DNA of 58,903 nucleotides. Origin: an uncultured Gammaproteobacteria bacterium. GTDB lineage: Bacteria > Patescibacteriota > Microgenomatia > Levybacterales > UBA12049. The notes under the pieces are model-generated. The model was not told where the DNA came from, ran no database searches, and saw nothing but the letters and a program-made list of their open reading frames with translations. Positions 1 to 58,903 of the stretch are shown here, one piece after another. How positions within the stretch are numbered: position 1 is the first letter of the stretch; every line of letters starts with the position of its first letter. The stretch spans positions 1 to 58,903 of the forward strand of contig CAYZEE010000001.1 of the NCBI GenBank assembly GCA_964477485.1, in the 5' to 3' direction. Position numbers and translations under genes: made by a program.

Positions 1-1
1 T

Positions 2-331
2 GTTAGAATTTTTATAAAAAAAAGAATTAGGCTTGAAATTTTCGTAGTACTTTCTGTTTTATTTTTTCTGATCGAGCATCTTCCATATTTTAATTTAATT
101 ATTTCTTTCCCAACAAATTATTTAATTTTATTTATTCTGGCAGTAATTTTATTTGATATAAAAAAAGAAAAAATATTAGTAATTAATTTAATACTATATG
201 GAATAGCATTACTATGTACATTAGTTCATAAGGATTACGTAGCAGAATCGGTCGGAAATGGTGTTTATTTTCTTATGATAATTATTGCTTTTTATTACAT
301 AAAAGATTTATGGAAAACAAAAACCGAATAA
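2..331 (+). CDS. C-terminal fragment of a polytopic membrane protein (5' end outside window)
   Basis: Frame 2 is open from the window edge to TAA at 329-331. There is no start in the window, so it is absent from the ORF track. The translation is strongly hydrophobic (..LSVLFFLIEHLPYFNLIISFPTNYLILFILAVILF..GIALLCTLV..VYFLMIIIAFYYIK). Confidence 0.4.
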   Translation, partial: VRIFIKKRIRLEIFVVLSVLFFLIEHLPYFNLIISFPTNYLILFILAVILFDIKKEKILVINLILYGIALLCTLVHKDYVAESVGNGVYFLMIIIAFYYIKDLWKTKTE

Positions 332-918
332 TACGCAATGCTTTTAATAATAAAGGTTTATTAGAGATATTTTACTGTTCATGCGGTCTAGTTCTTAATA
401 AAGGACTATCTATCATGAAAATCACTCTTTTGAGATTAAGAGGTTATAGAATAGACTATTCAGTAGTTTTAGGCGGTGATAATACTTTTTTTCAGACAAC
501 TAAGCGTGCAATTTCAATTGGCAAAAATTCTCGTCTTGGAAAACATACGAGAGTTAGCGCAGGTTTTTCGGGGGAAATTGCTATCGATAAAAATGTTTTG
601 CTGGATGATTCTTCTTATATTATGGCACAAGGTAAAATATCAATAGGTGAAAATACAATTATTGCAGCCTTTTGTTATATAGTTGATTTTAACCACAACT
701 ATAACGATTTAAAAACCCCAATTGTTCAGCAAGGTTATACTTTTTCACCAATTACCATAGAGGAAAATGTATGGATAGGAACACATGTGGTTATACTGCC
801 TGGAGTAACAATTGGAAAAGGTTCGGTAATCGGAGCAGGATCAATTGTAACAAAAAGTATTAAACCATATTCGATTGCGGTAGGTAATCCAGCGAAAGTT
901 ATTAAACAACGGACATGA
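310..918 (+). CDS. Hexapeptide-repeat (left-handed beta-helix) sugar O-acetyltransferase
   Basis: C-terminal half carries typical LbH repeats (IGENTIIAAFCYIVD .. VWIGTHVVILPGVTIGKGSVIGAGSIVTKSI.PYSIAVGNPAKVI). ATGA overlap with the next gene. An alternative start at ATG 415 is possible. Confidence 0.8.
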   Translation: MENKNRIIRNAFNNKGLLEIFYCSCGLVLNKGLSIMKITLLRLRGYRIDYSVVLGGDNTFFQTTKRAISIGKNSRLGKHTRVSAGFSGEIAIDKNVLLDDSSYIMAQGKISIGENTIIAAFCYIVDFNHNYNDLKTPIVQQGYTFSPITIEENVWIGTHVVILPGVTIGKGSVIGAGSIVTKSIKPYSIAVGNPAKVIKQRT

Positions 919-3900
919 AATCTTTGCGCAAAAATATATTTCTTTTAATTATATTTTCCGTTTTATTATTTATTTACAAAAATTGGTTTACCAAGGGGTT
1001 ATTGAGCGCGCCGGATTTACCATATTATTTTCCCGAAAGATTGAGAGATTTTTCATGGCAGCCTTACGCATGGTCAAACGTATTAGGCAATGGATTAGGG
1101 GGCAATACGCTTATAACTTTATATCTTAATACATATCTAAGCCTAGGAGTTCAGTTTCTTCTTTTTTTCTTGCGTATACCATGGTCAATTACATTACGGA
1201 TGCTTTTTTTCTGGCCATTTCTTGTTATCGGTACTTTTTCTTCTTTTCTTTTAACCAATACCATTATTAAAAATAAAAATTTTGCTGTTTTTGGTGTGCT
1301 TATTTATATGACTAATACCTATATTTTAATGATGATTGGCGGAGGACAAATGGGAATAGCTATGGCATATTCCATTGCACCATTGGTGTTGTACGGTTTT
1401 TTTTATTTAATAAACAAGAGTATAAAGATAAAAAATATAGTTTGGTATTCGCTGGTTTTATCACTTTTAACTGTATTTGACTTAAGGATTACATATATAA
1501 TTTTAATCTCTGTAATAATATATTGGGTGTTTGATTTGCTTAAGGCAAAAAAATTGAATCAAGCATTGCGATCCTTCATTTTTATTTTTATTATTCCCGG
1601 AATTATTACAATTTTTTTTCAGTCTTTCTGGCTTTTGCCATTAATTTTGGGAAGGCAGTCTCCCGCGGCAGAATTAGGCAGTGCTTACACTTCATTGAAA
1701 TCAGTGAAATTTTTCAGCTTCGCGAAATTTGAGCAAACAATTTCTATTCTTAGTCCATTTTGGCCGGAGAATATTTTTGGCAAAGTAAGCTTTATGAAGC
1801 CGGAGTTTTTGATCCTGCCAGTCCTTGCGTATGCGTCACTTCTTTTTTTGAAGTCAAAATTAAAAAGTAAAAATTCAAAAGTACAAGTTAAAAGTAAAAA
1901 TTTTGAAGATAATTCAACAATTCAACAATTCAACAATTCAACAATTATCTATTTTGCTTTACTTGGTTTAATAGGTGCGTTTTTGGCAAAAGGGGCAAAT
2001 GATCCGCTTGGGGGAATATATCTTTGGTGTTTTACGCATGTTCCTGGATTTATTATGTTTAGGGATCCGACAAAATGGTATACATTAGTGGTAATAAGTT
2101 ATTCTGTTTTAATTCCTTTTAGTATTTGGAAGATTTATGGGTACTTAAAGTCAAAAGTCAAAAGTCAAAAGTCAGAAATACAAGTAAAAATTCAAAATCT
2201 TATACCACATGCATTCTTAATGCTTGCTACTTTATACTTAATACTTCTTATTATGCCCGCGTGGACGGGGCAGTTGGTCGGAACGTTTAAAAAACTTTCT
2301 ATTCCATCGGATTATGTTAAATTTGGGCAGTTGGTATCATCGAAATCCAACTTTAGCCGTATTTTAGTTGTTCCCTGGAGGAACCGTTTTGTTTTTGAAT
2401 CAGAGAACCATCCTATTTTAGATGCAAGTACAGTATTTAATACCACAGATATTAATAATATAGGGAAAATGATGAAAGCCCCAGAAACGATTGGAATATT
2501 GGAAAAATTAGCGGTTAAATATATTGTTATTCCGGATGATTTCACTAAAGAAATATTTTTATCCAATAGAACTTATGACGTACAAAAAAAACGGGCAATT
2601 GAAAATGTGCTAGATAGCATACAGTATTTAAATAAAGATAAAGCCTTTAAGGGTTTAACAGTATATGAATTTAATAAATCTTATGGACTTTTTTATTCTA
2701 CGTTATCAAATGGAATTTCTGTTTCACATAGTTCATATAAAATAAATCCTGTTACATATACAGTAGATATTAATACTTTGGAAAGACCCATAAAGGTAAT
2801 ATTTTCTCAGGTATATGATTCAAACTGGGTGCTGTGGGACGGCGGTAAAATTATTCCCAGTAAAAAAACAAGCGATGGACTAAACAGTTTTGCTTTGACT
2901 TCTTTAATCACAAATCAAGTAACCGTTTATTACAAAAACCAGAGAGCATTAAATACTGGAATTTTTATATCTTTAAGTTTATTGCTTATCTTAATTGTAT
3001 TTTTTTATATAAAAATCACTAAGCGATTTAAGTTAGGTAAAAAATTTCATTTAATAATACTGTTGATCATTTTATCCGTTTTATTCCTCTTAAAGCCTAA
3101 AGATAATAGCAAAAATATCTTAAGCAATAAAAGTATTTGGTTCTCAAAAGACTGGAAAGTATTAAAAAACCCCTTTGTGAAAGGAGAAATGATTCTGTCA
3201 AGATATGGTGGAGACGAGACAAGATTTAACATAGCGAACACTAAAAGTATAAGTTTTAAAGTAACTAGTTCAAATGATTACAACAATGCACAAGGAATGA
3301 AAGTTTCTGTAGATGGAAAAAATTATGAATTGACAACGCCGAATATTGACAAAAAGAAGTTAAGAGTAATTTTAGATAACTCCAATAGTTCAAAAAAACA
3401 CAGCGTTATAATAATGCATTGGTGCGGAGGTTCGTATTCCGCATGTGATTTAGCCTTAAGGAAAATTGATGTTGATAATAAAGCAGTTATAACTCCGTCG
3501 GGTAGCGTACCGAAAAAAACGTTGGCAATACTCGGTGATTCTATTTCCGTATCGTGGGGCGATAGTAATTTTACCTATTTATTAGCAGACAAATTGGGGT
3601 ATCAATTGCACAACGCCGGTTTTTTTGGTATGTCTGTTTCTGAGGTTCCAGGTTGGCAATCAGGTCTTAGGCAGTATTACGATGACATAGTTTTATTTAA
3701 ACCCGATGTAATTTTAGTATATTTGGGTACAAATGATTTAGGTCACAAAGTACCGATTGGGATGTTTCGCAATGACTATGAAAAGTTAATTAGAGGCATC
3801 AAAGATGGAAGCCTAACTTCAAAAATTATTTTAGTTGGATTATTAAGGCGGGGAGACTATAGCTCTAATCAGGTTTTGGCTTATAGCGATATAATTCAAA

Positions 3901-4073
3901 AAATAGCAGAAGACAATAAGCTCGTATATCTGAATCCTTATACTTGGCTCGATGAAACTGATTTAAAGGACGGTCTTCATCCTGCTTTAGGAAGTCAAGC
4001 AAAGTTTGCTGATGAATTCTACAAGAACTTGTATCCAATTTTAATTTCGAAGAAAAATAAGGACAAACAGTGA
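915..4073 (+). CDS. 1052-aa polytopic GT-C-like membrane protein fused to a C-terminal SGNH/GDSL hydrolase domain
   Basis: About 12 N-terminal TM segments, an extracytoplasmic middle part, then 2 more TM segments (GIFISLSLLLILIVFFYIKI, HLIILLIILSVLFLL) and a beta-rich domain. The SGNH block I motif LAILGDSIS has its Ser codon at 3540-3542. The block V motif DGLHP has its His codon at 3978-3980. Confidence 0.8.
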   Translation: MKSLRKNIFLLIIFSVLLFIYKNWFTKGLLSAPDLPYYFPERLRDFSWQPYAWSNVLGNGLGGNTLITLYLNTYLSLGVQFLLFFLRIPWSITLRMLFFWPFLVIGTFSSFLLTNTIIKNKNFAVFGVLIYMTNTYILMMIGGGQMGIAMAYSIAPLVLYGFFYLINKSIKIKNIVWYSLVLSLLTVFDLRITYIILISVIIYWVFDLLKAKKLNQALRSFIFIFIIPGIITIFFQSFWLLPLILGRQSPAAELGSAYTSLKSVKFFSFAKFEQTISILSPFWPENIFGKVSFMKPEFLILPVLAYASLLFLKSKLKSKNSKVQVKSKNFEDNSTIQQFNNSTIIYFALLGLIGAFLAKGANDPLGGIYLWCFTHVPGFIMFRDPTKWYTLVVISYSVLIPFSIWKIYGYLKSKVKSQKSEIQVKIQNLIPHAFLMLATLYLILLIMPAWTGQLVGTFKKLSIPSDYVKFGQLVSSKSNFSRILVVPWRNRFVFESENHPILDASTVFNTTDINNIGKMMKAPETIGILEKLAVKYIVIPDDFTKEIFLSNRTYDVQKKRAIENVLDSIQYLNKDKAFKGLTVYEFNKSYGLFYSTLSNGISVSHSSYKINPVTYTVDINTLERPIKVIFSQVYDSNWVLWDGGKIIPSKKTSDGLNSFALTSLITNQVTVYYKNQRALNTGIFISLSLLLILIVFFYIKITKRFKLGKKFHLIILLIILSVLFLLKPKDNSKNILSNKSIWFSKDWKVLKNPFVKGEMILSRYGGDETRFNIANTKSISFKVTSSNDYNNAQGMKVSVDGKNYELTTPNIDKKKLRVILDNSNSSKKHSVIIMHWCGGSYSACDLALRKIDVDNKAVITPSGSVPKKTLAILGDSISVSWGDSNFTYLLADKLGYQLHNAGFFGMSVSEVPGWQSGLRQYYDDIVLFKPDVILVYLGTNDLGHKVPIGMFRNDYEKLIRGIKDGSLTSKIILVGLLRRGDYSSNQVLAYSDIIQKIAEDNKLVYLNPYTWLDETDLKDGLHPALGSQAKFADEFYKNLYPILISKKNKDKQ
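1851..1899. repeat. Degenerate A-rich heptanucleotide array (AARTNAA x7), in frame
   Basis: Read directly: aagtcaa aattaaa aagtaaa aattcaa aagtaca agttaaa agtaaaa. Encodes KSKLKSKNSKVQVKSKN. Confidence 0.8.
1911..1946. repeat. Perfect octanucleotide tandem repeat AATTCAAC x4.5, in frame
   Basis: Read directly: aattcaac x4 followed by aatt. Encodes NSTIQQFNNSTI. Confidence 0.95.
2147..2174. repeat. Perfect heptanucleotide tandem repeat AAAGTCA x4, in frame
   Basis: Read directly. Encodes KSKVKSQKS inside the 915..4073 CDS. Confidence 0.95.
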
Positions 4074-4282
4074 CTTAGAATATATTTTTTAATTGCAGGA
4101 GTGATTAACCAACTTTTTGAGACTAATAAAAAATATAAAAGATAATTCCCACTCTTTAAGGAGATAAAAGTGAAGATTAGAACTAGTATCGAATCTGTTT
4201 AGTTTTTTAAGTTGGCATTTATTCAAACAAAGATTCCAAAAAGTGCGTGACTCGTACACATATTTTGTCTGTGTTACAAAAA

Positions 4283-4291
4283 TGATAAAAT
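4283..4291 (+). promoter_or_regulatory. Extended -10 promoter element (TGaTAAAAT), 6 nt upstream of ATG 4298; leaderless-type arrangement
   Basis: TGATAAAAT at 4283-4291, then aggtat, then ATG. No SD is present and the -35 is weak. Confidence 0.4.
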
Positions 4292-4297
4292 AGGTAT

Positions 4298-5233
4298 ATG
4301 TTGAGTTTTATTATCCCTGTTTACGATGAGGAAGAAAGCATTAGCGCTTTATATAAAGAGCTTATTAGTAGTCTATTAAAACTTAAAGAGGGTTTTGAAG
4401 TACTTTTTATTGATGACGGTTCAACAGATAACACCTTAAATATTCTTAAAACTTTTAACGCTAAAAATAAGAATATTCGCCTATTTTCGTTTCGTAGGAA
4501 TCAGGGCAAGGCTGAAGCTTTGACGCTAGGTTTTGCGAAAGCAAAAGGCGATCTGATTGTGACCTTGGATGCAGATCTTCAGGATAGACCCGATCAAATA
4601 GAAAAACTTATAAAAAAACAAAGGGAAGGATGGGATTTGGTTTCGGGATGGAGAAAAAACCGCAAGGATACTTTGCCAAAGAAAATATCTTCGGCTTTTT
4701 TTAATATTCTTGCTTCGATTTTTTGGGGCCTTAATCTTCATGATTATAATTGCGGATTAAAACTTTACTCCAAAGAGGCCGCCAAATCACTGCGGCTATA
4801 TGGAGGAACGTATCGTTTTATTCCTCTCCTCTTGCATGAACAGGGATTCAGGGTTTCGGAAATACCCATAGTACATGATAACAGAAAATACGGTAAGTCA
4901 AAATATGGAATATCAAAAGTCATTAAAGATATCCCCGACATGTTTACCATGCTGTTTTTAAGTAAGTACAGCAAAAAGCCTTTGCATTTTTTTGGAGCAA
5001 TCGGATTTGTTCTTCTTATTATCGGTTTTATAATCTTAGGTTACCTTTCGGTTTTGCGTTTTATGGGAGAAGCGATTGGAAGAAGACCACTCCTTTTTCT
5101 AGGAATGCTTTTGGTGATTTCGGGGCTTCAGGTATTTTTTACAGGATTCTTGGCCGATCTTATGATTCACATAATGGAGGGATCCCGGTCAAAAGGCTAT
5201 GAAAATTTAAATTTAAAATACTCAAGCGAATAA
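4298..5233 (+). CDS. GT2 polyprenyl-phosphate glycosyltransferase (Ppm1/DPM1/ArnC-like) with C-terminal TM helices
   Basis: SFIIPVYDEE..., FIDDGSTDNT and VTLDADLQD (DXD) motifs. Two C-terminal TM segments, as in polyprenyl-P-mannose/glucose synthases. Confidence 0.85.
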   Translation: MLSFIIPVYDEEESISALYKELISSLLKLKEGFEVLFIDDGSTDNTLNILKTFNAKNKNIRLFSFRRNQGKAEALTLGFAKAKGDLIVTLDADLQDRPDQIEKLIKKQREGWDLVSGWRKNRKDTLPKKISSAFFNILASIFWGLNLHDYNCGLKLYSKEAAKSLRLYGGTYRFIPLLLHEQGFRVSEIPIVHDNRKYGKSKYGISKVIKDIPDMFTMLFLSKYSKKPLHFFGAIGFVLLIIGFIILGYLSVLRFMGEAIGRRPLLFLGMLLVISGLQVFFTGFLADLMIHIMEGSRSKGYENLNLKYSSE

Positions 5234-5236
5234 TTT

Positions 5237-5458
5237 ATGAAGCCACAGGACATTATTTTTTTAGCGGTCTTTTTATTCTCAATTTTTAAGAATAATCCAA
5301 AATTTCCGGCAATATCAGGATTAATTTGTCTTATTGCATCTATACCATTATTTTCTTTTTGGATATTTTTTACAGCCGAGAGGTTGGTGATGTATGCTGC
5401 CGCCTTTTTTCTTCTATCAACAATTTTTTATATAATAGATTTAAAGAAACAAAAATAA
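5237..5458 (+). CDS. Small (73 aa) integral membrane protein, function unknown
   Basis: Three hydrophobic segments. Tightly packed between the polyprenyl-P GT and the next GT, so possibly a small partner subunit (speculative). Confidence 0.5.
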   Translation: MKPQDIIFLAVFLFSIFKNNPKFPAISGLICLIASIPLFSFWIFFTAERLVMYAAAFFLLSTIFYIIDLKKQK

Positions 5459-5998
5459 ATGAGAATTGGTATTGATATTAGTCAGCTGGCTTTTGGGAAT
5501 ACAGGTGTTGCGAACTATTTATCAAATTTAATTAAAAACTTACTAGAAATTGACAAAACGAATGAATACGTACTTTTTTTCTCAAGCCTGAGAAAAACAA
5601 TTCCCGCTTTCGTTAAAACTTCAGCGGGCAGGCAAAATTCAAAAGTTAAAATTAAAACTTTTAAAATTCCTCCAAGTTTTCTGGATATTTTATGGAACAA
5701 GCTTCATATAGTACCGGTTGAATGGTTTATCGGGAATGTTGATGTATTTATTACATCCGATTGGACCGAGCCTCCGGTAAAAAAAGCAAAAAAAGCAACC
5801 ATATTGTATGATTTGCTAATATTGAAATATCCTGAAGGAATGAATAAAAAAATTATACTGGTGCAGAAACAGAAATTAAATTGGGTAAAAAAAGAATCCG
5901 ATATTGTATTTTGTATTTCGGAATCAACGAAAAAGGATGCTATGAGCTTACTAGATATTTCAGAAAACAAACTTAAAGTTATTTATCCAGGAATTTAA
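5459..5998 (+). CDS. GT4-family glycosyltransferase, N-terminal Rossmann domain only (179 aa); truncated or split
   Basis: MRIGIDISQLAFGNTGVANY.. aligns with the N-termini of the GT4 genes at 15282 and 6000. It stops at ..KLKVIYPGI*, exactly at the interdomain linker. No C-terminal domain ORF follows. Confidence 0.6.
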   Translation: MRIGIDISQLAFGNTGVANYLSNLIKNLLEIDKTNEYVLFFSSLRKTIPAFVKTSAGRQNSKVKIKTFKIPPSFLDILWNKLHIVPVEWFIGNVDVFITSDWTEPPVKKAKKATILYDLLILKYPEGMNKKIILVQKQKLNWVKKESDIVFCISESTKKDAMSLLDISENKLKVIYPGI

Positions 5999-5999
5999 T

Positions 6000-7154
6000 A
6001 TGAAAATTGGAATAAATGGATACGAAGCAGTTATTCCGAGATTTGGATTTGGCCAAAAAACTGGTTTGCCAAATAGAGTTGGAAGCGGACGGTATTGTTA
6101 TGAGCTTCTTGTGGCATTAAATAAAATTGACAAAACAAATGATTATATTATTTATCTTCCCCAACAGCCTGCATCTGACTTGCCGAAAGAGTCAAATAAC
6201 TGGCATTACAAAGTTGTAACGCCCCGGAAACTTTGGACATTATTTGGATTATCTTTGGAGCTTTTAATTAAACGTCCGAGTCTTGATGTCTTTTTTTCTC
6301 CTACGCATTATCTGCCGTTTTTCGTGCCTTATGCGAGCGCAATTTCAATTTTAGACCTTTCTTATATTCGTTTTCCAGAACTTTTTAAAAAAAGAGATCT
6401 TTTTCAACTGAAATTTTGGACTGGATATTCAGTAAAAAGAGCAAAACGTATTTTTACCATAAGTCAGGCTTCCAAAGATGATATAATTAATCTATATAAA
6501 ATACCCAGCAAAAAAGTTGTAGTTACTTATCCAGGAGTAAGAAATGTTTCAGGTGAAATAAAGATGGGAAATGCAAAATTATTGAAAGAAAAGTACGATA
6601 TAGAAGGTGATTATATTCTTTTCATAGGTACTCTTCAACCTAGAAAAAATATCGTAAGACTTATTGAAGCGTTTGCTCGTCTGTCGCGCGTTGCAGATGA
6701 TCCCCGCACGCTCCAGTTAGTTATAGTTGGTAAAAAAGGGTGGATGTGGGAGGAAATTCTAGATGCGCCAGTAAAGTTTAACGTAGGAAAGAAGGTAAAA
6801 TTTTTGCATAATGTTCCAGATGAAGATTTGCCAGCTTTTTATAAAAACGCTTTATGTCTTGTTTTCCCGAGCCTATACGAAGGATTTGGTTTACCTGTTC
6901 TTGAGGCGATGAAATACGGATGTCCGGTGCTAACTAGCAACGTTTCGAGTTTGCCTGAGGTAGGAGGGGAAGCGGCTTTATATTTTGACCCCAAAGATGT
7001 TTCTGATATTGCGAAAAGAATAAAATCTGTAATTCAGGATTCAGAATTAAGGAAAAAATTGATTGAAAAGGGATATGAGCAGGTTAAAAAATTCAGCTGG
7101 GAGAAAGCGGCAAAAGAAACAATCGCTGTCTTAAGGCAAATGGGGAGCAGCTAG
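6000..7154 (+). CDS. GT4 glycosyltransferase (GT-B fold)
   Basis: Full two-domain GT4 with the C-terminal signature FPSLYEGFGLPVLEAMKYGCPVLTSNVSSLPEV. Confidence 0.85.
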   Translation: MKIGINGYEAVIPRFGFGQKTGLPNRVGSGRYCYELLVALNKIDKTNDYIIYLPQQPASDLPKESNNWHYKVVTPRKLWTLFGLSLELLIKRPSLDVFFSPTHYLPFFVPYASAISILDLSYIRFPELFKKRDLFQLKFWTGYSVKRAKRIFTISQASKDDIINLYKIPSKKVVVTYPGVRNVSGEIKMGNAKLLKEKYDIEGDYILFIGTLQPRKNIVRLIEAFARLSRVADDPRTLQLVIVGKKGWMWEEILDAPVKFNVGKKVKFLHNVPDEDLPAFYKNALCLVFPSLYEGFGLPVLEAMKYGCPVLTSNVSSLPEVGGEAALYFDPKDVSDIAKRIKSVIQDSELRKKLIEKGYEQVKKFSWEKAAKETIAVLRQMGSS

Positions 7155-7157
7155 ATT

Positions 7158-7718
7158 ATGATAATTTTCAAAAAAATATTAAACAGACTGGCAACAATAT
7201 CTTTGGAGTTCGGAGTTTTTATGCTTTATCTATCAGGGTTTATCCCCTCCCATAATATTCGAAGATTTTTTTATAGAATCTCGGGAATGAAAATCGGAAG
7301 TGGGTCATCAATTCATATGGGCGTAAGATTTTATAATCCTGGAAATATTTCAATAGGTAAAGATTCAATTATAGGAGAAGGTGCGGTATTGGATGGAAGA
7401 GATAAATTAATAATCGGAGATCATGTTGATGTTGCAACTGAAGTTATGATTTACAATGCAGAACATGACGTGCAAAGTTTGGATTTCCACGCCGTAACTT
7501 CCCCTGTTGTCATTGAGGATTACGTTTTTATTGGACCAAGAGTAATAATTTTACCCGGGGTAACAATCAAAAAGGGAGCAGTGATTGGAGCAGGTGCTGT
7601 AGTAACTAAAGATGTTGAAAAATTTACAATAGTCGGCGGAGTTCCGGCAAGGTCGATTGGAGAAAGGAAAAATAAAAGTCCTCAATATAAACTCGGTAGA
7701 GCGGCTTGGTTTCGTTAA
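7158..7718 (+). CDS. Hexapeptide-repeat acetyltransferase with N-terminal TM segment
   Basis: LbH repeats (IGKDSIIGEGAVLDG.., VFIGPRVIILPGVTIKKGAVIGAGAVVTKDV..VGGVPA). Confidence 0.85.
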   Translation: MIIFKKILNRLATISLEFGVFMLYLSGFIPSHNIRRFFYRISGMKIGSGSSIHMGVRFYNPGNISIGKDSIIGEGAVLDGRDKLIIGDHVDVATEVMIYNAEHDVQSLDFHAVTSPVVIEDYVFIGPRVIILPGVTIKKGAVIGAGAVVTKDVEKFTIVGGVPARSIGERKNKSPQYKLGRAAWFR

Positions 7719-7721
7719 AAG

Positions 7722-8597
7722 ATGGTAAAATTGTCTATTGTCATTCTCACATACAATACGAAAGACTTAACTCTTAATTGCGTTGGGTCGGTAATAAAAC
7801 AATACGAAAAAGAACTTGAAAATAGCGAGTTTGAGATAATTCTGGTTGATAATAATTCAGCAGATGGAACCGTTGAGGTAGTTCGAAATTCGGATTTAGG
7901 AATTAAGAATTTTAAAATTATTCAGAATAACAAGAATTATGGTTTCAGTAAAGGAAATAACGTTGCTGCAAAAAATGCAAGAGGTAAATATTTATTATTC
8001 TTAAATTCCGATACGGAAGTTAAAGATAAGGGATTTTTAAGCATGATGGAATTTTTAGATAAAAACTTAAAAGTCGGTATTCTGGGAGGAAGGCTTTTGG
8101 GCGTAGGCGGTCTGTCTCAACCCTCAACTGGTTCTTTTTACAATCTTCCAAATCTATTTCTCATGCTTATCGGAGGAGAGAGGCTGGGGTTTATAAGATC
8201 ATCTCCTTCAGGGATATCAAAAGTTGATTGGGTTAGCGGAGCTTGTATGATGATTCGAGCAGAGCTTTTTGAAAATCTGAAAGGATTTGATGAGCATTTA
8301 TTTATGTATATGGAAGATGTTGAATTATGTTTCAGGGCAAAAAAAGGCGGATTTATGACATATTTTTTTCCAAATGTTCGCATAGTTCATAAAGAGCGCG
8401 GAAGCAGCAATAGAAATTTCGCTATTAATAATATTTATAAAGGGATCCTATTTTTCTACAAAAAACACAAAAGTTACTGGCAATATCTTTTGGCAAAACT
8501 TTTATTGACTCTTAAGGCAAAAGTTGCAATTATAATAGGAATAACAACTAATAATAATTATCTTAAGTCTACGTATAGGCAAGCTATAAAATTCTGA
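7722..8597 (+). CDS. GT2 glycosyltransferase (rhamnosyltransferase/WbbL-like)
   Basis: LSIVILTYNTKD, VDNNSADGT, FLNSDTEV (DXD-like) and YMEDVELCFR motifs. Confidence 0.85.
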   Translation: MVKLSIVILTYNTKDLTLNCVGSVIKQYEKELENSEFEIILVDNNSADGTVEVVRNSDLGIKNFKIIQNNKNYGFSKGNNVAAKNARGKYLLFLNSDTEVKDKGFLSMMEFLDKNLKVGILGGRLLGVGGLSQPSTGSFYNLPNLFLMLIGGERLGFIRSSPSGISKVDWVSGACMMIRAELFENLKGFDEHLFMYMEDVELCFRAKKGGFMTYFFPNVRIVHKERGSSNRNFAINNIYKGILFFYKKHKSYWQYLLAKLLLTLKAKVAIIIGITTNNNYLKSTYRQAIKF

Positions 8598-8599
8598 TT

Positions 8600-11500
8600 A
8601 TGAAAATACTGCGTTTTATTCGAGATAACATTTTGTTTTTTATCACGCTTTTTTTATTGGTATTTATCCCCCTTTACCCGAAAATTCCGACAGTCGGAAT
8701 TAATAATACTTGGGTATACATTAGACTTGAAGATTTTTTGGTCGCGGCTGTTGTCGTTATCTGGGCAGCCCTGCTTTTAAAAAAGAAAGTTACCCTTAAA
8801 ACTCCCATTACCCTGCCTATTCTTTTTTTCTGGATCATAGGAGGAATAGCAACACTGCATGGAGCTTTGCTCTTTTTTCCAAATCTCGCCAATGTTTTTT
8901 CCAATGTTGCTTTTTTAAGCTACATAAGAAGAATTGAGTATATCTCGCTATTTTTTGTGGCATATACAAGTATTAAAGATAAAAGATATTTGACGTATGC
9001 AATATTTTCTCTTCTTTTTATTCTTCTTGCCGTAGTGCTGTATGGTTTTGGTCAAAAGTATGCCGGTTTTCCCGCATATCTGACAATGAATGAACAGTTT
9101 GCCAAAGGTATTCCTATAAGACTTTCCGATCTTTCAAGAATTCCATCAACTTTTGCAGGACAATATGATTTAGCTGCTTATTTGGTTTTGGTTATTCCCA
9201 TACTAGTGAGTGTTGCTTTTGCGTTTAAGAATTGGTTGCTGAAAATTTTATTTTTAGGGGTTGCAGTATTGAGTTTTATACTCATGGTTATGACAGTATC
9301 AAGAGTTTCTTTCGTAGCACTTGTCTTATCGTTAGTTTTGCTTTTACTAATACAACGAAGAAGATTGATTATTGTTTCTCTTTTGATTATTGCAGTTATA
9401 TTTCTTATTTTTTCTCCAAGTCTTGCGCAACGGTTTAACAGAACGGTATCGCAGGTTGATGTTTTGGTAGATAGTAAAACAGGCGCTGCGATAGGGCAGA
9501 TTAGGGAAGTACAAAAGGCTTATTTTAAGGACAAAATTGTTCTAAGCGCCTTTATTGCGACCCCATCAAGCAGGCTCTGGGCATCGTCATCGGCGATAAT
9601 GCCCTTTGATATTCTTCCTCCAACAGAAGATTTGCTGGTTCCGGCTAATGCGCCGACGGGCGAAACGCTCCCTCAGGGTACAGGTTACGTTAATCTTTCT
9701 TTGTCTCCGATTATCAAAAAAACGGGTGAGTATTTTTTTAAGCTTTCAAAGGATAATGTAAAGCCTGTTAAGATTCAGATGGTTGAAGGAGACTACTTAG
9801 TTAAGAGAGCCAAAGCCTACGATTTATCTTTCACCACGAGATTTCAGGGTGAGTGGCCAAATACATTTAATGCATTTTTGCGAAATATTTTTTTAGGCAG
9901 CGGCTATGGCTCCGTAAGTCTTGCCGTTGACAATGATTATTTACGTATGTTGGGAGAGACAGGGGTATTGGGGATTTTTGCATTTATTTCTATATTTATC
10001 TTTGCTGCAATTTATATAGAAAAGACTTTATCTAACGTAGATTCTTCTCTTTTAAGAAATTTCACTTTAGGCTTTGCTGTTGGAACATTTGGTTTATTTC
10101 TTAATGCCATTTTTATTGATGTGTTTGAAGCATCCAAGATAGCATTTTCATATTGGATTTTGCTGGGTATAGTATTAGGGACTTTGCATCTATACGAAAG
10201 AGAAAAGATTGATTTTGTAGGCTTATTCAAAAAAGTTATAATATCTCCCTATGCTATTGCAGTTTATCTTCTTGCAGGATCTTTCGCATTCTTTTCCCAG
10301 TCTTATGGCTACTTTTTTGTAGGAGATGATTTTACATGGCTTCGGTGGGCATCCAATTGTCCGCTTGTAGGCTCTTCCAGTTGCGGTTCTTTTTGGAATA
10401 CTATTCTAGGATATTTTACTCAATCAAACGGTTTTTTCTATCGACCCGGAACAAGATTTTATTTTGACGTAATGTACTCTTCATTTTGGCTTAACCAAAC
10501 TGCATATCATTTTGTATCAATTTTCCTACATTTTTTGGTTGTCGTTCTTGTCTTTATGTTATCAAGAAAAGTTCTAAAAAATTATTGGTTATCCGTCTTA
10601 AGCACCTTTATTTTTCTCATATTGGCAGTTCATCACGAGGATGTATTTTGGATGGCCTCGGTTGGATTTTTATTTAACGCTATTTTTGCCCTTTCTTCTC
10701 TTCTGGCGTTTATTTATTGGAAAGAAAAGAAAAATAAATACTATTTAATATCCTCTATTGTCTTTATTATTTTATCTCTCTTGTTTCATGAACTTGGTGT
10801 TGTGGTGCCGTTTATCATAATTCTATATGATCTTATATTTAAGGAAAAACCTATTTCCGAATCTGATAAAAAGATTTATTCCGCGATTGTTTTTATTCCA
10901 CTTATTCCGTACCTTACTCTAAGGTTTTTATCAAACAGTCATTGGTTTAATGGCGACTATAGTTATAATTTGGTAAAACTGCCCTTTAATTTTGTGGGAA
11001 ACACCATCGGGTATTTGGCTCTGGATCTTATCGGCCCTCAGTCAAACAGCTTCTATCAGAAAGCAAGAAGCATTTTTGGACACCATCTTCTGCCGGCTTG
11101 TATATTAATAGTTATTTTAGTAATTGCATTTTTCTTTGTCGCAAAGGAAGTTCTAAAACATCTAAACATTGAAGAAAAGAGAATCGTTGGTTTTGCGGTA
11201 ATGTTTTTCATAGTTTCACTTTTGCCATTTTTAGGACTGGGAAATATCGCAGATAGATATAGTTATTTATCATCCATGGGGATTGCGATACTTTTGGTAT
11301 TTTTCGGCAAAAAATTTTTCGGATATTTTATTACCGTAACGGACAGGAAAACAACTGTTCTTAGCATGACAATAATTGTAATCGTTTTTTTGATGATCCA
11401 ACTTTTCCAGCTTCAAAAACTTAGTATGGATTGGAGAGAAGCAGGGATGGCTTCAAACAATCTTATTACGGCAGTTGAAGGAGTTTCCAGGCAATATTGG

Positions 11501-11758
11501 ATAGACAAGCCCTCAAAACTTTATTTTGTAAACGTGCCTATTAAGCATGGAGATGCCTGGGTTTTTCCGGTGGGACTTAAAGATGCGATATACTTTGCCT
11601 TCGAGAATAATGATATGCAGGTTTATGAAATGCCTTCTTTGGATGCGGCTTTGAATGCGGCAGGAAATAATCCCCATGCCAATGTATTCCGTTTTGACGA
11701 AGAAGGTAACGTCCACGAATATTACAGGAGTCGTGGCGTAATTTATGAAAAGAATTGA
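8600..11758 (+). CDS. 1052-aa fusion: O-antigen ligase/polymerase-like (Wzy_C) domain plus a second PMT/TMTC-like GT-C polytopic domain
   Basis: N-terminal half has the typical Wzy_C features (..MTVSRVSFVALVLSLVLLLL.., large external loop, ..GSGYGSVSLAVDNDYLRMLGETGVLGIF). Second half starts at FFVGDDFTWLRWA..FFYRPGTRFYF and has about 10 more TM segments. Confidence 0.7.
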   Translation: MKILRFIRDNILFFITLFLLVFIPLYPKIPTVGINNTWVYIRLEDFLVAAVVVIWAALLLKKKVTLKTPITLPILFFWIIGGIATLHGALLFFPNLANVFSNVAFLSYIRRIEYISLFFVAYTSIKDKRYLTYAIFSLLFILLAVVLYGFGQKYAGFPAYLTMNEQFAKGIPIRLSDLSRIPSTFAGQYDLAAYLVLVIPILVSVAFAFKNWLLKILFLGVAVLSFILMVMTVSRVSFVALVLSLVLLLLIQRRRLIIVSLLIIAVIFLIFSPSLAQRFNRTVSQVDVLVDSKTGAAIGQIREVQKAYFKDKIVLSAFIATPSSRLWASSSAIMPFDILPPTEDLLVPANAPTGETLPQGTGYVNLSLSPIIKKTGEYFFKLSKDNVKPVKIQMVEGDYLVKRAKAYDLSFTTRFQGEWPNTFNAFLRNIFLGSGYGSVSLAVDNDYLRMLGETGVLGIFAFISIFIFAAIYIEKTLSNVDSSLLRNFTLGFAVGTFGLFLNAIFIDVFEASKIAFSYWILLGIVLGTLHLYEREKIDFVGLFKKVIISPYAIAVYLLAGSFAFFSQSYGYFFVGDDFTWLRWASNCPLVGSSSCGSFWNTILGYFTQSNGFFYRPGTRFYFDVMYSSFWLNQTAYHFVSIFLHFLVVVLVFMLSRKVLKNYWLSVLSTFIFLILAVHHEDVFWMASVGFLFNAIFALSSLLAFIYWKEKKNKYYLISSIVFIILSLLFHELGVVVPFIIILYDLIFKEKPISESDKKIYSAIVFIPLIPYLTLRFLSNSHWFNGDYSYNLVKLPFNFVGNTIGYLALDLIGPQSNSFYQKARSIFGHHLLPACILIVILVIAFFFVAKEVLKHLNIEEKRIVGFAVMFFIVSLLPFLGLGNIADRYSYLSSMGIAILLVFFGKKFFGYFITVTDRKTTVLSMTIIVIVFLMIQLFQLQKLSMDWREAGMASNNLITAVEGVSRQYWIDKPSKLYFVNVPIKHGDAWVFPVGLKDAIYFAFENNDMQVYEMPSLDAALNAAGNNPHANVFRFDEEGNVHEYYRSRGVIYEKN

Positions 11759-13184
11759 GCTTTTTTTCCTTTTTTTGATATTACTTGGAGCTTTTTTAGT
11801 AAGACTTTACAAATTTAATGGTCCTATTGCAGACTGGCATGCCTGGAGACAGGTAGATACTTCTGCAGTCTCAAGATTTTTTATTAAAGACGGTTTTGAT
11901 GTTCTTCATCCAAGATTTTATGACATATCAAATGTTCCATCAGGTATACATGAAAATCCTCAAGGTTATAGATTTGTAGAATTTCCTATCTACAATCTGG
12001 CACAAGCGGGACTCTTCAAAATCTTTGGCGGATTAACAATAGAAGAATGGGGAAGAATCGTAACAATTTTTTCATCTCTTTTGTCTTCTGTCTTTTTATA
12101 TCTTATAGTGAAAAGACACCTTAATTCTTTTTCCGGCCTTTTAGCTGCCTTTTTCTTTGCCTTTATTCCTTTTAATATCTTTTATGGGCGAGTAGTACTT
12201 CCTGATTCATCAACAGTCGCAGCATATTTGGGAGCGATATATTTTTTTGACAAATTTATTTCGGAAGATTTGCGGGTGAATTTAAATGGCGTCCTCGCTT
12301 TTATATTTATGACATTATCAATTCTTCTTAAACCCTTTGCTGTTTTTTTCTTTCTTCCTCTATTTTATCTTTTGTATGAAAAATATGGGTTTAATTTTCT
12401 CAAAAGCAGGAGACTTTGGACTTTTACTATTTTAGCAATTTTGCCCTTTGCCTTTTGGAGACTTTGGATGCTTCAATATCCGGGGGGAATCCCTCAAGGC
12501 GGCTGGCTTTTTAATGGTAACGGTATAAGATTTAAGGGAGCATTTTTCGAGTGGATTTTTGCCAAAAGATTGGCCAATCTGATCTTAGGATACTGGGGGT
12601 TCCCACTTCTTATTTTAGGTCTTCTTCTTAAGCTCCCCAAAAAAAACTACTTATTTTTTCTATCTTTCATTCTTTCTTCGCTTTTATATCTTGTTGTCGT
12701 AGCAACAGGAAACGTAATGCACGATTATTATCAGATTTTAATTATACCAAGTATCGCGATATATCTTGCCCTTGGTAGCTATTTTTTATGGGAAAATAAA
12801 ACAAATATTCCAAGAGTCGTTTCTCTTATTGTTCTTCTTTCAGCTACGGTTTTTATGCTTGCTTTTGGCTGGTTTAATGTTTGCGCGGATTACGATATAG
12901 ATCATCCTGAACTTGTAAGAGGCGGAAAGATGATAGACAATCTTATTCCAAAAAACGCAAAAGTCGTTGTTCCTGGAGCTATGGGCGATACGACAGCACT
13001 TTATTTTATGGATAGACAAGGATGGTCGAGTTTTGAAAAGCCGCTCCCCGCACTTATTAAAATGGGAGCAAATTATCTTGTAATTTTTGACCCCAAACCT
13101 TCGGATTTAAATTTTGGTAAAACCTATAAGACCGTTTATACATCATCTGACTTTGCTCTTTTTAATCTGCGGGGAAAACCATGA
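11745..13184 (+). CDS. GT-C glycosyltransferase (PMT_2 / ArnT-like, GT39/GT83-type)
   Basis: N-terminus LVRLYKFNGPIADWHAWRQVDTSAVSRFF followed by about 11 TM segments. 14-nt overlap with the upstream gene. Confidence 0.75.
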   Translation: MKRIELFFLFLILLGAFLVRLYKFNGPIADWHAWRQVDTSAVSRFFIKDGFDVLHPRFYDISNVPSGIHENPQGYRFVEFPIYNLAQAGLFKIFGGLTIEEWGRIVTIFSSLLSSVFLYLIVKRHLNSFSGLLAAFFFAFIPFNIFYGRVVLPDSSTVAAYLGAIYFFDKFISEDLRVNLNGVLAFIFMTLSILLKPFAVFFFLPLFYLLYEKYGFNFLKSRRLWTFTILAILPFAFWRLWMLQYPGGIPQGGWLFNGNGIRFKGAFFEWIFAKRLANLILGYWGFPLLILGLLLKLPKKNYLFFLSFILSSLLYLVVVATGNVMHDYYQILIIPSIAIYLALGSYFLWENKTNIPRVVSLIVLLSATVFMLAFGWFNVCADYDIDHPELVRGGKMIDNLIPKNAKVVVPGAMGDTTALYFMDRQGWSSFEKPLPALIKMGANYLVIFDPKPSDLNFGKTYKTVYTSSDFALFNLRGKP

Positions 13185-14383
13185 GAATATTAATGGTATC
13201 ATCGTATTTGCCTTATCCGCTTTATTCAGGAGGCCATATCCGTTTGTATAATCTCTTAAAAAATTTATCAAAAAAACATGAAATCACTCTGGTCTGCGAA
13301 AAAAGAGAATATCAAACAAAAAAAGACATAGGGGAGATAGAAAAGATTTGTAAAAAAGTTATAGCTGTTGATAAAAAAAAACAGTGGTCTTTTAAGACTA
13401 TTTTGAGTACAGGTTTTTCCAACTCTCCATTTCTGATAACGGGTCATACTAATTTAAAAATGCAAAACGAAATTAGGGCTTTTCTTAAAAACGAAAAATT
13501 TGATTTAATTCATGTTGAGACATTTTATGTAATGCAGAATTTACCTAAAGTTTCTATTCCTATTGTTCTTGTTGAGCATAATATTGAATATCTTGTTTAC
13601 AAAAGATATGCGGATAAGGCTCCTGTCTGGATCCGACCGCTACTGGCTATCGATATTGCAAAACTCAAAAGTCAGGAGGAGGCATTTTGGCAGAAAGCGA
13701 ATTATTTAGTAGCGGTATCGCAAGATGATGAAAGGATTTTGAGAACAAAAAATAAAAATATTGAGATTGTGCCAAATGGAGTAGATATTAAAAAGTTCAA
13801 AGTTAAAAGTTCAAAGTTAAAAGTTCAGAAAAAGGAGAAACTGGTACTTTTTATTGGGGATTTTAGGTGGGTGCAAAATAGAGATACTGCAAAGTGGATT
13901 TTGAAAGAAGTATGGCCCAACTTAAAGTTAAAACTTAAAAATCAGAAGTCAGAATTTAATTTTAAGCTTTGGATGGTTGGGAAAAATATTCCGGGATATA
14001 TAAAAAAATTGGGGGATAAGAATGTTGTTTTCGATGAGAATGCCCCTTCCAGAACATCTGAAATTTTTCAAAGGGCAGATCTTCTACTTTCTCCAATTAG
14101 GGTGGGGGGCGGGACAAGTTATAAGATAATTGAGGCGATGTCTTGCGGAGTTCCGGTCATTACAACAAAAATGGGCGCAAGTCCAATAGGTGCAATTAAT
14201 AACAAGGATGTTATCGTATCCGAAGACAAGAATAAAATTACAGAAGAAATTATAAGACTATTTAGAGATAAAGAATTCTACAAAATTATTTCAGAAAATG
14301 CAAGAAAACTGGTGGAAAAAAGGTATGACTGGAAAATTATTTCAGAAAAGCTGGATAGTGTTTACAGGTTAGCCGTCAAATGA
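13181..14383 (+). CDS. GT4 glycosyltransferase
   Basis: MRILMVSSYLPYPLYSGGHIR.. N-terminus. C-terminal domain has ..GGGTSYKIIEAMSCGVPVITT. Confidence 0.85.
   Translation: MRILMVSSYLPYPLYSGGHIRLYNLLKNLSKKHEITLVCEKREYQTKKDIGEIEKICKKVIAVDKKKQWSFKTILSTGFSNSPFLITGHTNLKMQNEIRAFLKNEKFDLIHVETFYVMQNLPKVSIPIVLVEHNIEYLVYKRYADKAPVWIRPLLAIDIAKLKSQEEAFWQKANYLVAVSQDDERILRTKNKNIEIVPNGVDIKKFKVKSSKLKVQKKEKLVLFIGDFRWVQNRDTAKWILKEVWPNLKLKLKNQKSEFNFKLWMVGKNIPGYIKKLGDKNVVFDENAPSRTSEIFQRADLLLSPIRVGGGTSYKIIEAMSCGVPVITTKMGASPIGAINNKDVIVSEDKNKITEEIIRLFRDKEFYKIISENARKLVEKRYDWKIISEKLDSVYRLAVK
13792..13826. repeat. Heptanucleotide tandem repeat AAAGTTM x5, in frame
   Basis: Read directly: aaagttc aaagtta aaagttc aaagtta aaagttc. 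Encodes KFKVKSSKLKVQ at the GT-B interdomain linker. Confidence 0.95.
13924..13958. repeat. Degenerate heptanucleotide array x5, in frame
   Basis: Read directly: aaagtta aaactta aaaatca gaagtca gaattta. Encodes LKLKLKNQKSEF just before the KLWMVG strand. Confidence 0.75.
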
Positions 14384-15285
14384 TTGTTATGGAGCTTTCG
14401 ATAATTATTGTCTCCTTTAATACAAAAGAATTTATAGAAAAATGCATTGAATCGATCTATAGATCGGATTTTGATAAAACAAAATATGAAATTATTGCTG
14501 TTGATAACGCATCATCTGACGGGAGCGCTGAATTTGTGAGAAAACATTTTCCTAAAGTTTTGGTTATGGAAAATGAAGACAATTTGGGTTTTTCAAAAGC
14601 GAACAATATCGGAGTCAGGAATTCTCGCGGTAAATTTATTCTGTTTCTGAACCCCGATACTGAAGTAGATAAAAATACATTATCTTATATGATCTTATTT
14701 ATGGAAAAACATAAAGATGTAGGGGTTTCGACTTGTTTTGTAAGACTTTCCAATGGCAATCTCGATGATGGTTCCCACAGAGGTTTTCCAACGCCGTGGA
14801 GTTCTTTTTGTTATTTTTCTGGGCTTGCAAAAATATTTCCAAGAAGCAAGTTATTTTCTGGTTACACGATGGGCTGGCTTGATTTAACAAAAGAACACGA
14901 AGTCGATTCGGTTGTAGGGGCCTTTATTATGGTGAGGCGAGAAGCTGGGAACGCAATAAATTGGTGGGATGAGGATTATTTTTTCTACGGAGAAGATATA
15001 GATTTTTGCTATAGACTTAAAGAAAAAGGCTGGAAAGTTTCTTTTGTTCCAAAAGTTTCGGTTCTTCATTACAAAGGAATTTCAGGAGGTATTAAAAAAC
15101 ATTCAAATAAAATATCAACAGCGAATTTACAGACAAAAGTTATAGCAACAAATGCTCGTTTTAACGCAATGAGAATTTTTTATAAAAAGCATTATAAAAG
15201 TAAATATCCTTCTATTCTGAATAATCTTATTTTAACTGTGATTGAAATCAGAAGAAAAATGGCTCTTTCATCTATTCAAAAATGA
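14380..15285 (+). CDS. GT2 glycosyltransferase (rhamnosyltransferase-like)
   Basis: LSIIIVSFNTKE, VDNASSDGS, FLNPDTEV and YGEDIDFCYRLK motifs. Confidence 0.85.
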   Translation: MIVMELSIIIVSFNTKEFIEKCIESIYRSDFDKTKYEIIAVDNASSDGSAEFVRKHFPKVLVMENEDNLGFSKANNIGVRNSRGKFILFLNPDTEVDKNTLSYMILFMEKHKDVGVSTCFVRLSNGNLDDGSHRGFPTPWSSFCYFSGLAKIFPRSKLFSGYTMGWLDLTKEHEVDSVVGAFIMVRREAGNAINWWDEDYFFYGEDIDFCYRLKEKGWKVSFVPKVSVLHYKGISGGIKKHSNKISTANLQTKVIATNARFNAMRIFYKKHYKSKYPSILNNLILTVIEIRRKMALSSIQK

Positions 15286-16472
15286 GAATTGGAATTGATT
15301 GCAGGCTCTGGAATGAGACAGGTGTTGGTCGCTACACGCGTAATATTGTTTCAAATCTAGCTCAAACAGATAAAAAAAACAAATATGCTTTGTTTGTTAA
15401 ATCAGAAAATATAAATAGAGTTAAGCTTTTAATTCATGATTCTAGTTCAAAGGGTGATCAATCTCTGGTTGAAAAATTTAAAATTATCAGGACGGATATT
15501 AAGTGGCACACTCTTGAAGAACAATTTAAATTTCCAGAAATTTTAAACTCTCATAAACTAGATCTTGTTCATTTTCCGTATTTTTCAGTGCCAATTTTTT
15601 ATAACAAGCCTTTCGTAGTGACTATTCACGATCTGATTCAATGGCATTTTCCAACCGGCAAAGCATCTACCTTGCCCTACCCTTTATATATGGCAAAATT
15701 TTTAGGTTATAAATATGTTATAAAAAATGCTGCCCAAAAGGCAAAAAAAATAATTGCAGTTTCAAATGCGACAAAAGAAGAAATTGTCGATCATCTAAAA
15801 GTTCCAAAAGACAAAATTGAGGTAATATACGAAGGGTCGGATCCTCAAATCTCAAATCGAAAAATAAATGGAAAACGGAAAATGGAAAACGGAAAATATT
15901 TTCTCTACGTTGGGAATGCTTACCCACATAAAAATCTGGAAAGGCTAATTGATGCCTTTCAGGAATTCAAAATTCCCGCTTCGCAGCGAGGTGAGCAAAA
16001 ATCAAAATTCAAAAGTGGAAGTGAAAATTTAAGATTGATGCTAGTTGGAAGAAAGGATTATTTTTATAAAAAATTAAGAGAGAAAGTTTCAAAGATGGAG
16101 ATTGCTAGTTCAATTAAATTTTACGGAGAAGCAAATGACAACGAATTAAGAAATCTGTATTCTAATGCAAAAGCTCTTGTTATCCCGTCTCTTATGGAGG
16201 GATTTGGATTGCCGGCTTTGGAGGCAATGGCAAGCGGATGTCTGGTTTTGTCATCAGACATTCCTGCTCTTAGAGAGATTTGCAGAGATGCAGCTGTTTA
16301 TTTTAATCCTTACGATATTAAAGATATCTCCGAAAAACTTATGGATGTTCATTCTAATGATACGTATCATTATAGCGAAAGGATAAAAAAGGGTCTGGAG
16401 AGAGCCAAAGAATTCTCCTGGCGCAAAACGGTAGAGCAAACTCTCGGAATATACCAGGAAGCCCTAGGATGA
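15282..16472 (+). CDS. GT4 glycosyltransferase
   Basis: MRIGIDCRLWNETGVGRYTRN.. N-terminus. C-terminal signature IPSLMEGFGLPALEAMASGCLVLSSDIPALREI. Confidence 0.85.
   Translation: MRIGIDCRLWNETGVGRYTRNIVSNLAQTDKKNKYALFVKSENINRVKLLIHDSSSKGDQSLVEKFKIIRTDIKWHTLEEQFKFPEILNSHKLDLVHFPYFSVPIFYNKPFVVTIHDLIQWHFPTGKASTLPYPLYMAKFLGYKYVIKNAAQKAKKIIAVSNATKEEIVDHLKVPKDKIEVIYEGSDPQISNRKINGKRKMENGKYFLYVGNAYPHKNLERLIDAFQEFKIPASQRGEQKSKFKSGSENLRLMLVGRKDYFYKKLREKVSKMEIASSIKFYGEANDNELRNLYSNAKALVIPSLMEGFGLPALEAMASGCLVLSSDIPALREICRDAAVYFNPYDIKDISEKLMDVHSNDTYHYSERIKKGLERAKEFSWRKTVEQTLGIYQEALG
15870..15897. repeat. Heptanucleotide tandem repeat GGAAAAY x4, in frame
   Basis: Read directly: ggaaaac ggaaaat ggaaaac ggaaaat. 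Encodes NGKRKMENGK at the interdomain linker, just before KYFLYVG. Confidence 0.95.
15996..16023. repeat. Degenerate heptanucleotide array x4, in frame
   Basis: Read directly: caaaaat caaaatt caaaagt ggaagtg. Encodes QKSKFKSGS just before the LRLMLVG strand. Confidence 0.7.
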
Positions 16473-17188
16473 AAAAATCTAAAACAATAAGCCATTCCCA
16501 GCAGAAAAGAATTTGGGAAGAAGAACATCTATCTCCGAAAGTATTAAAGCAAATGGACTCCGATAAACCATCGTCGGGTGTATTGAAATTTTGGAAGTGG
16601 CTCGAGGTTAATAAAATTGGAAAGGAAATTAATGGAATTGAGATGGGTTGCGGAAAGGGTAGGAATGTTATTTGGCTAGCGGAGCAAGGAGTAGGAATGA
16701 CAGGATTTGATTTTTCTAAAGAAGCCATAAAAGAAGCGAAGAAGAGAGCTCATAATGAAAAAATTCGAAATAAAATTAAATTTATTGTTCATGATGCAAT
16801 AAAAACTTGGCCATTTAGATCCAATAGCTTTGATATAGGAATTGATTGTTTTGCGACAACTGATATGGAAACAATAAAGGGTAGGAAATTTGCTGTAAGT
16901 GAGTTGATTCGAGTTATAAGATCTGGAGGCTTAATTTTAGCTTATGTGTTGTCCATAGATGATGAGTATTATAAAGAGATGATTAAAAAATCCCCAGCTG
17001 ATGAAAAAAAAGCCTTTCTAAATCCTATTTCTGGTAAATTTGAAAAAACATTTGATAGGCTTGAAATCCTAAGTTTATGTAAGGAGAAGATAAAATTAAT
17101 TAAAGAAGATAGAATTGAAAAAATGGAGAATTTCTTCGGCATGCCTTATAAATGCAAACATTACTGGATGATTTTCCAAAAGAATTAA
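16469..17188 (+). CDS. Class I SAM-dependent methyltransferase
   Basis: Motif I IEMGCGKGRNVIWLAEQG and a post-I acidic residue (GFDFS). Typical length. Confidence 0.8.
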   Translation: MKKSKTISHSQQKRIWEEEHLSPKVLKQMDSDKPSSGVLKFWKWLEVNKIGKEINGIEMGCGKGRNVIWLAEQGVGMTGFDFSKEAIKEAKKRAHNEKIRNKIKFIVHDAIKTWPFRSNSFDIGIDCFATTDMETIKGRKFAVSELIRVIRSGGLILAYVLSIDDEYYKEMIKKSPADEKKAFLNPISGKFEKTFDRLEILSLCKEKIKLIKEDRIEKMENFFGMPYKCKHYWMIFQKN

Positions 17189-17862
17189 CGCCTTATGCCT
17201 CGAAAGATTGCACCTGTTAGATTCGCAGCTGCGATATCTGTACCACCTAAATAAGTACCAATAAATCTTGCGCCTGCAAAATTTGTTTCTTCATCAACTA
17301 TAACGTTGGTCATAACCGTGTTGACAAAAGTGCCTCCAATAATTCTTGCACCAGATAAGTCCGCATGAGGCATTACTGCATCTGTAAAATCTGCACCAGT
17401 CGCTACTACGCCACGCATTATTGCTCCATTCGCAACAGCTGCATTTAGATTCGCTGCCTCTAGATTGGAACCTGTAATGTCTGTCTCCGTTAGGATCAAT
17501 TTCTCCAAATTAGCCCCAGGGAGATATAATCCACCAAGAAGCTTTCCGATTAACTCAAGCATTGACAGGTCTATTCTTACTGGTTGTTTTTTCTCAAGTT
17601 GTCTAATTCTTTCGAAAAATCTCCGAAGAGTGTCTGCTCCACCTATTATAAGATGTTGATCAACTGCCTTCTGTCTTTTAGCAATGCTATCTAAATACTC
17701 TTCTGGAGTTAAAGCCTGGGTAGGTTTACTAAGAAGTTCAATTAGGCTATCTATAACGGCATCATCAATTCTTTCTATTTCAGTATGCGGTACGACGATT
17801 TCCCTTGAGCCGTCAGCCTCAAGTCCCTCTTCGCCGTTTTTATTTCTCTCCTGCTTAGTCAT
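17185..17862 (-). CDS. Pentapeptide-repeat protein with unrelated N-terminal helical domain
   Basis: C-terminal ~110 aa are A(D/N)LXX-type pentapeptide repeats (GANLEKLILTETDITGSNLEAANLNAAVANGAIMRGVVATGADFTDAVMPHADLSGARIIGGTF..). Its stop codon shares the palindrome TTAA (17185-17188) with the stop of the convergent methyltransferase. Confidence 0.85.
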   Translation of the reverse strand: MTKQERNKNGEEGLEADGSREIVVPHTEIERIDDAVIDSLIELLSKPTQALTPEEYLDSIAKRQKAVDQHLIIGGADTLRRFFERIRQLEKKQPVRIDLSMLELIGKLLGGLYLPGANLEKLILTETDITGSNLEAANLNAAVANGAIMRGVVATGADFTDAVMPHADLSGARIIGGTFVNTVMTNVIVDEETNFAGARFIGTYLGGTDIAAANLTGAIFRGIRR

Positions 17863-17870
17863 ATCACGGA

Positions 17871-17899
17871 ATTATAGCCTATGGAGAGGTAATTGTCAA
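17871..17899 (-). promoter_or_regulatory. Perfect consensus sigma-70-type promoter: TTGACA-17 nt-TATAAT, 8 nt upstream of ATG (leaderless)
   Basis: The minus strand reads TTGACA attacctctccataggc TATAAT tccgtgat ATG. The -35 is at 17894-17899 and the -10 at 17871-17876. Confidence 0.65.
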
Positions 17900-17934
17900 C
17901 CTATAGTTATTTAGCTACCCTTGGGGGAGATAAT

Positions 17935-18303
17935 CTACGTAGATTCGAGGGTGGTGATTCGCTCTTCGTGATTCTTCAATCTTTCCTCATGTCTTCTATA
18001 TTGAATTACTCCTGCCGCATTTTCTTCTCTAAGTGTCTCAACATTTCCTACAAATCCATCTAGCTTAATTTCGATTCTATCGAGTTTTTTGTCAACTTTA
18101 TCAACTTTTTCTTCGATATTTTCAACTCTTTCTTCAACTTTTAAAATCTCATGTCTTAAGGATTTTTCAACTTTTCTTAGGTCTGTCTTTAAAGCAAATT
18201 TCTTTAAGTCTTGTTTTGTTGCTAAATCAATTCTTAAGGCTTTTTCAAGCTTTCGCAGATCTTTTTTTGTCGCTGGATTATTTGAGGTAGAATTTCTTGC
18301 CAT
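17935..18303 (-). CDS. Small (122 aa) coiled-coil protein, unknown function
   Basis: Highly charged K/E/L/R-rich heptad-like sequence (KKDLRKLEKALRIDLATKQDLKKFALKTDLRKVEKSLRHEILKVEERVENIEEKVDKVDKKLDRIEIKLD). No TM segment. Confidence 0.6.
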   Translation of the reverse strand: MARNSTSNNPATKKDLRKLEKALRIDLATKQDLKKFALKTDLRKVEKSLRHEILKVEERVENIEEKVDKVDKKLDRIEIKLDGFVGNVETLREENAAGVIQYRRHEERLKNHEERITTLEST

Positions 18304-18311
18304 GGAGAATT

Positions 18312-18342
18312 AGTATAACACTACCAGTTTCCTGCTTGTCAA
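18312..18342 (-). promoter_or_regulatory. Promoter TTGACA-19 nt-(TGt)TATACT, 8 nt upstream of ATG 18303 (leaderless-type)
   Basis: The minus strand reads TTGACA agcaggaaactggtagtgt TATACT aattctcc ATG. Confidence 0.45.
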
Positions 18343-18365
18343 TATGACAAAGTGGGGCTTTTTGA

Positions 18366-18374
18366 TGGTATAAT
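18366..18374 (+). promoter_or_regulatory. Extended -10 (TGgTATAAT), 6 nt upstream of GTG start 18381
   Basis: TGGTATAAT catgga GTG. The possible -35, ATGACA, has a 19-nt spacer. Confidence 0.4.
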
Positions 18375-18380
18375 CATGGA

Positions 18381-19538
18381 GTGAAAGTTGCGCTTGTTTA
18401 TGATAGGGTCAATAAGTGGGGAGGGGCAGAAAGAGTACTTATCGCGCTTCATAAAATTTTTCCGGACGCGCCTTTATATACTTCTGTTTACGACAGACAA
18501 AAAGCTCCCTGGGCAAAAGTTTTTGATATAAGAACTTCTTTCCTTCAGAAATTTCCATTTGCTTCAGGAAATCATGAATTATATGCAACTCTTATGCCTT
18601 TGGCTTTTGAGAATTTTTCTTTCGACGAATATGATTTAGTAATTTCCGTAACAAGCGAGGCAGCAAAAGGTATTATCACAAAACCTAAAACTCTTCATAT
18701 CTGCTATTGTCTTACGCCGACTCGGTACTTGTGGAGTAGTTATAATGACTATTTTAGAAATTCATATCTGCGGTTTTTTTCAAAACCTGTTATTTCATAT
18801 CTTAAAACTTGGGATAAAATAGCTGCGCAAAGACCGGACAAATTTATTGCAATTTCAAAAGAAGTTCAAAAAAGAATAAAAAAATACTATAAAAGAGAGT
18901 CGATTGTAATTTATCCTCCTTTAATGCTAAGCTCTTCAGGTCTGACGCATTTTTCAGGAGACGCTCGCAGAAGTTTATTAAAATCACAAACGCCTCTCCG
19001 CCCGCTAAATGAAAGTCGATACCAACGTAAGGATTCAATGCTCAATGGTCGATATTTTCTAATTGTTTCCCGTCTTGTTCCTTACAAAAGAATAGATATT
19101 GCAATTAAGGCATTTAATAAATTGAAGCTGCCGCTAAAAATTATAGGAACAGGCTTTGAAGAAGGACGGCTTAAAGCGATGGCTGGGTCCAATATTGAGT
19201 TCTTAAGCAACTTGACTGAACAAGAATTGGTGGGGTATTATAAGGATTGTCATGCTCTTGTCTTTCCCGGCAAGGAAGATTTTGGTTTAGTTATTTTGGA
19301 AGCCCAAAGTTTTGGTAAGCCGGTAATTGCATTAGGAGAGGGAGGAGCGCTTGAAACAATTGATAAAGACAAAACAGGTATGTTTTTTTATCCGCAGACA
19401 CATGAGGCTCTTACAAAAACAATTAAAAAATTTATGACCAAAAAATTTGACCCGCAGGATAGTATAAAACAAGCACAAAAATTCAATATCGGGATTTTTA
19501 AAGAGCAACTAAACAGAGAAATAAAACTGTTATTATGA
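18381..19538 (+). CDS. GT4 glycosyltransferase (GTG start) with a ~40-aa insertion at the interdomain linker
   Basis: VKVALVYDRVNKWGGAERVL.. N-terminus. C-terminal FPGKEDFGLVILEAQSFGKPVIALGEGGALETI. The insert SSSGLTHFSGDARRSLLKSQTPLRPLNESRYQRKDSMLNG lies between YPPL and RYFLIVSRL. Confidence 0.8.
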   Translation: MKVALVYDRVNKWGGAERVLIALHKIFPDAPLYTSVYDRQKAPWAKVFDIRTSFLQKFPFASGNHELYATLMPLAFENFSFDEYDLVISVTSEAAKGIITKPKTLHICYCLTPTRYLWSSYNDYFRNSYLRFFSKPVISYLKTWDKIAAQRPDKFIAISKEVQKRIKKYYKRESIVIYPPLMLSSSGLTHFSGDARRSLLKSQTPLRPLNESRYQRKDSMLNGRYFLIVSRLVPYKRIDIAIKAFNKLKLPLKIIGTGFEEGRLKAMAGSNIEFLSNLTEQELVGYYKDCHALVFPGKEDFGLVILEAQSFGKPVIALGEGGALETIDKDKTGMFFYPQTHEALTKTIKKFMTKKFDPQDSIKQAQKFNIGIFKEQLNREIKLLL

Positions 19539-20617
19539 AGATTGCAATTTTTGCCGGTGGAGTTGGGACAAGACTTTGGCCTATCTCCAGAAAAAACACA
19601 CCGAAACAGTTTGAGAAAATAATTGGAGAAAAATCCACTCTGCAGCTTACTATTGACAGACTATTACCTGCTTTTAAATTAAAAGACTTTTATATTGCAA
19701 CAGGCAAACGTTACGAGGATATTGTCCGTTCTCATCTACCAAACATTCCAAGTGAAAATTTTATTTTTGAGCCTGAGATGAAAGATGTTGGACCGGCCGT
19801 CGGCCTTGCAATGTCAGTAATTGGGAAAAACCATCCGGATACACCTGTTGCGATTATCTGGAGCGACCATTTTGTTAAAAAAGAAAGAAGATTTAGGGAA
19901 GTATTAAAAATGGCAGAAAGTCTGGTCTCAAAAAATCCTAATTCCTTAATTTTAATTGGTCAAAGAGCCCGTTTCGCAAACCAAAATCTCGGGTGGATAG
20001 AATTCGGAGATAAACTTGCGCAAATACGAGGTACGAAGATATACCGTTTTAACAGACTTATTTATAGACCTACGCTTCCACAGGCGCAAGAATTTCTTAA
20101 AGATAAAAATTTCGCCTGGAACCCTGGTTATTTTGTTACAACACCAAGATTTATTCTTTCTCAATATAAAAAATTTACACTACAGACGTATAAGGGCTTA
20201 ATGGAAATTCAAAATGCAGTTTCTAAAAGCAGCTATAATTCAACTCTTGATAAAACTTACCCGGCTTTTGAAAAGATAAGTTTTGACGATGCGATTTTGC
20301 AGAAGATAGATCCCAAGCGCATATCAGTTATTGCCGCAGATTTGGGCTGGAGCGATATAGGAGCCTGGGAAGCTTTGAAAGAAGCTCTTGAAGTTTCAAG
20401 TTCTGAAAACGTAACTCGCGGAAAAGTACTTCTGACTGATTCTTCAGATAACTTGGTTTTTAATTATGCGGATCAATTAACTGTTGGGATAGACTTGGCT
20501 GAAATGATTGTGATAAATACGGATGATGTTCTGCTGGTCTGCCATAAAAAATCTGTCCCCAAAATTAAAAAATTAGTAGAAAGTCTGTCGGGAACACCAA
20601 ACGAGCATCTTACGTAA
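19535..20617 (+). CDS. manC: Mannose-1-phosphate guanylyltransferase-like nucleotidyltransferase (no cupin/PMI domain)
   Basis: N-terminal MKIAIFAGGVGTRLWPISRKNTPKQF signature of ManC/CpsB-type NDP-sugar pyrophosphorylases. Confidence 0.75.
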   Translation: MKIAIFAGGVGTRLWPISRKNTPKQFEKIIGEKSTLQLTIDRLLPAFKLKDFYIATGKRYEDIVRSHLPNIPSENFIFEPEMKDVGPAVGLAMSVIGKNHPDTPVAIIWSDHFVKKERRFREVLKMAESLVSKNPNSLILIGQRARFANQNLGWIEFGDKLAQIRGTKIYRFNRLIYRPTLPQAQEFLKDKNFAWNPGYFVTTPRFILSQYKKFTLQTYKGLMEIQNAVSKSSYNSTLDKTYPAFEKISFDDAILQKIDPKRISVIAADLGWSDIGAWEALKEALEVSSSENVTRGKVLLTDSSDNLVFNYADQLTVGIDLAEMIVINTDDVLLVCHKKSVPKIKKLVESLSGTPNEHLT

Positions 20618-20631
20618 TCCTACACATAGTT

Positions 20632-21297
20632 ATGCCATACATAGAAGTTAAAAAAAGCCTATATTATGAAACAGTTAAGAGAATAATGGATATCTTATTC
20701 TCCACCTTATTAATAATATTTTTTTCTCCAATTATTCTTCTTGTTGCCATAGCAATAAAACTTGATTCAAAGGGACCAGTCCTGGCTGATACACCAGAGC
20801 GAATCGGCAAAAATGGAAAAACTTTTAAAATGTATAAATTTCGCTCAATGGTTGAAAACGCCCATGAGCTTCTTCGCCAAAATCCCAAATTTGCAAGACT
20901 TTTTAAGGAATACAAGCACGGAAGTTATAAGCTAAAAGATGATCCAAGGATTACAAAAGTCGGACGTTTTATTCGTAAATATTCTTTAGACGAGATTCCG
21001 CAATTCTTCAACATCTTAAAAGGAGAGATGAGTTTGGTAGGACCGCGAGCATACTATCCCGATGAACTAGAGGAACAGCAGAAAAAGTATCCCAGGACTA
21101 CAAAATCAGTTAAAATCGTTCTTTCTGTAAAACCGGGCCTTACGGGGTATTGGCAGGTTTCAGGCAGAAGTGAGATAAATTTCGATAAAAGGATCGAGAT
21201 GGATGCATCGTATGTTCGCAAAAGGTCAGTGTTTTATGACATTTGGATTATCCTCGAAACTCCCTGGGCAATGCTTTCAGGCAAAGGCGCCCTGTGA
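20632..21297 (+). CDS. Polyprenyl-phosphate sugar-1-phosphate transferase (small WbaP/PglC-type initiating PGT)
   Basis: Re-entrant N-terminal helix followed by the conserved KFRSM...DEIPQFFNILKGEMSLVGPRA core. Confidence 0.9.
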   Translation: MPYIEVKKSLYYETVKRIMDILFSTLLIIFFSPIILLVAIAIKLDSKGPVLADTPERIGKNGKTFKMYKFRSMVENAHELLRQNPKFARLFKEYKHGSYKLKDDPRITKVGRFIRKYSLDEIPQFFNILKGEMSLVGPRAYYPDELEEQQKKYPRTTKSVKIVLSVKPGLTGYWQVSGRSEINFDKRIEMDASYVRKRSVFYDIWIILETPWAMLSGKGAL

Positions 21298-21312
21298 CAG
21301 TCAAGCTTAGGA

Positions 21313-21342
21313 TTGACATAGGCGTTCGTTTCGAGGTAACAT
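21313..21342 (+). promoter_or_regulatory. Promoter TTGACA-18 nt-TAACAT, 6 nt upstream of ATG 21349 (leaderless-type)
   Basis: TTGACA at 21313-21318 and TAACAT at 21337-21342, followed by atacta and then ATG. Confidence 0.5.
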
Positions 21343-21348
21343 ATACTA

Positions 21349-23343
21349 ATGGAAGGATTCGAGAAGATAGATTTAGATCCTGTTTCAGCTAATCCAACTC
21401 CCCGAGAAATTTCTAAGTCAGTACCAGATTTTAAGATGAGAAGCAGAAAAAAAGGATCCGCTTTTTTTAAGAATAAAAATGTCATAAGAGTTATTATTGT
21501 ACTTATTATTTTAGTCATTATTTCTTCATTTGCTGTTATATTGCCGGCTCAAAAGGTGCTTCAGAATTCCAAAAAAACCTATGCTCAGGTAAAAGCTACT
21601 GTTGATGCTGTAAAAAAACAAAATATTGAGCTGGCATCTGCGGAATTGACAAAAACTACTGCTGATTTAACCGAGACGCAAAAAAGCCTTAATTCTTTGG
21701 GGTATCTTCAGTTTATTCCTATTGCCGGTTGGTATTACAGCGATGCAAAACATTTAGTAGCGGCAGGATTTTATGGACTTGATGCTGCAAACGTACTTAT
21801 AGAATCCGTAAGGCCTTATGCTGACGTGCTGGGGCTTAAGGGACAGGGAAGTTTTGTGGGCGGAACAGCAGAACAGAGAATAGAAACCGCTGTTAAAACT
21901 ATGGGAAAGGTTACTCCTCACATTGATGATATTTCAAAATATCTAAAAGATGTAAAGACAGAGGTAGATGCCGTAGACGCAAACCACTACCCGTCTTTTT
22001 TAGGATTTCGTAAAATTCATGATTCTTTATTAAGCCTGCAAAAAATAGTAGATGAGGGATCTTCTTTTGTAGAACAGGCAAAACCGCTTATTAAAGTGCT
22101 GCCGAATCTTCTAGGAGAGCCTGATAGCAAAAAATACCTTGTATTATTTCAGAACGACAAAGAACTTCGTCCTACAGGCGGATTCATAACAGCTTATTCA
22201 ATCTTTAATATAGACAGAGGGAAAATTAATGTAGAAAAATCCGACAACATTTACAATCTCGATCTTTCAATCCCCAATAAACCTGAGGCTCCTGAGCCTA
22301 TCTTGAAATATCTGCCCAATGTTTATCAATTTAATATAAGAGACAGTAATCTTTCCCCGGATTTTATAGACTCCATGAAGACTTTTAACTCTATGTATAA
22401 TAAATCCTCCCAGAAAGAGAACGTGGATGGCATTATTGCCCTGGATACTAATGTTTTGGTATCAACGATAAAAATATTGGATAATAATGTTGAAGCTGCC
22501 GGTATGACATTTACAACAAATAACGACCCTAGGTGTGATTGTCCACAGGTAATTTATCAGCTTGAAAGCAGCATAAGTACCCCTCTTAGCGTTGATCTTA
22601 AGACATCAAATCTTGAAGCTATTCAGGCAAGTAGAAAAGACATAATAGGAGAGTTATTATTTGCTATTTTGAATAAAGCTTTGAAATCCTCGCCTAAGCT
22701 TTATTGGGGAGCATTATTTCAGAATCTGTTAACGCAAATAGACCAGAAACATGTTTTATTCGATATTTATGATGCCGATGCCCAAAGAGGATTTGAGGCT
22801 CTTAATGCAGCAGGCCGCATAAAGTCGTTTGATGGAGACTATTTACATATAAATGAAGCAAATTTCGGTGGACAAAAGTCTAATCTATTTGTTTCACGAA
22901 GCGTCACGCAGAATTATCAAGTAAAAAGCGATGGAAGTATAGTAAAAACGGTCACAATTAATTACAAAAATCCTTATCCTGCCTCTGATTGTAATCTTGA
23001 AAGAGGGAACCTTTGCCTAAATGCAATTTATAGAAATTGGTTTAGAATTTATACTCCTGTCGGAAGCACCCTTATAGACAGTCAAGGATCAGAAGTTAAG
23101 ATGAAATCCCATGAGGGTTTAGGAAAAACTGTTTTTGAAGGATTTTTAACTGTCAGACCTGAAGGTACGGCTGCTTTTACTATCTCTTACCGCTTGCCTT
23201 TTAAGGCAACTGGCATACTGCCGCTTCTTATCCAAAAACAGCCAGGAACTTATAATGATCCATATGCCATCGAAGTTAACAACAATACGGTTGATAAATT
23301 TAATCTCTCCACAGATAAAGAGCTTAAAATAAATCTTAAATGA
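21349..23343 (+). CDS. DUF4012-like membrane-anchored extracytoplasmic protein
   Basis: N-terminal TM segment and a long exported domain with the characteristic LFQNDKELRPTGGFITAYS block. This family commonly neighbours sugar-transferase genes. Confidence 0.7.
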   Translation: MEGFEKIDLDPVSANPTPREISKSVPDFKMRSRKKGSAFFKNKNVIRVIIVLIILVIISSFAVILPAQKVLQNSKKTYAQVKATVDAVKKQNIELASAELTKTTADLTETQKSLNSLGYLQFIPIAGWYYSDAKHLVAAGFYGLDAANVLIESVRPYADVLGLKGQGSFVGGTAEQRIETAVKTMGKVTPHIDDISKYLKDVKTEVDAVDANHYPSFLGFRKIHDSLLSLQKIVDEGSSFVEQAKPLIKVLPNLLGEPDSKKYLVLFQNDKELRPTGGFITAYSIFNIDRGKINVEKSDNIYNLDLSIPNKPEAPEPILKYLPNVYQFNIRDSNLSPDFIDSMKTFNSMYNKSSQKENVDGIIALDTNVLVSTIKILDNNVEAAGMTFTTNNDPRCDCPQVIYQLESSISTPLSVDLKTSNLEAIQASRKDIIGELLFAILNKALKSSPKLYWGALFQNLLTQIDQKHVLFDIYDADAQRGFEALNAAGRIKSFDGDYLHINEANFGGQKSNLFVSRSVTQNYQVKSDGSIVKTVTINYKNPYPASDCNLERGNLCLNAIYRNWFRIYTPVGSTLIDSQGSEVKMKSHEGLGKTVFEGFLTVRPEGTAAFTISYRLPFKATGILPLLIQKQPGTYNDPYAIEVNNNTVDKFNLSTDKELKINLK

Positions 23344-23885
23344 GAAGCTATAAAGCAGAAGGTATTGTTCTTAAAAGAAAAAATGTTGGCGAAACAGATA
23401 GAATTTTGACTTTTTTTAGCAAAACTTATGGAAAAATCCAAATTAGAGCGCCTGGTGTTAGAAAAATTACAAGTAAAAGATCTCCGCATATAGAACTTTT
23501 AAATTTTTCAGTTTTAAGTATATATAAAAGTTTTCATTCCTCTCTCCCTATTGTCACAGAAGCACAGACCTTGGAAAGTTTTTCAGGTGTTAAAAGATCA
23601 CTAAAAAAGATCGGCATGGCATTTTATATCTGTGAACTTGTTACCAGTTTTTGTCCCGAGAATCAGGAAAACAAGAAAATATTTTTTCTTCTTAAAGATA
23701 CCTTACGTTGCCTGGATAATTCTCTTGATGGATCATCCTTGGTTCTGGATAATTTTGAAAATGAGTTTCTTGAGCTTCTTGGTTTTATGCCAAAGTCATT
23801 TTTAGCTTATGATAGACAAGCTTTTATAGAGAATATTTTGGAGAAAAAATTAAAGACTAAAAAGATACTTTCCTCTCTAATCTAA
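23340..23885 (+). CDS. recO: DNA repair protein RecO (short form, 181 aa)
   Basis: N-terminal OB-fold signature YKAEGIVLKRKNVGETDRILTFFSKTYGKIQIRAPGVRK. Shorter than the usual RecO. Confidence 0.8.
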   Translation: MRSYKAEGIVLKRKNVGETDRILTFFSKTYGKIQIRAPGVRKITSKRSPHIELLNFSVLSIYKSFHSSLPIVTEAQTLESFSGVKRSLKKIGMAFYICELVTSFCPENQENKKIFFLLKDTLRCLDNSLDGSSLVLDNFENEFLELLGFMPKSFLAYDRQAFIENILEKKLKTKKILSSLI

Positions 23886-24377
23886 TCTGTCGACAACAAG
23901 AAATGTGGCAACGTCAAGGATTAGTAGAATGAATGTTACCGCCGCATAGATAAATGAAATTCTAAGATAAATATAATCAAAGCTGATTCCGTTTAGTATA
24001 AAAGGCAGCGCGAAGAACATAAATATAGACCAGAGAATAAGAAGTCCAAAAAAGGAAGAAATTTTACAGACTATTCGCCAGAGGGAATTTTCCAAGCTGG
24101 ACAAAGCTATAAGGTTTAATGACCCCAGGACCGTAATAACTAGTAAAAATATATGATATATTCTAAGACTTTGAGTCCACGGTGCGTTTAAGAAAAATCC
24201 TATCGCCCGTATATTACTAGGTACGCGAAGAAGAGCAAGGTGGGGTGGAGCAAATAGGATATCAACTGCGAATACGTTCAGTAAAAAAATAAAAAAAATA
24301 ACAATATACACAACCTGAAGAAGCGTAGCATAGTAATCCGTTTTTGCATCAATTTTGTCTTTAGTCTTGGTTTTCAT
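23877..24377 (-). CDS. Polytopic membrane protein (166 aa), unknown function
   Basis: Five hydrophobic segments. Convergent 9-nt overlap with recO. Confidence 0.55.
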   Translation of the reverse strand: MKTKTKDKIDAKTDYYATLLQVVYIVIFFIFLLNVFAVDILFAPPHLALLRVPSNIRAIGFFLNAPWTQSLRIYHIFLLVITVLGSLNLIALSSLENSLWRIVCKISSFFGLLILWSIFMFFALPFILNGISFDYIYLRISFIYAAVTFILLILDVATFLVVDRLD

Positions 24378-24397
24378 ATAATTTATTATTACAATAA

Positions 24398-24922
24398 TTA
24401 CTCAACACTGATGTTATAGACAGGATGAATCTCATTCCATAAATGAGTTGTGTCTAAGACATGCTGGCCTATAACGGTAACCCTTTCACCGTTTTTTGGA
24501 AGATAAACATTATTCTTAAACCCTCCGCAAGCCTTCTTTGGAGCGGATTCAGTAATCTTTCCGACACATACAATTTCGACAACAAGTTTATCCTGATATG
24601 CCAGTTTATTCCCAAAATTGAGAGTCCATCTATATTGCGGGTCCAGAGTCAATCCAAATTTATAATCTCCATCAGGAACGCGATCAATGCCACTGACTAT
24701 TCCTGACACCTTAACGCAATTTTTATAGACGATGAGTCTAAAAGGATGAAAAACATGATCCAAAGATTCATTATTTAAGCAATCCTTAAAATTTAGATTT
24801 TGTCCAGGCTTTTGCGGTAAAGTTCTCTCATTTGCGATTATCATAGGGATTATAATTATAAACAAGAGGAAACTAAAAAATCCGGCAAGGAAGATAAGAA
24901 TATTTTTTGTTCTCTGAGTCAT
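24398..24922 (-). CDS. Membrane-anchored or exported protein (174 aa), unknown function
   Basis: A single N-terminal TM/signal anchor, then a soluble domain with several Cys residues. Confidence 0.55.
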   Translation of the reverse strand: MTQRTKNILIFLAGFFSFLLFIIIIPMIIANERTLPQKPGQNLNFKDCLNNESLDHVFHPFRLIVYKNCVKVSGIVSGIDRVPDGDYKFGLTLDPQYRWTLNFGNKLAYQDKLVVEIVCVGKITESAPKKACGGFKNNVYLPKNGERVTVIGQHVLDTTHLWNEIHPVYNISVE

Positions 24923-25010
24923 ATAAGCGTTATCTACTTAGATTAGCAAAGCACATCCTCAAAATCAAGCCAAGACGGTAGCTTCTCCTCTTTTTTTAAT
25001 TTTCTCTTTT

Positions 25011-25019
25011 TGTTATTAT
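25011..25019 (+). promoter_or_regulatory. Extended -10 (TGtTATTAT), 6 nt upstream of glyQS ATG (leaderless-type)
   Basis: TGTTATTAT aggagc ATG. The AGGAG here lies only 1 nt from the ATG, too close to act as an SD. Confidence 0.4.
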
Positions 25020-25025
25020 AGGAGC

Positions 25026-26348
25026 ATGGAAGACGACTTGGTCAAGTCAGACTTGATGGAGAGGATTGTTGCCCTTTGCAAAAGGCGAGGATTTATTTTT
25101 CAAAATTCTGAAATTTACGGTGGAGTTAACGGGATTTGGGATTTAGGACCCATGGGCACCTTGCTTTCGGAAAACATTAAAAAAGAATGGAAAAATTCGA
25201 TAATTTTGTCCCGTGATGATGTGGTTGCACTTGACTCTTCAATTCTTGCAAATCCAAAAGTTTGGGAAGCATCAGGACATATTAAATCTTTTACAGATCC
25301 TCTTGTTGAATGTAAAGTTTGTCATGAAAGATTCAGGGCAGACCATAAAGATCAAATAGAAGAGCATGAGAAAGCCCATAAAAATATTTCGTGGACAGAT
25401 ATCAAGCAATTCAACTTAATGTTTAAAACTTTTATGGGACCAATAGATAATGAAGAAAATAAAACATATCTTCGTCCCGAAACAGCCCAAGGAATTTTTG
25501 TAAATTTTAAGAATGTTTTGGAAACCGGCAGGGTTAAAATTCCGTTCGGAATTGCACAGATTGGCAAAGGTTTTCGAAACGAGATAACAACAGGAAATTT
25601 TCTGTTCCGGGTCCGTGAATTTGAAATGATGGAGCTTGAGTTTTTTGTAAAGCCCGGTAGTGATAAAAAATGGCTTGAATACTGGAGAGAAGAAAGATTA
25701 AAGTGGTATTTAAGCCTGGGGATTAACAAAAATAATATTAAATTGGTTGACTTGCCAAAAGAAGATATCGCACATTATTCAAAAGGGACGAGTGAAATTT
25801 GGTACAAATGGCCGTTTATGGATTTTGGAGAACTTGAAGGGATAGCAAACAGAGGCGATTATGATTTATCACAGCATGCGAAGCATTCGGGGAAAGACAT
25901 CAGCTATTTTGATGAAGGAACCAAAGAGCATTATATTCCCTATGTAATTGAACCATCTGTTGGGGTAGGACGGGCAATGCTTGCATTTTTACTTGATTCT
26001 TATTATGAAGATAAAGAAAGAGTGGTTCTAAAACTTAGTCCAAAACTTGCTCCGGTTAAAGTTGCGGTATTTCCGCTTCTTTCGAATAAATTACCTCTTG
26101 CAAAAATGGCGCAGGATATTTATCATAATCTTAAAAAACAGCTAAGCAATATTGTTGCCTTTGATAGCAGAGGAAACATCGGAAAGAGATATTACTATCA
26201 GGATGAGATTGGAACGCCTTTTTGTGTAACAGTTGATTTTCAAAGCTTGGAGGATAATACGGTTACCATTCGATACAGAGATACAACGAAACAGGAAAGA
26301 ATCAAGAGGCAAAATTTAGTAGATTTCTTTAAAGAAAAATTAATCTAA
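25026..26348 (+). CDS. glyQS: Glycine--tRNA ligase (homodimeric class II GlyQS type)
   Basis: RRGFIFQNSEIYGGVNGIWDLGPMG, RPETAQGIFVNF and FRNEITTGNFLFRVREFEMMELEFF motifs. Confidence 0.92.
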   Translation: MEDDLVKSDLMERIVALCKRRGFIFQNSEIYGGVNGIWDLGPMGTLLSENIKKEWKNSIILSRDDVVALDSSILANPKVWEASGHIKSFTDPLVECKVCHERFRADHKDQIEEHEKAHKNISWTDIKQFNLMFKTFMGPIDNEENKTYLRPETAQGIFVNFKNVLETGRVKIPFGIAQIGKGFRNEITTGNFLFRVREFEMMELEFFVKPGSDKKWLEYWREERLKWYLSLGINKNNIKLVDLPKEDIAHYSKGTSEIWYKWPFMDFGELEGIANRGDYDLSQHAKHSGKDISYFDEGTKEHYIPYVIEPSVGVGRAMLAFLLDSYYEDKERVVLKLSPKLAPVKVAVFPLLSNKLPLAKMAQDIYHNLKKQLSNIVAFDSRGNIGKRYYYQDEIGTPFCVTVDFQSLEDNTVTIRYRDTTKQERIKRQNLVDFFKEKLI

Positions 26349-27823
26349 TGCACGAAAGAGTAATTCAAAATTTCCTTCCCCCGGAAACAGAAAAACCTCG
26401 CGATAATTGTTCTGTCATAGGAGTTTATTCACCAGCTGGAGATGTAGCGGGTATTGCCCTAGAAGGTTTAATAGAAACTAATCATCGTGGCCAGGAGGGA
26501 TCCGGAATTGCAGTGTCAAACGGATATGAAAATGAAGTGGTTAAGGATTCCGGGCTTGCTGAAGTTGTATTCAAGATAGAACATGATTTGCCAAGCCTGC
26601 CCAATGCTTTTATTGCCGTTGGCCATGACAGATATTCAACTTCCGGTTCTCTTTTGGAATCTCAGCCGTTTGTGGAGGATGGTATCGTGCTTGCTCACAA
26701 TGGGAACCTAACTAACATTGCTGAGCTCAGGGAAGAATTTAACTTGCCTGATGAGATAGCCGGAGCAAGAAGCGATAGCCGCATAGCCCTTGCTGTAATC
26801 AACAAGATGCCCGGTGATGAGGAAGAAAGAATTATCTCCGGTCTTAAAAAATTTGAGGGAGCATATTCTTTTGTATTTTCGACCAAAGATGCTTTATATG
26901 CCAGCAGAGACTCAAAAGGTTTTAGGCCACTGGTAATAGGAAGGATAAAAGATGACGGATATGTCGTTGCATCAGAAACAGTAGCTCTTCGCTCAATGGG
27001 AGCTAGCTTCGATCGCGAGGTTCAAGCGGGGGAAACTGTCCGAATAAATAGTGAAGGATTAAAAACCATATCAATTGACGTAAGAGACGGGAGACTTTCT
27101 CGTTGTTTTTTTGAACTTATTTATCTTTCAAGGCCTGACGGCGTAGTTTTTGGTATACCTGTAATGAAATTTAGAGAAAGAGTAGGAGAAATGCTCGCAA
27201 GACATCTTCCTAAAAATGTAGACATTATAGCTCCCGTTCCTAATTCCGGAAGAGGTGCTTATATGGGGGTAATCAATTACATGCCCGCCAGGCATTCAGG
27301 CGCCAGATTTGCTGAAGTTTTTTACCCTAATCCTTACAGAAACATTGTGAAAGGACAAAGGACTTTTATACGTCCGAATGGAAGAGATAAGGCAGTTACA
27401 GAAAAATATTCAGTTATAGAAGCTAATGTTGAAGATAAAAGTATTGTTCTTGTGGACGATTCAATAGTCAGGGGCTCAATGAGGAGAATGGTTCAAATAT
27501 TGAGATCCCACGGTGCTCGCGCCGTTAGTGCCTTGATTGCTTCTCCTACTATTAGAGAAGGTTGCCATTACGGGGTGGATTTTGGCAATGGTGAACTTTT
27601 AGCGCATAAAATTCCAGACGTTGATAAAATAAAGGAATACCTTGGTCTTGACACTCTTTATTACATAAGTTATGCTGAATCATTGGAGGCGGCTCTAGGG
27701 AATCCTGTTGAAAATGCTCCGGAGGTTTTTGAGGAAAATGGGTTCTGCGGAGCTTGTTTTACGGGAAGATATCCGACATCATTTCAGGGAATCATATCTA
27801 AAGAAGGAGAGGTTAGTGTATGA
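26348..27823 (+). CDS. purF: Amidophosphoribosyltransferase (PurF), Fe-S type
   Basis: The Ntn Cys follows a ~20-aa propeptide (..DNC/SVIGVYS). PRPP loop VLVDDSIVRGS. Cys residues sit at the positions of the B. subtilis-type 4Fe-4S ligands (RCFFELIYLSRPD, EGCHYGVD, CGACFTGRYP). Confidence 0.9.
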   Translation: MHERVIQNFLPPETEKPRDNCSVIGVYSPAGDVAGIALEGLIETNHRGQEGSGIAVSNGYENEVVKDSGLAEVVFKIEHDLPSLPNAFIAVGHDRYSTSGSLLESQPFVEDGIVLAHNGNLTNIAELREEFNLPDEIAGARSDSRIALAVINKMPGDEEERIISGLKKFEGAYSFVFSTKDALYASRDSKGFRPLVIGRIKDDGYVVASETVALRSMGASFDREVQAGETVRINSEGLKTISIDVRDGRLSRCFFELIYLSRPDGVVFGIPVMKFRERVGEMLARHLPKNVDIIAPVPNSGRGAYMGVINYMPARHSGARFAEVFYPNPYRNIVKGQRTFIRPNGRDKAVTEKYSVIEANVEDKSIVLVDDSIVRGSMRRMVQILRSHGARAVSALIASPTIREGCHYGVDFGNGELLAHKIPDVDKIKEYLGLDTLYYISYAESLEAALGNPVENAPEVFEENGFCGACFTGRYPTSFQGIISKEGEVSV

Positions 27824-28281
27824 AAAATAATCAAAAAATTATAATCGGAGCCATTGCTGTTCTTATAATTTTAATAATTGGCGGGGGGGGTTATATTCTT
27901 TCTTCAAAAAAAGCAAAACCCGTAAGCAATATACCCGTTCAGACAGAAGAAGTAATTCCAGCCCTTACTCCAGATTCAATCGGGTTAACCCTTTCGATGT
28001 CTTCGGACAAGAAAAAGGTAATCATGGAAGTTTCAAAAACCGATGATATCGATTCATTGGACTACACACTTTCGTATACTTCAAAAGGAAATGTTCCAAG
28101 AGGAGTTATCGGGCATGTTGACGTTACGACAAAAGGGGAAACTGTTAAGAAAGAAATTATCATGGGAACATGTTCAGATGTTTGCCATTATGATAAGGAC
28201 GTAACTAATATAAAACTGGTTCTTAAGATTACAAAAACAGATGGAAAAGTCTACCAGTCTGAAAAATCCCTCGGACAATAA
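27820..28281 (+). CDS. Membrane-anchored small protein (153 aa), unknown function
   Basis: N-terminal TM segment whose GGGG is encoded by a G8 homopolymer (27883-27890), followed by a beta-rich exported domain. Confidence 0.55.
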   Translation: MKNNQKIIIGAIAVLIILIIGGGGYILSSKKAKPVSNIPVQTEEVIPALTPDSIGLTLSMSSDKKKVIMEVSKTDDIDSLDYTLSYTSKGNVPRGVIGHVDVTTKGETVKKEIIMGTCSDVCHYDKDVTNIKLVLKITKTDGKVYQSEKSLGQ

Positions 28282-28362
28282 CTTCTAAAATTTTATTCCC
28301 ATCAAATTTCCACATATTGTGTTTTGGGTTGTTAAGATACGCTATTTTGGTCATTTTGCTTC

Positions 28363-28391
28363 TTGACATACCGTGATTAAAGGCCCAAAAT
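28363..28391 (+). promoter_or_regulatory. Candidate dcw promoter (TTGACA-17 nt-CAAAAT)
   Basis: TTGACA at 28363-28368 and a weak -10 at 28386-28391, immediately upstream of the MraZ-box repeats. Confidence 0.4.
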
Positions 28392-28396
28392 GGACT

Positions 28397-28425
28397 AAAG
28401 TGGGAAAAAGTGGAACAAAGTGGGA
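28397..28425 (+). promoter_or_regulatory. MraZ operator: three direct AAAGTGG(G/A)A repeats at 10-bp spacing
   Basis: AAAGTGGGA (28397-28405), AAAGTGGAA (28407-28415) and AAAGTGGGA (28417-28425). This matches the known MraZ-box architecture: TGGGN direct repeats with 10-bp periodicity in E. coli, and AAAGTG-type boxes in Mollicutes. Confidence 0.65.
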
Positions 28426-28443
28426 AATAAAGGAGGCAGGAAT

Positions 28444-28896
28444 ATGCTTATCGGGCAATATGAAGGAAAAATCGATAAAAAAGGAAGAATTGCCTTCCCT
28501 AAGAAATTCAGAGAAATTCTTGGGGATAATCTTATTATAACTTTAGGCTATGAAAACTCGCTCATCGCAGTCTCTGAAGAAAACTGGAAATCGCTCTTGG
28601 AGGGAACAGAAGGAAAGCCATTTATCCAATCCGAAACAAGAGAAACACAAAGATTTCTGCTTGGAGGAGCAAGCAATGTTTCGCTTGATAATAAAGGAAG
28701 GTTTATCTTACCTTCTTACCTACGAGGGTTTGCAAAAATTGAAAACGAGATTGTATTCCTAGGTTTACACAGATACGTTGAAATTTGGAATAAGGAAACA
28801 TGGTTTGAGTATAGGCAGAATCTTGAGAAGAATATAGACAGGATTTCACAAAGACTGGTGGAAAAAGAGGATGGCAAAAGAAAAGGCAATGAATAA
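28444..28896 (+). CDS. mraZ: Transcriptional regulator MraZ
   Basis: MLIGQYEGKIDKKGRIAFPKKFR.. plus a second SpoVT/AbrB-like half (LDNKGRFILPSYLR). The ATG at 28444 is preceded by AAGGAGG. The ORF-track start at GTG 28420 lies inside the operator. Confidence 0.9.
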   Translation: MLIGQYEGKIDKKGRIAFPKKFREILGDNLIITLGYENSLIAVSEENWKSLLEGTEGKPFIQSETRETQRFLLGGASNVSLDNKGRFILPSYLRGFAKIENEIVFLGLHRYVEIWNKETWFEYRQNLEKNIDRISQRLVEKEDGKRKGNE

Positions 28897-29803
28897 CTAT
28901 CATACGCCTGTACTTTTAAAAGAGATTATTGATCTTTTACAAATTAAAAAAGGCAAAAAATATATCGACGCAACACTCGGGGGCGCAGGACACGGGTTTG
29001 GAATACTCAAACATGGCGGAATATTACTAGGAATTGACTGTGACCAGGAGGCAATAGATTATACAAGCAGAAAATGGAAAATAAAAGCCGGAAATTGGAA
29101 GATTGAGGAAGAAAATTTAGTTTTAGTTCATGGAAATTTTAAGGATATAGATAAAATCGCTCGTTTAAATAATTTTGAAAAAGTCAGCGGAATAATTTTT
29201 GATTTGGGAGTTTCAAGTCATCAATTTGATACTGAACAAAGAGGTTTTAGCTTTCAAAAAGATAATCCGCTGGATATGAGAATGGATAAAGATCTCGCCG
29301 TTAAAGCAGCGGATCTTGTAAATGTTCTTAAGGAGAAGGAGCTATATGCGTTATTTTCTAAACTGGGTGAAGAGCATCGTGCTCGGTCCATTTCTAACGC
29401 TATTGTTAGGGCCCGTAGAGTAGAAGCTATACAATCAACAAGACAGCTTTCAGGAGTTGTTGAGAGAGCATACGGGTTTAGGATGGGCACGATAACTTCA
29501 GCCCAGAAACAAAACATTAATAAAAGAGTTTTTCAGGCACTTAGAATTGCCGTAAATGACGAACTTAATAATTTAAGAGAAGCGCTGCCGAAAGCAATTA
29601 GGCTTTTGGATAAGAACGGAAGAGTCCTGGTTATAAGTTTTCATTCGCTTGAAGATAGAATTGTAAAACAAGATTTTATCGAATTTAAGAATCAGGGTTT
29701 GGGAGAAATTAAAACCAAAAAACCGATAATTCCAGATCAGGAGGAGATAGAGCGAAACAGGAGAAGCAAAAGCGCAAAACTTAGAGTTTTTGAGAAATAT
29801 TAA
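28871..29803 (+). CDS. rsmH: 16S rRNA (cytosine1402-N4)-methyltransferase RsmH (MraW)
   Basis: YHTPVLLKEIIDLL, DATLGGAGH, FDLGVSSHQFD and SFHSLEDRIVK motifs. The start may instead be ATG 28889 (MNNYHTPVLL). Confidence 0.9.
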   Translation: MAKEKAMNNYHTPVLLKEIIDLLQIKKGKKYIDATLGGAGHGFGILKHGGILLGIDCDQEAIDYTSRKWKIKAGNWKIEEENLVLVHGNFKDIDKIARLNNFEKVSGIIFDLGVSSHQFDTEQRGFSFQKDNPLDMRMDKDLAVKAADLVNVLKEKELYALFSKLGEEHRARSISNAIVRARRVEAIQSTRQLSGVVERAYGFRMGTITSAQKQNINKRVFQALRIAVNDELNNLREALPKAIRLLDKNGRVLVISFHSLEDRIVKQDFIEFKNQGLGEIKTKKPIIPDQEEIERNRRSKSAKLRVFEKY

Positions 29804-29814
29804 GAAGATAAAAT

Positions 29815-30099
29815 ATGAAAAGACCCGCAATACTTATAATAATTTCAATTTTTATAATAATTGTCTTATCGATTATAAAGACTGTTGTTGCAAATAGGCT
29901 GTCGATAGCAGGAATTAACCTCGAGCAGATTCAAAATGAATTAAGCTATTACAAAACACAGAATTTGGTTTTGCGCGAAAAACTTCTTACTGCTTCATCT
30001 TTGACGAAGATTGCTTCAGAAGCAGCGCTTTTAGGATTTGTTGAAGGCGGTTCGCAAATTTCCTTGACAAAACCTTTGCCTTTGGCTATAAAACAATGA
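29815..30099 (+). CDS. ftsL: FtsL-like small bitopic division protein
   Basis: 94 aa with a single N-terminal TM segment and then a coiled-coil-like segment. Canonical position between rsmH and ftsI. Confidence 0.6.
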   Translation: MKRPAILIIISIFIIIVLSIIKTVVANRLSIAGINLEQIQNELSYYKTQNLVLREKLLTASSLTKIASEAALLGFVEGGSQISLTKPLPLAIKQ

Positions 30100-30142
30100 C
30101 CTTTCGATACAGACTTAGGGTCATGCCGAGTTTTTCGAATTT

Positions 30143-31828
30143 ATGATATGGAGATATCGAATCACTCTTTTTATTCTCGCTCTCGCATTTTTAATTATCA
30201 TTGGCCGACTGTTCTACTGGCAGATTGTAAAAGCACAAGAGCTTTCCCTTTTGGCGCAGTCGCAATATGGCGATACACTTAAGATTGTTCCTCAAAGAGG
30301 AGAAATAAAAACATCAGACGGTTTTCCAATCGCCACAGATAAGATTTCATTTCTTCTTTTTGCAAATCCGAAGGAAATAAGGGACAAAAAAGATACGATT
30401 GAAAAACTACAAAGCGTTACTAATATTGACACTGCTTCCGTAAGCGCTCAACTTTCTCTTGATCGGTTCTGGGTTCCTCTGAAGTCAGATTTAAGTTTTG
30501 AAGAAGAAAAAAATATTGAAAAGCTTAAGCTCTCAGGTATCGGATTTGAAAAACAATATACCCGTTTTTACCCGGAAGCTTCAATGGCTGCCCAACTTTT
30601 AGGGTTTGTCGGAAAAGATGAGGCTGGAGAAGATAAAGGATATTTTGGATTAGAGGGATATTACGACAGACTTCTTCGAGGCAAGACCGGTGAGGCTATA
30701 CAAATTCACGATGCTCAGGGTCGGCCGATTCTTGCAGCAACAACCTACAATACAGGTGCAGTTGATGGAAGCAATCTAATTCTAGGCATTAACAGATCAA
30801 TACAGTTTCTCGTAGAGGAAAAGCTAAAAGAAGGCATAAAGAAGTATGGAGCATCATCAGGCATGATAGGAATTATGGATCCAAAAACCGGCAATATTCT
30901 TGCGATGGCATCTTTCCCCTCATTTTCGCCTGACTCTTATCAAGACTATACGCAAAATCTTTACAAAAATCCTTTTATTTCTAATCTTTACGAACCTGGT
31001 TCGACTTTTAAGCCTCTTGTTATGTCCGCAGCCTTAAACAGCAAACTTGTTAAACCGGAAACAAAATGCCCAATATGCGCAGGACCAGCATCAATAGGAG
31101 GATACGAAATTCATACATGGGACAATAAATATTTTAAAAATGAAGACATGACGGAAATAATTCAACATTCTGATAATGTAGGAATGGTTTACGTTGCCCA
31201 AAGATTAGGAACTCAGCGGATGATTGAATATCTAAACCGCTTTGGTATAGGTAGCGCTACTGGGATTGATCTTCAAGGAGAAACATTTGCTCCATTGCCG
31301 CCATCAAATTTTTGGTATCCTGTAGATTTAGCCACTAAAGGTTTTGGGCAGGGCATTTCGGTAACGCCTATAGAGCTTCTTGACGCGTTCTCTGCGATCG
31401 CAAATAAAGGCGTAAAGATGGAGCCGCATATCGTCTCAGCGGTTCAATCTCCGGACGGAACCATTATTAAAATACCTCCAAAAGTTTTAGATACTCCAAT
31501 AAGCGATGAGACTGCAAAAGTAATGACAGAAATTTTGGTAAATGCAGTAGATAAAGGAGAAGCAGCTTTTGCGCGACTTAAAGGATACAGGATTGCCGGA
31601 AAGACCGGGACTGCGTCAATTCCGATTAAAGGACACTATGATCCTACTCATACTATTGCCTCGTTTATTGGATTTGCTCCGGCTGATGATCCAAAATTTG
31701 CGATGCTTGTAATTTTGGATAGACCAACAGCATCAATCTATGGAGCAGAAACCGCAGCTCCAATATTTTTTGATATCGCCCGCGACCTTCTAATTTATTA
31801 CGGAGTGCCCCTGCAGGAGGGAGATTAA
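30143..31828 (+). CDS. ftsI: Class B penicillin-binding protein (FtsI/PBP2-type transpeptidase)
   Basis: N-terminal TM segment and dimerisation domain. Transpeptidase motifs STFKP (SXXK), HSDN (SXN) and KTGT. Confidence 0.88.
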   Translation: MIWRYRITLFILALAFLIIIGRLFYWQIVKAQELSLLAQSQYGDTLKIVPQRGEIKTSDGFPIATDKISFLLFANPKEIRDKKDTIEKLQSVTNIDTASVSAQLSLDRFWVPLKSDLSFEEEKNIEKLKLSGIGFEKQYTRFYPEASMAAQLLGFVGKDEAGEDKGYFGLEGYYDRLLRGKTGEAIQIHDAQGRPILAATTYNTGAVDGSNLILGINRSIQFLVEEKLKEGIKKYGASSGMIGIMDPKTGNILAMASFPSFSPDSYQDYTQNLYKNPFISNLYEPGSTFKPLVMSAALNSKLVKPETKCPICAGPASIGGYEIHTWDNKYFKNEDMTEIIQHSDNVGMVYVAQRLGTQRMIEYLNRFGIGSATGIDLQGETFAPLPPSNFWYPVDLATKGFGQGISVTPIELLDAFSAIANKGVKMEPHIVSAVQSPDGTIIKIPPKVLDTPISDETAKVMTEILVNAVDKGEAAFARLKGYRIAGKTGTASIPIKGHYDPTHTIASFIGFAPADDPKFAMLVILDRPTASIYGAETAAPIFFDIARDLLIYYGVPLQEGD

Positions 31829-31867
31829 TTAGCCTCATATAATTAGATTTTACGATCTCAAAAGAGG

Positions 31868-31873
31868 TATAAT
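31868..31873 (+). promoter_or_regulatory. TATAAT box 7 nt upstream of murE ATG (possible internal leaderless promoter)
   Basis: ggTATAAT aaagatt ATG. The -35 is poor. Confidence 0.3.
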
Positions 31874-31880
31874 AAAGATT

Positions 31881-33089
31881 ATGTGGCAAGATACAAAGAA
31901 TATTTATCATCTGTTTATTGCCATGCTGGCGAATGTAAGATATGGGTTCTTGTCCAAACATCTAACGGTTATTGGCGTTACCGGCACAGACGGAAAAACA
32001 ACCACGGTTTCACTTATCTACCATATTCTTAAAAGTTCAGGAAAAAGAGTATCTATGATTTCGACATTGGGGGCAGTTATTGACGGACAGAACTATCCTT
32101 TGCCGTTCCATGTTACAACTCCGTCATCTTTTGCTGTTCAAAAGTTTTTGAAAAAAATAATTAAAAACGCAGACTATCTTGTCTTGGAAGTTACCTCTCA
32201 TGCACTGGATCAATACAGAACTTGGGGAATAAATTTTGAAGTAGGTGTTTTGACCAATGCTACCCATGAACATTTGGATTATCATAAAACCTACAAAGAA
32301 TATGTCAAAACAAAATTAAGACTTATTAAAATAGCAAAGACAGGGGTTGTTAACATGGACGATGATTCCTATAACATTATTTTAAATCTTAAATCTAAAA
32401 AAATAGAATCAAAAATTAAGAACCAAAAGTTAATTACTTACGGAATTAGGGAAGATGCAAATATAACTCCAGAAAAATTTACTTTTAAGACCAATCTCTT
32501 GGGAGAGTTTAACAGATATAATATTCTTGCTGCGACCGCAGCTTGCAGGGAGCTTGGCATAAAAGATGAAGATATTAAACAGGTTATTACTTCATTTAAT
32601 CCGCCGCAGGGAAGACAGGAACTTGTGCATGATGGAGAATTTCAGGTAATTATTGATTTCGCGCATACGCCTAATGCTTTTGAAAAAATTCTAAGTACAA
32701 TTAGGCCTGAAACAAAAGGTAATCTTATACATGTTTTTGGAAGCGCAGGGGAAAGAGACGTGACCAAGCGCCCTAAGATGGGAGAGATATCCGGAGAATA
32801 TTCGGATATTATTATTTTGACCTCTGAAGATCCACGCTCTGAATCGGTTTCAAAAATTATTAATGATATAATGTCGGGAATTCAGAATTCTGAATTAAGA
32901 ACCCAAAATGAGACACTTATTGGAATTCCAAATAGACAAGATGCCATAAACAAAGCAATCTCAATGGCAAAAAAAGGAGACGTTGTTCTTATTACCGGCA
33001 AGGCGCATGAAAAATCCATGAATTATGGACATGGCGAAGAACCGTGGGATGAGTATGAAGCGGTAGAGAAAGCTTTGGCATTGAGATAA
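31881..33089 (+). CDS. murE: Mur ligase, MurE-like (UDP-MurNAc-L-Ala-D-Glu:diamino acid ligase), lacking the usual N-terminal domain
   Basis: P-loop VIGVTGTDGKTTT at residues ~31-43, DFAHTPNAFEKIL, and a C-terminal TSEDPRSE where DNPR usually sits. Only 402 aa. Contains a degenerate heptamer array at 32383-32431. Confidence 0.72.
   Translation: MWQDTKNIYHLFIAMLANVRYGFLSKHLTVIGVTGTDGKTTTVSLIYHILKSSGKRVSMISTLGAVIDGQNYPLPFHVTTPSSFAVQKFLKKIIKNADYLVLEVTSHALDQYRTWGINFEVGVLTNATHEHLDYHKTYKEYVKTKLRLIKIAKTGVVNMDDDSYNIILNLKSKKIESKIKNQKLITYGIREDANITPEKFTFKTNLLGEFNRYNILAATAACRELGIKDEDIKQVITSFNPPQGRQELVHDGEFQVIIDFAHTPNAFEKILSTIRPETKGNLIHVFGSAGERDVTKRPKMGEISGEYSDIIILTSEDPRSESVSKIINDIMSGIQNSELRTQNETLIGIPNRQDAINKAISMAKKGDVVLITGKAHEKSMNYGHGEEPWDEYEAVEKALALR
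32383..32431. repeat. Degenerate heptanucleotide array (TAAATCT x2, then 5 degenerate units), in frame
   Basis: Read directly: taaatct taaatct aaaaaaa tagaatc aaaaatt aagaacc aaaagtt. Encodes LNLKSKKIESKIKNQKL. Confidence 0.7.
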
Positions 33090-33103
33090 TTAGAAAATAG
33101 CAA

Positions 33104-34516
33104 ATGAAAAAAATTAAGTCGATTCATTTTGTAGGTGTTAAGGGGGTTGGAGTTGCACCACTGGCAGTTATAGCAAAAGAAGCAGGATTTAGCGTTTCAG
33201 GGTCTGATATAGAAGATGAGTTTATTACCGAAGGTTCCTTGGAGAAAGCAAATATTAAGCCTCTTATTGGGTTTTTCAAAGAACACATAAAAAACCCTGA
33301 TCTTGTTGTGACAACAGGAGCGCATGGAGGATTTGAGAATATAGAAGTAGTTGAGGCAAAAAGAAGAGGGATACCTGTTCTTACGCAAGGACAGGCAGTG
33401 GGAGAATTTATGAAAGGAGAAATCCTTGGAAGAAGTTTTTCGGGAGTTTCGGTTGCCGGCTGTCATGGAAAAACTACAACAACAGCGATGCTCGCCACTA
33501 TTTTAAAATACGCAAGTTATGACCCTTCATATGTCGTCGGTACAGGCGAAGTTGCCTGCCTGGGGTCTTGTGGGCATTTAGGAGTTGGTAAGTATTTTAT
33601 CTCGGAAGCAGATGAATACGCCACAGAGCCTAAATTTGACAAAACTCCCAAATTTTTATGGCAACATCCAATACTTACAGTCTTCACGAATATTGAATTT
33701 GACCATCCGGATATTTATGAGTCTATCGATCAAATGAGGAATTATTTTTTATCGTTTGCAAATCAATTACCGGAAAATGGCACTCTTGTCGCATGCGGTG
33801 ATGATGCCCAAATTAAGAAACTCATTCAAGATTACAGAAGAAGCTTAACTACTTTCGGATTTTCGCCCGGTAACGACTTTGTGCTTGAAAAAGTTAGGGC
33901 TTCAGATAGAAAAACTTTTTTTTGGATAAAAAATCATGACATGGCGCTTGGAGAGTTTTCCATTGAAACTCTTGGAGATTTTAATGCCCTTAATGCCCTA
34001 GGAGCAATTGTTGGAGCTTTAGAGCTTGGTTTGCCACTTAATAAAATAAAAAATTCTATATCTCATTTTACCGGGTCAAAAAGAAGGTTTGAATATATTG
34101 GAAAGCTTGCAACGGGAGCTGTCCTCTATGATGACTATGCGCATCATCCAACGGAAATAAGAAAGACCCTTCAGGCGTTTCGTCAGAATTTTAAAAACTC
34201 AAAAATAGTTTGTATTTTCCAACCTCATACATACTCAAGAACAAGAGCATTGTGGAATGATTTCATTTATTCATTTTCAGATGCCAACACTCTTGTTCTA
34301 ACTGATATTTACCCCTCTCTTAGAGAGGTTAAGGATTCTAGTGTTTCTTCTGAACTTTTGGCTGGAAAAATATCAGTTCTTCATAAGGATGTAGTTTTTT
34401 TGCCAAAGCTTTCCGATGTGGTAGAATATATCGAACAAAAAGGCTATGGGCAAGATACGATTGTTGTTACTATGGGAGCAGGAGACGTATACGCGATATG
34501 GAAAAATTTATTATAA
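33104..34516 (+). CDS. murC: UDP-N-acetylmuramate--L-alanine ligase
   Basis: IHFVGVKGVGVAPLAVIAKEAGFSVSGSD, GCHGKTTTTAML and DDYAHHPTEI motifs. Confidence 0.88.
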   Translation: MKKIKSIHFVGVKGVGVAPLAVIAKEAGFSVSGSDIEDEFITEGSLEKANIKPLIGFFKEHIKNPDLVVTTGAHGGFENIEVVEAKRRGIPVLTQGQAVGEFMKGEILGRSFSGVSVAGCHGKTTTTAMLATILKYASYDPSYVVGTGEVACLGSCGHLGVGKYFISEADEYATEPKFDKTPKFLWQHPILTVFTNIEFDHPDIYESIDQMRNYFLSFANQLPENGTLVACGDDAQIKKLIQDYRRSLTTFGFSPGNDFVLEKVRASDRKTFFWIKNHDMALGEFSIETLGDFNALNALGAIVGALELGLPLNKIKNSISHFTGSKRRFEYIGKLATGAVLYDDYAHHPTEIRKTLQAFRQNFKNSKIVCIFQPHTYSRTRALWNDFIYSFSDANTLVLTDIYPSLREVKDSSVSSELLAGKISVLHKDVVFLPKLSDVVEYIEQKGYGQDTIVVTMGAGDVYAIWKNLL

Positions 34517-35826
34517 ACGGGGGTAAAAAATTAAAAGGAGAAGTTTCGGTTTCGGGGTCTAAGAATGTTGCTCTTAAGGCGCTGGTAGCAGCGTGTTTAA
34601 CTGGAGAACCAGTGATTATTGAAAATATTCCTCTGATTTCAGACTTTATGACAATGGTGGAGATTATTAGAGAACTGGGGGGCACTGTAAGAATATATGA
34701 TCATAAGGCGACTGTCGTGGCCGAAAATATAAAGAACACTCAGATTCCTTTGGATAAAGCCGCAAGCGTTCGGACATCAGCGATGTTTTTATCTCCTCTT
34801 TTGGCTCGTAAAGGAAGGGCAATTATCCCAAATCCCGGAGGATGCAGGATTGGCGCACGTCCTATTGACAGGATAGTTTCAGGTCTTAGAAAAATGGGAA
34901 TTAGAGTGAATTACAACAGCAGAGATGGATTTTTCCATATGGATACAAGCGGGATTAAGGGAACTACCTATAGATTCAATAAAAATACTCATACAGGCAC
35001 TGAGACTTTAATCTTAACCGCAGTTTTGGCTCACGGAAGAACTATTCTTGAAAATGCGGCGGCGGAACCCGAAGTGGATGATTTGATAAATTTCCTGAAC
35101 TTAATGGGAGCTAGGGTTAAACGTGGTTCTATGCGTACTATAGTTATCAACGGAGTTTCTAAGCTCCACGGCGCGACATTTAAGATACCGCCTGATAGAA
35201 ATGAAATTGTTACGCTGGCTGTTGCAGCAGTTGTAACAAAAGGAAATATTTTAATAAAAGACATAACAGAAAAAGGGATAGAAGAATTTCTAGAGATGCT
35301 TAACGCCTGTGGAGGAGGATTTAAAAAAGAGAAAAACGGAATCAGATTTTTTTACAAAACTCCTCTTTACGCAACCAGCATTACAACGTCTTTTTATCCT
35401 GGTTTTATGACAGACTGGCAGGGACCCTGGGCTGTTATTGCGACCACTGCTAAGGGTATTTCTGTCATTCATGAAACAGTTTACGAAAATAGGTTTTCAT
35501 ATGTCGAGGAGCTTATAAAAATGGGTGCTAAAATAAAACTGTTTAATCCTAAAATAGATAGTCCTGAAAAAGTTTATAATTTTAATTACCAGGACAATAA
35601 ACCGGAATACAAACATGCTGTCAGAATATATGGTCCTGTCAAACTTCATAATGCGGTTCTGGCAATTTCGGATCTTCGCGCAGGAGCAACGCTCGTTCTT
35701 GCAGCTCTTGTGTCGGATGGAGAAAGCACAATATTTGGCATAGAGCACTTAGATAGGGGCTATGAAAAGTTTGAGAAGAGATTAGAAAAATTAGGGGCAT
35801 CTATAGTAAGAAAGAACGAGGAATAA
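34498..35826 (+). CDS. murA: UDP-N-acetylglucosamine 1-carboxyvinyltransferase
   Basis: SGSKNVALKALVAACL, the active-site loop PGGCRIGARPID (Cys present) and DLRAGATLVLAAL. Confidence 0.92.
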   Translation: MEKFIINGGKKLKGEVSVSGSKNVALKALVAACLTGEPVIIENIPLISDFMTMVEIIRELGGTVRIYDHKATVVAENIKNTQIPLDKAASVRTSAMFLSPLLARKGRAIIPNPGGCRIGARPIDRIVSGLRKMGIRVNYNSRDGFFHMDTSGIKGTTYRFNKNTHTGTETLILTAVLAHGRTILENAAAEPEVDDLINFLNLMGARVKRGSMRTIVINGVSKLHGATFKIPPDRNEIVTLAVAAVVTKGNILIKDITEKGIEEFLEMLNACGGGFKKEKNGIRFFYKTPLYATSITTSFYPGFMTDWQGPWAVIATTAKGISVIHETVYENRFSYVEELIKMGAKIKLFNPKIDSPEKVYNFNYQDNKPEYKHAVRIYGPVKLHNAVLAISDLRAGATLVLAALVSDGESTIFGIEHLDRGYEKFEKRLEKLGASIVRKNEE

Positions 35827-35827
35827 T

Positions 35828-37081
35828 ATGCAGGTAGTTATTTTAGCAGCCGGCAAGTCAAGCCGCTTTCAACCATATTCCAATTTTGGACACAAATCCC
35901 TTATAACTATTTTGAGCAAGCCTATCATTCAACACAGCGTAGAATCTATAAAGAAGGCTGGTATTTCGGATTTAATAGTAGTAGTTTCAGAAAACTCTAT
36001 GATAAAGAATGTTTTGGGCGATGGTAAAAATCTTGGTGTAAAAATTAGATACGTGATACAAAAAGAACCCAGCGGAGGAGGAAATGGTCTTCTTCTTTCA
36101 AAAAATTACATAAAAGGAGATTTTTTCCTTCTGAATGCATCCCGCGTTGATTTCTTGGAATATAAGAATCTTATGATGAGTAAAAAGACCTTAAAGGATA
36201 AGGGGGTTCTTCTGGCAAAAAGAGAAAAGAACCTGGATAAATTCGGAGCACTGAAGATTTCTAAAGATAAGGTAATCGATATTATAGAAAAACCACAAAA
36301 AGGTGAAGAGCCATCGGATCTGAGATTGGTTGGTATTTATTTATTCTCAAAAGAGTTCTTTAAAATACTTGGGAAAACTCCGGACGGTCATTACAGACTA
36401 GAGGAGGCAATTTCATCATTTGTAAAGAGACAGAGCGTAAGGTTTGTTAAAACAAAGGAAGATGTGCCGTCTCTTAAATATTCATGGGATTTGCTGGATG
36501 TTAAAAATTATTTACTTGGGAAAATAAAAAAATCTATAGGAAAAAATGTTGTTATTGCAAAGAGCGCGGAGATTATAGGAGATGTGGAAATTCAGGACGG
36601 AGCAAATATTATGGAGGGAGCGAAAATAAAAGGCCCGTGTTTTATCGGGAAAAATTCAGTTGTTGGCAATAATGCGATTCTGCGGGGCGGAGTTGATATT
36701 GAAGAAAACTCTCTAATCGGAGCAAATATGGAAGTGAAAAATAGTCTGATAATGAAAGGTGCAAAGACGCATTCCGGTTTTATTGGAGATTCTGTTGTCG
36801 GCGAGGATTCTCGCATCGGTGCTGACTTCTCAACCGCCAATGTAAGACTTGATAGAAAAAATATTGCGTCAGTTGTTAAAGGTATTAAGGTGGATACAGA
36901 CTTAAGTCATTTTGGGGCAGTTATTGGCAGCAATGTTCATATCGGGATAAAGTCCTCTACTATGCCGGGAATAATCATAGGACAAAACGCAACCATTGGC
37001 CCATCCACCGTAGTTCTTAATAATGTTGAGGCCAACGCTAAATACTATACAAAGTTTCAGGAAATAATTATTAAGAAATGA
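35828..37081 (+). CDS. Bifunctional sugar-1-phosphate nucleotidyltransferase / LbH acetyltransferase (GlmU-like)
   Basis: N-terminal VILAAGKSSRF nucleotidyltransferase fold and a C-terminal hexapeptide-repeat domain (IGKNSVVGNNAILRGGVDIEENSLIGANMEVKNS..). Context is next to murA. Confidence 0.7.
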   Translation: MQVVILAAGKSSRFQPYSNFGHKSLITILSKPIIQHSVESIKKAGISDLIVVVSENSMIKNVLGDGKNLGVKIRYVIQKEPSGGGNGLLLSKNYIKGDFFLLNASRVDFLEYKNLMMSKKTLKDKGVLLAKREKNLDKFGALKISKDKVIDIIEKPQKGEEPSDLRLVGIYLFSKEFFKILGKTPDGHYRLEEAISSFVKRQSVRFVKTKEDVPSLKYSWDLLDVKNYLLGKIKKSIGKNVVIAKSAEIIGDVEIQDGANIMEGAKIKGPCFIGKNSVVGNNAILRGGVDIEENSLIGANMEVKNSLIMKGAKTHSGFIGDSVVGEDSRIGADFSTANVRLDRKNIASVVKGIKVDTDLSHFGAVIGSNVHIGIKSSTMPGIIIGQNATIGPSTVVLNNVEANAKYYTKFQEIIIKK

Positions 37082-37554
37082 CCAAGAATAAAATTGTCCT
37101 TTTTGACATCGACTACACACTTTTCGACACAGGTGCATTCAAAGGAAGCAATCTGAAGGTTTATAAGCTTTATAAAGAAACAAGAAGCGTATTGAGAAAG
37201 CTAAGTGAGGCTGCAGAGATTGGTATCTTTTCCAAAGGAGAGGATGAATTTCAGAGGAAAAAACTTAAGCAAACTTTAATTGATGGGCATTTTCAGGAAA
37301 AAAACATACATATTTTTCTTGATAAAAGCGACAATATAGAGAAGGTTTTAGAAAAGTACAAAGGTTGGATTATTTTCCTGGCTGATGATAGATTGGATGT
37401 TCTTTATCAGGCTAAGCATTTTGATAATTCTGTTGTCACGATTTGGGTAAAAAGAGGTCCATTTGCGGAGAAAAAAAATGAAAAAAATGATTTTACGCCT
37501 GATTTCGGAGTTTTAAATCTTGAAGAAATTGTCCCGATAGTCCGTGATTCATAG
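37078..37554 (+). CDS. HAD-superfamily hydrolase (small)
   Basis: Motif I VLFDIDYTLFDT, with later K and DD (LADD) motifs. Confidence 0.65.
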   Translation: MTKNKIVLFDIDYTLFDTGAFKGSNLKVYKLYKETRSVLRKLSEAAEIGIFSKGEDEFQRKKLKQTLIDGHFQEKNIHIFLDKSDNIEKVLEKYKGWIIFLADDRLDVLYQAKHFDNSVVTIWVKRGPFAEKKNEKNDFTPDFGVLNLEEIVPIVRDS

Positions 37555-37560
37555 TCAGAT

Positions 37561-37590
37561 TTGACAAATAATAAGTTTTAATGATAAAAA
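37561..37590 (+). promoter_or_regulatory. Promoter TTGACA-18 nt-TAAAAA, 7 nt upstream of ATG 37598 (leaderless-type)
   Basis: TTGACA at 37561-37566 and tgaTAAAAA at 37582-37590, followed by tatacaa and then ATG. Confidence 0.4.
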
Positions 37591-37597
37591 TATACAA

Positions 37598-38998
37598 ATG
37601 AGAAAGTATCTTATACTGCTTCTAATACTTGCTTTCTTCTCAATTTTTCTAGGAAGCGCTAAGGCGTTTTCGCTCCAAACAGATAGAATAATAATAAAAT
37701 TTCATTCAAAAACGCCATCTTATGTTCAGGAAGACTCAATAAAAAACCTCGGTATTACAAAAAAAGAAAAGTTAAAACTTTCTGATACCTTCTCTCTTAC
37801 GGTTCCAAAAGGCAAGGCTCGAGATTTTATTAATAAATTTTCGAAAAACAAAAATATTGAATACGCGGAAGAAGATCATATTGCAAAAGCGCAGGAAATA
37901 CCAAATGATCCATATTTTCCAAACCAGTGGGGACTTTCAATAATTCAGGCGCCCTCCGCATGGAATATAACACATGGCTCATCAAATGTGGACATAGCAA
38001 TAGTTGATACGGGAATTGACGGAGTTCATTCGGATTTATCATCAAAAATCGTCGCGTCCGCAGATTGTACAATTTCCATAAACTGCGTTGATACGGCGTC
38101 TGTTGATGATAACGGTCATGGAACTCATGTTGCGGGGATTGCGGCAGCAGAGACTAATAATGGCATCGGAATTGCAGGAACCGGCTATAACTCAAGTCTT
38201 ATGTCTGTAAAAGTTCTTGATAGTTCAGGGAGCGGTTATTATTCGTGGGTCGCAAATGGTATAGTCTGGGCAGCAGATCATGGCGCGCGTGTAATAAATC
38301 TAAGTCTCGGCGGGCCATATCCATCTTCTACGTTATCAAATGCTGTTTCGTATGCATGGAATAAGGGCGCGGTTGTTGTCGCAGCAGCAGGAAACAACGG
38401 CAGTACCTCTCCTCTTTATCCTGCATATTATCCACAAGTTCTTTCGGTTGCCGCGACAGATCGGAATGATAATATAGCCTGGTTTTCAAATTATGGTTAT
38501 TGGGTAAAAGTGGCAGCTCCCGGAGTTGACATATTTTCTACTTATAATAACGGAGGTTATGCAATTTTATCGGGAACCTCAATGGCGACTCCTTTTGTTT
38601 CAGGAGTTGCGGGGCTTGTCTTTGCCGATCATCCAAGCTGGACGAACACACAAGTCAGAAACAAGATTGAATCCTCAGCAGACCGAATTTTTGGGACCGG
38701 TTTTTACTGGCAGTATGGGAGAGTAGATGCATGTGGCGCTGTTGATTGCAACACGTCAATAAGTCCAACACCGACTCCGACTCCTACTCCAGCTCCATCT
38801 CCTACTCCAACCCCAACTCCGACACCGACGCCTTCTCCGAGTCCTTCTCCAACATTAACTCCTACTCCAACCCCGACGTCAGTTCCATCTCCGACATCTA
38901 CGCCAACTCCTACTCCAGGCGGCCCGCCGATTCCTCCTCCGCCGCCTCCGCCGCCAACTCCCTGGTGGTGCACCATCTGGCCATTCTTGTGCAAATAG
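37598..38998 (+). CDS. Secreted subtilisin-family (S8) serine protease with I9-like propeptide, long Pro/Thr/Ser linker and short Trp/Cys-rich tail
   Basis: Signal peptide present. Catalytic triad blocks [19 protein letters not shown] and [12 protein letters not shown]. The C-terminus is [14 protein letters not shown]...[26 protein letters not shown]. Confidence 0.9.
38766..38962. repeat. Low-complexity Pro/Thr/Ser-coding region (imperfect ACNCCN repeats) ending in a poly-Pro run
   Basis: Read directly. It also creates the spurious G/V-rich antisense ORF at 38704..39033. Confidence 0.85.
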
Positions 38999-39043
38999 CT
39001 TCTTGACAGGCAGGTATATAATAGTATGGCCAAAGCTTAGCTT

Positions 39044-39547
39044 ATGAGAAATATTAAAATTCTTGTTATCTTCCTTATTGTTATTTATGTAGTTACATTA
39101 CTGCAGAGAGGTTTTTTTAATGCTTCAAACAAAGCAAAAACTGCTCCTCCAAAGAAAATAATTTTTCCAACTGTTTCTGCTGTGCCGACTCCAACGCATG
39201 CTACTTCTCAAACCCGGAACTTAAGTCACCCAAATACTCCAACTCCGACTCCCGCGGTCCAGAGTCAAACCATCTCTGGCGATTTTGTCTATCCGGGTTC
39301 AACAAAGATAAGCGGGGACAATAATAATCTTATACTTTCAAGCACCCAGGATCCAAATACTATCACCAATTGGTACAAAGATAAAATAACAAGTTCGGGC
39401 GCAAATGCAAAATCATTTGTAACGACCAATACAAACGGAAATGCTCTAAATAAGCTGGTTGGAGCAGGAAGCTCATTCAGAATAAGCGTTGAAATATCCA
39501 GACAGAGCGGCGATACAACAACTAAAATTTCAGTAAGCCTGCAATAG
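39044..39547 (+). CDS. Membrane-anchored exported protein with PT-rich linker (167 aa), unknown function
   Basis: N-terminal TM segment, then the linker VPTPTHATSQ..NTPTPTPAV, then a small globular domain (FVYPGSTKI...WYKDKI...). Confidence 0.55.
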   Translation: MRNIKILVIFLIVIYVVTLLQRGFFNASNKAKTAPPKKIIFPTVSAVPTPTHATSQTRNLSHPNTPTPTPAVQSQTISGDFVYPGSTKISGDNNNLILSSTQDPNTITNWYKDKITSSGANAKSFVTTNTNGNALNKLVGAGSSFRISVEISRQSGDTTTKISVSLQ

Positions 39548-39557
39548 ATTTTAAAGT

Positions 39558-41045
39558 TTATTTCTTTACAAATACCCCCGAATATTTGTCACTCCATACC
39601 ATGTTCCACTTTTTCTCTTTTACCAGCTTAATAAGTCTTCTATAAACCGGTTTATCATATGACATATAAGCCGCATCATAACCTGTTTTATTGATGTCCG
39701 TTTGGTTTTGCTCAATTGCATAATACCGGTCAAACCCGCTGTAGCCCTTTTGGTCTCTCCATAAGTGCATTCTTCCGTCAATAGTCGGTTTTATCCTGGG
39801 GTAATTCCAGATAAGCCACCCGCCCCAATTATAAAGTGTAAAAAGTTTTTTCTTCTCTACATTATTTTTTAGAATAAAATTTGCTGCTTTTCCCGAACAG
39901 TAATAATGACTGCAAAATTTATTCCAGGAAAAATTATAATAACTTGATAAAGGAAGTTTAAAATAGAAAATCGGAATACCTATAAGAAGAAAAATTATGG
40001 TCCCCGATACATACTGATGTTTTTTCTTATTAGGTTCAAGGAAATGCGCAAGAGGTTTTAAAAGAGGAATAGATAAATAATACATCATCCAGGCATATCT
40101 TCGGACAAAAACAGAAAAAACAAGGGTTACCAGGAATACTGAAATTTCAGGAGCTCTTTTTATAATTTTATTTTCGGCAAATAAAATAACTGTACCCCAG
40201 AAAGCAAGAACCGAAACCAGGATAAGATTCCACCATGAAGTTGATAAATCATTAAAAGGCAGATACTCGGCAATTAGTTTTAAATCTGGACTTACGTGAT
40301 TTAGAACATCTTGATAGATTCTAATACCGTATGGATTGACTAAGGTAAAACTTGCTGAGACAAAAAATACAATCCCTAAGAGTCTTTTCTCCGAAAGTAC
40401 CTCCTTTAATTTAATTTTCAACATAAAATAATTATTCAAGAGTTTTACAGCAGCCCACCCGAAGAAAAGCAATAGCCCTAGTAAAAATTCTCCATTAGTA
40501 TTTGCCCATAGTAAAAATAAAAACGGAAGAAAGTAAATTGCTTTTTTATTCTCCCGATAGATACTAAGTATATAAAATAGTATGCCAAGAAATAGAAGGC
40601 TCAATAATTGGCCGCGGAAGGAAATTGAGTTTACTGGATCCATAAAATAAATCACAAGAGGAAAGATTAAGGATTGTTCAAAGAAGGAAAGTTTGGCGGC
40701 TTTTGAGAAAAAATAAAAAGTAAGAGTTATTACCAGCGCTCCAAGAATAACAACGCCCAGAAATCCAAAATTATGATACGCAAAATATGAAATTAGATCG
40801 GTAAACCATGAAGTATTTGCCCATTTATAACCGGGCATTAACTGGGAGAAAGTGTTGGTGCGAAGAAGCTTGCCATGTTGGAAAAAATACTGTCCGTATT
40901 TTAGATGCCAGCCGAAATCCGGATCTGTCGGAACATATAAAGATGCAATGAAAACAAAAATATAAGGAATAAATTCCAGCATGAGGCAAAGTATAACAAT
41001 ATTTTCGGGTATTGACAAGGAATTTAGCCCTGTGATATAGTCCAT
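39558..41045 (-). CDS. Polytopic (about 12 TM) GT-C-like membrane protein
   Basis: First external loop carries an acidic motif (VPTDPDFGWHLKYG). Many TM segments and a C-terminal soluble domain. No named family recognised with certainty. Confidence 0.55.
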   Translation of the reverse strand: MDYITGLNSLSIPENIVILCLMLEFIPYIFVFIASLYVPTDPDFGWHLKYGQYFFQHGKLLRTNTFSQLMPGYKWANTSWFTDLISYFAYHNFGFLGVVILGALVITLTFYFFSKAAKLSFFEQSLIFPLVIYFMDPVNSISFRGQLLSLLFLGILFYILSIYRENKKAIYFLPFLFLLWANTNGEFLLGLLLFFGWAAVKLLNNYFMLKIKLKEVLSEKRLLGIVFFVSASFTLVNPYGIRIYQDVLNHVSPDLKLIAEYLPFNDLSTSWWNLILVSVLAFWGTVILFAENKIIKRAPEISVFLVTLVFSVFVRRYAWMMYYLSIPLLKPLAHFLEPNKKKHQYVSGTIIFLLIGIPIFYFKLPLSSYYNFSWNKFCSHYYCSGKAANFILKNNVEKKKLFTLYNWGGWLIWNYPRIKPTIDGRMHLWRDQKGYSGFDRYYAIEQNQTDINKTGYDAAYMSYDKPVYRRLIKLVKEKKWNMVWSDKYSGVFVKK

Positions 41046-41080
41046 TTATTAAACCCCTGCCCCCATAGGCGCATTTTTTT

Positions 41081-41719
41081 ATGGAAGAGAATATTAGTCC
41101 TAACGAAACCAGACCCAGTAGAATAAGACAGTTATATAGAGGAAATTCTCCGACAAAATTTTTGAGCAAAAAATATCTCCCGGCTTTTGTTCTTATAGTA
41201 ATTGTAATTATAGTTATCCTCATAGGAGTTAAAGTAATTTCAGGATCTTCTTCATCTTCGGACAATCAGAATCCGCAAAATGTCCAAATTGAAAAACCAT
41301 TAGCAACTGCAAATATAAATAAAACATTTGAGTTCCCTATTAAAAACGATAAAGGAAATGTGGTTGGAAAACTTACTTATGTTGCGCAGACAGGGGAACT
41401 TGACAGGCAAGTTATAATACAGGGCAAAGTTGCAACGGCAATTACAGGGAGAATGTTTCTTGTGCTAAATCTTAAGCTTGTAAACAATCAGGATAAGGGC
41501 GTAACGATTAACACGAGAGATTATGTACGCCTTTCGGTTAACGGAGACACAAAGGAGATGCTTGCCCCTTCAATTTATAATGATCCTGTAAGTGTCCAGC
41601 CGATTTCGACGCAATTTGCCAGGCTTGGTTTTGCTGTAAATACAACCGATAAAAACTTTATGCTTCAGGTTGGAGAGATTGACGGTAAGAAAGAAATGAT
41701 CAAGCTTAATTTTAAATAA
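41081..41719 (+). CDS. Membrane-anchored exported beta-sandwich-like protein (DUF4352-like?)
   Basis: N-terminal TM segment, an S-rich linker, then ..GRMFLVLNLKLVNNQDKGVTINTRDYVRLSVNGD.., resembling DUF4352-type domains. Confidence 0.5.
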   Translation: MEENISPNETRPSRIRQLYRGNSPTKFLSKKYLPAFVLIVIVIIVILIGVKVISGSSSSSDNQNPQNVQIEKPLATANINKTFEFPIKNDKGNVVGKLTYVAQTGELDRQVIIQGKVATAITGRMFLVLNLKLVNNQDKGVTINTRDYVRLSVNGDTKEMLAPSIYNDPVSVQPISTQFARLGFAVNTTDKNFMLQVGEIDGKKEMIKLNFK

Positions 41720-41721
41720 AA

Positions 41722-41967
41722 ATGGTGCAATCTCAAAAAGATAAAGCTGCAATACTAAGCGAAATACAAAAAGCTCTGGACGATATGATTTTTGGAAGTG
41801 TCGAGCTTTATGTGCAAAACAGCAAAGTTACCCAGATAACAGTAAGACACATTAAAAAAACCAGTATGCCTACAAAGTATGAAAACGAAAAGTTAGAAAT
41901 CGGTAAGAATGCAAAGAAACTATTGACAAACAAAAAAAATGCCAATATACTTGCTAATATAGATTAA
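41722..41967 (+). CDS. YezD-like small protein (DUF2292-like)
   Basis: ILSEIQKALDDMIFGSVELYVQNSKVTQITVRHIKKT matches the YezD pattern (..GSVxIxVqdgkVvqIe..). Confidence 0.55.
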   Translation: MVQSQKDKAAILSEIQKALDDMIFGSVELYVQNSKVTQITVRHIKKTSMPTKYENEKLEIGKNAKKLLTNKKNANILANID

Positions 41968-42149
41968 CTTAGTAGGATAAGCTGACCGCAAACGGAGGCT
42001 TTTTCACCCAACCCAGAGAGAAATCGAAGGGTCGGATGAAGGAGTCTCCGTTTTTGGTTCAAAACAAAAACCGAGAGCAGGAAGTGCAATCCGCCCCGAG
42101 TTTATCGAGGGGAGAAAGGAAATATACAAAGGGAGGAGGTGAAATATAA

Positions 42150-43418
42150 ATGAATGCAAAAAAAAGAATAGCAGTAGCAATTGCAACCGGAGCGCTTTTA
42201 CTTAACGCATTTGCACCACTGGCTTTTGCAGATACATCTATTGTTATTTCTGGCAATGGTAGTAATTCAAACAACACAACAAATGTTGTTACATCTACCA
42301 ATACGACAGTTCAACAAAGTAATTCGGCAAATGTCACAAATAATGTGACATCCAATGCAACAACAGGTGGAAATGACGCAAGTGCAAACACCGGAGGAAA
42401 CGTAACAGTCTCAACCGGCAATGCCAACAATAACACAACTGTTTCAACAGCTGTTAATGCAAATCAGGCGCAGGTATCAGGCTGCGGAACTTGCAACGGC
42501 GGCAACACAAGCGTTACGGTTTCCGGAAACGGCTCGGATTCAAATAACCAGGCGAACTTAACTACCGGGAATGAAACAAATGTAGTTCAAGGTAACCAGG
42601 CAAACGTTAAAAACAACGTTAATGCGAGTTCAAATACCGGAAGTAACGATGCGAGCGCAAACACCGGAGGAGACGTAACTGTTAGAACCGGAAGCGCCTC
42701 GTCTAATGCAAATGTTTCTACAACCGCAAATGCCAATGTGGCGCAGGTTGGAGGAAATGGCGGCTCTGGTTCACTTAGCCTTGTAATTTTAGGTAACGGG
42801 ACAGAGAGTCAGAACAGCATTGGTTTGTCAAGCGACAATTCAGTTTTGCTTTGGCAAGGTAATTCGGCAGTAGTCACGAATAACGTTAATGCTAATGCAA
42901 AGACTGGAAATAACGACGCGAGCGCAAATACCGGAGGAAACGTAACAGTCTCAACCGGCAATGCCGACGCAGGTGTTAATGTTGACAATATGGTCAACTT
43001 TAACTCTGCAGAAGCCGGATGCGGCTGCGATGTAACTGTTTTGGCAAAAGTTGCGGGAAATGGAGAGGACACCCAAAATAATATTTATGCCGACTTAGGC
43101 AATAGCTTGGGAGTCTTCCAGGATGTTGGGGAAGGCATGGGCGCTGAGAACATGGCCCTACTTACCAATAACGCCAATGCCACTTCAGGAACCGGAGGAA
43201 ACAACGCAGGTGCAAACACTGGACTCGTTTCAGGTGATGCTGTTTATGAGCAAACCGGAAACGCAACCAACAGCACAAACGTTGACAACTCAGGAAACGT
43301 AAACGTATTCGGTTCGGTTCTTCCTTTGCCAATGCCATTCAGCAATCTTAGCTTTTCAGCTAATTTTTCAGCTGTTTGGGCGGCATGGGGTGCTTTTTTA
43401 AGCAATATAGGAGCCTAA
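42150..43418 (+). CDS. Secreted Asn/Gly/Thr-rich repeat protein A (4 modules, no anchor)
   Basis: Strong SD (GGGAGGAGGTGA). Signal peptide ..LNAFAPLAFA/DTS. Four 86-94-aa modules and a hydrophobic/aromatic uncharged tail (LPLPMPFSNLSFSANFSAVWAAWGAFLSNIGA). Confidence 0.85.
   Translation: MNAKKRIAVAIATGALLLNAFAPLAFADTSIVISGNGSNSNNTTNVVTSTNTTVQQSNSANVTNNVTSNATTGGNDASANTGGNVTVSTGNANNNTTVSTAVNANQAQVSGCGTCNGGNTSVTVSGNGSDSNNQANLTTGNETNVVQGNQANVKNNVNASSNTGSNDASANTGGDVTVRTGSASSNANVSTTANANVAQVGGNGGSGSLSLVILGNGTESQNSIGLSSDNSVLLWQGNSAVVTNNVNANAKTGNNDASANTGGNVTVSTGNADAGVNVDNMVNFNSAEAGCGCDVTVLAKVAGNGEDTQNNIYADLGNSLGVFQDVGEGMGAENMALLTNNANATSGTGGNNAGANTGLVSGDAVYEQTGNATNSTNVDNSGNVNVFGSVLPLPMPFSNLSFSANFSAVWAAWGAFLSNIGA
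42231..43313. repeat. Four tandem ~86-94-codon modules (boundaries ~42231, 42513, 42780, 43038)
   Basis: Protein-level repeat: [IV]x[IV]xGNGxxSxN..QxNxAxVxNNVxAxxxTGxNDASANTGGxVTVxTGxA... At DNA level, a perfect 35-nt copy (ccggaggaaacgtaacagtctcaaccggcaatgcc) occurs at 42391-42425 and 42931-42965. Confidence 0.9.
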
Positions 43419-43479
43419 GTTCCTATGTAGTGTAGGGCAGTTTCGGCTGCACTTCATCGAAACGCCCTACACACGGAAC
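43419..43479 (+). promoter_or_regulatory. Long interrupted stem-loop (5+9+6 bp) starting at the first nt after the stop codon of protein A; no U-tract
   Basis: Paired segments are gttcc/ggaac (43419-43423 with 43475-43479), gtgtagggc/gccctacac (43430-43438 with 43464-43472) and gtttcg/cgaaac (43440-43445 with 43458-43463). The loop is 12 nt. Confidence 0.6.
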
Positions 43480-43546
43480 GAAAATCAAAATTAAAAAGAA
43501 AATAAACATTAAAAACTAAAAAAATAAAAATTTGAAAGATAAAGAT

Positions 43547-45784
43547 ATGATAACAAAAATTAAAAAAACAATTTCGATATTCACAATCGTAGCGCTTTTG
43601 CTGGTGCAAACTGGTCCTGCGTTTGCCGACAGCTTGCCTATTCCGCCGGCTCCGCCGACTGCTCCAACAGCGCCACCGCCTCCTGCGACAACTACCACTC
43701 CACCTCCTGCTCCGACAGCGCCGCCTGCGCCAACAGCGCCTCCTCCTGCTCCGACAGCGCCGCCTGCGCCAACAGCGCCACCGGTACAGACAACTACGGT
43801 TACTCCGACTCCAACTCCAACAGTTGATCCGGTTTCTACCAGTCAGGGAACTACTACCGGGTCAAATAATTCATCAGGAGGTTCAGGCTCAGGTAATCAG
43901 ACAGGTCAGACTGAAAATGGACAAACAGGAAATACCACTATTAACACCGGGAATACAACAAATACAGGTACTGTAACGACTAACGCAAATAATAATAGCA
44001 GCAGTTCATCGGGTTCAAACGGTACAGACCCTTCGGCTACCAATACCGGTAACGGTTCAAATTCTTCCAATAACAGCTCATCAGCAACAACGACAAATAA
44101 TAATTCATCGCAAAATAACAGCGCGACAGTTAATAACGGTTTGAGCATGACCACAACAACAGGACAAAATTCTGCATCGGAAAATGTCGGAAACTCTACC
44201 ATTAAGACAGGGGACGCAAATACATCGGGTACTGCCATAACCGGCGTTAATACAAATCTTAACGGAGTTTCTGTTTCGGAGTTTAATGTTGCGGATAATC
44301 ATGTCGGAGATATTACTTTGGATTTTCCTACAAATTGTATTTCAGGATGCGGGGGCACAAGCACATCAGCGCAAAATATCAATAACGGTTCCGGCTCAAC
44401 CAATAATGCAAGCGCGTCCGGAACCACAAATAATAGTTCTTTCCAGAATAATGATGCAAATGTCGGAAGCAATCTTACTCTTTCTTCCGACTCGGGTAAT
44501 AACGCGACTTCTAAAAATACATCAGGAGATTCTACAATTTCAACCGGCAATGCAAATGTTGATGCAAATTCTCTTACTTTTGCCAATAATAATTTAGACG
44601 GAAATGTAATCTTGGGAGTTGTAAATATATACGGAAATCTTCAGGGAGACATAATACTTCCGCAAAGTTCCATAGATAGCGCATGCGGCAATAACTGTTC
44701 GGCGGGATCAACAACATCTGCTTCGAACTCAAATAACGGCGCAGATTCCAATAACCTGGCCAATGCAAATAGTTCGACAAATAACCAGACAGCGCAAAAC
44801 AATAATGCGACTATTGACAATAATCTTTTGCTTGCGGCAGCAACGGGCAATAATCAAACAAACGGAAACACCAGTGGCAACTCAACGGTTCAAACAGGTT
44901 CATCAAATATTGACGCCAAGACCATAAATGTTGCCAACTCAAATGTAAACGGTGGGAATGTGTGGCTTGTTATTGTAAATAAAGCAGGGCAATGGATTGG
45001 GCAGATTTTAGGTGCGCCGCAAGGCAGCGATTTTGCAGGTTCATCCGGTACGGAATTTACGGTTTCCCCATCCGGTGAAATAACAGCGACAAACGGCGGA
45101 AACGGTTCAGGCTCAACAAACAATTCAAATGTTTCAAATACGACCAATAATACAACAGTCCAGAATAACAATGCCAAGATTGTAAATAATTTAAATCTCT
45201 CTGCAAATACCGGAGGAAACAACGCAAGCGACAATACAGGAGGAAATTCAACGATAGCAACAGGAAATGCAAATGTAATCGCAGATCTTATAAATTTTGT
45301 AAATAACAATATTTCAGGCAATGGGAAATTAATTGTTACAGTAGTTAATGTTTTCGGAAGCTGGTTCGGAGACTTTGTAGGGCCGGGAATGCATAAAGAT
45401 AAAAATACTAATAGTCAGTCCGGGAGCGTAGCGTCATTGTCTCAATCTCCGTCCAGTAGCGGAGGCTCGCAAAACTCTTCGAACAGCTCAAGTTCCAATT
45501 CATCATTAGGACAAAGTAGTTTAAATACAATTACAACTACCGCAATCGCAGTTGGAGGAACAGGCCAAATTTTGGCAGGCTCAATCCAGAACTCAAATGT
45601 TGCTCTTGTCGCCGGCGCAAATACCAATACCCCGAGTTTTAAAAGCATAGAATCAGCAAATGTTAAAAAGATAAATTTAAATCTTGCCTGGATAATTATT
45701 CTAGGCCCAATTTTATTCGCGGCTTACATAATAAGCAAAAGATATTTATCTAAATTTCTGCCCCGAAAGGCGACTTATGATTAA
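43547..45784 (+). CDS. Repeat protein B: signal peptide, PAPTAPP linker, N/S/T-rich region, 4 extended modules, C-terminal TM anchor
   Basis: Signal peptide ..VQTGPAFA/DS. Ends with ..LAWIIILGPILFAAYIISKRYLSKFLPRKATYD. The ORF track begins at TTG 43532; ATG 43547 is preferred. Confidence 0.8.
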   Translation: MITKIKKTISIFTIVALLLVQTGPAFADSLPIPPAPPTAPTAPPPPATTTTPPPAPTAPPAPTAPPPAPTAPPAPTAPPVQTTTVTPTPTPTVDPVSTSQGTTTGSNNSSGGSGSGNQTGQTENGQTGNTTINTGNTTNTGTVTTNANNNSSSSSGSNGTDPSATNTGNGSNSSNNSSSATTTNNNSSQNNSATVNNGLSMTTTTGQNSASENVGNSTIKTGDANTSGTAITGVNTNLNGVSVSEFNVADNHVGDITLDFPTNCISGCGGTSTSAQNINNGSGSTNNASASGTTNNSSFQNNDANVGSNLTLSSDSGNNATSKNTSGDSTISTGNANVDANSLTFANNNLDGNVILGVVNIYGNLQGDIILPQSSIDSACGNNCSAGSTTSASNSNNGADSNNLANANSSTNNQTAQNNNATIDNNLLLAAATGNNQTNGNTSGNSTVQTGSSNIDAKTINVANSNVNGGNVWLVIVNKAGQWIGQILGAPQGSDFAGSSGTEFTVSPSGEITATNGGNGSGSTNNSNVSNTTNNTTVQNNNAKIVNNLNLSANTGGNNASDNTGGNSTIATGNANVIADLINFVNNNISGNGKLIVTVVNVFGSWFGDFVGPGMHKDKNTNSQSGSVASLSQSPSSSGGSQNSSNSSSSNSSLGQSSLNTITTTAIAVGGTGQILAGSIQNSNVALVAGANTNTPSFKSIESANVKKINLNLAWIIILGPILFAAYIISKRYLSKFLPRKATYD
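43706..43779. repeat. 39-nt direct duplication encoding PAPTAPPAPTAPP
   Basis: cctgctccgacagcgccgcctgcgccaacagcgcc occurs at 43706-43740 and again at 43745-43779. Confidence 0.9.
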
Positions 45785-46934
45785 AAAGATTTTTGGGCCT
45801 ACAATTTTTGTTATTCTGCTTGGCGTGCTTTTATCTGCTACAGCAAAAGCAGATCAGACTGTGATCTCAATAACAGGGAATGGGAATTCTTCTCAAAATA
45901 CAACACAGGTAAATGTAAATACCTCAACAACAGTTCAACAATCAAACAACGCAAAAGTTGAAAATAATGTTACCAATACTTCAAATACGGGGAATAACCA
46001 GGCCTCATCGAATTCAGGCTCCTCAACTGTTACCACAGGATCTGTTACCAGCAACTCAAATGTAAATAATCAAAATATTAATTCGAACACAACAGATAAC
46101 AAAGAATGCGGATGCGCAAATAATATCACAACACAAATAACAGGAAACGGGACAAATTCAAATAACAATGTAAATTTAAATATTTCAAATACCACAAATG
46201 ATTCCCAGGGCAATAATGCAAATATTGCAAACAACATTGATAATCATGCAAATACCGGAGACAACAGCGCAAATAACAATCGTGGAAATGCCCAGATAAA
46301 TACGGGAAGCATTACAGATATAGTTGATATCAATAATAAAAATATAAATCAAAACGTGGACCCTCAAGAGGATAATTCAGGTTCATTAACCGTTAAAATC
46401 AAAGGCAATGGAGACGATTCAAATAACAATGCAACAATTGATTTATCCAATATTTTTAATTACAAAAGCAAAAACATTGCCGTACTCTTGAATACAGATA
46501 CCGAGGATCCAAATACCGGCGGCAATACAGCTGACGGCAATATCGGCGGTGTTCTGATTACAACCGGAAGTATTACAAAAATCACGACCATAGGAAATGA
46601 AAACATAAATGGGTCATCTTTTAATCCGCCAACTCAAATAGTTCCTTCTCCGGGAGGCGGCGGTCTGCCTCCGGGAGGTTCGCCGCCAGGCGAACAAGTC
46701 CCGCCGGTAAGTAGTCAGTCTTCATCTTCAGGAGGAGGTTCCTCATCCGGAGGAAGCGGAAGTTCTGTGGGAGGCCCGGGGCAAGTATTGGCAGCAGCCG
46801 TAGGAGCAGTCCTGCCGGCAACAGGAAGTTTTTGGATATTGCCGATAATGCTTCTGTCTATTACAATGTTTTTTGCGGGATGGTATCTGCGCTTTGGTTC
46901 TGATCTGTCCCCGCCAGCATATGCAACTATCTAG
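45777..46934 (+). CDS. Repeat protein C: signal peptide, 3 modules, P/G/S linker, LPATG cell-wall sorting signal
   Basis: Signal peptide ..LLSATAKA/DQT. C-terminus is ..AVLPATG + SFWILPIMLLSITMFFAGWYL + RFGSD... Overlaps B by 8 nt (ATGATTAA). Confidence 0.85.
   Translation: MIKKIFGPTIFVILLGVLLSATAKADQTVISITGNGNSSQNTTQVNVNTSTTVQQSNNAKVENNVTNTSNTGNNQASSNSGSSTVTTGSVTSNSNVNNQNINSNTTDNKECGCANNITTQITGNGTNSNNNVNLNISNTTNDSQGNNANIANNIDNHANTGDNSANNNRGNAQINTGSITDIVDINNKNINQNVDPQEDNSGSLTVKIKGNGDDSNNNATIDLSNIFNYKSKNIAVLLNTDTEDPNTGGNTADGNIGGVLITTGSITKITTIGNENINGSSFNPPTQIVPSPGGGGLPPGGSPPGEQVPPVSSQSSSSGGGSSSGGSGSSVGGPGQVLAAAVGAVLPATGSFWILPIMLLSITMFFAGWYLRFGSDLSPPAYATI
46812..46826 (+). other. LPXTG sortase recognition motif (LPATG)
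   Basis: Codons ctg ccg gca aca gga, followed by a 21-aa hydrophobic stretch and an Arg. Confidence 0.8.
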
Positions 46935-47472
46935 GAAGTTTTTTGGAAACGCCTTAATGGCGTTTTCTCTTTTTTTAATTATTTTTATATATTACCCGAT
47001 AATAGTTTTTTATCTTTTTCCAAATCAACAGAACATTAATCCGTCAAATACGGCGTTTTATATAGAAATTCCGAAAATAAATATAAAAACTCCAATTATT
47101 CCCGGTGTTGATCCGTTTAACGAAAAAAAATATAGACAGGCTCTTGAAAAAGGCGTTGCCCAGGCAAAGGGAACAGCTCTTCCGGGAGAGAAGGGAACTA
47201 TTTTCCTTTTTGCCCATTCATCTGATTTGCCCTGGAGGATTACAAGATACAACATCGCGTTTGTCAGACTGCCCGAGCTTAAAAAAGGCGATCTAATAAT
47301 AATTGTCAGAAACGGGAAAAAGTATAAATATAAAGTAAACGATGAGAAAACCGTCTGGCCAGATCAAGTTAATTATCTTCTTAATACAAAGAAAACCCAA
47401 TTAATTCTTCAAACCTGCGTACCAATCGGAACATCTTTCCAAAGACTACTCGTCTTTGCCGGTCCTCAATAA
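46921..47472 (+). CDS. Sortase-family transpeptidase
   Basis: N-terminal TM segment. IEIPKINIKTPIIPGV, LPGEKGTIFLFAHS (catalytic His), LILQTCVP (TLXTC-type Cys) and a downstream Arg (FQRLLVFA). ATG 46921 overlaps the end of protein C by 14 nt; the ORF-track TTG 46873 is less likely. Confidence 0.85.
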   Translation: MQLSRKFFGNALMAFSLFLIIFIYYPIIVFYLFPNQQNINPSNTAFYIEIPKINIKTPIIPGVDPFNEKKYRQALEKGVAQAKGTALPGEKGTIFLFAHSSDLPWRITRYNIAFVRLPELKKGDLIIIVRNGKKYKYKVNDEKTVWPDQVNYLLNTKKTQLILQTCVPIGTSFQRLLVFAGPQ

Positions 47473-47504
47473 AAAAAAGCCCCGCATTTCTGTAGGGCTT
47501 TTTT
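47473..47504. terminator. Bidirectional intrinsic terminator between the convergent sortase and protein D genes
   Basis: AAAAAAGCCC-12 nt-GGGCTTTTTT. The short GC stem is extended by A:T pairs, with an A-run on one side and a T-run on the other. Confidence 0.6.
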
Positions 47505-47530
47505 AGATTTTGGTTTAGCAACTAAATTTA

Positions 47531-48130
47531 TTAGTTACTATTACTTGAGCCGTAAACACTTACACTAATACCAGAGGTAGAAGTGCCACTGGTTATTCCG
47601 ACTGCTCCGCCTGTATTGTAATTAGCTTTGTTGTTTCCAGTGTCTGAAACTGCAAGTCCTTCGAGTCCAACCATTGTTATATTGTCCTGACTAAAGGTTG
47701 CGCTGTTAACATTGACAACTTTTGCAAAATTCGTCGAGTAATCTTCATTACCTGTAATATCAATACTTGTCGAGCTTGTGTCGCAACCACAAGGAAGACC
47801 TTGGGTATTGATGTTTGTATTACCGGTAACTCCTACTGAAACCGATGAACTAGCATTGCCGCTGCGAACAGCTACGTTTCCATTGGTGTTATTGTTTGCA
47901 TTATTTCCACCTGTATTGGAAACAGCCGTAGCTGTCGTATCCACGCTAGTAAAATTTGCTTGGGTAACAGATAATTTATTAATCTTTATTATATTGCCAT
48001 TATTAAAGGAATGCCATCCGTTACCTGATATAGTAATATTTGTGGTTGCAAATGCAGCGCCGGGTATAAGTGTTGCAAGAAAAAGAGAGCCGGTTGCAAG
48101 TGCTACTGCAAATTTTATCTTGTAATTCAT
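47531..48130 (-). CDS. Secreted Asn/Gly/Thr-rich repeat protein D (2 modules, no anchor)
   Basis: Strong SD (AAGGGGGTGA). Signal peptide ..LIPGAAFA/TTN. The modules share the ITISGNG.., ..NTGGNNANNNTNGNVAVRSGNA.. and LPCGCD features with A and C. Confidence 0.8.
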   Translation of the reverse strand: MNYKIKFAVALATGSLFLATLIPGAAFATTNITISGNGWHSFNNGNIIKINKLSVTQANFTSVDTTATAVSNTGGNNANNNTNGNVAVRSGNASSSVSVGVTGNTNINTQGLPCGCDTSSTSIDITGNEDYSTNFAKVVNVNSATFSQDNITMVGLEGLAVSDTGNNKANYNTGGAVGITSGTSTSGISVSVYGSSNSN

Positions 48131-48290
48131 TTTTTATTCACCCCCTTTAGAATCTCTTGGATTTTTGTGAAAGCAAAAAGACTTAGAGATTCTTAAGTCC
48201 GTCGCTCAAGCGCTCTTTGAGCCGTCTACGAATAGTAGTGCAAAGGCTCAGGGGGAAGCTTAGGCGGGCCTCACATTTTTTTCATCAAAA

Positions 48291-48309
48291 AACCAGCAAA
48301 AAGCTGGTT
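48291..48309 (-). terminator. Terminator-like hairpin inside the putative long leader of protein D
   Basis: The minus strand reads AACCAGC-UUUUU-GCUGGUU followed by UUUUGAUG. It is also U-rich on the plus strand. Confidence 0.4.
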
Positions 48310-48403
48310 ATTTAAGTTTTGAAATAATTTAATAAATTTAACAGCAATTCAGGCAGGTTGTTCATATTAGATTTTTTGCCGTGGGCAGTCGGCAAGTTTA
48401 ATC

Positions 48404-48434
48404 ATTATAGACGATGTTTAGATTGCCGTGTCAA
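48404..48434 (-). promoter_or_regulatory. Consensus hexamers TTGACA-19 nt-TATAAT on the minus strand, ~270 nt upstream of protein D
   Basis: The minus strand reads TTGACA cggcaatctaaacatcgtc TATAAT. The spacer is 2 nt longer than optimal. Confidence 0.4.
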
Positions 48435-48499
48435 GACGTACAAAATAGATAAAACTATGTAGGAACTATCTAATGCTGAAAAAAAGAGGAGATTTAGTG

Positions 48500-48505
48500 T
48501 ATAAT
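48500..48505 (+). promoter_or_regulatory. TATAAT box 8 nt upstream of mraY ATG (leaderless-type)
   Basis: gtgTATAAT atagttct ATG. The -35 is weak. Confidence 0.4.
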
Positions 48506-48513
48506 ATAGTTCT

Positions 48514-49527
48514 ATGGCACAATTGATGGGGTTTATGCTTCTGTCGTCGTTTATAACATTTATTCTTCTTGTCCCCTTCATAGACTTTCTTTACAAGATG
48601 AAATTCAGACGCCAGAAACAGAAGACGCTGGATATGTTCGGCCAGCCCACTCCTAATTTTGACAGACTTCATTCATGGAAAACCGGTACTCCTTTTGGCG
48701 GAGGAGCTCTGGTTATTGTTCTTGTTTCAATTTTGACTTTATGGGCATACGGAATGTTTGGTATTGCTATTAAACCCTGGGAGGCTTTTACAATAATTTT
48801 TGCGTTTATCAGTTTTGGAATTTTGGGATTTTATGATGATTTGAAAAAACTTGTCAATAACGGCAAGAAATTCGCTTTTTTCGGATTGCGATTTAGATAT
48901 AAATTTCTTATTCAGTGGATTTTGGCTTTTATCATAGCGATAGTTCTGTACGCTCAACTTGGCTATTCTTTTATCTTCATACGGGGATTTGGACTTGCAA
49001 GTTTAGGGTTTTTATACATACCGTTTGCGGCTTTTGTTATAGTTTCATTTACAAATGCTTTTAATATTGCAGATGGTCTAGACGGGCTTGCTCCGGGGCT
49101 TCTTCTTATTTGTCTGGGAGCATTTCTTGCGCTTTCTGCGAACAGCGTTGATCAAACTTTAACGATTTTTACAGCGGTTCTTATGGGTAGTGTTGCCTCA
49201 TTTCTGTATTTCAATATTTATAAAGCCAGAATTTGGGCAGGGGATGTCGGCGCATTATCGCTTGGAGCGGCGCTTGCTGTTATCGGGCTTTTGACAGGCA
49301 AAATTATTGCCCTTGTTTTTATAGGCGGAGTTTTTGTTATTGAAGTCGGTTCATCTCTTATTCAAATTCTCGGCAGGAGATTTTTGGGCAAAAAAATTCT
49401 TCCTTGCTCTCCCTTTCATTTATATCTTCAAAAAATCGGCTGGGATGAGCCAAAAATCGTGATGCGCGCATGGCTTTTGGGATTTTTCTTTGCTATTCTG
49501 GGACTTTACATAGCCTTCATCAGGTAA
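48514..49527 (+). CDS. mraY: Phospho-N-acetylmuramoyl-pentapeptide transferase
   Basis: KTGTPFGGG, NAFNIADGLDGLA and 10 TM segments. Confidence 0.92.
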   Translation: MAQLMGFMLLSSFITFILLVPFIDFLYKMKFRRQKQKTLDMFGQPTPNFDRLHSWKTGTPFGGGALVIVLVSILTLWAYGMFGIAIKPWEAFTIIFAFISFGILGFYDDLKKLVNNGKKFAFFGLRFRYKFLIQWILAFIIAIVLYAQLGYSFIFIRGFGLASLGFLYIPFAAFVIVSFTNAFNIADGLDGLAPGLLLICLGAFLALSANSVDQTLTIFTAVLMGSVASFLYFNIYKARIWAGDVGALSLGAALAVIGLLTGKIIALVFIGGVFVIEVGSSLIQILGRRFLGKKILPCSPFHLYLQKIGWDEPKIVMRAWLLGFFFAILGLYIAFIR

Positions 49528-49540
49528 GTTATTCAAAGAC

Positions 49541-50614
49541 ATGAAAAGAATAGACATAATTCTTCTTCTATCTGTTGTATCTCTGACACTTTTTGGACTT
49601 TTTATGATATATGACGCGTCTTCTTTTGTTGCTTTTAGGGATTTTGGAGATAAGTACCATTATATAAAAAGCCAGGCTTTTTGGGTTGCATTCGGTTTTT
49701 TATTTATGACATTTTTCTCTTTTTTTTCCTACCGCAAGCTCTATAACCTATCTCTCCCAATTCTCATCGTTGCTCTTGTCCTTCTGTTCTCTGTTTTTCT
49801 TCCCGGTATCGGGGTTTACCTTCTTGGTGCGCACAGATGGATAAATTTGCGGTTTTTTCTTCTTCAGCCTGCTGAATTCGTAAAACTTGCACTTGCTATC
49901 TATCTTGCTTCCTGGTTGTCAACAAAAGAGAAAGGAAGATTTCTGGCATTTCTGCTTCTTCTATTTCTGGTCGTAGTCCTCGTAATTCTTGAGCCAGACA
50001 TGGGAACAGCTATGATTATATTGACGGAGGCTATAGTTGTTTATTTTCTTTCCGGCGGAAATATTTCTTATTTTTTGGCATTATTGCCGGCAGTTTTCGT
50101 AATAGGAGTAGCTCTTATAAAAATATCTCCCTATAGGGCAAAAAGACTTGAAACATTTTTTAATTTTAATCAATCAGTTCAAACCTCTTCTTACCACGTG
50201 CGTCAAATATTAATTGCCCTGGGATCAGGCGGTATATTTGGCGTAGGACTTTCGAATTCTTTGCAAAAATATGCGTATCTGCCCGAAACAACAACTGATT
50301 CTATTTTTGCCATAATTGCGGAAGAACTGGGTTTTGTTGGGGCGGTTGTTCTTATAGCAATATTTGCAGTTGTTGTCTGGCGGGGATTTTATATCGCTAT
50401 AAATGCAAAAGATAATTTTGGCAGACTTTTAGCAGGAGGAATTACTACGTTTTTGGCAGTCCAAATGATTATCAATTTAGCATCCCAGACAGTTCTGTTG
50501 CCCTTAACTGGTATTCCGTTGCCATTTATTTCTTATGGAGGGTCAGCTCTAATTATAGATCTTTGTGCCGTTGGTATTCTTCTTAATATTTCAAAACAAA
50601 GTGCAAAATTATGA
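49541..50614 (+). CDS. ftsW: SEDS-family peptidoglycan polymerase FtsW/RodA
   Basis: Polytopic, with LQPAEFVKLALAIYLA, EPDMGTAMI, PETTTDSIFAIIAEELGF and PLPFISYGGSA motifs. Confidence 0.9.
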   Translation: MKRIDIILLLSVVSLTLFGLFMIYDASSFVAFRDFGDKYHYIKSQAFWVAFGFLFMTFFSFFSYRKLYNLSLPILIVALVLLFSVFLPGIGVYLLGAHRWINLRFFLLQPAEFVKLALAIYLASWLSTKEKGRFLAFLLLLFLVVVLVILEPDMGTAMIILTEAIVVYFLSGGNISYFLALLPAVFVIGVALIKISPYRAKRLETFFNFNQSVQTSSYHVRQILIALGSGGIFGVGLSNSLQKYAYLPETTTDSIFAIIAEELGFVGAVVLIAIFAVVVWRGFYIAINAKDNFGRLLAGGITTFLAVQMIINLASQTVLLPLTGIPLPFISYGGSALIIDLCAVGILLNISKQSAKL

Positions 50615-51717
50615 GAGTTGTAGTTATTGGAGGACACCTATCCCCTGCATTATCTGTAATAGAAGCTCTTCCCAAGGGTTATGAGGTATTGTTTATAGGA
50701 AGAAAGTATATCTTTGAGGGGGACAAGACTTTATCGTTAGAATACCAAACCGTAAACAGTCTCGGCATTGCCTTTGCGTCTTTGTCAACAGGAAGACTTC
50801 AGAGAAAGTTTACAAAACATACAATTCCGTCTCTTTTTAAATTGCCTGGAGGGTGTCTTGAGGCCGTATCTATTCTTCACAGATTCAAACCGGATGTAGT
50901 TTTAGGTTTTGGAGGCTATCTTGAAATCCCCGTTGTACTGGCAGCTTATATTTTGCGAATTCCTGCTGTAATCCATGAACAGACTCAGGAAGCCGGTCTT
51001 GCAAACAAAATTTGTTCTCATTTTGCCAAAAAAATCTGTATCTCATGGGAGATCTCACGCAAGTTTTTCCCTGAATACAAAACTGTTTTAACAGGAAACC
51101 CAATACATGAATTCAAAGTTCAAAATTCAAAGTTCAAAATTCAAGAGAACGAATTACCGTTAATATATATTACCGGCGGAAGTTCGGGTTCCCATTCCAT
51201 AAATGTTTTAGCTGAGGGTTGTATAAAGCAATTATTAAAACATTTCAAAATTATTCATCAGACAGGAGATGCTAAAGAATTTAATGATTTCAAGAGACTT
51301 TCGTCTCTCCGGGAAAAATTTTCGCAGGAAGAAAAAGAAAAATATATTATTAAAAAATTTATTTCGCCCTCCGATGTTCTGGAAGTTTTAAAAACCGCCG
51401 ATTTGATAATCGGCAGAGCCGGAATAAATACGGTTACAGAACTTTTATATGCAGGAAAGCCCTGCGTTTTAATTCCTCTTCCATTTTCGCAGAATAAAGA
51501 GCAGTTGAAGAACGCGAAGCTTTTAAAGAAAGTGGGGCTGGCTGAGATATTAGAACAAAAATCGGCAACATCCGATAAGCTCCTCCGGCTTATTAAAAAG
51601 ATAACAGAGAATTTGGAAAATTATAAAAAAAAGGGAAAGTTGGCAAGAGCGCTTGTTGATGTAAATGCAGCAGATAAAATTATAAAAGTATTGGAAGATG
51701 AAAAAAAGAATCTCTAG
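50611..51717 (+). CDS. murG: UDP-GlcNAc:lipid I N-acetylglucosaminyltransferase MurG
   Basis: GGHLSPALSV (G-loop), IHEQT, TGGSSGSHSIN and GRAGINTVTELLYAGKPCVLIPLP motifs. A heptamer array lies at the interdomain linker. Confidence 0.9.
   Translation: MRVVVIGGHLSPALSVIEALPKGYEVLFIGRKYIFEGDKTLSLEYQTVNSLGIAFASLSTGRLQRKFTKHTIPSLFKLPGGCLEAVSILHRFKPDVVLGFGGYLEIPVVLAAYILRIPAVIHEQTQEAGLANKICSHFAKKICISWEISRKFFPEYKTVLTGNPIHEFKVQNSKFKIQENELPLIYITGGSSGSHSINVLAEGCIKQLLKHFKIIHQTGDAKEFNDFKRLSSLREKFSQEEKEKYIIKKFISPSDVLEVLKTADLIIGRAGINTVTELLYAGKPCVLIPLPFSQNKEQLKNAKLLKKVGLAEILEQKSATSDKLLRLIKKITENLENYKKKGKLARALVDVNAADKIIKVLEDEKKNL
51112..51145. repeat. Heptanucleotide tandem repeat TTCAAAR x4.9 (equivalently AAARTTC), in frame inside murG
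   Basis: Read directly: ttcaaag ttcaaaa ttcaaag ttcaaaa ttcaag. Encodes FKVQNSKFKIQE between TGNPIHE and LPLIYITGG. Confidence 0.95.
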
Positions 51718-52099
51718 AAGGAAAAGGAAAACTTTTTTTGTTTGGTTTTTCGCTTATTTATTTTTAATAATAGCTCTTTTTATCGTTTTTTTCATACATT
51801 CGGCCCCTTTTAAAAAGCTTACCATAATGAGTCCTTTGGGAAAAAATAAAACTTATGGGAATTCACAGCTTGTGGGTCTTCTTAGAAAAGAAAATATTGC
51901 CTTTTCTCGTGTTTCCATAGCATCCGATTCTTCGTATCTGGTAAGTATCTCAGGAGGAGGGAAGGTTTTTTTGTCTCCCGAAAAAGATTTGTCCACTCAA
52001 ATCAGGACTTTACAACTTATACTAAAACGACTTACAATAGAAGGAGAAAAAGTTAATACTCTTGATTTTAGATTTGACAAAATAATTCTAAAACCCTGA
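51698..52099 (+). CDS. ftsQ: Short FtsQ-like bitopic protein (133 aa)
   Basis: Basic N-terminus, one TM segment and a short exported domain. The call rests mainly on its position between murG and ftsA. Confidence 0.45.
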   Translation: MKKRISRRKRKTFFVWFFAYLFLIIALFIVFFIHSAPFKKLTIMSPLGKNKTYGNSQLVGLLRKENIAFSRVSIASDSSYLVSISGGGKVFLSPEKDLSTQIRTLQLILKRLTIEGEKVNTLDFRFDKIILKP

Positions 52100-52106
52100 C
52101 TAACTT

Positions 52107-53399
52107 ATGAATGAGGGCAAAATTGTAGTTGGTATTGACATTGGCACGTCAAAAATTGCCACGATAATCGCAAAAGTAGATGAATTTGTAAATGTTTTAG
52201 GAGTTTCCGAGGTAGCGAGCGCGGGAATTAGGAAAGGGCAGATTGTTGATATTGTTGAGGCTGTTGGTTGCGTGAATAATTCTTTGGAAGCGGCTGAACG
52301 AATGGCAGGTATATCTGCCTCGCATGTAGTAGCCTCAATCGGCGGGTCGCATATTGAGTCATTAAATTCAAAAGGCGTTGTTGCGGTATCTAATCCTGAA
52401 GGGGAGATTGTCCAAAATGATTTACTCCGGGTTATTGATGCAGCCAAAGCAGTGTCTCTCCCGTCAAGCCGCGAAATAATTCATGTGCTTCCCCGTAACT
52501 ATACAGTAGACGGGCAGGAGGGAATAAAAGATCCGATTGGCATGACCGGGATTAGACTTGAGGTTGACACCCATATAATTTCTGCCAATACGACTGCGAT
52601 TAGAAATCTGGAAAAAACGCTTTCAGAGGTAGGAGTTGATACGGATTCGGTCGTTTTTAGTGGCTATGCGAGCGGTCTTACGGTTCTTTCTGAGACAGAG
52701 AAAGAACTGGGGGCGGTTTTGGTTGACATGGGGGCAGGAACAACAGATGTTTCAGTCTATGTAGATGGTTCGGTTGCGTACTCTTCTGTTTTGCCCGTTG
52801 GAGCAAGACACATCACAAATGATCTTGCAATTGGACTTAGAATTTCTCTGGAAAGCGCTGAAAAAATAAAACTTTTCCTGTCCTCCGTTCCTAAAAAGCC
52901 TGCCAGGGTTATGGATGAGGAAGCTGAATCTTCGGAAAAACCAAAATCCAGCGATGAAATCGACCTTTCTTTTCTTAAACTTCCCGAGGAGTTAAACAAA
53001 GTTTCAAGAAAAACCTTGGTCGACGGCATTATAAGACCAAGACTTAATGAAATTTTTACATTTGTGGGACTTGAGCTTAAAAAAAGCGGCTTTGCCGGAC
53101 AGACCCCTTCGGGTCTTGTGATAACCGGAGGAGGAGCTCTGACAGTAGGGGTGGTTGAGACTGCCAAGAGGACTCTTGCTATGCCGGTTAGAATCGGATT
53201 ACCGACAAACATAAAAGGGATTATTGATGAGATTCAAACTCCTGCCTTCTCAACTGCAGTGGGACTTGTTATGTATGGGGGGACTATTGAAGCAACTAGT
53301 ACTCTTCCTTTTGGATTATCCGTTCCCCAGATTCCGATCCCGCGCCTTAACAAAATCTTTTCCCGTATCATAGGAATTGCAAAATCCTTTATACCGTAG
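52107..53399 (+). CDS. ftsA: Cell division protein FtsA
   Basis: Actin-fold motifs VGIDIGTSKI, VDMGAGTTDV and ITGGGA. Confidence 0.9.
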   Translation: MNEGKIVVGIDIGTSKIATIIAKVDEFVNVLGVSEVASAGIRKGQIVDIVEAVGCVNNSLEAAERMAGISASHVVASIGGSHIESLNSKGVVAVSNPEGEIVQNDLLRVIDAAKAVSLPSSREIIHVLPRNYTVDGQEGIKDPIGMTGIRLEVDTHIISANTTAIRNLEKTLSEVGVDTDSVVFSGYASGLTVLSETEKELGAVLVDMGAGTTDVSVYVDGSVAYSSVLPVGARHITNDLAIGLRISLESAEKIKLFLSSVPKKPARVMDEEAESSEKPKSSDEIDLSFLKLPEELNKVSRKTLVDGIIRPRLNEIFTFVGLELKKSGFAGQTPSGLVITGGGALTVGVVETAKRTLAMPVRIGLPTNIKGIIDEIQTPAFSTAVGLVMYGGTIEATSTLPFGLSVPQIPIPRLNKIFSRIIGIAKSFIP

Positions 53400-53453
53400 T
53401 CAAAAAAACGGGGCTTGCAAAACCATTTTTTATCTGCTACATTTAGTGTGTTT

Positions 53454-54545
53454 ATGCTTATTAAGCCCCAAACGACAAATTTTGCCAAAATAAGAGTTAT
53501 GGGTATAGGCGGCGGGGGATGCAACGCTCTTTCCTCAATGATTTCGCAGGGTCAGATTCAGGGAGTTGATTTTGTTGCCGTCAACACAGATGCCCAGGCT
53601 CTTCTTCTTTGCCAGGCAGCAACCAAGGTCCAGATAGGAGAAAATTTAACAAAAGGATTGGGTTCCGGAGGAGATCCGGATATCGGAAAGCAGGCAGCCG
53701 AGGAATCTTCAGAAAAATTAAAGAACATACTTGACGGTTCTGACATGGTTTTTTTGGCAGCCGGAATGGGGGGAGGCACGGGAACCGGCTCATCGCCTAT
53801 TATCGCAAAAGCTGCAAAAGAAGTCGGAGCATTGACCATAGCAGTTGTTACAAAACCATTTTTATTTGAAGGGACAAGAAGAATGGTGTCTGCTGAAGAT
53901 GGAATTGAGGAATTAAAAGATAAAGTCGACACTTTAATTGTTATTCCCAATCAGAGAATTCTTGATGTGGTTGATAAAAAACTCTCCCTTCTTGAGGCAT
54001 TTAAAGTCGCTGATTCGGTTCTGACTCAAGGTGTTCAGGGAATTTCAGATCTTATAACTCTGCCGGGGCTTATAAATGTGGATTTTGCAGATGTAAGAAC
54101 TATTATGTCAAACGCAGGCTCGGCTCTTATGGGAATAGGCACAGGAGTTGGTGAAAACAGAGCAACTTTGGCGGCCAGAAGCGCTATTGCCTCACCTCTT
54201 CTTGAAATATCGATGGATGGAGCGCGGGGAGTGCTGTTTAACATAACAGGGGGAACAGATATTACTATGAACGAAGTTGATGAGGCGGCAAAAATTATTT
54301 CCCAGGCAGCTGATCCGGACGCAAATATTATTTTCGGCGCAACAGTTGATGATTCGATGCATGACCAGATGAAAATAACTGTTGTTGCAACCGGGTTTGA
54401 CCAGACAAGACAAACACTTCGGGAATTTGTAATTCCTGAGAAGAAATTAGAAGAATCCCAGCAACAGCAGCCGCAAGTGGAGGAACCGGCTGAGGAAAAA
54501 GAAGACGTCTTCGAAATTCCCGCATTTTTGCGCAATAGAAACTAA
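53454..54545 (+). CDS. ftsZ: Cell division GTPase FtsZ
   Basis: [13 protein letters not shown], the tubulin signature [17 protein letters not shown], and a C-terminal FEIPAFLR peptide. ATG 53454 is preferred over the ORF-track TTG 53415. Confidence 0.93.
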
Positions 54546-54617
54546 ATTCTTCTCAATTCTTACATCTACCATTGTACGACGCAACCTACTTCTTACCCAC
54601 ATCTTACAGATTGTCTA

Positions 54618-54646
54618 TTGACAGTTTAATCTAGATGGTGTATAAA
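54618..54646 (+). promoter_or_regulatory. TTGACA-17 nt-TATAAA promoter-like element reading straight into the 54660 terminator
   Basis: TTGACA at 54618-54623 and TATAAA at 54641-54646. Confidence 0.4.
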
Positions 54647-54659
54647 ATAAGCATACACG

Positions 54660-54696
54660 CCTCAGCTATGCGAAAGCCCGCTGAGGTTTTTCTTTT
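54660..54696 (+). terminator. Rho-independent terminator downstream of ftsZ
   Basis: A 7-bp stem cctcagc/gctgagg (54660-54666 with 54680-54686) and an inner GC pair closing a GAAA tetraloop, followed by TTTTTCTTTT. Confidence 0.75.
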
Positions 54697-54706
54697 GGTA
54701 AAAAAC

Positions 54707-54715
54707 TGATATAAT
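54707..54715 (+). promoter_or_regulatory. Extended -10 (TGaTATAAT), 6 nt upstream of ATG 54722 (leaderless-type)
   Basis: TGATATAAT ccttgc ATG. Confidence 0.5.
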
Positions 54716-54721
54716 CCTTGC

Positions 54722-55379
54722 ATGAAGAAGACAGTTCTTTTTATTGACGGCGAGAATTTCATAGGCAAGGTTGAGCAGGTTCTTAAAGAGGAAAAGGTAG
54801 CCGTAAGTAAAGTTGATATTACAAAGATTCGTATTAAAAAACTTATAAGTTCAGTATTTACTGATTTAAGCATAACAGAAAGCAGGTTTTATTCTGCAAA
54901 ACTTAGGGTTCATAAAGAGACAGTAGAGAAAATCACTTCATTTAATTTCTAAACAACGGGCATTAAAAACTACATTAGAGAAAGATGGGTTTGAATTTAT
55001 AATAGCAGGGAACGTTCGTGGTCAATATGTCAAAGTTGACGGAGCTTCTAAATTGGTTTTTAAAGAGAAAGATCCTGGCGAGTCAACTGTATTCTTTCTA
55101 AGAAGAAAAACTGGGTTAGAGGACGGGTTAAGACCAAAACGAACTTCGAAATTAAGATACAGAGCCCAACTAGTAGATGCAGCATTTCAGAAGTTGAGCA
55201 TTTTAAACAATTCTCTCCCAACGGTATACGGATTATTGCCATTTATCCATTCTATCGCCAGATTGTATGCAAATTCTTTTCTCGAAATCGAAGTAGATGA
55301 GATGGAATCCGAAGCTGTTGTTTACATATTAGATTTTATTGCAAAAGGCAGACCTATAATGGGTTTTCCTATGGACTAA
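54722..55379 (+). pseudogene. NYN/LabA-like domain gene, disrupted (frameshift near 54927-54952) with divergent 3' part
   Basis: ORF 54722..54952 (MKKTVLFIDGENFIGK..) has an NYN-type N-terminus and stops after 76 aa. Another frame, open from 54927, continues with ..QRALKTTLEKDGFEFIIAGNVRGQY..VFKEK, the expected continuation. The expected KGVDV..SSDSD blocks are then missing. Confidence 0.45.
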
Positions 55380-55405
55380 ATGCTCATTTAGAGAAATATG
55401 TAAGA

Positions 55406-55726
55406 ATGCTTTCCATATCTCGGTACAAAGAGTTGCTTTTATCTACTCCAGTATCACCTGACAGAACTAAAACCCTTGGAGACGTCGTGAGCCTAAATAG
55501 AGATATTGAATCTAGCGTAGAAGAGGCTAATGAAGTTATTGGTCAAAAATTAGTTGCGCTTTCACCACTGCAGAGAATACTGATAATGAAAATTGCAGTT
55601 GATGAAAGAACCATAGAAGATGTAAGTGAGGAATTTGGGATAGATCTAGATTCGGTTCAAGAAATATACAATGATGCACTTTCTCTTCTAAGAGGCGAAA
55701 TGTATGGGGACGGTCCCCGGAAATAA
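55406..55726 (+). CDS. Small sigma-70 region-4 / YlxM-like HTH protein (106 aa)
   Basis: LSPLQRILIMKIAVDERTIEDVSEEFGIDLDSVQEIYNDALSLLR resembles a sigma region 4.2 HTH. No region 2 is present. Confidence 0.5.
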   Translation: MLSISRYKELLLSTPVSPDRTKTLGDVVSLNRDIESSVEEANEVIGQKLVALSPLQRILIMKIAVDERTIEDVSEEFGIDLDSVQEIYNDALSLLRGEMYGDGPRK

Positions 55727-55829
55727 GCGTTACTGAATATAATCAATCCCAGTGTAATAAAAGAATTCATAAGGAAAACAAAAAACGACCTAATAAAAAC
55801 TGCTATAATTAATTGTTAAAGCAAGCGAT

Positions 55830-56921
55830 GTGACTAAAAAACTTATAATTTTTATTATTGGTATTCTATTGGGATTATTGTCAGGATATCTTATCTTTTT
55901 ATTTACCCCTGTGACTTCTTTTTTGCAGGAAGAATCTATTCTCCCTCAAAAGCAAATTATAGGATTTTTGCCCTATTTTCTCTTAAGCCATGCAAAAGCT
56001 GATTATTCAAAGTACATAACTACTCTTACCTATTTTGGATTAAGGATAAATCCGGACGGAAGCATAATGAAATTAACAAATCCGCAAGAAGAAGAACCCG
56101 GTTGGTACGCTCTTGAAAGCGGTAAAGTTAACCCGTTTTTTACAAAGGCAAAACAGAATAACGTCTTATTGTCTCTTCTTATTTCGGACGGTGATCAGGA
56201 TTCCATAAATTCGCTAATGTCCAATCCTAGAATAAATGGGAATAATCTTGTTTCTCAAGTGGCGCCGATTATGAAACAATATGGATTTAGAGACTTAAAT
56301 CTGGATATAGAAAGTGTGATTAGGGCATCAAAGTCTGCTCAGGAGAATTTTACGATATTTGCTCAAACCGTAAAAAAAGCTTTGGCTAACAGAAAATTGG
56401 GAACGTTAACTGTAGAGATAAGTCCGACCGATCTTATAAAAAAGGATCTTATAGATCCTTCAAGTATTGCACCCGTTGCTGATTATATTGTTCTTATGGG
56501 ATATGACTACCATTTTACCGGTTCTTTGGTTACCGGTCCGGTAGCGCCTCTTTATGGTGCGGGTGATCGTTTAGAATACGATGTCTCAACAGCGCTTGAT
56601 ACAGCCAAAAAAGTGATTCCGAAATCAAAGCTTGTTTTGGGTATCCCGTTCTACGGTTATTCTTGGGAGACTATTAATAATACTCCCCAATCCGCAGTGA
56701 TTCCCGATACGGGTATAATAGAAAGCGTAAGGACAGTATCAAATTTCTTAAAAGATTGTGCTACATGCAGCGCAATCTTTAACCCCATTTTTCAAGAACC
56801 GTACATTGTTTATAAAACGTCAACAGGAACGTACAGGCAAACTTTTTATCCAAATCAATTATCCACCCAATCAAAAATACATTTTGTTAAATTTCAAGAT
56901 TTGGCGGGGATTGCTCTGTAG
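55830..56921 (+). CDS. GH18-like (chitinase/YaaH-like) glycoside hydrolase, membrane-anchored; in-frame TAG 20 codons before a second stop
   Basis: GTG start and an N-terminal TM segment. Catalytic block ..FRDLNLDIE (DxE). The C-terminus reads ..LAGIAL-TAG-ALGYEDNNIL.., where GH18 proteins usually have GIxxWxLGxED. Confidence 0.7.
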   Translation: MTKKLIIFIIGILLGLLSGYLIFLFTPVTSFLQEESILPQKQIIGFLPYFLLSHAKADYSKYITTLTYFGLRINPDGSIMKLTNPQEEEPGWYALESGKVNPFFTKAKQNNVLLSLLISDGDQDSINSLMSNPRINGNNLVSQVAPIMKQYGFRDLNLDIESVIRASKSAQENFTIFAQTVKKALANRKLGTLTVEISPTDLIKKDLIDPSSIAPVADYIVLMGYDYHFTGSLVTGPVAPLYGAGDRLEYDVSTALDTAKKVIPKSKLVLGIPFYGYSWETINNTPQSAVIPDTGIIESVRTVSNFLKDCATCSAIFNPIFQEPYIVYKTSTGTYRQTFYPNQLSTQSKIHFVKFQDLAGIAL

Positions 56922-56985
56922 GCGCTTGGATATGAAGATAATAATATCCTAAGTCCGGTTAAGACGTATAAAAATAGTCTGTAGA

Positions 56986-57621
56986 TTAGGTTATTCTTCC
57001 GTGCCTTTTATCGCTATCGAAGACGTATGTGTCTCCTTGAGAAAGTGATAGGACATGGCTTACGTAATTAAGATCGTTAAAAGCAACTTTTGCTGATCCG
57101 CTTACTACGTCTATGGTTACAATATCGTTGGTATTATCAAGTGTTATATTAATCTTTCCATGATCTACATAGGTTAAAAGAGAAAGACTTTTTACAGCAA
57201 TAGGAGTTTGTCCTGTATTTTCAAATGCTGCGCTTCCGCTTGCTTCTGTAAAAACCATGTTGTCGGGAAGGGTTTGGATAAAATCAATTTCTGTTTTAGG
57301 GAAAATATTTATATTAACAAGATTGGGAAAATTTACAAGGGCGTTTCCGCCTTCCATAGCCAGAAGCATCTCTCCTTGTTGAATAGACCTTGATTTTTTA
57401 AGTTGGGAGGGTTGCGTCGCTGTTCTTGATTCCCAGGAGACATTTCCGGAAAAAGTTACACTACCCCGTAGGGATTCTGTTGGCGCTTCAGACAAGGAGA
57501 ATCTCGTTGCAGATAAAGGAGAAATGATATTGTTGGCAGTGTTGTTCTTGGAAAAGGCAAAGACTGAAACGGCGCAAACACCCAGAAAAAGCGAGACAAT
57601 AAAAAGAGAAACGTTTTTCAT
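56986..57621 (-). CDS. Exported protein, FecR-domain-like (211 aa)
   Basis: Signal peptide, then a ..GSVTFSGNVSWESR...IQQGEMLLAMEGGNALVNF.. pattern reminiscent of FecR-type sensor domains. Weak call. Confidence 0.4.
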   Translation of the reverse strand: MKNVSLFIVSLFLGVCAVSVFAFSKNNTANNIISPLSATRFSLSEAPTESLRGSVTFSGNVSWESRTATQPSQLKKSRSIQQGEMLLAMEGGNALVNFPNLVNINIFPKTEIDFIQTLPDNMVFTEASGSAAFENTGQTPIAVKSLSLLTYVDHGKINITLDNTNDIVTIDVVSGSAKVAFNDLNYVSHVLSLSQGDTYVFDSDKRHGRIT

Positions 57622-57671
57622 ATATTATCCTGTTATAATATTGTATGCTAAGCAGTTTAAAATAAAAAGCT

Positions 57672-58718
57672 ATGAAAAAATTTCTGTTAGTTTTATGCAG
57701 TATTTTTTTCGCAGTATCAGTTTTGGAATTTGTCTATATTTTAAACAATAAAAATTGGTTTGTCCCGCATATAGGGCATCCTGTTCCCAAGCCCAAACCG
57801 CTTCTTGAGTATACATTCAATAATTTGAAACATACAAAATTTCAGGAGACTAAAATAACTTTCGGAAAGGCTGTTAAGAATAATAAAGATTTTAAATCCC
57901 GGATTTTTTACTTTTATGCGCCTAAAACTCCTGAAGGCAAAACAATGGGAAAAGTAAGCGGGCTTATCAATATTCCGGCAGAAAGCGGTGATTATCCGGT
58001 AATCGTAATGTTTCGGGGATACATGCCAAAAGACTCTTATAAGTCCGGAGATGATACCCAGCCCTCAGCACAGGTTTTTGTAAAACATGGTTTTATAACC
58101 CTTGCTCCGGATTTCTTGGGTTATGGCGAGTCTGCAAGCCCGTCAGCTGATTCCTTTGAGGATAGATTTCAAACCTACACGACAGCTCTTTCTCTTCTTA
58201 CTTCTTTGCCAACCCTGAATGCTTCTTTAAATAAAGAATATTCCGGGGTAACAGCCGATTTGTCTAAAGTCGGGATTTGGGGACATAGTAATGGAGGACA
58301 TATAGCTTTGGCAACACTTGCCATAAGCGGAACTTCGTATCCGACTGTTCTTTGGGCTCCTGTTTCCGCATCGTTTCCTTATTCAATTTTGTACTATACG
58401 GATGAGACCAAGGATCAGGGAAGAGCTTTAAGGAAAGCGCTCGCCGGTTTTGAAAAGGTTTACAACACGGATTTTTTTTCTCCACTGCTTTATTATAAGT
58501 GGATAAAAGCACCGATAGAGATTGATCAGGGTATGTCGGATCATGAGGTGCCCGTATGGTGGTCAGATAACCTGGTGTCCCTGCTTGAAAAGTATAATAT
58601 AACTGTTGCTTATCATACTTATCAGGACGCAGACCACAATTTTTTGCCACAAGGGTGGTCTGATGCGGTTTCAAACAGCATATCCTTCTATGATAAATAC
58701 TTTTCTAAAAACAAATAA
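57672..58718 (+). CDS. Exported alpha/beta hydrolase (S9/dienelactone-hydrolase-like)
   Basis: N-terminal signal anchor, the nucleophile elbow GIWGHSNGGHIAL (GxSxG), and later D and H (DADHNF) residues. Confidence 0.75.
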   Translation: MKKFLLVLCSIFFAVSVLEFVYILNNKNWFVPHIGHPVPKPKPLLEYTFNNLKHTKFQETKITFGKAVKNNKDFKSRIFYFYAPKTPEGKTMGKVSGLINIPAESGDYPVIVMFRGYMPKDSYKSGDDTQPSAQVFVKHGFITLAPDFLGYGESASPSADSFEDRFQTYTTALSLLTSLPTLNASLNKEYSGVTADLSKVGIWGHSNGGHIALATLAISGTSYPTVLWAPVSASFPYSILYYTDETKDQGRALRKALAGFEKVYNTDFFSPLLYYKWIKAPIEIDQGMSDHEVPVWWSDNLVSLLEKYNITVAYHTYQDADHNFLPQGWSDAVSNSISFYDKYFSKNK

Positions 58719-58903
58719 GGAATTAGGTTTTTGGGATAACCAAAAATTCATCTCCAGTTGCTTTCATAAACTCCCCTTTTTCTGTTATAGCTTTTTTTGT
58801 CAGGTTTTTTAATAAGGTGGAGTTTAATTGAATAAGTTAAAATACATTTGTGAATAAGTCGTGATACATATTGGAATCTTAAGGATTTAAGATTCTATGC
58901 CAA

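Follow-up and report, generated by a model that had tools for sequence, protein, structure and literature searches.

Gene content and conservation of the cluster

The window, i.e., the whole 58,903-nt stretch of DNA analyzed here, contains four genes (A to D) for paralogous repeat proteins next to a sortase gene, and the question is whether their products build one surface structure or act separately. An earlier note on this DNA took them for a self-assembling, wall-anchored fiber or sheath; its observation stands, and its interpretation is supported in part. All five ORFs were recovered by an ORF check where that note had placed them (Table 1). The unit exceeds that description, as two more conserved genes lie 5′ of A, at 41081–41719 and 41722–41967.

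Locus comparison revealed that the seven-gene order TM protein–DUF2292–A–B–C–sortase–D, the last gene being reversed, is retained in ~80 species-level genomes, which are labeled Levy-, Gottesman-, Woese-, Chisholm-, Ames-, Davies-, Roizman-, and Shapirobacteria. The cluster is conserved throughout uncultivated Microgenomates (Patescibacteria). The linkage of the repeat family to a sortase is also kept in relatives: of 60 loci whose sequence extends far enough, 49 have a sortase gene within 3 kb after B, and the sorting signal in C is preserved. C, the sortase, or D was undetected in 10 to 40% of loci with room for them, which may be caused by divergence.

The protein encoded by the first gene consists of an N-terminal cytoplasmic stretch, a single TM segment, and an extracellular β domain with a weak resemblance to DUF4352 (sub-threshold, E of 8e-4 to 0.1 in three of four orthologues). 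The DUF2292 gene sits between this gene and A in 72 loci; its product matches the NCBIfam OscA model at 4.8e-10, which is under that model's cut-off, and has no relative in a PDB search.

Table 1. Features of the cluster and their positions in the window.
Feature	Coordinates	Strand	Basis
Promoter-like site, TTGACA-18-TATAGT, TG-extended, 5′ of the TM-protein/DUF2292 gene pair	41012..41041	+	Consensus scan, 11/12 matches
First cluster gene, predicted type-II membrane protein, 212 aa	41081..41719	+	Adjoins in essentially all loci reaching that far
DUF2292 (YezD/OscA-like) small cytoplasmic protein, 81 aa, without signal peptide	41722..41967	+	Pfam DUF2292 9.5e-9
Promoter-like site for A, TTGACA-17-TATACT, within DUF2292 gene 3′ end	41923..41951	+	Scan, 11/12 matches
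Conserved leader RNA element	41976..42058	+	Folding, alignment, covariance model
A, secreted, 422 aa, 4 modules, candidate major subunit	42150..43418	+	ORF check, module HMM
Post-A hairpin, no U-run, directly 3′ of A stop codon	43419..43479	+	−31.3 kcal/mol, z −4.3
B, 745 aa, signal peptide, 4 modules, C-terminal TM anchor	43547..45784	+	ORF check, module HMM
C, 385 aa, signal peptide, 3 modules, predicted sortase substrate	45777..46934	+	ORF check, module HMM
Sortase, 183 aa	46921..47472	+	Pfam Sortase 5.6e-24
Bidirectional intrinsic terminator between convergent sortase and D genes	47473..47506	.	A8-GCCCCGC...GUAGGGC-U6
D, secreted, 199 aa, 2 bare modules	47531..48130	−	ORF check, module HMM
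D leader and promoter-like site	48131..48434	−	Read from sequence

A lineage-specific module shared by four proteins

A module HMM derived from A modules 1 to 3 matched four modules in A (i-E 1e-9 to 1e-43; aa 28–118, 119–207, 208–296, and 297–386), four in B (1e-6 to 1e-13), three in C (5e-8 to 7e-15), and two in D (8e-9 and 4e-14), and none in control proteins. The module counts given previously were thus reproduced, but the B modules, described as longer, only seem so because hydrophobic segments of 26 to 40 aa intervene between them. The module is ~88 aa long, with a core of ~81 to 91 aa, and is rich in Asn, Gly, and Thr. In the alignment of all 13 modules, which bears out the consensus skeleton proposed earlier, N9, N15, N31, G46, N48, N53, G63, and N78 are invariant. 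Paired-Cys motifs (CxC or CC), which the earlier note overlooked, occur at module junctions.

A search of 1.84 billion representatives yielded 2,924 clusters at E ≤ 1e-3, almost all from Microgenomates, and the module matched nothing in Pfam, NCBIfam, or PDB sequences. These searches, together with Foldseek (below), agree with the initial failure to recognize a named family; the family is lineage-specific and unnamed.

The paralogues differ in their tether

As had been noted, all four proteins begin with Sec-type signal peptides; the AFA/AKA sites, read by eye, are ...APLAFA↓DTS (A), ...GPAFA↓DSL (B), ...ATAKA↓DQT (C), and ...GAAFA↓TTN (D). The four module-sharing paralogues differ only in tether: none in A and D, a membrane anchor in B, and a sortase signal in C.

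Homologues of A (523 or more) have a conserved length of ~410 aa. The lack of an anchor in A and D was confirmed, and A has in addition a conserved C-terminal tail of ~35 aa, TM-like in 0 of 82 proteins and absent from the earlier description, that could cap the stack proposed below and block end-to-end growth. D ends where its second module ends and carries CGC at the module junction; its orthologues consistently have ~200 aa, two modules, and a CxC/CCC junction.

In B, the signal peptide is followed by a Pro-rich stretch, the four modules with their inserts, a Ser-rich linker, and the TM anchor. The TM-like segment is also found in 60 of 67 orthologues, which have four to five modules. The Pro-rich stretch had been overlooked, and TTG at 43532 is an alternative start. 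C overlaps B by 8 nt and the sortase ORF by 14 nt; it ends with a Pro/Gly/Ser linker, LPATG, a hydrophobic segment, and a basic YLRF tail, so both the sorting signal and the gene overlap reported before are real. C orthologues carry LPxTG (33/54) or the variant L[SA]x[TA][SA]G (GLSxTSG-type), followed by a TM segment and basic tail, and contain three modules (39 cases), two (4), or one (12).

The sortase has an N-terminal TM segment and the His (FAHSS), Cys (LQTC), and Arg (QRLLV) residues. It exceeds the cut-off of TIGR01076 (67 bits); its closest solved structures are class C sortases (E 5e-13), while every class-specific NCBIfam model scored under its cut-off.

Coevolution suggests an antiparallel cross-β stack

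Direct coupling analysis (DCA) of 1,241 modules revealed a continuous antiparallel ladder between columns 25–50 and 58–82, cross-layer contacts among inward-facing conserved residues (Q29–41/43/65, I6–27/41/72, and 65–78), and contacts of the GNG loop with NTGG. These patterns suggest that the module forms a long β-hairpin, which doubles back on itself at an Asn-Asn corner (N37/N73) to give two layers and buries a single conserved Ala/Val/Asn/Gln face; the small hairpin at the N terminus would pack, with its GNG loop, on the NTGG tip. The cross-layer contacts could also be intermolecular. In a separate DCA on tandem pairs, b(n) coupled to a(n+1) in the same register (78–29, 75–35, 65–43, and 73–37), as would be expected if the final strand of each module lay in register against the first long strand of its successor. 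With adjacent modules paired edge to edge in this way, the protein would form a short antiparallel cross-β stack, open at both end edges. The i,i+L couplings between modules are strong and are unreadable as contacts because concerted evolution dominates them.

AlphaFold agrees with this fold only in part. The AF2 model of A is all-β (pLDDT 64, pTM 0.62) and contains the same long hairpin, with pLDDT of 80 to 89 in the hairpin halves; however, its strands are unbroken over 30 residues and form flat long hairpins, whereas DCA implies a fold-back. A two-module construct failed to give a usable model (pLDDT 43). The structural check suggested earlier thus gave an all-β model of moderate confidence and no significant structural match: the best Foldseek hit was FapC (E 0.07, TM-score <0.1). 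Of the original "solenoid/curli-like" description, coevolution favors stacked β-arches with an Asn/Gln/Ala/Val core and a sheet continuous across modules, but argues against a parallel solenoid, since the stack would be antiparallel, with two rungs per module connected through a hairpin.

Weak Foldseek matches to lyase β-helices and an ice-binding protein (E 0.2 to 2), and the Asn/Thr-rich flat β repeats of ice- and carbohydrate-binding β-helices, raise the idea that A and D are secreted soluble effectors, binders of ice, mineral, or polysaccharide, or toxins, functionally separate from wall anchoring. We consider this very improbable: these matches are all nonsignificant, the outward face that would bind is not conserved, and such roles would leave unexplained the tight synteny of A and D with a sortase and their anchored paralogues.

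Same-genome similarity of A to the other paralogues

Module positions facing outward are hypervariable. At these positions, A resembles B, C, and D from its own genome more closely than their counterparts from other genomes (z of 7.5, 6.1, and 5.2, respectively), an effect that is small (0.125 versus 0.110) and for which gene conversion could be a source. It is absent for C-D and B-D (z about 0). The pattern would fit A as a hub among the four paralogues.

These data bear on the possibility that A to D do not assemble and work independently as surface or secreted proteins, e.g., adhesins to host cells or particles, forming a paralogue family beside its sortase, much as Listeria internalins share a stable repeat scaffold and differ in tethering mode. 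Hypervariable outward positions are expected of binding or immune-evasion surfaces, the stalk-plus-anchor architectures of B and C are typical of monomeric wall proteins, the conserved tail of A could act as a cap, and CPR bacteria are believed to be host-attached (PMC6744442). On the other hand, B, C, and D each co-vary with A but not with one another; the conserved face appears buried rather than exposed; and A and D would stay on the cell only by binding something. Copy number, module number (four in A and two in D), and gene order are fixed in deep lineages, unlike in expanding adhesin families, and the expression anatomy described below suggests a bulk structural product. On balance, we regard independent action as unlikely, though deserving of serious weight.

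Expression signals point to A as the probable abundant subunit

In an alignment of 28 leaders, the TTGACA and TATAAT-like boxes of the A promoter-like site are conserved. The leader element comprises single-stranded GCUGACCGCAAAC, a long hairpin, and a U-run; since the U-run follows the hairpin, the element is terminator-shaped. In the lower stem, ACGGAGGC/GCCUCCGU, which is invariant, an SD-like sequence is base-paired with an anti-SD-like one; the upper stem varies. The 83-nt element folds with −39.7 kcal/mol, and the wider 141-nt stretch (41970–42110) with −52.8 kcal/mol (z −5.7). In a 52-sequence alignment, 13 pairs show compensatory double changes. Covariance model R1 scores 67.9 bits at this site, its sole match in the window. 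The RNA precedes A in ~70 of 80 loci, 88 of 104 metagenome instances precede a module-family gene, and no Rfam family matches; it is previously undescribed. Structured leaders are 289 nt long at the median, and 62 of 65 relatives contain GGAGGTGA.

The 110 nt following A fold with z < −2 in 76/76 relatives versus 24% of internal controls; the post-A hairpin is a candidate attenuator or 3′ stabilizer separating A from B-C-sortase. D, convergent to the other genes, has its own promoter-like site (TTGACA 48434–48429, 19-nt spacer, TATAAT 48409–48404) and, according to a scan, a terminator-like hairpin (48309–48291) followed by a U-run. The covariance model detected no A-type motif in the D leader here, whereas one lies upstream of D in loci L001, L015, and L068. 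The shared terminator folds with z of −3.5 on the plus and −6.5 on the minus strand. The long structured leaders and dedicated terminator described earlier are thus real. The claim that the cluster has the strongest SDs in the window holds for A and D, first and second among 54 ORFs by SD:anti-SD duplex energy (−19.7 and −15.4 kcal/mol), but not for B and C. As read from the DNA, the promoter, leader RNA, SD, and post-A hairpin of A look like those of a major subunit made in abundance, and this regulatory anatomy supports the proposal that A, and less strongly D, are highly expressed unanchored subunits.

S-layer genes classically have a long structured 5′ UTR and a strong SD, which the signature of A resembles, and cryo-EM of ultra-small groundwater cells including OP11 (Luef et al. 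2015) reportedly revealed a regular surface layer of undefined composition. Here and in close relatives, moreover, the cluster lies between GlmU-type and subtilase genes and MraY-FtsW-MurG-FtsA-FtsZ genes, and the CPR envelope has been termed unclear (PMC5220378). The product could be an S-layer-like lattice in two dimensions, or a scaffold embedded in the wall and linked to peptidoglycan growth and division, anchored by C and B and forming no fiber. A Pfam search found neither SLH nor CWB2 nor any other domain for S-layer anchoring, and the flanking genes are conserved among close relatives only. We judge such a lattice or scaffold improbable, while noting that it differs from the co-assembly favored below in geometry alone and that the data do not discriminate lattice from fiber.

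A model for assembly and its relation to known systems

The best explanation of the locus is a dedicated Microgenomates cell-surface structure made from one lineage-specific β module. That its proteins co-assemble into a structure tethered by C and B is a reading to which we give roughly even chances. Sec would export A, B, C, and D; the sortase would cut C at LPAT↓G and join it to peptidoglycan, and B would remain held in the membrane. Both would present their stacks on flexible Pro/Gly/Ser linkers, and abundant free A stacks, with D, would add to these stacks by edge-to-edge β-strand pairing. Junction CxC cysteines may cross-link stacks, and the product would be a wall-tethered fiber, sheath, or layer. 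Output of A would be set by the terminator-shaped leader RNA and the post-A hairpin, and we propose that this control keeps A in large excess over B, C, and the sortase. The cluster is the best available candidate for a surface coat or fiber of ultra-small Microgenomates cells.

No homology of this system to known ones was detectable. The β-stack look of the modules is reminiscent of curli CsgA, to which no homology was found. In chaplins, long sortase-anchored and short free forms have one domain in common (PMC5618241); homology with the cluster is likewise undetected, and the likeness is one of logic, with anchored and free proteins built on a single shared domain.

A conserved seven-gene cluster in Microgenomates

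The ORF list bore out all five genes first described in the window, those of the repeat proteins A to D and the sortase, at the positions then proposed. They belong to a larger unit whose order, TM protein–DUF2292–A–B–C–sortase with D on the opposite strand, was first seen in two related loci from other genomes, L001 and L002, and recurred in 80 GTDB species genomes. The TM protein and DUF2292 genes always lie 5′ of A. The linkage of the repeat family to a sortase, on which the earlier note had staked its reading beforehand, extends to relatives: among the 60 loci with at least 2.5 kb of sequence after B, a sortase gene lies within 3 kb after B in 49, and 43 have a C-like gene after B. Where sequence extends at least 3.5 kb past B (55 loci), D was recognized in 33, a lower bound since D is divergent.

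Features of the cluster and its flanks in the window
Feature	Positions	Strand	Remarks
Upstream flank	37598-41045		GlmU-like gene; secreted subtilase with fervidolysin-type prodomain; 495-aa polytopic membrane protein
TM protein	41081-41719	+	First cluster gene; ectodomain weakly DUF4352-like, below threshold
DUF2292 protein	41722-41967	+	YezD/OscA-like, small, cytoplasmic; A promoter within 3′ end of gene
Leader RNA of A	41976-42058	+	
A	42150-43418	+	422 aa
Post-A hairpin	43419-43479	+	Stable (z −4.3), no U-run; directly past A stop codon
B	43547-45784	+	745 aa; alternative TTG start at 43532
C	45777-46934	+	385 aa
Sortase	46921-47472	+	183 aa
Terminator-like hairpin	46945-46967	+	11 nt past C stop, within 5′ end of sortase ORF
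Bidirectional terminator	47473-47506		Between sortase gene and D
D	47531-48130	−	199 aa
D leader	48131-48434	−	
Terminator-like hairpin in D leader	48309-48291	−	
D promoter-like site	48434-48429 and 48409-48404	−	TTGACA and TATAAT, 19-nt spacer
Downstream flank	48514-54545		MraY, FtsW, MurG, FtsA, FtsZ

The genes flanking the cluster are kept only in close relatives (loci L041 and L002). In the window, the cluster sits among envelope genes. The 495-aa polytopic membrane protein upstream of it has no Pfam match; the label "GT39-like" for the ORF at 39558-41045 was a guess with no Pfam match behind it and was dropped. Additional sortases were seen 5′ of the TM protein in four loci (L006, L007, L024, and L064), and on the Gottesmanbacteria contig of L001 (positions 1-6296) a second sortase and, next to it, a SpaA-domain protein of >1,840 aa lie shortly upstream of the cluster.

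The length of A is conserved (~410 aa) among the more than 520 homologues that searches returned, every one labeled "hypothetical." Among 1.84 billion representatives, the module profile matched 2,924 clusters at E ≤ 1e-3 and 1,937 at 1e-10, the majority being four-module A-type or ~750-aa B-type proteins. By their titles, the genomes are Levy-, Gottesman-, Woese-, Chisholm-, Ames-, Davies-, Roizman-, and Shapirobacteria, that is, Microgenomates, with stray Parcubacteria labels among the matches. Many TPA MAGs titled "uncultured Gammaproteobacteria" bear the cluster together with typical Microgenomates neighbors (L006, L010, L013, L016, L018, L023, L033, and others); these titles look like taxonomic mislabels.

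The repeat proteins had been thought to match no named family, and the searches agree: A to D gave no match in Pfam or NCBIfam at E ≤ 1, and neither A nor the module profile matched any PDB sequence at E ≤ 10. No description of the repeat family was found in the literature. Both the family and the leader RNA described below appear undescribed in the databases and literature searchable.

Four predicted secreted proteins are built from one module

Read by eye, the N termini of A to D each comprise a basic n-region, a hydrophobic core, and an AxA-type site, with cleavage at AFA/D in A and B, AKA/D in C, and AFA/T in D. Asn makes up 16 to 19% of their composition, and Gly, Ser, and Thr are abundant. 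An HMM built from three A modules found four modules in A, four in B, three in C, and two in D and none in control proteins. In the alignment of these 13 modules, columns N9, N15, N31, G46, N48, N53, G63, and N78 are invariant; the module counts and the shared skeleton proposed from the sequence were thus right.

A has a conserved C-terminal tail of ~35 aa that is TM-like in none of 82 orthologues. In B, the N-terminal part includes a Pro-rich stretch, the modules are set apart by hydrophobic inserts of 26 to 40 aa, and 60 of 67 orthologues have a TM segment at the C terminus. A homologue search with D gave 3 matches only, as its divergence is too great for the word index, and its orthologues were collected from the loci instead; they are uniformly ~200 aa long, with two modules and a CxC or CCC junction, and end exactly where the module ends.

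Paired cysteines (CGC, CGTC, and CC) occur at particular module junctions of A (residues 112/115 and 291/293), C (111/113), and D (114/116), and B has CxxxC motifs (264/268 and 380/384). The junction pairs are kept among A and D orthologues as CxC, CxxC, CC, or CCC and are candidates for strained local disulfides, intersubunit cross-links, or metal sites. As a separate observation, K300 of A, within LAK[IV]xGNG, is near-invariant. Its use as a pilin-type nucleophile was rejected as a general mechanism, since A carries no sorting signal and the equivalent Lys is not conserved in C.

The sortase and its substrate

With 84.7 bits for PF04203 (cutoff, 26.6), 67 bits for TIGR01076 (cutoff, 39.35), and the catalytic His, Cys, and Arg in place (FAHSS, the TLxTC-like LILQTC, and QRLLV, kept in 28 orthologues), the cluster enzyme is a true sortase. 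The best class model is that of class C, NCBIfam NF033745, whose cutoff of 160 bits is not reached (70.7 bits), and the nearest solved relatives in the PDB are class C enzymes (E = 5e-13); together, these scores point to a class C affinity without membership. The sequence reads as an N-terminal TM segment only, with no C-terminal TM segment and no lid. VDPFNE was considered as a class C lid and ruled out, because it comes after the first β strands, at the position of the SrtA β2-β3 linker.

C in the window ends in LPATG-SFWILPIMLLSITMFFAGWYLRF..., a hydrophobic segment, and a positively charged tail. The sortase-substrate architecture ascribed to C was upheld in its orthologues, in which the signal is kept: 33 of 54 have LPxTG, and most others have a variant, L[SA]x[TA][SA]G ("GLSDTSG," GLSxTSG-type), both types being followed by a hydrophobic or TM segment and a basic tail. 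The variant signals imply that the specificity of the sortase co-varies. The variant, in the fuller form (V/I)(L/M)GL(S/A)x(T/A)(S/A)(G/S), replaces LPxTG in Gottesman-, Ames-, and Woesebacteria-titled loci and in several untitled or mislabeled MAGs (L001, L004, L008, L010, L020, L021, L031, L032, L040, L048, L052, L059, and L066); it resembles the class E LAxTG motif. That A and D are soluble effectors or binding proteins is very improbable.

Coevolution supports an antiparallel cross-β stack

The structure prediction proposed as a check gave a divided answer. The AlphaFold2 model of A, computed with 56 homologues, is all-β, with one very long, flat hairpin per module and a C-terminal helix (pTM, 0.62), but its mean pLDDT is 64; pLDDT reaches 80 to 89 in the TGxNxAxxNTGGxVxVxTGxA half of the hairpins. 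A two-module construct (37 tandem-pair sequences) had a pLDDT of 43 and was not used for the fold search. Foldseek with the A model against PDB and BFVD gave no match at E ≤ 0.001. The top matches, FapC, CsgA, and β-helix lyases, were nonsignificant (E = 0.07 to 1), and their TM-scores of 0.04 to 0.15 and rmsd of about 40 Å mean that they are not evidence of a common fold.

In view of these results, mean-field DCA was performed on 1,241 distinct modules (Meff of about 1,060) from the loci and homologues. An antiparallel ladder from (50,58) to (25,82), along which i+j is about 108, dominates the signal and is the hairpin predicted by AlphaFold2; a small hairpin is seen at (4,17) and (6,17). Other contacts do not fit a flat hairpin: Q29 with 41, 43, 54, and 65; I6 with 27, 41, and 72; 65 with 75 and 78; 58 with 80; and the GNG loop (9 to 12) with G46, N53/T54, and G63. 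The contacts at odds with a flat hairpin are all at conserved same-parity, inward positions. They suggest that the ribbon doubles back at the N37/N73 corner, giving two layers around an Ala/Val/Asn/Gln core, which would amount to two stacked β-arches of opposite direction per module.

The relation between neighboring modules was analyzed by DCA of 668 tandem pairs. The couplings pair strand b of module n with strand a of the following module, n+1, the register being unchanged (78-29, 75-35, 65-43, 73-37, and 58-50), and these signals are stronger and more numerous than those of the reverse combination, so the sheets would be continuous through the whole protein. Couplings of the i,i+L type between modules are very strong and were not used as stacking contacts because concerted evolution of repeats gives the same signal.

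Overall, an antiparallel cross-β stack is supported, though not proven, by coevolution and in part by AlphaFold2. The putative stack is solenoid-like in cross section and is not a parallel solenoid. The earlier suggestion of a solenoid- or curli-type fold holds in part: coevolution supports stacked β-arches and continuous sheets, in an antiparallel arrangement, and neither homology to CsgA nor a significant Foldseek match was found.

Expression signals favor A

Among the 54 ORFs of the window, the strongest SD:anti-SD duplexes are those of A (−19.7 kcal/mol) and D (−15.4 kcal/mol). The claim that the cluster genes have the strongest SD sequences in the window therefore holds for A and D but not for B and C. 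In most window genes, SD complementarity is weak or absent (weaker than about −10 kcal/mol), the exceptions being A, D, and the ORF at 27820-28281 (−13.4 kcal/mol).

B and C overlap by 8 nt and C and the sortase gene by 14 nt, which makes the three a coupled unit. The hairpin directly after A has a counterpart in 76 of 76 relatives, compared to 24% of internal controls, and probably determines how much A is made relative to B, C, and the sortase. A further hairpin in the window, GGAAACGCC...GGCGTTTTC followed by a T-run, lies just beyond the C stop codon; it may lower sortase expression relative to C. Of the other expression features listed in the earlier note, the cluster's own terminator was recovered as the bidirectional element between the sortase gene and D, and the long leaders recur in relatives, where the gap from the DUF2292 stop codon to the A start codon has a median of 289 nt and is structured in 94%. 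GGAGGTGA stands ahead of the A start codon in 62 of 65 relatives.

Because the D leader also has hairpins, one of them terminator-like, behind a promoter-like pair, both free subunits may be under attenuation-type control. A small hairpin in the D leader, GCCGACUGCCCACGGC, vaguely recalls the 5′ part of the A leader motif. These regulatory features are asymmetric in favor of A. From the pattern, we infer that A is an abundant major subunit and D a further free one, with anchors and enzyme made at a low level.

A conserved structured RNA precedes A

The leader RNA consists of AGCUGACCGCAAACGGAGGCUU, a variable stem-loop, and then GCCUCCGUUUUUUU, as seen in the leader alignment, and lies 20 to 45 nt 3′ of a conserved TTGACA/TATAAT promoter and, in loci L001 to L082, about 100 to 200 nt upstream of A. 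Its conservation far exceeds that of the proteins. The lower stem ACGGAGGC/GCCUCCGU, in which an SD-like sequence pairs with an anti-SD-like one, is invariant across 52 sequences, and the upper stem has compensatory double changes at 13 pairs. As a whole, GCUGACCGCAAACGGAGGC...GCCUCCGUUUUU is shaped like an intrinsic terminator, with a U-run near 42055. No Rfam 15 family matched the leaders; the sole match was a spurious miRNA hairpin, with 27.6 bits against a gathering score of 66.

With a covariance model, the window gave a single match (67.9 bits), and about 70 of 80 loci had the element 5′ of A; occasionally, it lies 5′ of D-type genes instead (L001 and L056). Scanning metagenomes with a 19-mer matched at least 120 contigs, Hainich contigs among them. 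Where there was room for a downstream gene, a module-family gene follows in 88 of 104 instances (median distance, 170 nt), and A-like genes account for 61 of the 66 that are complete. Several other instances precede other small secreted proteins. In two metagenome loci (L186 and L190), the product has a signal peptide ending in AYAYFTS and is TasA/camelysin-like by eye only; in the Levybacteria genome of L002, a Peptidase_M73 (TasA/camelysin-type) gene lies near the cluster (16532-17113, minus strand). Together, these proteins suggest a common regulon of secreted structural proteins.

The leader RNA might act as an attenuator carrying a RAT-like protein site, as an element for RNase III or 5′ stabilization, or as a ribosome-related SD/anti-SD mimic. 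More speculatively, the always-adjacent DUF2292 protein could be its trans factor.

How the proteins may work together

At variable outward positions, A modules resemble the B, C, and D modules from their own genome more closely than those from elsewhere (z of 7.5, 6.1, and 5.2, respectively). The effect is absent for C-D and B-D, reaches only z 2.1 for B-C, and is small (e.g., 0.125 versus 0.110). It could be due to gene conversion; the hub-like pattern also fits contacts of A with each partner. Identity within a protein, taken at the same positions, is high for A (0.33) and for D (0.34). That A to D are independent adhesin-like surface proteins seems to us rather unlikely. One module occurs in four tethering states, beside a dedicated sortase with a conserved signal and in a gene order fixed across deep lineages.

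The initial observation is thus confirmed and extended, and its interpretation is partly supported. We put about even weight on A to D forming a co-assembling surface structure and have less confidence in the specific terms "amyloid" or "fiber." In such a structure, A to D would be exported by Sec, the sortase would attach C to peptidoglycan, and B would be kept in the membrane. B and C would present open-edged cross-β stacks on flexible linkers, to which abundant A, and also D, would add by edge-strand pairing, possibly locked by disulfides of the junction CxC motifs; the outcome would be a tethered fiber, sheath, or layer. An S-layer-type lattice or wall scaffold, which differs from this co-assembly mainly in geometry, is improbable. 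Pfam, NCBIfam, and PDB searches found no SLH, CWB2, or other known wall-binding module and no S-layer homology in A to D. The signals that bear on the high abundance typical of S-layer proteins are indirect: the SD strength, the structured leader, and the post-A hairpin.

A more far-reaching version would make A the monomer of a new class of bacterial surface polymer. Sortase-anchored C and membrane-anchored B would be the starting points of an antiparallel β-arch (cross-β) stack, which edge pairing and CxC disulfide cross-links would extend into the surface layer or sheath of Microgenomates; a new attenuator-type leader RNA, with DUF2292 as its possible reader, would gate the synthesis of A. 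That all these parts hold jointly is improbable.

[quoted passage not shown] A sortase family has been reported to be near-ubiquitous in Microgenomates (Méheust et al., PMC6744442), and the families enriched in them are mostly hypothetical proteins (PMC6744442). The cluster supplies a conserved substrate for a Microgenomates sortase and a concrete candidate for the main surface structure of these bacteria that can be tested without cultivation. With its antiparallel double rungs, the module may represent a new design of cross-β stack. The leader RNA is a new, strongly conserved regulatory RNA candidate and marks genes for secreted structural proteins in Microgenomates.

Comparison with known systems

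The Bacillus TasA/TapA/SipW system resembles the cluster in combining, in a monoderm, a secreted major fiber subunit with a cell-associated accessory or anchor protein. TasA fibers form by donor-strand exchange of a globular jelly-roll and not by repeat stacking, unlike the stack proposed here, and Pfam gives no homology of the module to Peptidase_M73. Archaeal sheaths, made of the SH proteins of Methanospirillum and Methanothrix, have cross-β structure between monomers with disulfide reinforcement, and no structural homologue has been reported in Bacteria (PMC11576556). The analogy lies in the proposed cross-β stacks and conserved junction Cys motifs of A to D; the anchoring logic is different, and no similarity of A to D to SH proteins was detected.

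Gram-positive pili, with SpaA-type pilins and a class C sortase, are similar in having a dedicated sortase beside its substrate, here nearest to class C, and several clustered paralogues. However, every polymerized subunit of sortase-assembled pilins has LPxTG, a pilin-motif Lys, and CnaA/CnaB Ig-like domains, whereas the sorting signal is found here only on C, so A and D cannot be polymerized by transpeptidation. No CnaA/CnaB or SpaA domain was found in A to D by Pfam, and no pilin-motif Lys is conserved, a Lys in the last C module being frequent but not conserved. The class C pilus sortase has a C-terminal TM segment and, over its active site, an N-terminal lid with a DP(F/W/Y) motif, unlike the lidless enzyme of the cluster, which falls below the class cutoff.

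Curli (CsgA/CsgB) and Fap (FapC) share with the cluster tandem Asn/Gln/Gly/Ala-rich strand-turn-strand repeats, a two-layer cross-β core, and a major subunit distinct from a cell-bound nucleator, the latter two being putative here. Homology to CsgA was rejected: hhalign of the module profile with E. coli CsgA gave a probability of 0.07, Foldseek against 8c50 gave E = 0.9, and Curlin_rpt (PF07012) had no Pfam match in A to D at E ≤ 1. The curli stack is parallel, whereas the one proposed here is antiparallel, with two hairpin-joined rungs per module. The curli machinery (CsgG/E/F) is that of diderms, in contrast to sortase tethering in a monoderm, and neither a CsgG/FapF channel nor CsgE/F-type chaperones were found in the cluster or among its conserved neighbors.

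In Streptomyces, short free and long sortase-anchored chaplin paralogues have one amyloid/assembly domain in common, and the anchored ones have been proposed to tether a co-assembled cross-β surface layer to peptidoglycan (PMC5618241). The likeness of chaplins (ChpA-H, PF03777, class E sortase) to the cluster, in which free A and D and sortase-signal C are built from one module, is one of logic and not of family membership; Pfam finds no PF03777 domain in A to D at E ≤ 1. Conserved Cys pairs occur in both systems, and the L[SA]xT[SA]G of some C orthologues recalls the class E LAxTG motif (PMC5148588). The chaplin domain is ~40 aa long and hydrophobic, whereas the module here is ~88 aa, polar, and Asn-rich, and the organisms here form no aerial hyphae. 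The membrane-anchored paralogue, the TM/Ig-like protein, DUF2292, and the leader RNA are absent from chaplins, and only here are all parts in one fixed operon-like cluster. The chaplin system is the closest known logic to that of A to D, and sortase-tethered self-assembling surface structures are, as a kind, already known in outline.

Follow-up and report, generated by a model that had tools for sequence, protein, structure and literature searches.

A single sorting-signal protein beside a sortase in a conserved paralogue cassette of Microgenomates

We analysed a 58.9-kb stretch of DNA (hereafter the window), whose source is a Microgenomates (candidate phyla radiation) bacterium. It contains a cassette in which one of four paralogous proteins, C, carries a cell-wall sorting signal and is encoded immediately upstream of a sortase with intact active-site residues. 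One signal per cassette and strict adjacency of enzyme and substrate recurred in every related cassette examined, so the pattern is not due to chance. We regard it as fairly probable that C is anchored to the wall in the conventional way, by a sortase dedicated to it, and that it serves as a tether for the non-covalent assembly of its paralogues. The surface system served by the cassette is so far undescribed, and the sortase chemistry itself is ordinary. The features are as follows.

41081..41719, + strand: X, first gene of the cassette; N-terminal transmembrane (TM) segment and beta-rich extracytoplasmic domain, weakly DUF4352-like
41722..41967, + strand: small DUF2292 (YezD-like) protein; Pfam DUF2292 at 35.2 bits (cut-off 22)
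42081..42149, + strand: conserved leader of A; GAAGTGC, small hairpin of variable sequence, A-rich tract and strong Shine-Dalgarno (SD) sequence GGGAGGAGGTGA
42150..43418, + strand: A; secreted, four repeats, no anchor
43432..43476, + strand: hairpin after the A stop codon; loop GCACTTC, the tract behind the hairpin being A-rich and not T-rich
43547..45784, + strand: B; membrane-anchored, with signal peptide, Pro-rich N-terminal region, four repeats, Ser-rich spacer and C-terminal anchor
45777..46934, + strand: C; 385 aa
45777..45851, + strand: signal peptide of C, MIKKIFGPTIFVILLGVLLSATAKA, read from the sequence
45870..46610, + strand: three ~74-aa Asn/Thr/Gly-rich all-beta repeats of C (aa 32-104, 120-193 and 207-278; HMM domains)
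46620..46811, + strand: Pro/Gly/Ser-rich spacer of C (from sequence; pLDDT < 50)
46812..46934, + strand: cell-wall sorting signal of C; LPATG, hydrophobic helix, Arg, tail, stop
46921..47472, + strand: sortase; 183 aa, catalytic H99 (nt 47215), C166 (nt 47416) and R175 (nt 47443)
47473..47504, no strand assigned: terminator-like hairpin AAAAAAAAGCCCCGCATTTCTGTAGGGCTTTTTT, -15.2 kcal/mol, in the interval between the convergent genes for the sortase and D, with an A-run and a T-run at its flanks
47531..48130, - strand: D; small secreted paralogue of 199 aa, two repeats, no anchor

Cassette architecture and conservation

A, B, C and D have in common a ~74-residue Asn/Thr/Gly-rich all-beta repeat, present by HMM in four, four, three and two copies, respectively. 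The repeat HMM detected no further family members in the window, and the repeats of A-D matched no Pfam or NCBIfam family (Pfam E ≤ 0.1). In A, the C-terminal tail is conserved (..NxGNxNxxG..P..FDLxxLxxxL), and the A family has 1584 library representatives at E ≤ 1e-3. LPxTG was absent from the last 80 residues in 147 of 148 A-family representatives; the single regex match is unlike a sorting signal. B, which likely starts at ATG 43547 rather than TTG 43532, holds extra hydrophobic inserts in its repeats and ends in an INLAW-TM-basic anchor. The window also encodes peptidoglycan synthesis proteins (PBP, Mur ligases, MurA, MraY, FtsW and MurG).

The cassette order X(TM, DUF4352-like)-DUF2292-A-B-C-sortase is kept throughout Microgenomates. 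In all 36 complete non-redundant cassettes, A has no anchor, B has a C-terminal TM anchor (after one misclassified cassette was corrected by hand) and C has the sorting signal, which was likewise present on each of 57 non-redundant genes located immediately 5' of a sortase. Order, repeat number and anchor type were invariable across the 36, although the sortases of different lineages are only 45-55% identical. An X orthologue lay immediately 5' of A in all 29 loci with sufficient upstream DNA, and a DUF2292 gene lay 5' of A in 28 of these 29; three of nine X orthologues gave sub-threshold matches to DUF4352. Of 42 loci, 27 had a D-like minus-strand gene no more than 2.5 kb downstream and 15 did not, making D a frequent, non-obligatory neighbour of the cassette. 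The structure model of D was of poor confidence (pLDDT 50.4) and, like that of C, resembled no solved fold.

An earlier note on this DNA had reported LPXTG on only one of the four paralogues. This holds, as C is the sole true sorting-signal protein in the window and A, B and D lack the signal. That exactly one LPXTG member per locus is the rule, which the note had proposed to check, was borne out by the 36 cassettes and 57 sortase-adjacent genes, each cassette having one signal rather than signals on all paralogues or on none. Since the anchor types are fixed (none on A, TM on B, sorting signal on C), a division of labour by anchor type is conserved.

The C sorting signal and the adjacent sortase

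C combines an N-terminal signal peptide with a tripartite C-terminal signal, the features that define an LPXTG wall protein. LPATG (aa 346-350, nt 46812-46826) is followed by the 21-residue hydrophobic segment SFWILPIMLLSITMFFAGWYL (nt 46827-46889), R372 (nt 46890-46892), the tail FGSDLSPPAYATI and a TAG stop codon (46932-46934). C is indeed the only family member with LPATG, a hydrophobic helix and a basic residue, as the note had claimed, and all coordinates for this region (46812-46934) were confirmed. L346, P347, T349, G350, G368, L371, R372 and P379 were invariant in 60 C orthologues. Of the 120 homologues that the first search gave, ~90 kept the signal, the remainder being mostly A-like paralogues. 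The only other near-C-terminal LPxTG in the window lies inside the polytopic FtsW, and no other sorting-signal proteins were found in the ~250 kb surrounding the first 12 loci. The post-helix tail RFGSDLSPPAYATI is unusually long and conserved; a long conserved cytoplasmic tail of this kind (LRxxSGxSP) is atypical of sorting signals.

The C repeats have invariant G/N/T columns, the first inter-repeat linker contains a CxC motif, and the Pro/Gly/Ser-rich spacer is probably the wall-spanning segment. An AlphaFold2 model of C was all-beta at moderate confidence (mean pLDDT 64.8, pTM 0.46). Foldseek gave no significant fold match between this model and solved structures. Among C orthologues, the only Lys conserved at ≥60% lies inside the signal peptide. 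No Lys column reached 60% in mature C, which makes a pilus-type polymer unlikely. The sole Glu column at ≥60% in mature C was residue 27, beside the predicted signal-peptide cleavage site, and the C repeats contained no E-box-like Glu. YPK was absent from A-D. The note's failure to see a pilin-motif Lys (YPKN) or an E-box was thus corroborated.

The enzyme is a genuine sortase-superfamily member. It matched Pfam Sortase (PF04203) at 84.7 bits (cut-off 26.6; model positions 1-123 of 125) and NCBIfam TIGR01076 (sortase_fam) at 67 bits (cut-off 39.35). In 27-33 orthologues, H99 (FLFAHS) and C166 (LILQTC) were invariant and R175 (QRLLV) was ≥90% conserved, and the three residues align with the AH, TC and R of solved class C sortases. 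The possibility, raised in the note, that proper alignment would reveal a loss of the catalytic His, Cys or Arg was therefore not realised. The N-terminus, read from the sequence, has basic residues and then a hydrophobic TM segment at aa 13-33 in all lineages.

The NCBIfam models place the enzyme outside all curated classes (A-F and GN). Class C scored best, at 70.7 bits, far under the 160 required; the scores for D, E, F and GN also fell short of their cut-offs, and A and B gave no match. The nearest PDB relatives were class C enzymes (5e-13 to 3e-10). No lid segment (DP[FWY]) was present between the TM segment and the core, where ~14 residues lead to the first strand (IEIPKI), and there was no C-terminal TM segment, the protein ending eight residues past R175. 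In one cassette, L009, GLSDTS replaces LPxTG and the sortase is divergent (LTLYTC; E = 6.8e-8 against the window enzyme), so that motif and enzyme co-vary. A DPF at aa 64-66 was considered as a lid and rejected; it is preceded by the first strands, sits inside the core alignment and scored -0.5 bits against the Ebp SrtC lid region.

Expression signals and gene junctions

A is presumed to be the major, most highly expressed subunit. Within the cassette, it alone has a near-perfect SD sequence, and a strong SD was present in most cassettes examined. Read as its reverse complement, the leader motif GAAGTG[C/T] matches the loop of the hairpin downstream of A. This hairpin, with a folding energy of -25.3 kcal/mol, was present in 12 of the first 12 loci, shows compensatory changes at 11 of 14 pairs and belongs to no Rfam family. 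Of 19 distinct matches to its motif in 810 kb, 18 fall ≤40 nt past a family gene on the same strand.

The note had also described C as overlapping both neighbours, which the coordinates confirmed. The sortase ATG (46921) lies inside C with a 14-nt overlap (ATGCAACTATCTAG), and ATGATTAA at 45777-45784 contains the C ATG and the B TAA stop, an 8-nt overlap. In the public collection's gene call for the window, the sortase has 171 aa and begins at its second Met (46957). However, basic residues and a GNxL motif upstream of this Met are kept in all lineages, which favours ATG 46921 and therefore also the C/sortase overlap. Among 53 non-redundant C/sortase junctions, 20 overlapped, two had a 2-nt gap, eight had 11-50 nt and 23 had more than 50 nt; the B/C overlap varies among loci in a similar manner. 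The C/sortase overlap is a trait of the Levybacteria-like clade that contains the window, and translational coupling of C to the sortase did not hold up as a property of the system. Likewise, a fixed stoichiometric hierarchy had been derived from gene order. A hierarchy of amounts is plausible, but it is better supported by the strong SD of A and the conserved hairpins flanking A than by the C/sortase overlap.

Proposed assembly, alternatives and known systems

Under the wall-tether reading, C would be exported by Sec and retained in the membrane via its C-terminal helix. The sortase encoded immediately downstream would then cut LPATG between Thr and Gly and join the Thr to a peptidoglycan precursor, leaving C in the wall, where its spacer would cross the wall and the three beta-repeats would be exposed. 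The enzyme would act as a dedicated anchoring enzyme and not as a polymerase. The common repeats and synteny suggest that A (free, most strongly expressed), B (held by its membrane helix) and D (free, small) may associate non-covalently with C and B, repeat to repeat. The outcome would be a single envelope structure, whether fibre, sheath or S-layer-like coat, with tethers at the membrane via B and at the wall via C.

The four paralogues might instead be independent tandem duplicates, such as adhesins for host cells or polysaccharides, which differ only in how they are retained, with the sortase a general anchoring enzyme beside one of several substrates. Sortases are near-ubiquitous in Microgenomates (PMC6744442). 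Such independence would also agree with a second sortase gene ~7 kb away in a relative (L005) and with the dispensability of D. We nevertheless consider it rather unlikely. Adhesins that act on their own tend to differ in number and order, whereas here order, repeat number and anchor type are constant despite the divergence of the sortases. Moreover, the sortase co-varies with the C signal, the DNA flanking the first 12 loci encodes no further sorting signal, and the expression signals of A are those typically seen for an abundant structural subunit.

It is less probable still that the sortase builds an unorthodox pilus, a covalent heteropolymer in which C is the single donor species and its LPATG Thr is joined to an amino group, either on a Lys or at the mature N-terminus, in A, B, D or a further C molecule. 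The resemblance to class C pilus sortases and the position beside a paralogue family, as for pilus sortases, would fit, and the best Lys column in A, K300, just ahead of repeat 4, is 74% conserved, although not invariant. However, one donor per chain would give dimers at most unless C also accepts, and mature C has no conserved Lys. The missing YPK motif and conserved Glu, the sub-threshold class C score of a sortase without lid or C-terminal TM, and the failure to recover CnaA/CnaB or other Ig-like pilin folds (by Pfam, NCBIfam or PDB sequence matches, or by Foldseek of the C model, itself of only moderate confidence at pLDDT 64.8 and pTM 0.46) also argue against it. Finally, the C signal may go unprocessed, C remaining a helix-held membrane protein like B while the sortase has other targets or a regulatory role. 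The long tail, with L371, R372 and P379 invariant, could mean a role beyond retention, but this explanation is highly improbable given the invariant L, P, T and G of the motif, the conserved catalytic triad, the strict C-sortase adjacency and the co-variation of motif and enzyme.

The wall-tether reading has functional parallels elsewhere. Among the chaplins, the long ChpA-C have a sortase signal, the short ChpD-H do not, and class E sortases carry out the anchoring; chaplin and srtE genes are dispersed, whereas here everything including the sortase lies in one fixed cassette. In both cases, only a subset of paralogous secreted proteins is sortase-anchored and the rest are free, a likeness of function and not of family. 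No chaplin domain (PF03777/DUF320) was matched in A-D by Pfam at E ≤ 0.1; their repeats are ~74-aa, polar and Asn/Thr/Gly-rich, in contrast to the ~40-aa hydrophobic chaplin domains, and TM-anchored B adds a third anchoring mode. The note had contrasted the locus with classical sortase pili, where every pilin has LPXTG. That difference stands, but it is not unprecedented, since in Streptomyces only the long chaplins carry a sortase signal and are thought to tether fibres of short unanchored chaplins (PMC5618241).

Classical pili (SpaA/SpaB/SpaC with SrtC in Corynebacterium; BcpA/BcpB in Bacillus cereus) resemble the cassette in that related secreted proteins, one of them wall-destined, are encoded beside a sortase most closely related to class C/D enzymes. 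The cassette departs from them in the points weighed above: the signal on one protein only, the lack of a pilin-motif Lys or E-box, and the sortase architecture and class score. Dedicated sortase-substrate pairs include SrtB-IsdC, and class D/F and 'marine' sortases encoded next to the substrate that they recognise. As in these, the sortase adjoins its single cognate substrate, and in L009 a variant motif matches a variant enzyme. Unlike them, C has co-encoded paralogues without a signal, and the pair is lineage-wide in Microgenomates with a sortase outside the curated classes.

TasA/TapA of Bacillus, curli CsgA/CsgB and Fap each combine an abundant free subunit with a scarcer cell-attached relative and have Asn/Gly/Ala-rich, imperfect polar beta-repeats. 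The cassette likewise pairs a free, presumably abundant A with cell-attached relatives and has repeats of this kind. No homology to these systems was detected by Pfam; the top Foldseek neighbour of the C model was the FapC amyloid, without significance (E = 0.09, probability 0.02, TM < 0.1). Where those systems anchor through an outer-membrane nucleator or a wall protein bound non-covalently, anchoring here is predicted to be by sortase.

Luef et al. in 2015 reportedly observed S-layer and pili-like structures by cryo-EM of ultra-small groundwater cells, and we know of no genes assigned to them. It is conceivable, although doubtful, that the six-gene X-DUF2292-A-B-C-sortase cassette encodes the main Microgenomates envelope coat or fibre. 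This would be a self-assembling all-beta repeat polymer of new fold, tethered at two depths by B in the membrane and by C in the wall through its dedicated, class-unassigned sortase, with an RNA device on A setting the subunit ratio. That device would itself be new, consisting of the conserved 5' GAAGUGC with a hairpin and, 3' of the gene, a second hairpin with the exactly complementary loop GCACUUC.

Predicted anchoring of the repeat paralogues across related loci

Four secreted repeat paralogues (A to D) lie in the window, with a sortase gene directly downstream of C. Their positions, and those of the two genes upstream of A, are as follows.

41081-41719, + strand: X, a protein with an N-terminal TM segment
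41722-41967, + strand: DUF2292 protein
42150-43418, + strand: A
43547-45784, + strand: B
45777-46934, + strand: C, 385 aa (ORF map and sequence)
45777 (C ATG) and 45782-45784 (B TAA), + strand: B/C overlap, both codons within ATGATTAA
46812-46826, + strand: LPATG of the C sorting signal, preceded by GAV
46827-46889, + strand: SFWILPIMLLSITMFFAGWYL, followed by R372, FGSDLSPPAYATI and the stop codon
46921-47472, + strand: sortase, 183 aa, its ATG (46921) 14 nt ahead of the C stop
47531-48130, - strand: D

Every coordinate that the earlier note had given for C, its LPATG, its overlap with B and its 14-nt overlap with the sortase gene was correct when checked against the ORF map and the sequence. 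The same note had described C as the only family member with LPXTG, and the motif was indeed absent from A, B and D of the window. No other protein in the window bears a genuine sorting signal; a second near-C-terminal LPxTG sits within FtsW. All the parts of a wall-sorted protein are present in C: signal peptide, functional domain, P/G/S spacer and tripartite signal.

At 14 aa, the cytoplasmic tail that follows the membrane helix of C (46890-46931) is unusually long, and it carries a conserved LR[FL]xSGxSP. L371, R372 and P379 were invariant among 60 orthologues, and the tail is kept in clades without the gene overlap too. Such a long conserved cytoplasmic tail is atypical among sorting signals.

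A total of 136 C homologues were detected at E <= 1e-3. Among the 120 listed, about 90 end in LPxTG, a helix and the conserved tail YLR[FL]xSGxSP, and most of the remainder are A-like proteins without a signal. Eight diverse C orthologues, viewed in their contigs, all showed one gene order: a TM protein (~200-280 aa), a small DUF2292 protein, A (~400-445 aa), B (~710-800 aa), C (~370-435 aa) and the sortase. Locus diversity was drawn from exact-protein look-ups and from a metagenome scan with the sortase alignment, which added 80 loci; duplicates were then removed and a strict anchor classifier was applied. A sorting signal was found in 57/57 non-redundant genes directly upstream of a sortase (LPATG 30, LPVTG 15, LPITG 4, LPSTG 2, LPISG 2, LPMTG, LPETG and LPTTG 1 each, and GLSDTS 1). 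One of the two LPISG signals was read by hand, the classifier having printed 'LAAAA'. Every locus with ~600 nt or more of sequence ahead of the sortase had a C gene.

In 36/36 complete cassettes A had no anchor, B had a C-terminal TM anchor and C had the signal; the classifier called 35 of these, and the one flagged exception proved on hand-checking to be an ordinary B anchor. Exactly one signal-bearing member per locus, the pattern that the earlier note had proposed to look for with LPXTG, thus held, and none of the 36 cassettes carried a signal on all paralogues or on none. No LPxTG occurred within the last 80 residues in 147/148 A-family representatives. X was present upstream of A in 29/29 loci and DUF2292 in 28/29, and a D-like gene was found on the opposite strand, at most 2.5 kb downstream, in 27/42. 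The core cassette therefore comprises six genes (X, DUF2292, A, B, C and the sortase), with D as a frequent companion.

The window has a G+C content of 37%. With Levybacteria, Daviesbacteria, Chisholmbacteria and 'Patescibacteria group' as the named relatives, the organism belongs to the Microgenomates. One related locus with a typical Levybacteria-like cassette (L001, CAYZZF010000001.1) lies on a contig annotated as 'uncultured Gammaproteobacteria', and P0090, a partial member of the family, carries a Bacteroidota label. Both records are probably mis-binned or mislabelled MAGs.

Peptidoglycan and division genes flank the cassette on both sides in the window, where it interrupts their cluster.

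30143-39000: PBP, two Mur ligases, MurA, a GlmU-like gene and a subtilase (upstream flank)
39558-41045, - strand: polytopic membrane protein, 495 aa, no Pfam match, with an early DPDFGW loop
48514-51717: MraY, FtsW and MurG (downstream flank)

In other lineages the neighbours are TsaD, NusA/IF-2, glycosyltransferases and RND pumps, so the peptidoglycan context is not conserved. The polytopic protein is possibly a GT-C-type glycosyltransferase; it was rejected as a glycosyltransferase of the cassette, being adjacent only in the Levybacteria-like clade.

The sortase and its junction with C

The sortase scored 84.7 bits against Pfam Sortase (cut-off 26.6) and 67 against NCBIfam TIGR01076 (cut-off 39.35). 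H99 and C166 were invariant and R175 at least 90% conserved in orthologue alignments, and all three match catalytic positions in class C sortases of solved structure (7d6p/6ixz, 5e-13). The catalytic His, Cys and Arg, whose absence the earlier note had named as grounds for refutation, are thus in place. The enzyme stayed under every class-specific NCBIfam cut-off (class C 70.7 vs 160; D 57-58, E 34, F 24 and GN 23, all sub-cut-off). It has no lid, since only ~14 residues separate the N-terminal helix from the first core strand, and no C-terminal helix, since the chain ends 8 residues past R175. Judged by these scores and missing elements, the sortase fits no curated class, with classes C and D nearest. 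A contig scan with the window sortase alone as query returned just three close relatives, plus a sortase from Bacilli that is unrelated. Some relatives possess more than one sortase: in a Chisholmbacteria genome (L005), a further sortase gene (16754-17152) is located ~7 kb downstream from the cassette.

In one locus (L009, 5328-7009) the C signal is GLSDTS followed by a helix and Arg, and the C gene adjoins that of a divergent sortase (LTLYTC, 6.8e-8 against the window enzyme). On these sequences enzyme and candidate substrate co-vary, an apparent switch in specificity. The L009 sortase has no SSDxPWRITRYN insert. In L009 and in the proteins P0091, P0098 and P0115, LPxTG gives way to G[LI][SG]DT[SDG] followed by a helix and a basic residue.

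The public gene call places the sortase start at Met13 (nt 46957, 171 aa). Basic residues and a GNxL motif ahead of Met13 are conserved in all lineages in an alignment of 33 orthologues, which argues for ATG 46921, and hence for the 14-nt overlap, as the better start. The second-Met start has also been called for many orthologues (171-173 aa); it drops the conserved basic N-terminus and conceals the overlap with C.

The earlier note had further proposed that C is translationally coupled to the sortase. With sortase starts placed by the conserved basic/GNxL N-terminus, the C-sortase junction was an overlap in 20 of 53 non-redundant loci, a 2-nt gap in 2, a gap of 11-50 nt in 8 and one of more than 50 nt in 23. 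Most overlaps were 8-17 nt long (mostly 11 or 14), and all but one (L072, 17 nt) were in the Levybacteria-like clade, to which the window belongs. The B/C junction also varied, from -8 to +90 nt. Coupling thus did not generalise: the gene overlap is a clade-specific, local feature on which the system does not rest.

At two loci, L010 and L088, the stop of the C ORF is gone and the ORF continues into the sortase gene in another frame, giving overlaps of 173 and 83 nt (L010: C 7410-8714, sortase 8542-9099). Conserved long C tails (..SLSLSRQADFARR..) occur in one clade (P0073, P0077, P0078, P0081, P0086-P0088 and P0109); they arise from loss of the C stop and reading on into the sortase gene, and their conservation probably reflects constraint on the sortase frame.

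Repeat proteins and a candidate assembly

A repeat HMM, seeded with one A repeat and iterated over the four proteins, detected a ~74-residue repeat in four copies in A, four in B, three in C and two in D, and none elsewhere in the window. A-D had no Pfam or NCBIfam match at E <= 0.1 and no PDB sequence match in a profile search; PDB sequence searches with X and the DUF2292 protein were likewise empty. All four are 16-19% Asn, rich in Thr, Ser and Gly, and have few aromatics. An AlphaFold2 model of C (60-sequence alignment; mean pLDDT 64.8, pTM 0.46) was all-beta, each repeat being built of a short strand, a long hairpin and two more strands. Foldseek comparison of this model with the PDB gave nothing significant, the best match being FapC amyloid (E = 0.09), then assorted beta-solenoids. 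The homologue search for D found three proteins only, and its model, built on an alignment headed by D and filled out with orthologues of C and A, was poor (pLDDT 50.4). A-family representatives share a conserved C-terminal tail, ..NxGNxNxxG..P..FDLxxLxxxL.

Paired Cys (CxC, CC, CGxC) recur in the inter-repeat linkers, at ECGCAN in C (46107-46115), at aa ~111-116 and ~293-296 in A and at aa 113-116 in D, with C111 of C conserved to at least 90%. These pairs may form disulfides or bind metal. MdbA-like oxidoreductases are reportedly enriched in CPR genomes (PMC6744442). N-x-S/T sequons are abundant (A 23, B 44, C 13, D 5).

Sortase-driven polymerisation requires a donor signal together with an acceptor Lys on the repeating unit. 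The only column with Lys in at least 60% of C orthologues lay in the signal peptide, with none in mature C; the best Lys column of A reached 74%. The YPK motif was absent from A, B, C and D, in agreement with the earlier note, which had seen no pilin-motif Lys. Since the required pairing of signal and Lys was not found, the sortase is very probably an anchoring enzyme dedicated to C. The cassette lacks every testable defining feature of classical sortase pili, and the contrast with them drawn previously stands as far as the single signal per cassette and the missing YPK are concerned; nothing shows a pilus.

With its signal peptide, spacer, tripartite signal, neighbouring sortase and the peptidoglycan machinery of the genome, C would be sorted to the cell wall. 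A, and often D, might then assemble non-covalently on membrane-held B and wall-held C. That these proteins form one such structure is a tentative proposal, suggested by the repeat common to free A, membrane B and wall C and by A being probably the most strongly expressed. Taken as a combined statement, dedicated anchoring of C plus co-assembly of the paralogues appears moderately probable. The nearest working analogue is the chaplins, in which the long ChpA-C bear a sortase signal and are proposed to act as tethers for fibres made of the short, free members (PMC5618241). The likeness is that of one anchored paralogue with free ones and involves no homology.

Literature searches found no description of the cassette. 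Dedicated sortase-substrate pairs are a known theme and the LPXTG sorting chemistry is ordinary; what is new is an unannotated lineage-wide paralogue cassette served by a sortase. Sortase is among the few families that are near-ubiquitous in Microgenomates, and the paper reporting this names no substrate (PMC6744442). A Microgenomates sortase now has one strictly adjacent, co-varying candidate substrate, C, which belongs to a lineage-wide cassette with three fixed retention modes (free, membrane-anchored and wall-anchored). The cassette is a concrete, testable candidate for a cell-surface structure of this large uncultivated group, which probably depends on cell-cell contact, and would extend the chaplin logic to an unrelated protein family and phylum. 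It would carry more weight should it prove to specify the envelope coat of Microgenomates, or should the paired RNA motifs around A turn out to be regulatory.

Expression signals around A

In most cassettes examined, A alone had a near-consensus SD (AAGGGAGGAGGTGA), and that of B, C and the sortase was weak or absent. A hairpin directly 3' of the A stop (43432-43476 in the window) was present in 12/12 of the first loci (L001-L012), with compensatory changes at 11/14 stem pairs and the loop GCACUUC in 11/12. It is followed by an A-rich tract, with no U-tract, and is therefore not a canonical terminator. The hairpin was position-specific: across 810 kb there were 19 distinct matches, and 18 of them lay right after a family gene. 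The A leader (42081-42149 in the window) contains GAAGUG[C/U], which complements the loop of the 3' hairpin exactly, then immediately a small hairpin of variable sequence, an A-rich tract and the strong SD.

The 5' and 3' motifs occurred together in 34/37 cassettes. RNA-RNA pairing would predict co-variation, and the flanks of 5' GAAGTGC and 3' GCACTTC showed none, conservation being confined to the 6-7-nt core. The two motifs may reflect RNA-RNA pairing, a shared protein site or a DNA inverted repeat. Rfam had no family for either RNA element, and a mir-1289 match was dismissed as chance (27.6 bits vs 66).

The A SD, the post-A hairpin and the A leader motifs, and not the gene overlap, make an expression hierarchy with A on top likely. 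Of what the earlier note had put forward, the rule of one signal per locus and the division of labour by anchor type (36/36) hold, while the coupling by overlap is clade-specific.

Between the DUF2292 gene and the A leader, a long GC-rich hairpin followed by GTTTTTGG lies at 41992-42058 in the window, and relatives share GTTTTTGG in the conserved form GGAGCCTCCGTTTTCG. Upstream of this hairpin, at 41923-41951, is a strong promoter-like site, TTGACA-17-TATACT. The hairpin could serve to terminate the two upstream genes or to attenuate A.
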